Source: Deltaproteobacteria bacterium UBA5758 (GTDB lineage: Bacteria > Desulfobacterota > Syntrophorhabdia > Syntrophorhabdales > Syntrophorhabdaceae). From it: DNA of 17,632 nt. A program made the translations under genes and the position numbers. Where the stretch lies: positions 1 through 17,632 of the forward strand of contig DIFC01000046.1 of assembly GCA_002418945.1 (NCBI GenBank). Direction: 5' to 3'. The notes below the pieces were generated by a model. It was not told the origin of the DNA and made no database searches. It worked only from the letters and a program-made list of their open reading frames with translations. Positions 1-17,632 of this stretch are shown one piece after another (positions within the stretch are counted from its first letter, which is position 1; every line of letters starts with the position of its first letter).

Positions 1-38
1 AAGATTTAATATGAGGCAATTCGCCTGGCAAGAAAGTG

Positions 39-67
39 TTGACAATACGCACCCTTTTGATTACTAT
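39..67 (+). promoter_or_regulatory. Putative sigma-70-type promoter for the gap-pgk-tpiA-secG block: TTGACA (39-44), 17-bp spacer, TACTAT (62-67)
   Basis: Exact -35 consensus with 17-bp spacing to a 4/6 -10 match, 27 bp before the gap start codon. Confidence 0.55.
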
Positions 68-94
68 AAGACAAAAAAATAGTGGGAGGTTGTT

Positions 95-1093
95 ATGGCC
101 GTGAAGGTTGCTATAAATGGTTTTGGAAGGATCGGAAGGCTTGTCCTCAGGGCAGGCTTGGGAAGCAAGGACGTGGAATTTGTCGCAGTGAACGATATTA
201 CAGATCCGAAAACGCTTGCCCACCTGTTAAAATATGATTCTGTGCACGGAATTATGGATGCCGAGGTGAAGGCAAAAGAGAATGCGATAATGATTAACGG
301 CAAAGAAGTGAAGGCTTATTCGATAAAAGAGCCCGAGACGCTGCCGTGGAAGGACCTGGGTGTAGATGTGGTTCTTGAAAGCACCGGCAAGTTCACCGAC
401 AGGGCAGGCGCCGAAAAACATTTAAAGGCAGGCGCAAAGAAGGTTGTTATATCGGCGCCCGCAAAGAATCCCGATGTGACATTTGTGCTGGGCGTAAATC
501 AGGAGGTCTACGACAAGACGAAGCATCACGTCATATCCATGGGATCCTGTACGACGAACTGCCTTGCGCCGATAACAAAGATACTTCAGAGGGAGTACGG
601 CATCGAGTATGGTCTTATGACCACTATCCACGCCTTCACGAACGACCAGGTAGTCCTTGACGAGCCCCATAAAGACCTCAGGCGGGCGCGCGCCGCTGCG
701 CTTTCTATGATACCGACAACGACAGGCGCTGCAAAGGCCATATCCGAGGTCATCCCTGAACTAAAAGGCAAGCTCGACGGCATGGCGATACGGGTGCCGG
801 TTCCCAATGTGTCCGTTGTCGATTTTGTGGCTATTGTTTCGGCAAAGGTAACGAAAGAAGACGTCAATGCAAAATTCAAGACCTACGCGGCAGGACCGAT
901 GAAGGGCATCCTCCTGTGTTCCGAGGACCCGCTTGTTTCCAAGGATTTCAACACCAATCCCCATTCCTCTATTGTTGACCTGGAGTATACCAATGTAATC
1001 GGCGGCAATATGGTCAAGGTGTTGTCCTGGTACGACAACGAATGGGGCTTCTCGAACAGGATGCTGGAGCTTCTTTCCTTTATCATGAAGTAG
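95..1093 (+). CDS. gap: Type I glyceraldehyde-3-phosphate dehydrogenase
   Basis: 332 aa; INGFGRIGR NAD-binding motif, SCTTNCLAP active-site cysteine motif, WYDNEWGFSNRM C-terminal motif; GGGAGG ribosome-binding site. Confidence 0.97.
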   Translation: MAVKVAINGFGRIGRLVLRAGLGSKDVEFVAVNDITDPKTLAHLLKYDSVHGIMDAEVKAKENAIMINGKEVKAYSIKEPETLPWKDLGVDVVLESTGKFTDRAGAEKHLKAGAKKVVISAPAKNPDVTFVLGVNQEVYDKTKHHVISMGSCTTNCLAPITKILQREYGIEYGLMTTIHAFTNDQVVLDEPHKDLRRARAAALSMIPTTTGAAKAISEVIPELKGKLDGMAIRVPVPNVSVVDFVAIVSAKVTKEDVNAKFKTYAAGPMKGILLCSEDPLVSKDFNTNPHSSIVDLEYTNVIGGNMVKVLSWYDNEWGFSNRMLELLSFIMK

Positions 1094-1123
1094 GTATAAC
1101 GAACAGAGAAAGGCAGGACATGT

Positions 1124-2314
1124 ATGAAGTCTATAGACCAGGTTGATGTGAGCGGAAAACGGGTACTGATTCGCGTCGATTTTAATGTACCTGTTGACGC
1201 AAGCGGAGACGTTGCCGACGATACGCGGATAAAGGCTCATTTCCCCACAATAAATTACTGTCTAGACAGGGGCGCAAAGGTGATCCTCATGTCCCACATG
1301 GGGAGGCCCAAGGGCGCCAGGGTCGACAAGCTTTCCCTGAAGCCTGTTGCGGAAAGGCTTTCGAAGCTCATACAGAAACAGATACTCTTCGTCGATGACT
1401 GCATCGGCGAAAAGGCAGAGACCGCCATAGCCGCCATGAAAGAGGGCGATATCGTACTCCTTGAGAATCTAAGGTTCCATATCGGCGATGAGAAGAACGA
1501 TAGCGACTTTGCCCGCACGCTTTCCGGGCTCTGCGATGTCTATATCGACGACGCCTTTGCGGTCTCCCACAGGAAGGCCGCGTCAAATACGGCGATCACC
1601 GAATTTGTGAAGGTCTGCGCTGCAGGTTTTCTTTTAAAGAACGAGATAGACTACTTTCAGAAGGCCATGGGCAGTCCGGAGAGGCCCTTTGCGGCCATTA
1701 TCGGAGGCGCAAAGGTTTCGGATAAGATAGGTGTGTTGGAGAACCTCATCGAAAAGGTGGATCGCCTTATCGTCGGCGGCGGGATGGCATTTACATTCAT
1801 CAAAGCCCTTGGATATGAGGTCGGTAATTCTCTGTGTGAAAAAGAGATGCTCGATAAGGCAAAGAGCATTATGGAAAAGGCAAAGTCAAGGGGCGTGAAA
1901 CTCTGCCTGCCCGTTGATTGCGTTGTGGCAGAAAAGGCGTCAGCCGACGCAGAGGCGAAGGTCAGCAGCATTGAGGAGATCCCGGCAAACGGCATGGGCC
2001 TAGATATAGGGCCGGCGACCATAGCGCTCTTCTCAGGGGCTTTAAAGGACGCGAAGACGATCGTCTGGAACGGTCCTATGGGCATGTTCGAGATCGACGC
2101 CTTCAGCAAGGGGACCTATGAAGTGGCTTCGTCGGTAGCGGCATCGGGTGCGCTCTCGATCATCGGGGGCGGGGACACCGACGCGGCGGTGCACCGCGCG
2201 GGGGTGAGCTCAAAGATATCCTACATCTCAACAGGGGGCGGAGCGTTCCTTGAGCTTCTTGAGGGGAAGACGATGCCTGCCGTTGAGGCGCTTGAAAAGT
2301 GTGGAGATAAATAA
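1124..2314 (+). CDS. pgk: Phosphoglycerate kinase
   Basis: 396 aa; RVDFNVP, SHMGRPKG, LLENLRFH, GGAKVSDKIGVLENL, WNGPMGMFE, GGGDT motifs. Confidence 0.97.
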   Translation: MKSIDQVDVSGKRVLIRVDFNVPVDASGDVADDTRIKAHFPTINYCLDRGAKVILMSHMGRPKGARVDKLSLKPVAERLSKLIQKQILFVDDCIGEKAETAIAAMKEGDIVLLENLRFHIGDEKNDSDFARTLSGLCDVYIDDAFAVSHRKAASNTAITEFVKVCAAGFLLKNEIDYFQKAMGSPERPFAAIIGGAKVSDKIGVLENLIEKVDRLIVGGGMAFTFIKALGYEVGNSLCEKEMLDKAKSIMEKAKSRGVKLCLPVDCVVAEKASADAEAKVSSIEEIPANGMGLDIGPATIALFSGALKDAKTIVWNGPMGMFEIDAFSKGTYEVASSVAASGALSIIGGGDTDAAVHRAGVSSKISYISTGGGAFLELLEGKTMPAVEALEKCGDK

Positions 2315-3072
2315 TGAGAACATGGATGGTTGCCGGAAACTGGAAAATGAACAACACGATCCGCGAGGCGATAGACCTTGCGAAGGACGTGAGGGACAGA
2401 GCCGCGGGGGCCAAGGGCGGAGAGGTGGTGCTGGCCCCGCCGTACACTGCGCTGCAGAGCGTCTATGAAACGATAAAAGGCTCTCAGATCCTGCTCGCCG
2501 CGCAGAATATCTATTTTGAGGACAAAGGCGCCTACACCGGCGAGGTGTCGCCTGCCATGCTGAAGGATGCAGGCTGTACCTACGTTATCGTCGGGCACTC
2601 GGAGAGAAGAAAATATTTCCACGAGACCGATGAAGGCGTCAACATGAAGGCAAAGAAATGCTTACTGTCAGGGCTGAAGCCGATCATATGTGTGGGCGAA
2701 ACTGAGACCGAAAGGGAAAAGGGGGTCACTGAATTCGTCATCGGTATTCAGGTAAAAAAGGCCCTCTCCGGCATCGATACCCTTGACAACGTTGTTATCG
2801 CCTACGAGCCTGTGTGGGCTATCGGCACCGGCAAGAACGCAACGCCGATAGAGGCGGAGGAGGTCCACAGGTTTATCAGGAACATCGTGGGCGACATGTA
2901 CGGCGATATATGCAAAAAAATAATGATCCTTTACGGCGGAAGCGTAACGCCCGACAATATTGGAGAACTGATCAATATGGAAGACGTTGATGGGGCGCTT
3001 GTCGGCGGAGCATCCTTGAAAATTGACAGCTTTCTTGGTATAATAAGGAACATTACGGAGAAACAGAAATGA
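2314..3072 (+). CDS. tpiA: Triosephosphate isomerase
   Basis: 252 aa; AGNWKMN, VIVGHSERR, VIAYEPVWAIGTGK, LYGGSVTPDN motifs; overlaps pgk stop by 1 nt (TAATG). Confidence 0.97.
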   Translation: MRTWMVAGNWKMNNTIREAIDLAKDVRDRAAGAKGGEVVLAPPYTALQSVYETIKGSQILLAAQNIYFEDKGAYTGEVSPAMLKDAGCTYVIVGHSERRKYFHETDEGVNMKAKKCLLSGLKPIICVGETETEREKGVTEFVIGIQVKKALSGIDTLDNVVIAYEPVWAIGTGKNATPIEAEEVHRFIRNIVGDMYGDICKKIMILYGGSVTPDNIGELINMEDVDGALVGGASLKIDSFLGIIRNITEKQK

Positions 3073-3368
3073 TGACGGTTATTTCAATAATTCATGTGGT
3101 AGTTGCTGTGGCCCTAATCTTTATCGTTCTCCTTCAGACAGGAAGGGGATCTGAGATCGGGGCAGCCTTCGGAGGCGGCTCCAGCCAGACGCTGTTCGGG
3201 AGTTCGGGTTCATCAGGCTTTATGACGAAGCTTACTACCGCGGCGGTCGTCATCTTTATGGTGACGAGCCTCGGCCTGGCATATATTTACAGCCACAGAG
3301 AAGCTGGATTGAAGATAGCTCCTGTTCAAACAGAAGAGAATGTACCTCCTGTCCAGGAGAAAAAATGA
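3069..3368 (+). CDS. secG: Preprotein translocase subunit SecG
   Basis: 99 aa with two hydrophobic segments, LLQTGRGSEIGAAFGGGSSQTLFGSSG signature; ATGA overlap with tpiA. Confidence 0.93.
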   Translation: MMTVISIIHVVVAVALIFIVLLQTGRGSEIGAAFGGGSSQTLFGSSGSSGFMTKLTTAAVVIFMVTSLGLAYIYSHREAGLKIAPVQTEENVPPVQEKK

Positions 3369-3370
3369 GT

Positions 3371-3455
3371 GCCGAAGTGGTGGAATTGGCAGACACACCA
3401 TCTTGAGGGGGTGGCGGGGAGACCTGTGCGGGTTCAAATCCCGCCTTCGGCACCA
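3371..3455 (+). tRNA. tRNA-Leu, anticodon GAG, CCA encoded
   Basis: Acceptor stem GCCGAAG/CTTCGGC, anticodon stem CCATC/GGTGG with loop TTGAGGG, long variable arm, T-arm GCGGGTTCAAATCCCGC, terminal ACCA. Confidence 0.96.
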
Positions 3456-3646
3456 TATAACTATTTGTTTCATTAGAATAAATACCCCGTAAAATCTGGT
3501 TCTATTTTTAAGAGCGATAACCTTTCGTATCATCTTTATGATACTGAGCCGTCGAACATTACTTTGTTGAATGTTGCAGATGGTATTCAGTAATACTTTT
3601 AAAAATATTTTATGATATAATAAATAATATATTGGGTGGGGTTACT

Positions 3647-4279
3647 ATGGGATGGAAAAACATTATACTGGATTTTGACGGAACACTTATTGATTCACAG
3701 CATCTTTTTCTTGCCTGTGCAAACGAATTAAGCGAGGTATTCGGATATGAACCGATCGACCAGATCTCAAGGCTGCGCGAGAAAAGCACGCCCTCCGTGC
3801 TGACTGACGTGCTGGGTCTGCTGCCTGAACAGATACCTCTATGGATGCAGAAATTAAAGGACAGGCTTAGTAACAATATACGCAGCGCTGTTACAGTCAA
3901 GGGGATGAAAGAAGCCCTCTTTGCCCTGCGGGATGACTATCGTCTGGGCATATTGACATCGAACTCTGAAGAGACGGTGAGGCATATTCTTGTTAGAGAT
4001 GGTATTGGACAAGTCGATTTCATATGGGCTGACGCATATGTATTAGAAAAGGATAGGGCTATCGAGGGGGCGGTGGCAAAATATGCCCTTTCTCGGGAAG
4101 AGACGGTTTATGTCGGGGATGAGGTAGGAGATGTTGACGCCTGCCGAAAAGTGGGTATCAAGATTATCGCTGTGTCCTGGGGCTTCAACTCCAAAAAAAT
4201 ACTTGAAAGAAAGGAACCGGACTATCTGGTTGAAACGCCGATGCAGTTACGTTCCATCTTAAAAACTTATGATATTTAA
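3647..4279 (+). CDS. HAD-superfamily hydrolase, phosphoglycolate phosphatase-like
   Basis: DFDGTLIDS motif I, ILTSNS motif II, YVGDEVGDVDACRKVG motif IV; ATG at 3647 preceded by GGGTGGGG (track start 3632 is an upstream TTG). Confidence 0.85.
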   Translation: MGWKNIILDFDGTLIDSQHLFLACANELSEVFGYEPIDQISRLREKSTPSVLTDVLGLLPEQIPLWMQKLKDRLSNNIRSAVTVKGMKEALFALRDDYRLGILTSNSEETVRHILVRDGIGQVDFIWADAYVLEKDRAIEGAVAKYALSREETVYVGDEVGDVDACRKVGIKIIAVSWGFNSKKILERKEPDYLVETPMQLRSILKTYDI

Positions 4280-4306
4280 GGGGTGTTGTTGCAATATTGA
4301 AACCCC

Positions 4307-4335
4307 TTGACAACTTATTGAAATAGCGTGAGAAT
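4307..4335 (+). promoter_or_regulatory. Possible sigma-70-type promoter for the response regulator: TTGACA (4307-4312), 17 bp, GAGAAT (4330-4335)
   Basis: Consensus -35, 17-bp spacer, 4/6 -10 match in the 101-bp gap before the response regulator. Confidence 0.4.
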
Positions 4336-4380
4336 GAATAGAATAGTGAAAACAAAAACATTTAAATGTAAAGGGTTGAT

Positions 4381-5034
4381 ATGACTATACGCTTAATTCT
4401 GGCTGACGATCACAAAATAGTACGAGAGGGGCTTCGTGCCATCTTTGAAAAAATAACCGATGTTGAAGTGATTGCAGAGGCCGAGGATGGATTGGAAACA
4501 GTGCGACTCGCCAAAAAATTGCTGCCGGACATTGTGATCATGGATATAGGCATGCCCAATATGAACGGCATCGATGCTACCCGTCAGATCATAGCAGAGA
4601 CCAAGGGCGTAAGGGTGCTTGCGCTATCCACGCACACAGACAGCAAGTTTGTAATGCAAATGCTGGGTGCAGGCGCATCGGGATACCTCCCCAAGGATTG
4701 TACCTGCGAGGAGCTTGTAGCGGCGCTTCATGCGGCAATCACAAACCAGCTTTATCTAAGTCCGCGGATAACTGATGTGGTGATAAGAGAGTACCTCCAT
4801 AATCTCCCCAAAAGGGAGCCTTCCGTATTTACCATACTAACAACCCGTGAGCGGGAAGTGCTTCAAATGATGGCCGAGGGAAAAACAACAAAAGAGATTG
4901 CATCAAGGCTTAATGTAAGCGTAAAAACAGTTGATACCCATCGCCAGCAGATAATGGCGAAGCTCAATATTCACAGCATTGCAGAGCTTACGAAATATGC
5001 GATTCGCGAGGGGATCACCTCCCTCGAACCTTAA
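4381..5034 (+). CDS. NarL/FixJ (LuxR)-family response regulator
   Basis: 217 aa; receiver domain ADDHKIVREGL, IVIMDIGMPNMNG phosphoacceptor region, SGYLPKD; LuxR-type HTH LTTREREVLQMMAEGKTTKEIASRLNVSVKTVDTHRQQIMAKL. Confidence 0.93.
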   Translation: MTIRLILADDHKIVREGLRAIFEKITDVEVIAEAEDGLETVRLAKKLLPDIVIMDIGMPNMNGIDATRQIIAETKGVRVLALSTHTDSKFVMQMLGAGASGYLPKDCTCEELVAALHAAITNQLYLSPRITDVVIREYLHNLPKREPSVFTILTTREREVLQMMAEGKTTKEIASRLNVSVKTVDTHRQQIMAKLNIHSIAELTKYAIREGITSLEP

Positions 5035-5287
5035 GTCGCCTCGCACCCGTACAGCCATCTTCTGTACTAATTTTCATACATTTGGAAGGTCAAAATCATA
5101 CTTTCGCCGATTGTCGACAGCCTAAATGGCGTGTACACTTGTAAAATAGAGCAAAAGCAAACAAGGAGGCGATAGAGTATTCGGTAGATAAGATATAACG
5201 ATTGATATAGGCATTAATGGTAAGCAATTTCTAGGATGCTGTGATATATGTTATGGGAAGTATCAAATAAAAAAAGGGGGCTACGAA

Positions 5288-6361
5288 ATGAATCCTGGAA
5301 AAACAGAAAGATGGGTAGTTTCTTTTCAAGAATGCGGAAAGGATGACGCCGGTTTAGTAGGGGGCAAGTCTGCCAACCTGGGAGAAATGTGCAAACTGGG
5401 AATCCCTGTCCCGCTGGGATTCACCGTTACGAGCGAAGTAAATAAAAGATTCTTCGAAATTACCAGCAATGAAAAAAAGATCGAGGAATTCCTCAGTAAG
5501 TTTCCCGAGAAGCCGACCGCCATTGATGAATTTAACGAAATAGCCAACTACGTTCAAAACCTTATTGAATCAACAGAGATCCCGGTAGAATTTCAAAAGC
5601 CAATCTCCGAGGCATACAGTGGTCTATGTGACAGGTATAAGGTAAAAGATGTTCCTGTGGCCGTCAGATCAAGCGGTGTAGCGGAAGACATGGCAATGGC
5701 AAGCTTTGCCGGGCAATACGATTCATATCTCAATGTGCAGGGCACGGAGGAGGTCTTCAAAAACGTGCTGAAGTGCTGGGCCAGTGCATTTACTCCACGC
5801 TGCATATCGTATCGTATCAAGAATAATTTGCCTATTTTCTCGAAAGCTGTCTCAGTGGCGGTTGCAGTGCAAAAAATGGTCAGGTCTCGTGCCTCCGGGG
5901 TAGGATTTACCGTTAATCCGAATACGGGCAATAAAACAAAGATAGTGCTCGAAGGTAATTGGGGAGTAGGTGAAAGCGTAGTTCAGGGGATAGTGGAACC
6001 GGACAGGTTCGAAGTTGATAAGGAGACGCTTAGAGTAGTAAATGCAGAAATCCGCTGCAAGCAGAAACAGGTCGTATTCTCAGAAAAGGGCACCATAGAG
6101 CAAGACGTTCCTGCGGAAAAACAGAAGACACCTTGTATAGCGCACTGTGAGGCTGAGATGGTGGCAAAGTGCGCAAAGATGGCTGAAGAATATTATGGCT
6201 TGCCCCTGGATATAGAGTGGGCCATAGACACAGATCTCGAATTTCCCCAGAATGTCTTTTTAGTGCAGGCGCGCCCTGTTACTGCGATGGCCACAGAAAG
6301 AAGCGCAACGGAAAAGATCCTCGATTTTTTGTGCACCCGTACATTCCCGGTGAGCCATTAA
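5288..6361 (+). CDS. PEP synthase-like nucleotide-binding (PEP/pyruvate-binding) domain protein, stand-alone; probable phenylphosphate synthase beta-like subunit (PpsB-like)
   Basis: 357 aa; GGKSANLGEMCKLGIPVPLGFTVT, VAVRSSGVAEDMAMASFAGQYDSYLNV, GNWGVGESVVQG, terminal VFLVQARPVTA; ends where full-length PpsA would continue into the phosphohistidine domain. Confidence 0.85.
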   Translation: MNPGKTERWVVSFQECGKDDAGLVGGKSANLGEMCKLGIPVPLGFTVTSEVNKRFFEITSNEKKIEEFLSKFPEKPTAIDEFNEIANYVQNLIESTEIPVEFQKPISEAYSGLCDRYKVKDVPVAVRSSGVAEDMAMASFAGQYDSYLNVQGTEEVFKNVLKCWASAFTPRCISYRIKNNLPIFSKAVSVAVAVQKMVRSRASGVGFTVNPNTGNKTKIVLEGNWGVGESVVQGIVEPDRFEVDKETLRVVNAEIRCKQKQVVFSEKGTIEQDVPAEKQKTPCIAHCEAEMVAKCAKMAEEYYGLPLDIEWAIDTDLEFPQNVFLVQARPVTAMATERSATEKILDFLCTRTFPVSH

Positions 6362-6378
6362 AAAACAGGAGAGTTATT

Positions 6379-7614
6379 ATGCCAAGAAGCATTGTCATCA
6401 TTGGGACCTTGGACACCAAATCTGAAGAAATTCTTTTCGCTAAGGAGCAGATCGAGCTTAGAGGTCATAAGGCGATCGTAATGGACATGAGTGTGGGCAG
6501 CAAACCGTCAGTCAAGGGGGATATTACCAGCCAGGAGGTGGCAAGGGAAGGCGGGGGCGACATAAAGGCGATATGGGGAAATCCGGATAGACCGAAGATC
6601 AACAAGATCATCACCGATGGCGCCATAAAGATATGCAACGAGCTCCTGAAGGAAGGAAAATTGGATGGGATTCTCTGTATCGGCGGCGCGGGCGGCACGC
6701 TTATCGGAACAGACGTGATGAAGGGTCTCCCTTTCGGGGTACCCAAATTTGTCATCTCCAGCAATGCAGCGCTTCCTGGATTTTCGTCAAAATATTTTGG
6801 CACAAAAGACATCACCATGATGCACACGATGGTAGATATTGCCGGATTGAATGATATCCTGAAGACTCTCTTAAGCCAGGCAGCCGGCGCTATTTGCGGA
6901 ATGGCAGAGGCATTTGCAATGTCGCCTCATACAACGTCCGATGCGGAGAAAAGGAAGTCTTCGGTTGCGCTCTGTGAGCTCATGGCGAGCGCAAAATGCA
7001 TCAGCAATATCAAGCGCCTCCTTGAAGAAAATGGTTATCAGGTAACTGTATTCATGGCAACCGGTGTTGGAGATACGGCAATGGAGGAGCTCATCAGCCA
7101 GGGGCTTTTTGATGCCGTATTGGATCTGTCTCCGGGAGGCATCATCGACAGCTTTATCGATGGCGGCACACGCAAGGCCTGCAAGGTAAGGTTGGAATCG
7201 GCAGGGCTCAAAGGGATTCCACAGGTCATCGTTCCTGGGGGGTTAGATTTTATTACGCCGCTGCTCTCAAAGTATAAACCGGAATATGATGAGCGAAAGA
7301 TCTTCAGGCCGGACAAGCTCAGGCAGCTCATCAGATCCAATATTGATGAATTAACCCGTGCCGCCGAAGTAATCGCCAAAAAGCTCAATGCAGCTAAGGG
7401 ACCTGTAAAATTCATAATACCCCTGAACGGGTGGTCCAGGGTCGACGGACCCGGAAGGCCTCTTTACGATCCTGAGGCGAATGCGGCATTTGTGAAAGAA
7501 TTGAGAAGACAGCTCAAGCCGGAAATTGAGGTCCGGGAGATCGATGCATGGATAGAAGACCCGGTCTTTGGCGATGTCCTGGTTGAGGCGCTCAATGAAA
7601 TGATGCACAAATAA
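6379..7614 (+). CDS. Tm-1-like ATP-binding domain protein (UPF0261 family)
   Basis: MPRSIVIIGTLDTKSEEILFAKEQIELRGHKAIVMDMSVG N-terminus, GGAGGTLIGTDVMKGLPFGVPKFVISS, C-terminal NGWSRVDGPGRPLYDPEAN; ATG at 6379 preceded by CAGGAGAG (track start 6217 overlaps the previous gene). Confidence 0.85.
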   Translation: MPRSIVIIGTLDTKSEEILFAKEQIELRGHKAIVMDMSVGSKPSVKGDITSQEVAREGGGDIKAIWGNPDRPKINKIITDGAIKICNELLKEGKLDGILCIGGAGGTLIGTDVMKGLPFGVPKFVISSNAALPGFSSKYFGTKDITMMHTMVDIAGLNDILKTLLSQAAGAICGMAEAFAMSPHTTSDAEKRKSSVALCELMASAKCISNIKRLLEENGYQVTVFMATGVGDTAMEELISQGLFDAVLDLSPGGIIDSFIDGGTRKACKVRLESAGLKGIPQVIVPGGLDFITPLLSKYKPEYDERKIFRPDKLRQLIRSNIDELTRAAEVIAKKLNAAKGPVKFIIPLNGWSRVDGPGRPLYDPEANAAFVKELRRQLKPEIEVREIDAWIEDPVFGDVLVEALNEMMHK

Positions 7615-7641
7615 GATGCCTTCACATATAAGGAGGTGGTG

Positions 7642-7683
7642 TTGTATGGCAGGTGCTTTCTTATAGTTTCAGAAGCATCCTAA
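7642..7683 (+). other. Possible leader/mini ORF(s) behind an orphan Shine-Dalgarno: TTG-started 13 codons (7642-7683) or ATG-started 6 codons MAGAFL (7646-7666)
   Basis: AAGGAGG at 7630-7636 followed at normal spacing by TTG (7642) or ATG (7646) but only very short frames, upstream of the ligase gene. Confidence 0.25.
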
Positions 7684-7710
7684 TACACAAAGAAAGGGAA
7701 GGAGGAAAAG

Positions 7711-9354
7711 ATGCGACCGCAACGTTATACAGATGAGATGGTTAAAGAATATTTGGATAAAGGCTACTGGACAAAGACTACCTACGCCGATCTGTTCGAA
7801 AGAAACGCTAAAGAGTATGCCCAAAAAGAAGCTTTTGTTGACGATTCGGGAAACAAATTTACATGGGCCGAGGCAAACCAGGCCGTAAACCGGCTTGCCT
7901 TGAAGCTTGTGGAACTGGGATATAACAAAGATGATACGCTTATGATCCAGCTCCCTAACCGCGTCGAGATCATCCTTATGCGCGTAGCATGCGAAAAGGC
8001 AGGGATCATCTCGATACCGGTGGTAAGGACCTTAAGACACGATGAAATAGGTTACATCCTGAAGCTTGCAGAGACAAAAGGCTATGTGGGCTTATGGAAA
8101 TTCAGAGATTTTGACTACTGGCAAATGATACAGGAGTTACGTCCAGGCCTGCCGGCATTAAAGAACATCTTTTTTTGCGGAGACGAGATCCCCGAAGGAG
8201 GAATCTCGATAAAAGAGGTCCTGGCAACCCCGATGGAGAAGAAATATTCAGTGGATGATTTGAAAAAGAGGCAGGTCCAGGTGGATGAAGTGGCATGGAT
8301 TGAGCTAAGCACGGGTACGACAGGTTTTCCCAAGGTTATACAGACGCCGATGGCGCTTGCTACATCGGTGTCTCCGTCGCATATGGCGAAGATCAAGATG
8401 ACCGGCGATGACGTAGCATGCGCCTTTGCCCCTATCTCAGGCGCAGGGCGCGGCCTCGCACGATTTACCCCTTTTGTGGCCGCGAAAGGAGTTTTGATGG
8501 AGCATTTTGATGCAGAAGATGCCTTCAAGCTCATAGAAAAGGAAAAGATATCGATACCAATGGTGGTGCCGGCCCAGCTTGCAATGATGCTCCAGAGCAC
8601 GAATTACACTAAATACGATCTGAGGTCACTCCGTGTATTCCAGGTTGCGGGCGCCCCGCTTCCTCCGCATATTGCAGAAGAGGTTGAGACAAGATTCAAA
8701 TGCCTTGTGGTGAACCATTACGGCGGCATGGATGCCGGTTCCCTGACAAGCGTCAGCGCAGATGATCCTGTGGAAGTGAGGCGCTTCTCCGTAGGAAAAC
8801 CCCACCCGGGAAATGAGATCAGATTGCTCGATGATAACGGGAAAGAGGTAAAACACGGAGAAGTCGGTGCAGTATATTTTAAGGGGCCTACCTCTGTCGG
8901 AGGATATTACAAAGATCCCGCAATGACAAAAGAGGCCTGGGGGGCAAATGGATTCAACATGGGCGACCTGGCAAAGTTCGATGAACAGGGGAATCTCTAT
9001 ATCGTAGGCAGAAAGAAAGACATCATAATCCGCGGCGGTTTTAATGTCTATCCCGCCGAGGTAGAGGCTATCCTTGTGACGCACCCAAAGGTGGAGGCGG
9101 CTGCAGTTGTCGGATACCCGGACCCGATAATGGGGGAAAGGGCGTGTGCCTATGTGGTGGTGAAGAAGGGCGAAACATTCACCTTTAAAGAGATGGGCGC
9201 CTATTTCAAAGAGAGGAAGATCAATCTTAACAAGACCCCGGAGAGGCTTGAGATCATAGAAAAGATGCCTCTTGTAGCCGATATGAAGCTGGACAAGAAG
9301 GTGCTGAAAGAAGACATACTTAACAAGGTCAAGAGTGAAGGCAAGGCCTCCTGA
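7711..9354 (+). CDS. AMP-dependent acyl/aryl-CoA synthetase or acyl-AMP ligase (2,3-dihydroxybenzoate-AMP ligase-like); candidate hydroxybenzoate-activating ligase
   Basis: 547 aa; LSTGTTGFPKVIQ (A3), GDLAKFDEQGNLYIVGRKKDIIIRGGFNVYPAEVE (A7/A8), MPLVADMKLDKKVLK (A10); GGAGG ribosome-binding site. Confidence 0.85.
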   Translation: MRPQRYTDEMVKEYLDKGYWTKTTYADLFERNAKEYAQKEAFVDDSGNKFTWAEANQAVNRLALKLVELGYNKDDTLMIQLPNRVEIILMRVACEKAGIISIPVVRTLRHDEIGYILKLAETKGYVGLWKFRDFDYWQMIQELRPGLPALKNIFFCGDEIPEGGISIKEVLATPMEKKYSVDDLKKRQVQVDEVAWIELSTGTTGFPKVIQTPMALATSVSPSHMAKIKMTGDDVACAFAPISGAGRGLARFTPFVAAKGVLMEHFDAEDAFKLIEKEKISIPMVVPAQLAMMLQSTNYTKYDLRSLRVFQVAGAPLPPHIAEEVETRFKCLVVNHYGGMDAGSLTSVSADDPVEVRRFSVGKPHPGNEIRLLDDNGKEVKHGEVGAVYFKGPTSVGGYYKDPAMTKEAWGANGFNMGDLAKFDEQGNLYIVGRKKDIIIRGGFNVYPAEVEAILVTHPKVEAAAVVGYPDPIMGERACAYVVVKKGETFTFKEMGAYFKERKINLNKTPERLEIIEKMPLVADMKLDKKVLKEDILNKVKSEGKAS

Positions 9355-9381
9355 GTTGTTAAGGGAGGTTATTCTATATCA

Positions 9382-9404
9382 ATAACTATCAGGAAGATAG
9401 TTAT
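9382..9404 (+). promoter_or_regulatory. Perfect inverted repeat/hairpin ATAACTATC-AGGAA-GATAGTTAT immediately upstream of the PpsA-like RBS
   Basis: 9-bp perfect stem, 5-nt loop, located between ligase stop (9354) and RBS GGGGG at about 9410-9414. Confidence 0.6.
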
Positions 9405-9418
9405 AAAAAGGGGGCATT

Positions 9419-11083
9419 ATGCATTATGGAAGGACACCGATGTGTTGGGAGATTACAGATTATGATCTTGAGCACTACCCTGTCTGGGTGAGGACGCCCG
9501 CTCACACAGAGCCGGTCATGACGCCGCTCTACTGTGAGTTCTGGTATGGGTACATGACGGACGGGATCCGCCGGGGCTGCGAATACATTTCGCTTCCCAC
9601 GACCCTTGGATATTACTGGAAGCTCTACAAGGGCCACGGTTATTTGACGCGGGCAATCCCGCTGGACAGCGAGATCCCCGCCAGGGAAAAAAGGTATCGT
9701 GAAATGGCGGCAAAGATCATTGATGATCCGTTCGGATTTTGCGACAGCATCTTTGCCAAGATGGATAAGCTCATGGAACCCTATTACGACATGAACCTTG
9801 AATCAATGACAAGGGGAGAGCTTATTGAGCATGTACACGATATGATCTACCTCCATACAAAAGCCATATACCTCTATTTTCAAGGCTGGTTTGGCGCAAC
9901 ACCGATGCCTGCGCTCTTTCAACAGCTTGCCGGGGAATTCACAGGTCTGAAGGCCACGGACCCGCTCTATTCAAAGCTGACGATAAGCATGGACAACCCT
10001 CTCTACAGGTCAAACCGGGGGATCGCCGACCTGGCGCGCCTGGCAATCGATTCAAAGATAGAGAAAAACCTGATGCTTCCCGACAATGAAGTAGTAAAAG
10101 CGATGGAACAGAGCGCGGCAGGAAAGAAATGGATTGAAGAGATGAAGAAATTTCTCAAGGTGCACGGATGGAAGCTGCTGCGCATGTACGAATTTGTTGA
10201 ACCGGGCTGGTATGAGGATCCGGCGATACTGATGCCCGATATAAAGAGATATATCGAAGTAGGTGGCGCGCACAAGATCGATGAAGATCGCGACGCAATG
10301 ACGAAAGAGAGGGATGAGTTGTCGAAGGAATTTCTTGCAAAGGTCCCCGAAGGCCAGCGGGACTGGATGGAAAAGCTCCTTGTGGCCGCACGCGCCGCAA
10401 ACCACTGGAGCGAGGGGGCGGCATGGCATGGTGAATTCAAACGCATGGCCTTCGGAAGGCGTTGTTTCATCGAATGCGGCAAGAGGATGGTCCAGGATGG
10501 AGCCCTCAATGATGTGAACGATGTATTTATGCTGTTCACCGATGAGATCATTTCCGCCGTCGGCAACCGGGAAAAGGGACGCTATGTACAGCTTGTCCAG
10601 GACAGGCGCAAGGAATGGGAAGGCTATAAGGCGCTCACATATGGTTCGGACGAAGTGCCCCCGGTTCTGGGCGACCCCAATGCCATCATGCCGATGCTCA
10701 AATTTGATCCCACGCTTACCGTGAGCATCTCTATGCCCATCGAAGATCCTGAAAAGGTGGGAGCCGTCTGCGTCGGCGGGGCAGGGAGCCCCGGTGTAGT
10801 TGAGGGGATCGCAAAGGTCATCTTTGATGAATCACAGTGGAAGGAGATCCAGAAAGGCGACATCATGGTCTGCCCCATGACAAGCGCCACGTGGACCCCG
10901 CTATTCGGTATTATCAAAGGGTTGGTATGCAATAGCGGAGGCTCTTTATCGCACCCGGTTATTGTGAGCCGCGAATATGGTATACCGGCAGTGGTCGGAA
11001 CGGGTGATGCTACCATGAAGATCAAGACAGGAGATAAGTTAAGGATCGACGGGAACCTCCTGAGGGTTTACAAGATAAGCTGA
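9419..11083 (+). CDS. PEP-utilizing enzyme mobile (phosphohistidine) domain protein; probable phenylphosphate synthase alpha-like subunit (PpsA-like)
   Basis: 554 aa; C-terminal GGSLSHPVIVSREYGIPAVVGTGDATMKIKTGDKLRIDG matches the swivelling phosphohistidine domain; no N-terminal ATP-binding domain. Confidence 0.82.
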   Translation: MHYGRTPMCWEITDYDLEHYPVWVRTPAHTEPVMTPLYCEFWYGYMTDGIRRGCEYISLPTTLGYYWKLYKGHGYLTRAIPLDSEIPAREKRYREMAAKIIDDPFGFCDSIFAKMDKLMEPYYDMNLESMTRGELIEHVHDMIYLHTKAIYLYFQGWFGATPMPALFQQLAGEFTGLKATDPLYSKLTISMDNPLYRSNRGIADLARLAIDSKIEKNLMLPDNEVVKAMEQSAAGKKWIEEMKKFLKVHGWKLLRMYEFVEPGWYEDPAILMPDIKRYIEVGGAHKIDEDRDAMTKERDELSKEFLAKVPEGQRDWMEKLLVAARAANHWSEGAAWHGEFKRMAFGRRCFIECGKRMVQDGALNDVNDVFMLFTDEIISAVGNREKGRYVQLVQDRRKEWEGYKALTYGSDEVPPVLGDPNAIMPMLKFDPTLTVSISMPIEDPEKVGAVCVGGAGSPGVVEGIAKVIFDESQWKEIQKGDIMVCPMTSATWTPLFGIIKGLVCNSGGSLSHPVIVSREYGIPAVVGTGDATMKIKTGDKLRIDGNLLRVYKIS

Positions 11084-11214
11084 TAGCGGGAAGCATAAAT
11101 CCAGGGAGCTTTTAAGCGGATAAAGAACAGGCAGGTCAGCGCCCGTAATGATGATTGCGGTTAGGCGCAGTGCTGAAGGCTCAAGGTTTATAAACTTATT
11201 TCGGAGGGTGAGCT

Positions 11215-12624
11215 ATGAAAGATTTACGAGACTTTATAGCCAAATGCGAGCAGGAAGGCGAGCTCCGTCGCATTAAGGCGGAGGTAGATTGGAATTTGGA
11301 ACTATCCCACGTAGCCAAAAAGAATGAAGAGCTGGGTGGCGGGTCCGCACTCCTCTTTGAGAATGTCAAGGGTTATAAAATACCGGTTTTTATAAGCGCA
11401 TTCACAAGACCCAGGCGGATGGCGATCGCCATGGGACAGCCGGTGCATTACTCCATGCAGGACCTGTCCCGGGAGTGGATGAATTTAGTCACCAAAAAGC
11501 TTATAAAGCCGAAGATGGTAAAGAAGGCCCCCCTCATGGAAAACGTACAGGCAGGGGATAAGGTCAACCTCTATGATCTGCCTGCCCCCTTCTTCAACAT
11601 ATTAGATGGGGGGAGATTTATCGGTACCGCTGTGTATCTCGTAACCAAAGACCCGGAGACAGGCTGGGTCAATCTTGGAACCTATCGGATGCAGATTCAC
11701 GAGAAGAACAAATGCGGAGTTCAGATCATTAAAGGCAAGCACGGCGACCTGATGCTTCAAAAATATAGAGCAAAAAAGCAAAAAATGCCTGCCGTGGCGG
11801 TCATTGGTGGTGACCCTCTACTGTATCTTGTCTCGAGTTGCATGGTTTCTGCCCAGACAGACGAATATGATATTGCAAGCACGCTGCGAGGGGAACCTAT
11901 AGACATCATAGAGAGCGACCTGACGGGTCTGCCCCTTCCGGCATATGCCGAAATTGCCTTAGAGGGAGAAATAGACCCGGACAACCTCATAACAGAAGGC
12001 CCCTTTGGTGAATACACCGGCTATTACTCGGGCAAGCCATCACCGAAGATATTTCTCGACGTGAAAAGGGTGCTGCACAGGAACAATCCCATCTTCTGGG
12101 CAACTGCTGTTGGAAGGCCGCCAAACGATGTAGTAATGATCCAGTCGCTTAACCGTACTGCGAGCCTATGGGCGGACTTGAAAGATATGAAGATCCCGGG
12201 AATAAAGGCCGTCCATGTTCCCGCTTCATCGTCCGGCAGGTACTGGGCAATCGTATCCGTCAAGCAACAGTATCCGGGCCATTCCATGCAGGTAGGAACG
12301 GCGGTTATTTCTACTACAACAGGAAGCTACGGCCTCAAGGGAGTTATTGTTGTAGGGGATGATATTGATGTTGAAAATTGGGATCAGATCATCTGGGCGC
12401 TTTCTGTGAGGTTTGACCCTGCACGTTCTGCGCAGATCATAAACAGGGGACGTTCAACTCCCCTGGATCCTTCCCTCCCTGTTGCGGCACGGGAGATCAC
12501 CTCGAGAATAATCATGGACGCTTGCACCCCATTTGAATGGAAAGAAATGCCGGTTCCCGTTGATCCGGATAAGGCAACAACAGAAAAGGTGGAGAAGAGA
12601 TGGAAAGAAATTTTTCCTGATTGA
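11215..12624 (+). CDS. UbiD-family decarboxylase/carboxylase (candidate phenylphosphate carboxylase or hydroxybenzoate decarboxylase-like enzyme)
   Basis: 469 aa; MKDLRDFIAKCEQEGELRRI N-terminus, AEIALEGEI...EGPFGEYTGYYSGKPSPKIF UbiD signature, ITSRIIMDA C-terminal segment; CGGAGG ribosome-binding site. Confidence 0.9.
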   Translation: MKDLRDFIAKCEQEGELRRIKAEVDWNLELSHVAKKNEELGGGSALLFENVKGYKIPVFISAFTRPRRMAIAMGQPVHYSMQDLSREWMNLVTKKLIKPKMVKKAPLMENVQAGDKVNLYDLPAPFFNILDGGRFIGTAVYLVTKDPETGWVNLGTYRMQIHEKNKCGVQIIKGKHGDLMLQKYRAKKQKMPAVAVIGGDPLLYLVSSCMVSAQTDEYDIASTLRGEPIDIIESDLTGLPLPAYAEIALEGEIDPDNLITEGPFGEYTGYYSGKPSPKIFLDVKRVLHRNNPIFWATAVGRPPNDVVMIQSLNRTASLWADLKDMKIPGIKAVHVPASSSGRYWAIVSVKQQYPGHSMQVGTAVISTTTGSYGLKGVIVVGDDIDVENWDQIIWALSVRFDPARSAQIINRGRSTPLDPSLPVAAREITSRIIMDACTPFEWKEMPVPVDPDKATTEKVEKRWKEIFPD

Positions 12625-12659
12625 ACATGCTGAAAGTTCCTGCACAATGGTTTACATCG

Positions 12660-12686
12660 AAGAGACCCCGCGGCCCGGGGTCTCTT
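12660..12686. terminator. Strong GC-rich hairpin AAGAGACCCCG-CGGCC-CGGGGTCTCTT between convergent genes, possibly bidirectional terminator
   Basis: 11-bp perfect stem, 5-nt loop, 35 bp after the UbiD stop and 36 bp from the MBL stop; lacks a long U tract. Confidence 0.65.
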
Positions 12687-12722
12687 CTCATTTGACCCCG
12701 GCCTGCAGCCCCGCCAACTCCA

Positions 12723-13700
12723 TCATATCCTCGAGTATACTATCTTTTTTTCTCTTGTCTCCTTTTTTATCATCCCTTTTCCTTCAAGGTATTTTAAATG
12801 GGCGATCGCCTCACCGGTAGCGAAAAATTTCTGCATGGCAGGAAAAGAACCCCAGGAGTCGCAATCAATATTCCATGTCATCTGCGATGCCACCTGGTAG
12901 GCATTTTGGCTGCATTCCTTCAGTATGGAGATAATTTCATTGCTCCGCTGCCTGTGATGGTCTTTCAATTCCCTGATCCTTTCTTTGCAATTCCTGAAGC
13001 TGCCTTTGTGGCCAGGCAAAACAAGTTTGATATCCAGTTCATACACCCTGTCCAGGCTTAAGAGGTATTCCTCCAAGGGGTTCGCGGCGTCATATCTTGA
13101 CAAAATAGAAGGCGTTATCTCATTGAGGAGATGATCTCCTGATATAAAGATCTTCTTATCGGGCTCGTATAGACACATATGGCCCCTGCTGTGACCAGGC
13201 GTTGCTACACATTGGAATCGGTATTCCCCTGCCTCTAATCTGTCTCCATCTGCCAGAAACGTAAAGGGGAGGGGTTTCCTCCACCAGTGGTCATGAACGG
13301 GGCGGAAAGTGAGGGCTTCCTGAAGCTCATCCTCGGGGAAACCGCTCATTCGGCCGGAATCAGTGAGCTCTTGCAAAAAATTGCCGGACCTCACCCAATC
13401 AATGCCGGCAGACTCTGTTTTGTTAAAGTATATGGTTGAGTTATCGGATATTAATGTGGGGGCAAGGCCGAAATGATCCATGTGAAAATGGGTAATGAAA
13501 AGGTCTGTTCTTTCCAGATCTACTCCAAGCTTCTCCAAACTTTTATGCATTGCCTGCCGGCCTTCTTCATTGTCCATCCCTGTATCGATAATCAGATTCC
13601 TGTTTTTTGCCTTGATGATATATGAGTTGACAAACTGCAAAACCATATCGGGAAGGGGAATCTCAATCTTGTATAAGTTTGCAGCGATTTGTTCTATCAT
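12723..13700 (-). CDS. MBL-fold metallo-hydrolase with C-terminal winged-helix-like region (glyoxalase II/LACTB2-like)
   Basis: THFHMDHFG, ATPGHSRGHMCLY, FISGDHLL, LVLPGHKG metal-binding motifs; ATG at 13700. Confidence 0.88.
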   Translation of the reverse strand: MIEQIAANLYKIEIPLPDMVLQFVNSYIIKAKNRNLIIDTGMDNEEGRQAMHKSLEKLGVDLERTDLFITHFHMDHFGLAPTLISDNSTIYFNKTESAGIDWVRSGNFLQELTDSGRMSGFPEDELQEALTFRPVHDHWWRKPLPFTFLADGDRLEAGEYRFQCVATPGHSRGHMCLYEPDKKIFISGDHLLNEITPSILSRYDAANPLEEYLLSLDRVYELDIKLVLPGHKGSFRNCKERIRELKDHHRQRSNEIISILKECSQNAYQVASQMTWNIDCDSWGSFPAMQKFFATGEAIAHLKYLEGKGMIKKETREKKIVYSRI

Positions 13701-13880
13701 CAACCTGACCTGCCTTGCATTATTGTACTGCTAACGGCGCTGCCGCATGTATGTTTTTCGCTGAAAGTGAGGGTACAACAGCCCGGGCAACGGGGTCAAG
13801 CCTTTTATTTTTGCATGTCAAGATTTCCCCGCGAGAAGCCGGTGAGTGGCCGGATGATGGGCGGGTACAGATTTTGATCC

Positions 13881-13990
13881 CCCCCTCACCCTTGACCCTC
13901 TTCCGCCAGGGGAGAGAGAACGGTGTTGCCTAATGAAAAGAGAACACACCAGTACTTATACACCGGCCCTCTAACGCGAGGGAAGGGATA
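13881..13990. repeat. Possible degenerate palindromic intergenic repeat (CCCTC...GAGGG type) with two imperfect/short hairpins
   Basis: CCCCCTCACCCTTGACCCTCTTCCGCCAGGGGAGAG and CCCTC-TAACGC-GAGGG (13967-13982) in a 495-bp non-coding gap; resembles common proteobacterial CCCTCACCC...GGGAGAGGG intergenic elements. Confidence 0.35.
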
Positions 13991-14195
13991 ACCTTACCCA
14001 ATCTGTAGGCTGGGACCTTCTGTAAATTATCATGCTAAATTGATCCAGTATTTTCACGAAAGCTGGTCCACCTGCATTATCCTGCCTTCTATCAGCAAAA
14101 CATGATAGGAGGAGAAAGGTGGTCAGCATAGAAGACGAACGCACAATATGTGGTGTAGGAAAAACAGGTGAACTGAAATTCATGAAAAAGTTGCA

Positions 14196-15338
14196 TCATG
14201 TATAGTTCTCGAGGAGAAGAGACAATGTCCGTTCGATACTGCCAGGTTCTTTCTCTTCAATTTCCCTTATCGCTTTCTTGATGCGGGCATAGGTGTATTT
14301 ATCCTGCAAGTCGCTGGTACTCTCATACATTCCTGTCATTCTCCCGTATCGATAAACAAGCCTTTGCTCTTCAGTCAGTGCAAAAAAGTCATTGATTACG
14401 GACAATAGATGATCTTTATCTTCGGGAAGCTTGCCATCCACCTCTTGAAGGAGATTAAAGATGTGGTCGCTTTTTATGTGGCTGGTTATGCCTTCAAGCC
14501 GTTCTATAATGGACTTTTCCTCAACAAGAACCTCCTCTTCATGCAGTATTGTGAAATCACCACTTTCTACTTTTTGGTAGAGTGGCATCCCTCTCAATAC
14601 CTTCAAGGTCCTAAAGCGAATGAACGCCGGATTAATCCTGTTTAACGTATCAGAAGTTTCTGAGACATGCTCCTTCCACCATCTTTTGCCTCCTAGTCCA
14701 AGGATCACATACTCTGAGAGCTCGATGCCTGATTCCTTTACTTTTTGCGCACAATCAATATGCTCCTCTTTTGTTACCCCTTTGTTCATATACTTTAGGA
14801 GAAGATTACTTCCCGTTTCAAGACCGATGTGAAGCCTTGTCAGACCTGCTTCCCGCATTCTTACAAGGTCATCAACGGTAAATCGTTTTGCAATGGTGCG
14901 GGAACGGGCGTAGGAAGTTATTCTTTCGATAGAGGGAAATTGTTCTTTCAAGTATGAAAGGGCTTCAATAAAATCTCCGGGCTTCATGACCAGAGAATCA
15001 GCATCCTGAATAAAAACGTTCCGGCCCCCAGAATAGAGCCAGATTGCAATGCTTGCAAAGTATTCGTTGTAGAAATATGTTGAGGTGATGATGTTGAGAA
15101 AGTTGTCGTTAATAGCCCCGCCGAAGCCTTTTTCCCACGACAGGGCAACGATTTCGTCCCGTATTTTACGGATAGAATCAATGTCTTTTTTAATTTCTTC
15201 AACGCTGCGTTTTTCGAATCTATTATTTTTAAAGGTTCTGCAGAAGAGACACTTATTCCATGGACAATTTCTTGTAAATCTCACAAGGAGACTGCCTGCT
15301 TCGTTTGGTGGTCGTATCGGCCCTATTTCGTTATACAA
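14196..15338 (-). CDS. Radical SAM protein of unknown function
   Basis: 380 aa; TRNCPWNKCLFC cluster motif, LTRLHIGLETGSN, VSETSDTLNRINPAFIRFRTL; likely TTG start, 24 bp after the ubiX stop. Confidence 0.82.
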   Translation of the reverse strand: MYNEIGPIRPPNEAGSLLVRFTRNCPWNKCLFCRTFKNNRFEKRSVEEIKKDIDSIRKIRDEIVALSWEKGFGGAINDNFLNIITSTYFYNEYFASIAIWLYSGGRNVFIQDADSLVMKPGDFIEALSYLKEQFPSIERITSYARSRTIAKRFTVDDLVRMREAGLTRLHIGLETGSNLLLKYMNKGVTKEEHIDCAQKVKESGIELSEYVILGLGGKRWWKEHVSETSDTLNRINPAFIRFRTLKVLRGMPLYQKVESGDFTILHEEEVLVEEKSIIERLEGITSHIKSDHIFNLLQEVDGKLPEDKDHLLSVINDFFALTEEQRLVYRYGRMTGMYESTSDLQDKYTYARIKKAIREIEEKEPGSIERTLSLLLENYT

Positions 15339-15362
15339 TGAGACACCATTACATTCTAAAGA

Positions 15363-15971
15363 TCAGGTTCTCCGGTTTCCAACACTTTGTGCGAGTTCAA
15401 TCTTGTTCGCGGCCTCCCCCTCCCATCTTTGAAAGAGATTGTGATCTATATCCATAAGGTCCAGTATCTTGCCCACGATGTGATCTATAAGATCCTCGAT
15501 TTTTCTTGGATAATGATAAAAGGCAGGAACAGGGGGTAGAATTACGCCGCCCCGGTCGGCTACTTTAGTCATTAACTCAAGATGGCCCTTGTGAAGAGGT
15601 GTTTCCCTGACTACCAAAACAAGTCGCCGCCCTTCCTTCAGCATTACATCGGCTGCCCTTGTAATAAGGTTGTCATTATAGGAACTGGCTACGCCAGATA
15701 ACGTTTTGATGGTACACGGGACGATTACCATTCCGTCTGTTTTGAAGGACCCGCTTGAGATAGAAGCCGCCATATCCTTGGGGTTATAAAGCCTCGAAGC
15801 AAACTTTTTGACGTCTTTTACTGTCATATCGGTCTCAATGATAATATTTTGCTCGGCTGCTTCAGACATCACAACGTGTGACTCGATATCCGTGTCTTGC
15901 AACACTTCCAGTAGCCTCACGCCATAAATGACCCCGGTTGCCCCCGTGATTCCTACGATGATTTTCTTCAT
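15363..15971 (-). CDS. ubiX: Flavin prenyltransferase UbiX
   Basis: MKKIIVGITGATGVIYGVRLLEVL, SISSGSFKTDGMVIVPCTIKTLSGVA, ETPLHKGHLELM, PVPAFYHYPRKIEDLIDHIVGKILDLM; ATG at 15971 with AGGAGG 7 nt upstream. Confidence 0.95.
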   Translation of the reverse strand: MKKIIVGITGATGVIYGVRLLEVLQDTDIESHVVMSEAAEQNIIIETDMTVKDVKKFASRLYNPKDMAASISSGSFKTDGMVIVPCTIKTLSGVASSYNDNLITRAADVMLKEGRRLVLVVRETPLHKGHLELMTKVADRGGVILPPVPAFYHYPRKIEDLIDHIVGKILDLMDIDHNLFQRWEGEAANKIELAQSVGNRRT

Positions 15972-16021
15972 TCCGTGGCCTCCTGTACAGAGCATCTTCA
16001 ACTGTTTTGAGTTTTAAATTA

Positions 16022-16037
16022 TGCAAATGTCATACCA
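16022..16037 (-). promoter_or_regulatory. Sigma-54 (-24/-12) promoter upstream of ubiX: TGGTATG-ACAT-TTGCA
   Basis: GG-N10-GC spacing exact; 10 of 12 defined positions match TGGCACG-N4-TTGCW; AT-rich flank; about 50 bp upstream of the ubiX ATG, next to a sigma-54 activator gene. Confidence 0.78.
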
Positions 16038-16207
16038 TTTAAGTTTTTTAACCAGTTATCCAATATTAAAAAATTATGGAAGCATTGAGAGGGGGATAAT
16101 TTCTTAGCTGGATCGTGTGCCGTTTGTGATTCTTCGCTGCTTTTACCCAAAGGAGATTTTATGCCCTTGGGCGTAGAACTTAAAAGGAAATTATGAAAGT
16201 CTATAAG

Positions 16208-17632
16208 TTATTTGGTGATGATGTTGTACAGTTTCATCTTTTTGTAAAGAGTAACCCTTGACATATTTAGGAGTATTGCTGCCTGCCTTTTGTTGCCCTT
16301 GGTTCTTTCGAGAACGGATAAAATCAAATTTTTTTCATCCTTTTCAGGCATTCGGCTTTCCGCGGAAAAAACATGAGCAAAACCGGTCTCTTGGTCCTCG
16401 GGGGAAAGTATTTCTCTCGGCAGGTGTTCTAATGCAATCTCGCGCGCATCCCATGCAGTGATGGCTATCTGCTCCAGTATGTGTATAAGTTGCCTTACAT
16501 TCCCGGGCCACTGGTAGCTGATAAGCTTATCCAAAGCTTCTTTGGTATATCCTCTGATATTGGTTTTAAAGGATTTATTGATATTATCCAGGAAAGAATG
16601 CAAATACAAGGGGATATCTTCCGGGCGTTCACGCAGACTGGGGGCGTGCAGACTTGCTGAGGCTACCCTGTAATAAAGATCATGGCGAAATTTTCCTTCC
16701 TCTACGAGTTTGCGCAGGTCCACATTTGTGGCCGCAATAAACCGGAAATTTACCTTAACGGCCTTGTTGCTTCCCAACCTTTGTATCTCTCTCTCCTGAA
16801 GCACACGTAAAAGCTTTGCCTGAATCGAGAGGGGCAATGACGAGATTTCATCTAAAAACACGATGCCATTATTAGCTGTCTCAAAAATGCCTGCTTTGCC
16901 CGATGAATTTGCGCCTGTATATGCCCCCTTCTCGTACCCAAAAAGTTGGGATTCGGCGAGTTCAAAAGGAATGGCAGGGCAATTTAATTTTACAAAAGGC
17001 TTATCGTTGCACCGGTAGCTATGAATGCTGTGGGCGAACAATTCCTTACCGGTTCCACTCTCTCCCTCAATCAGAACATCGGCATCAAGCATTGATATTC
17101 TTTTTGCAGTAGCTACGGTGTCTCGGATTAACCAGCTTTTGCCTAAGATACTGTCAAAGGTGTATGCCGAACTGTACTCAGTTTTCTGCCTTTGCTTGAG
17201 ATTGTGCATTTCATTCTTCAGACGAGTTATTTCTTTGTGCACCTTTTCCAGTTCTTCAAGAGGATGAAAGACTATCCTCCCGATGGCGCCAACAATCTCC
17301 CCCTTTGTTCTGAGTGGATAAACAGAAGTTACCCTCTTGACCTCCCCGACTTCCCTTACTCTCCCGATGACAGGGGTTCCTGTTGTTATCGCCAATTGGT
17401 AATCTGAAGCGGGCGCCAGCTCCAGTATGTTCTTGCCTATGCCGCCGCCGGGTTGTAGCCCCAAAAATTTCTCTGTCGGTGGGTCGATGAACTGGATAAT
17501 GTAATTTTTGTCTATTACCGTAATGCTTTCATAACGGTTTTTGAAGCAAAACTTTACTACTGAAGCAATGACAGGGTTATATGGGTACGGTTCAATCGCC
17601 GCGAGCAAATCCTGCCTTTCCTTGTTCTTCAT
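16208..17632 (-). CDS. Sigma-54-dependent transcriptional activator: PAS sensor, AAA+ domain, Fis-type HTH (5' end at window edge; may be complete or extend beyond)
   Basis: 474 aa; PAS-like N-terminus, GESGTGKE Walker A, GAYTGA (sigma-54 contact loop), GIVFLDEISSL Walker B, C-terminal LERTKGNKRQAAILLNMSRVTLYKKMKLY. Confidence 0.93.
   Translation of the reverse strand: MKNKERQDLLAAIEPYPYNPVIASVVKFCFKNRYESITVIDKNYIIQFIDPPTEKFLGLQPGGGIGKNILELAPASDYQLAITTGTPVIGRVREVGEVKRVTSVYPLRTKGEIVGAIGRIVFHPLEELEKVHKEITRLKNEMHNLKQRQKTEYSSAYTFDSILGKSWLIRDTVATAKRISMLDADVLIEGESGTGKELFAHSIHSYRCNDKPFVKLNCPAIPFELAESQLFGYEKGAYTGANSSGKAGIFETANNGIVFLDEISSLPLSIQAKLLRVLQEREIQRLGSNKAVKVNFRFIAATNVDLRKLVEEGKFRHDLYYRVASASLHAPSLRERPEDIPLYLHSFLDNINKSFKTNIRGYTKEALDKLISYQWPGNVRQLIHILEQIAITAWDAREIALEHLPREILSPEDQETGFAHVFSAESRMPEKDEKNLILSVLERTKGNKRQAAILLNMSRVTLYKKMKLYNIITK

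Follow-up and report, generated by a model that had tools for sequence, protein, structure and literature searches.

The stretch of DNA analysed here (the window; 17,632 nucleotides of contig DIFC01000046.1) belongs to a MAG of an uncultured Syntrophorhabdaceae bacterium that is detected across many metagenomes. The host family was assigned through exact matches of PGK, GAPDH and UPF0261 to MAG proteins at NCBI. It contains a five-gene operon core on the + strand (positions 5288–12624), in the order pasB-like, UPF0261, ligase, pasA-like and PpcB-type UbiD. An earlier note on this DNA had named an ATP-grasp subunit, a phosphohistidine subunit, an aryl-acid ligase, a UbiD enzyme and UbiX, and profile searches found all five in their places; the note had left out the UPF0261, metallo-β-lactamase-fold and radical-SAM genes of the same interval.

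The pasB-like gene (5288–6361, + strand) encodes a stand-alone ATP-grasp nucleotide-binding subunit of 357 aa, in which the Pfam PPDK_N domain is full-length (E = 1.8e-97; profile positions 3–317 of 328 covered). The pasA-like gene (9419–11083, + strand) encodes a 554 aa protein comprising a substrate-binding region and a swivelling phosphohistidine domain (Rph_4th and PEP-utilizers). The swivel domain is C-terminal (Pfam PEP-utilizers, E = 4.9e-21), and the phosphohistidine motif GGSLSH512P is present in the protein. Domain searches of this split phosphotransferase found no PEP/pyruvate-binding TIM barrel (PEP-utilizers_C), and PasB-like scores 324 bits against the PEP synthase equivalog, below the cut-off of 598. 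Automatic annotation labels these proteins pyruvate,water dikinase or PEP-utilizing enzyme, and for neither subunit does any of the 120 best relatives bear the name ‘phenylphosphate synthase’. The top PDB relative of PasA-like is rifampin phosphotransferase, Rph (1e-27), with PasA-like aligning to Rph residues about 554–871; its N-terminal ∼200 residues have no solved relative in the PDB. Like Rph (PDB 5hv2, 5fbs) and the PigC/RedH-type enzymes, the window pair is built from ATP-grasp, small-molecule-binding and swivelling His domains, and the pyruvate-binding barrel is absent from both the Rph design and PasA/PasB. However, Rph is one polypeptide with an antibiotic substrate, whereas the ATP-grasp part in the window is a separate protein.

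The ligase gene (7711–9354, + strand; AMP-binding and AMP-binding_C) encodes an aryl-acid AMP/CoA ligase of 547 aa, putatively a 4-aminobenzoate/4-hydroxybenzoate-CoA ligase. Its nearest solved structures are the aryl-acid adenylating enzymes DhbE (1e-67) and salicylate-AMP ligase, and it scores 186 bits against the benzoate-CoA ligase family, below the cut-off of 375. The last gene of the core (11215–12624, + strand) encodes a PpcB-type UbiD (de)carboxylase of 469 aa with UbiD_N, UbiD and UbiD_C domains. This protein passes the NCBIfam model TIGR02724 phenyl_P_beta, the phenylphosphate carboxylase beta equivalog (546.5 bits; cut-off 469), and is named accordingly by NCBI. In a UbiD tree of 125 tips it falls in a 17-tip clade that holds all UbiDs of ani-type clusters.

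All five genes are colinear with the ani cluster of Desulfatiglans anilini (H567DRAFT_03868-03872, contig AULM01000060.1). Identity is 51 % for PasB-like (to Pasβ, H567DRAFT_03868), 62 % for UPF0261 (to H567DRAFT_03869), 66 % for the ligase (to acyl-CoA synthetase 03870), 71 % for PasA-like (to Pasα, WP_084517632.1, gapless over 554 residues) and 69 % for UbiD (to Ppcβ, 03872). The protein lengths are 357/411/547/554/469 aa in the window and 353/411/549/554/473 aa in D. anilini, and the phosphohistidine is at the identical position, His512, in PasA-like and Pasα. This gene-for-gene match places the operon within a known system and not in a new kind of pathway. The differences lie in the host, which is a Syntrophorhabdaceae syntroph here and a sulfate reducer in D. 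anilini, and in the surroundings of the core. The PasA-receiver fusion gene upstream in D. anilini is without a counterpart in the window, which also lacks Hcr-like Mo-reductase genes; the regulators differ, with a NarL-type response regulator here and a sigma-54 enhancer-binding protein (EBP) nearby; and ubiX is close to the core in the window but part of the phe cluster in D. anilini.

Aniline and 4-aminobenzoate induce the ani cluster of D. anilini, whereas growth on phenol gives only weak production of it (Xie et al., 2020; PMC7500099). [quoted passage not shown] In vitro, Pasαβ with Ppcβ, Ppcβ2 and ATP converted aniline via phenylphosphoamidate to 4-aminobenzoate; Pasαβ phosphorylated phenol too, yet phenylphosphate went unconverted by the carboxylase pair (PMC7500099).

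The UPF0261 gene (6379–7614, + strand) starts 17 bp past the pasB stop, inside the operon. Its 411 aa product is a Tm-1-like/MarK-family ATP-binding protein with the Pfam UPF0261 N and C domains, and it matches a UPF0261-domain protein in the PDB, 9mpy, at 1.8e-51. This entry we take to be the crystal structure of MarK. MarK (Saro_1862) of Novosphingobium aromaticivorans is a UPF0261 protein with demonstrated aromatic kinase activity, in which G195, H219 and H304 bind acetovanillone and are >90 % conserved among homologues (PMC12624787). The window protein shares both UPF0261 domains and the D-T-K ATP motif with MarK, but it carries M/M/P where MarK has G195/H219/H304. The Pas-linked homologues also carry M/M/P, except for A in place of G195 (L012) and L in place of H304 (L015); the M/M/P signature occurs in 0 of the 150 nearest family representatives, 90 of which have G-H-H. 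The UPF0261 protein of the operon is always linked to Pas genes and may have a role in the pathway. MarK homologues and PpsAB-like dikinases co-occur in many genomes (PMC12624787). The acetovanillone dikinases AcvAB/HpeHI are, beside MarK, further known systems close to this one.

The grouping of the five genes is not due to chance, as at least four other lineages carry these + strand genes in identical order; the core is found in Desulfobacula, Desulfobacterales SF_100_bin76 and Thermincola. A three-subunit Hcr-like Mo-reductase directly adjoins it downstream in Thermincola and upstream in Desulfobacula.

The earlier note had taken the Thauera-type phenol system as its model and had described the locus as apparently a distinct version of it. 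The operon and the Thauera aromatica system (PpsABC/PpcABCD) share a phosphotransferase whose ATP-grasp and His domains are on separate subunits, a UbiD that passes the PpcB equivalog model, and the logic of phosphorylation, para-carboxylation and CoA ligation. The distinctness is upheld: a PpcA-type second UbiD, the HAD-type PpcC, the small PpcD and the CBS-type PpsC were not found in the operon, which additionally encloses UPF0261 and the ligase. The choice of model is not, and the + strand block is not Thauera-type; the closest characterised system is the ani cluster, at 51–71 % identity, and Pasα and Pasβ of D. anilini themselves share only 28 % and 41 % identity with PpsA and PpsB of Thauera (PMC7500099).

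On the - strand, UbiX, the flavin prenyltransferase that makes prenyl-FMN for UbiD enzymes (about 15363–15971; 202 aa), passes the cut-off of NF004685 (272 bits; cut-off 188) and matches Pfam Flavoprotein (E = 3e-45). The earlier note had assigned UbiX on the opposite strand to the same locus. The gene is present, but it seems to be part of a different, sigma-54-type unit next to another UbiD gene that lies shortly beyond the window, and L018 is the sole related locus in which it is linked to the core. A pattern search upstream of ubiX and the radical-SAM gene gave a candidate sigma-54 promoter, TGGTATGACATTTGC (16023–16037, - strand), which lies between the EBP gene and ubiX and has 2 mismatches to TGGCAC-N5-TTGC with the correct GG-N10-GC spacing. 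Since the total matches to the pattern in the window are not above chance, it is solely the position that supports this candidate. The EBP (16208–17632, - strand; 474 aa) has Sigma54_activat, AAA_lid_14 and HTH_8 domains and a weakly PAS-like N-terminus (PAS fold, E = 0.0018). In contigs running past the window end, a UbiD_N gene begins and a sigma-54-like promoter is present in divergent orientation, and the EBP probably regulates ubiX and this second UbiD operon.

Directly upstream of the core, a NarL/LuxR-type response regulator (4381–5034, + strand; Response_reg and GerE) possibly controls the operon. A terminator-like hairpin (5049–5067) lies between the two, and the regulator is next to the core in same-species contigs only. 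Convergent with ubiD is a gene for a 325 aa metallo-β-lactamase-fold hydrolase (12723–13700, - strand; Lactamase_B, E = 2.4e-23), which is kept in both strain variants (L001, also L002 and L003) and was not found beside the core in the other lineages compared. The radical-SAM protein encoded downstream of ubiX (14196–15284, - strand; 362 aa; Radical_SAM, E = 2.4e-15) has the cysteine motif CPWNKCLFC; its gene was found neither in L001 nor in any other lineage compared and is probably outside the core.

Taken together, these data favour, with moderate confidence, the reading of 5288–12624 as an ani-operon orthologue for aromatic activation, with aniline or a close arylamine as the most probable substrate and phenol as the main alternative. 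The reaction sequence is most likely that carried over from D. anilini biochemistry, and the chemical logic of the earlier note, a split phosphotransferase followed by a UbiD carboxylase and an aryl-CoA ligase with UbiX close by, is supported. [quoted passage not shown] The PpcB-type UbiD, with prenyl-FMN from the nearby UbiX, would then carboxylate the activated ring para to the substituent, yielding 4-aminobenzoate (or 4-hydroxybenzoate), and the ligase would form the CoA thioester that enters the benzoyl-CoA pathway. For this host we infer both the substrate and the use of UbiX. Several observations count against this reading. PasB-like is only 51 % identical to the characterised subunit; the margin of UbiD for ani-type UbiDs (66–74 % identity) over many proteins annotated PpcB (59–66 %) is small; two UbiDs were needed for the D. 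anilini reaction in vitro, against one in the window; Hcr-like Mo-reductase genes are absent from the window; and ubiX is missing from strain variant L001 and seems to lie in another transcription unit. Moreover, cultured Syntrophorhabdus is known for phenol and not aniline, and no link of the genus to aniline was found in the literature searched.

That the operon is instead a pared-down form of the Thauera pathway for strict anaerobes, taking phenol via phenylphosphate and 4-hydroxybenzoate to 4-hydroxybenzoyl-CoA, is possible but clearly less probable. Syntrophorhabdus is the classic syntrophic phenol degrader, the UbiD exceeds the curated phenylphosphate carboxylase beta cut-off and is so named, Pasαβ accepts phenol in vitro (PMC7500099), and the core-adjacent Hcr-like reductases elsewhere suit 4-hydroxybenzoyl-CoA reduction as well as deamination. 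However, the orthologous cluster responds to aniline and 4-aminobenzoate more than to phenol and its carboxylase left phenylphosphate unconverted (PMC7500099); the ligase, too, falls outside the benzoate/4-hydroxybenzoate-CoA ligase family by the curated cut-off and is orthologous to the aniline-induced one.

It is rather improbable that the same chemistry acts on another -NH2/-OH aromatic (toluidines, aminophenols, cresols, catechol, hydroquinone or an N-heterocycle). An identity of 51–71 % leaves room for a shift in specificity, and the PasA-like, PasB-like and UPF0261 modules are found in several other gene contexts, such as clusters with AFOR, SDR, FAD oxidoreductases, RidA and ETF and without UbiD, which shows reuse of the module for other substrates; yet it is specifically the aniline cluster that has the complete order of five genes and the UbiD clade in common with the window, and the operon is without extra tailoring genes. 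Very unlikely is a scheme in which the aromatic kinase proper is UPF0261, acting like MarK (ATP to ADP), and PasA/PasB have another function: the activity of MarK (PMC12624787) and the retained D-T-K motif speak for it, but Pasαβ phosphorylate without UPF0261 (PMC7500099) and all Pas-linked homologues replace the MarK residues (G195→M or A, H219→M, H304→P or L). Finally, an ordinary split PEP synthase/pyruvate dikinase lying by chance beside unrelated genes, as the automatic annotations would have it and as the earlier note had considered, is effectively refuted by the missing TIM barrel, scores far under the PEP synthase cut-offs, rifampin phosphotransferase as the top solved relative and a synteny with UbiD and ligase that is kept across phyla.

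Five closely spaced genes on the plus strand encode a PPDK_N ATP-grasp protein (PasB, 357 aa; 5288–6361), a UPF0261 protein (411 aa; 6379–7614), an AMP-binding ligase (547 aa; 7711–9354), a protein with Rph_4th and PEP-utilizers domains (PasA, 554 aa; 9419–11083) and a UbiD enzyme (469 aa; 11215–12624). They are preceded, on the same strand, by a housekeeping block of gap (95–1093), pgk (1124–2314), tpi (2314–3072) and secG (3069–3368), which ends with a tRNA-Leu(GAG) gene (3371–3455), and by genes for a HAD-IA hydrolase (3647–4279) and a NarL/LuxR-type response regulator (4381–5034). On the minus strand, a gene for a metallo-beta-lactamase (MBL)-fold protein (12723–13700) converges on the five-gene block, and genes for a radical-SAM protein (about 14196–15284), the adjoining UbiX (15363–15971) and a sigma-54 enhancer-binding protein (EBP; 16208–17632) lie beyond it. 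The tRNA was the sole match in an Rfam scan of the window; its end is not repeated anywhere in the window, and a genomic island at tRNA-Leu was rejected. Scans of the window for sigma-70 promoters and terminators gave no excess over shuffled expectation.

The split phosphotransferase, ligase, UbiD and UbiX claimed by the earlier note were all found in place, but the UPF0261 gene between the ATP-grasp gene and the ligase gene had been missed. Nor are the two phosphotransferase halves the ordinary pyruvate/PEP enzymes that the note had set against its own reading. PasB is a PPDK_N-only protein scoring 324 bits against the PEP synthase model, and PasA scores 86 bits, both far below the cut-off of 598; a domain search found the PEP/pyruvate-binding TIM barrel (PEP-utilizers_C) in neither half. 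The missing barrel and the sub-cut-off scores effectively rule out a PEP synthase or pyruvate phosphate dikinase. PasA is related to rifampin phosphotransferase (PDB 5hv2 and 5fbs; E ~1e-27; query residues 209–546) and to PigC/RedH, in which a small-molecule acceptor is phosphorylated via a swivelling histidine. PasA comprises a substrate-binding region and a C-terminal swivel domain, and its phosphohistidine motif is GGSLSHP, with the histidine at residue 512. Relatives of PasA are scarce, with 194 proteins at E ≤ 1e-10 among 5.8 billion clusters. The best NCBIfam subfamily model gives PasA 167 bits (cut-off 578), and the name 'phenylphosphate synthase' was not found among the best 120 relatives of either PasA or PasB.

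One PasA relative, 71% identical to the window protein, shares its 90% cluster with WP_084517632.1 of Desulfatiglans anilini, an organism that was missed by the genome scan with degenerate patterns (no pattern match) and recovered via this cluster-member look-up. The D. anilini contig (AULM01000060.1; locus L022) encodes, in order, a MoCo-binding subunit, a PasA–receiver fusion, PPDK_N, UPF0261, AMP ligase, PasA and UbiD proteins, and this gene set is the aniline-activating ani cluster H567DRAFT_03866–03872 (Xie et al., 2020; PMC7500099). Within it, H567DRAFT_03868 is Pasβ, H567DRAFT_03869 an 'Uncharacterized protein, UPF0261 family' of 411 aa, H567DRAFT_03870 an acyl-CoA synthetase of 549 aa and putative 4-aminobenzoyl-CoA ligase, H567DRAFT_03871 Pasα (554 aa, catalytic His512) and H567DRAFT_03872 Ppcβ (PMC7500099). 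The window PasB, UPF0261 protein, ligase, PasA and UbiD are 51, 62, 66, 71 and 69% identical to these five proteins, respectively, and the order is kept; the PasA alignment is gapless over 554 residues and His512 coincides. In D. anilini the ani proteins reach much higher levels with aniline or 4-aminobenzoate than with phenol or benzoate, and refolded Pasα, Pasβ, Ppcβ and Ppcβ2 convert aniline and bicarbonate to 4-aminobenzoate with ATP, which is not replaceable by ADP (PMC7500099). The second UbiD subunit, Ppcβ2, is needed in this in vitro reaction; Pasαβ also converts phenol to phenylphosphate, and the Ppcβ–Ppcβ2 pair does not carboxylate phenylphosphate (PMC7500099). As judged from sequence, the window locus belongs, in an uncultured syntroph, to the known ani-type system of aniline/phenol activation and is not a new pathway.

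The locus would work like the Thauera phenylphosphate synthase (PpsABC) and carboxylase (PpcABCD), as the earlier note had proposed, yet gene content and homology place it in the ani type and not in the Thauera type. The window UbiD scores 546.5 bits on the PpcB model TIGR02724 (cut-off 468.95), whereas on the PpcA model TIGR02723, which needs 565, this sole UbiD of the window reaches 199 bits, and there is no PpcA-type second UbiD in the window. No HAD protein in the window matches the δ subunit of PpcABCD. The HAD gene at 3647–4279 was considered as this subunit (PpcC) and rejected: phosphoglycolate-phosphatase/PpaX-like models alone match it, and it is not conserved with the core. A homologue of the small γ (PpcD-like) subunit was likewise not found in the window; the window has no counterpart to the small ORFs found after ubiD in D. 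anilini and in Desulfobacula, and the window ORFs in 13704–14195 are uninformative as PpcD-like candidates. A domain search of the window found no CBS-domain gene of the PpsC type, PpsC being reportedly, from work by Schmeling and colleagues in 2004, a stimulating CBS-domain subunit in Thauera. D. anilini Pasα shares 28% identity with Thauera PpsA, and Pasβ 41% with PpsB (PMC7500099). When the window UbiD and its 120 best relatives were placed in a neighbour-joining tree, without bootstrap support, all context-verified ani-type UbiDs fell in one clade (17 of 125 tips). This clade is only modestly separated, at 66–74% identity to the window UbiD against 59–66% for many annotated PpcB proteins. 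The ligase scores 186 bits against the benzoate-CoA-ligase family model (cut-off 375) and resembles DhbE and salicylate-AMP ligases. Two loci tried as a canonical Syntrophorhabdus pps–ppc comparison both proved to be other cluster types, P0209 having UbiD, ligase and 4-hydroxybenzoyl-CoA reductase (Hcr) genes as neighbours and P0047 a PasA-like gene with FAD oxidoreductases, an SDR and UPF0261.

Conservation of the core was assessed by comparing the window proteins with every fetched locus in a tblastn matrix. The order pasB–UPF0261–acyl-CoA synthetase–pasA–ppcB is identical in L006, L018, L022 and L029, and a colinear core is present in Desulfobacula sp. LigF6_bin14 (55–73% identity), in Desulfobacterales SF_100_bin76 (56–74% identity, with a UbiX 52% identical downstream), in D. 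anilini and in a Thermincola MAG from a nitrate-reducing benzene culture (50–67% identity). Directly after the Thermincola core come genes for a three-subunit enzyme of the xanthine-dehydrogenase family (FAD_binding_5, Fer2 and MoCoBD), which has the architecture of 4-hydroxybenzoyl-CoA reductase, and the same reductase type lies just upstream of the core in Desulfobacula and D. anilini. Since Hcr-like reductase genes adjoin the core in these other lineages, the core product enters reductive substituent removal; the core delivers a 4-substituted benzoyl-CoA to this step, which fits -NH2 and -OH alike. The core and three Hcr-like genes of Thermincola form a compact eight-gene unit (L029, 5823–17139) between housekeeping genes, with relA upstream and hisS and aspS downstream.

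In the same tblastn comparison of fetched loci, the HAD, response regulator, MBL, radical-SAM and EBP genes were confined to same-species contigs. The strain variant L001 (from 10456) is identical to the window until ~13888, within the intergenic region 13701–14195, and then wholly divergent; it is without the radical-SAM, UbiX and EBP genes, whose place is taken by genes of SCO4226-like, RcnB-like and molybdenum-cofactor biosynthesis type. Linkage of the UbiX side to the operon is thus not fixed. The locus was found in many metagenomes and sequencing runs. The window PGK, GAPDH and UPF0261 proteins are exactly HOE16188.1, HOE16189.1 and HOE16182.1 of Syntrophorhabdaceae bacterium MAGs, and close kin of PasA and UbiD (clusters at 90% or above), HOE16180.1 and HOE16179.1, come from the same MAG, for whose proteins the NCBI labels are 'PEP-utilizing enzyme', 'Tm-1-like ATP-binding domain-containing protein' and 'phenylphosphate carboxylase subunit beta'.

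By analogy with D. anilini, aniline or a close arylamine is the favoured substrate, because each gene has its orthologue in a set that is induced by aniline and converts it, and the UbiD groups with the ani clade. Phenol stays a serious alternative because D. anilini Pasαβ acts promiscuously, Syntrophorhabdus is known to degrade phenol and no report in the literature searched ties Syntrophorhabdus to aniline. The presence of the complete orthologous operon suggests that Syntrophorhabdaceae may degrade aniline syntrophically. To our knowledge, anaerobic aniline degradation has been biochemically resolved in one organism alone, a sulfate reducer; a complete orthologous operon is now seen in a widespread bioreactor syntroph, in Desulfobacula and in Thermincola, and provides a genetic marker by which the anaerobic activation of arylamines (or phenol) can be tracked in methanogenic and contaminated systems.

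The most interesting point of the locus is the conserved, atypical UPF0261 protein. It matches PDB entry 9mpy (E 1.8e-51), a UPF0261-domain protein that we take to be the structure of MarK, the aromatic kinase of Novosphingobium. Like MarK, the window protein has UPF0261 N and C domains, and the ATP motif D14-T15-K16 is kept. MarK phosphorylates acetovanillone and other phenolics, converting ATP to ADP, and was in 2025 the first catalytic assignment within the UPF0261 family; its aromatic-binding residues G195, H219 and H304 are >90% conserved (PMC12624787). In the window protein, by contrast, these positions are M202, M226 and P311: the MarK-type ATP site is kept and the acceptor site is rebuilt. 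The M/M/P residues are shared by the window, D. anilini, Desulfobacula, Thermincola and L007, and UbiD-less clusters have near-identical replacements (A for G195 in L012, L for H304 in L015). Among the Pas-linked UPF0261 proteins compared (window, L006, L007, L012, L015, L022, L029 and L032) the D-T-K motif is kept, with R for K in L032. Of the 150 nearest representatives in a 1.84-billion-protein library, 90 have G-H-H and none an M/M/P-type signature. Fusions of UPF0261 to PPDK_N or PEP-utilizers are also absent among these 150; a few long UPF0261 representatives carry duplicated UPF0261, GNAT or cNMP-binding domains. Moreover, the UPF0261 gene lies directly 3' of the ATP-grasp gene in six of seven architectures, even those with another gene order or without UbiD.

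We infer that the UPF0261 protein is coupled functionally to the Pas phosphotransferase rather than being an independent MarK-like kinase. It could load or regulate the PasA phosphohistidine, with ATP converted to ADP. As a candidate role, that of an obligatory third component of this aryl phosphotransferase class is put forward with considerable doubt. Loading or regulation of PasA, if true, would account for the low activity of Pasαβ after reconstitution and would alter how much ATP is spent on aniline/phenol activation in energy-limited syntrophs and sulfate reducers. The conserved core includes, in this unstudied protein, a component whose role may bear on the energetics of the Pas/Pps reaction and on the function of a large uncharacterised family.

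UbiX is assigned by family score (NF004685, 272.5 bits, cut-off 188; TIGR00421, 252 bits, cut-off 109). A sigma-54-like site, TGGTATGACATTTGC, at 16037–16023 is well placed upstream of ubiX and adjoins the EBP gene; sigma-54 pattern matches in the window total fewer than expected by chance. A sigma-54 promoter upstream of pasB was rejected, as 5035–5287 contains no site and the sole well-placed one precedes ubiX. In the radical-SAM protein next to UbiX the cysteine motif is CPWNKCLFC, spaced C-x4-C-x2-C and not in the usual C-x3-C-x2-C pattern; the protein gives weak matches only, to B12-binding/HpnJ-type and MnmL-type families.

Contigs that reach 500–560 bp beyond the window end contain a variable tandem repeat, another sigma-54-like site and the 5' end of a gene with a UbiD_N-like start. 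The repeat, TTACATGTTAAT(T), lies directly upstream of the EBP gene, just outside 17632 (~16375–16410 of the same-species contig L002), and is present three times in L002, L003 and L028 and twice in L026 and L027. It may serve as an array bound by a regulator or be a repeat that varies among strains. The second site, CGGCATGTTTTTTGCT, precedes the plus-strand UbiD_N-like gene, which begins ~415 bp past the EBP start codon at the window end (region 16347–16979 of L002). Its first 49 residues match UbiD_N (E 3.4e-4), and it is also present in L003 and L026–L028. All contigs, those of 89–210 kb included, stop inside this gene, and the same 5' coding sequence occurs in L034 (14366–14488), downstream of TRAP transporter, Mo-oxidoreductase, 2-oxoacid:ferredoxin oxidoreductase and Hcr-like genes. 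This is thus probably a second UbiD gene present in repeated copies, at which assemblies break. No second UbiD of the Ppcβ2 type lies within the window, and this gene just beyond it might be the counterpart of D. anilini Ppcβ2. Since UbiX lies behind a sigma-54-like site by the EBP gene, with a UbiD gene beyond, it may work mainly for that adjacent UbiD unit; the ani-type UbiD could draw cofactor from it as well.

Receiver domains are fused to both kinds of phosphotransferase half in other loci, as PasA-like fusions of ~720 aa (L006, 3488–5659; L022, 984–3140) and as PPDK_N fusions of 499 aa (L007, 15059–16558; L012, 6662–8161; L015, 12004–13503). The D. anilini PasA–receiver fusion, 03867, is strongly induced on aniline (PMC7500099). 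These fusions suggest phosphotransfer between a dikinase-type histidine and a response-regulator aspartate. The window carries neither fusion; its own response regulator was rejected as kin of the fused receivers, to which it has generic similarity alone (E 0.003–0.09). PasA-like genes also occur without UbiD in other conserved contexts (L012–L015, L020 and L021; L009–L011; L032–L033), which are probably activation modules for other substrates. In L012–L015 the neighbours include PasB-like, UPF0261 and ligase genes, and partners across the UbiD-less loci include aldehyde:ferredoxin oxidoreductase, SDR, amine-oxidase-like FAD enzymes, RidA, ETF, old yellow enzyme and an ARMT1-like phosphatase.
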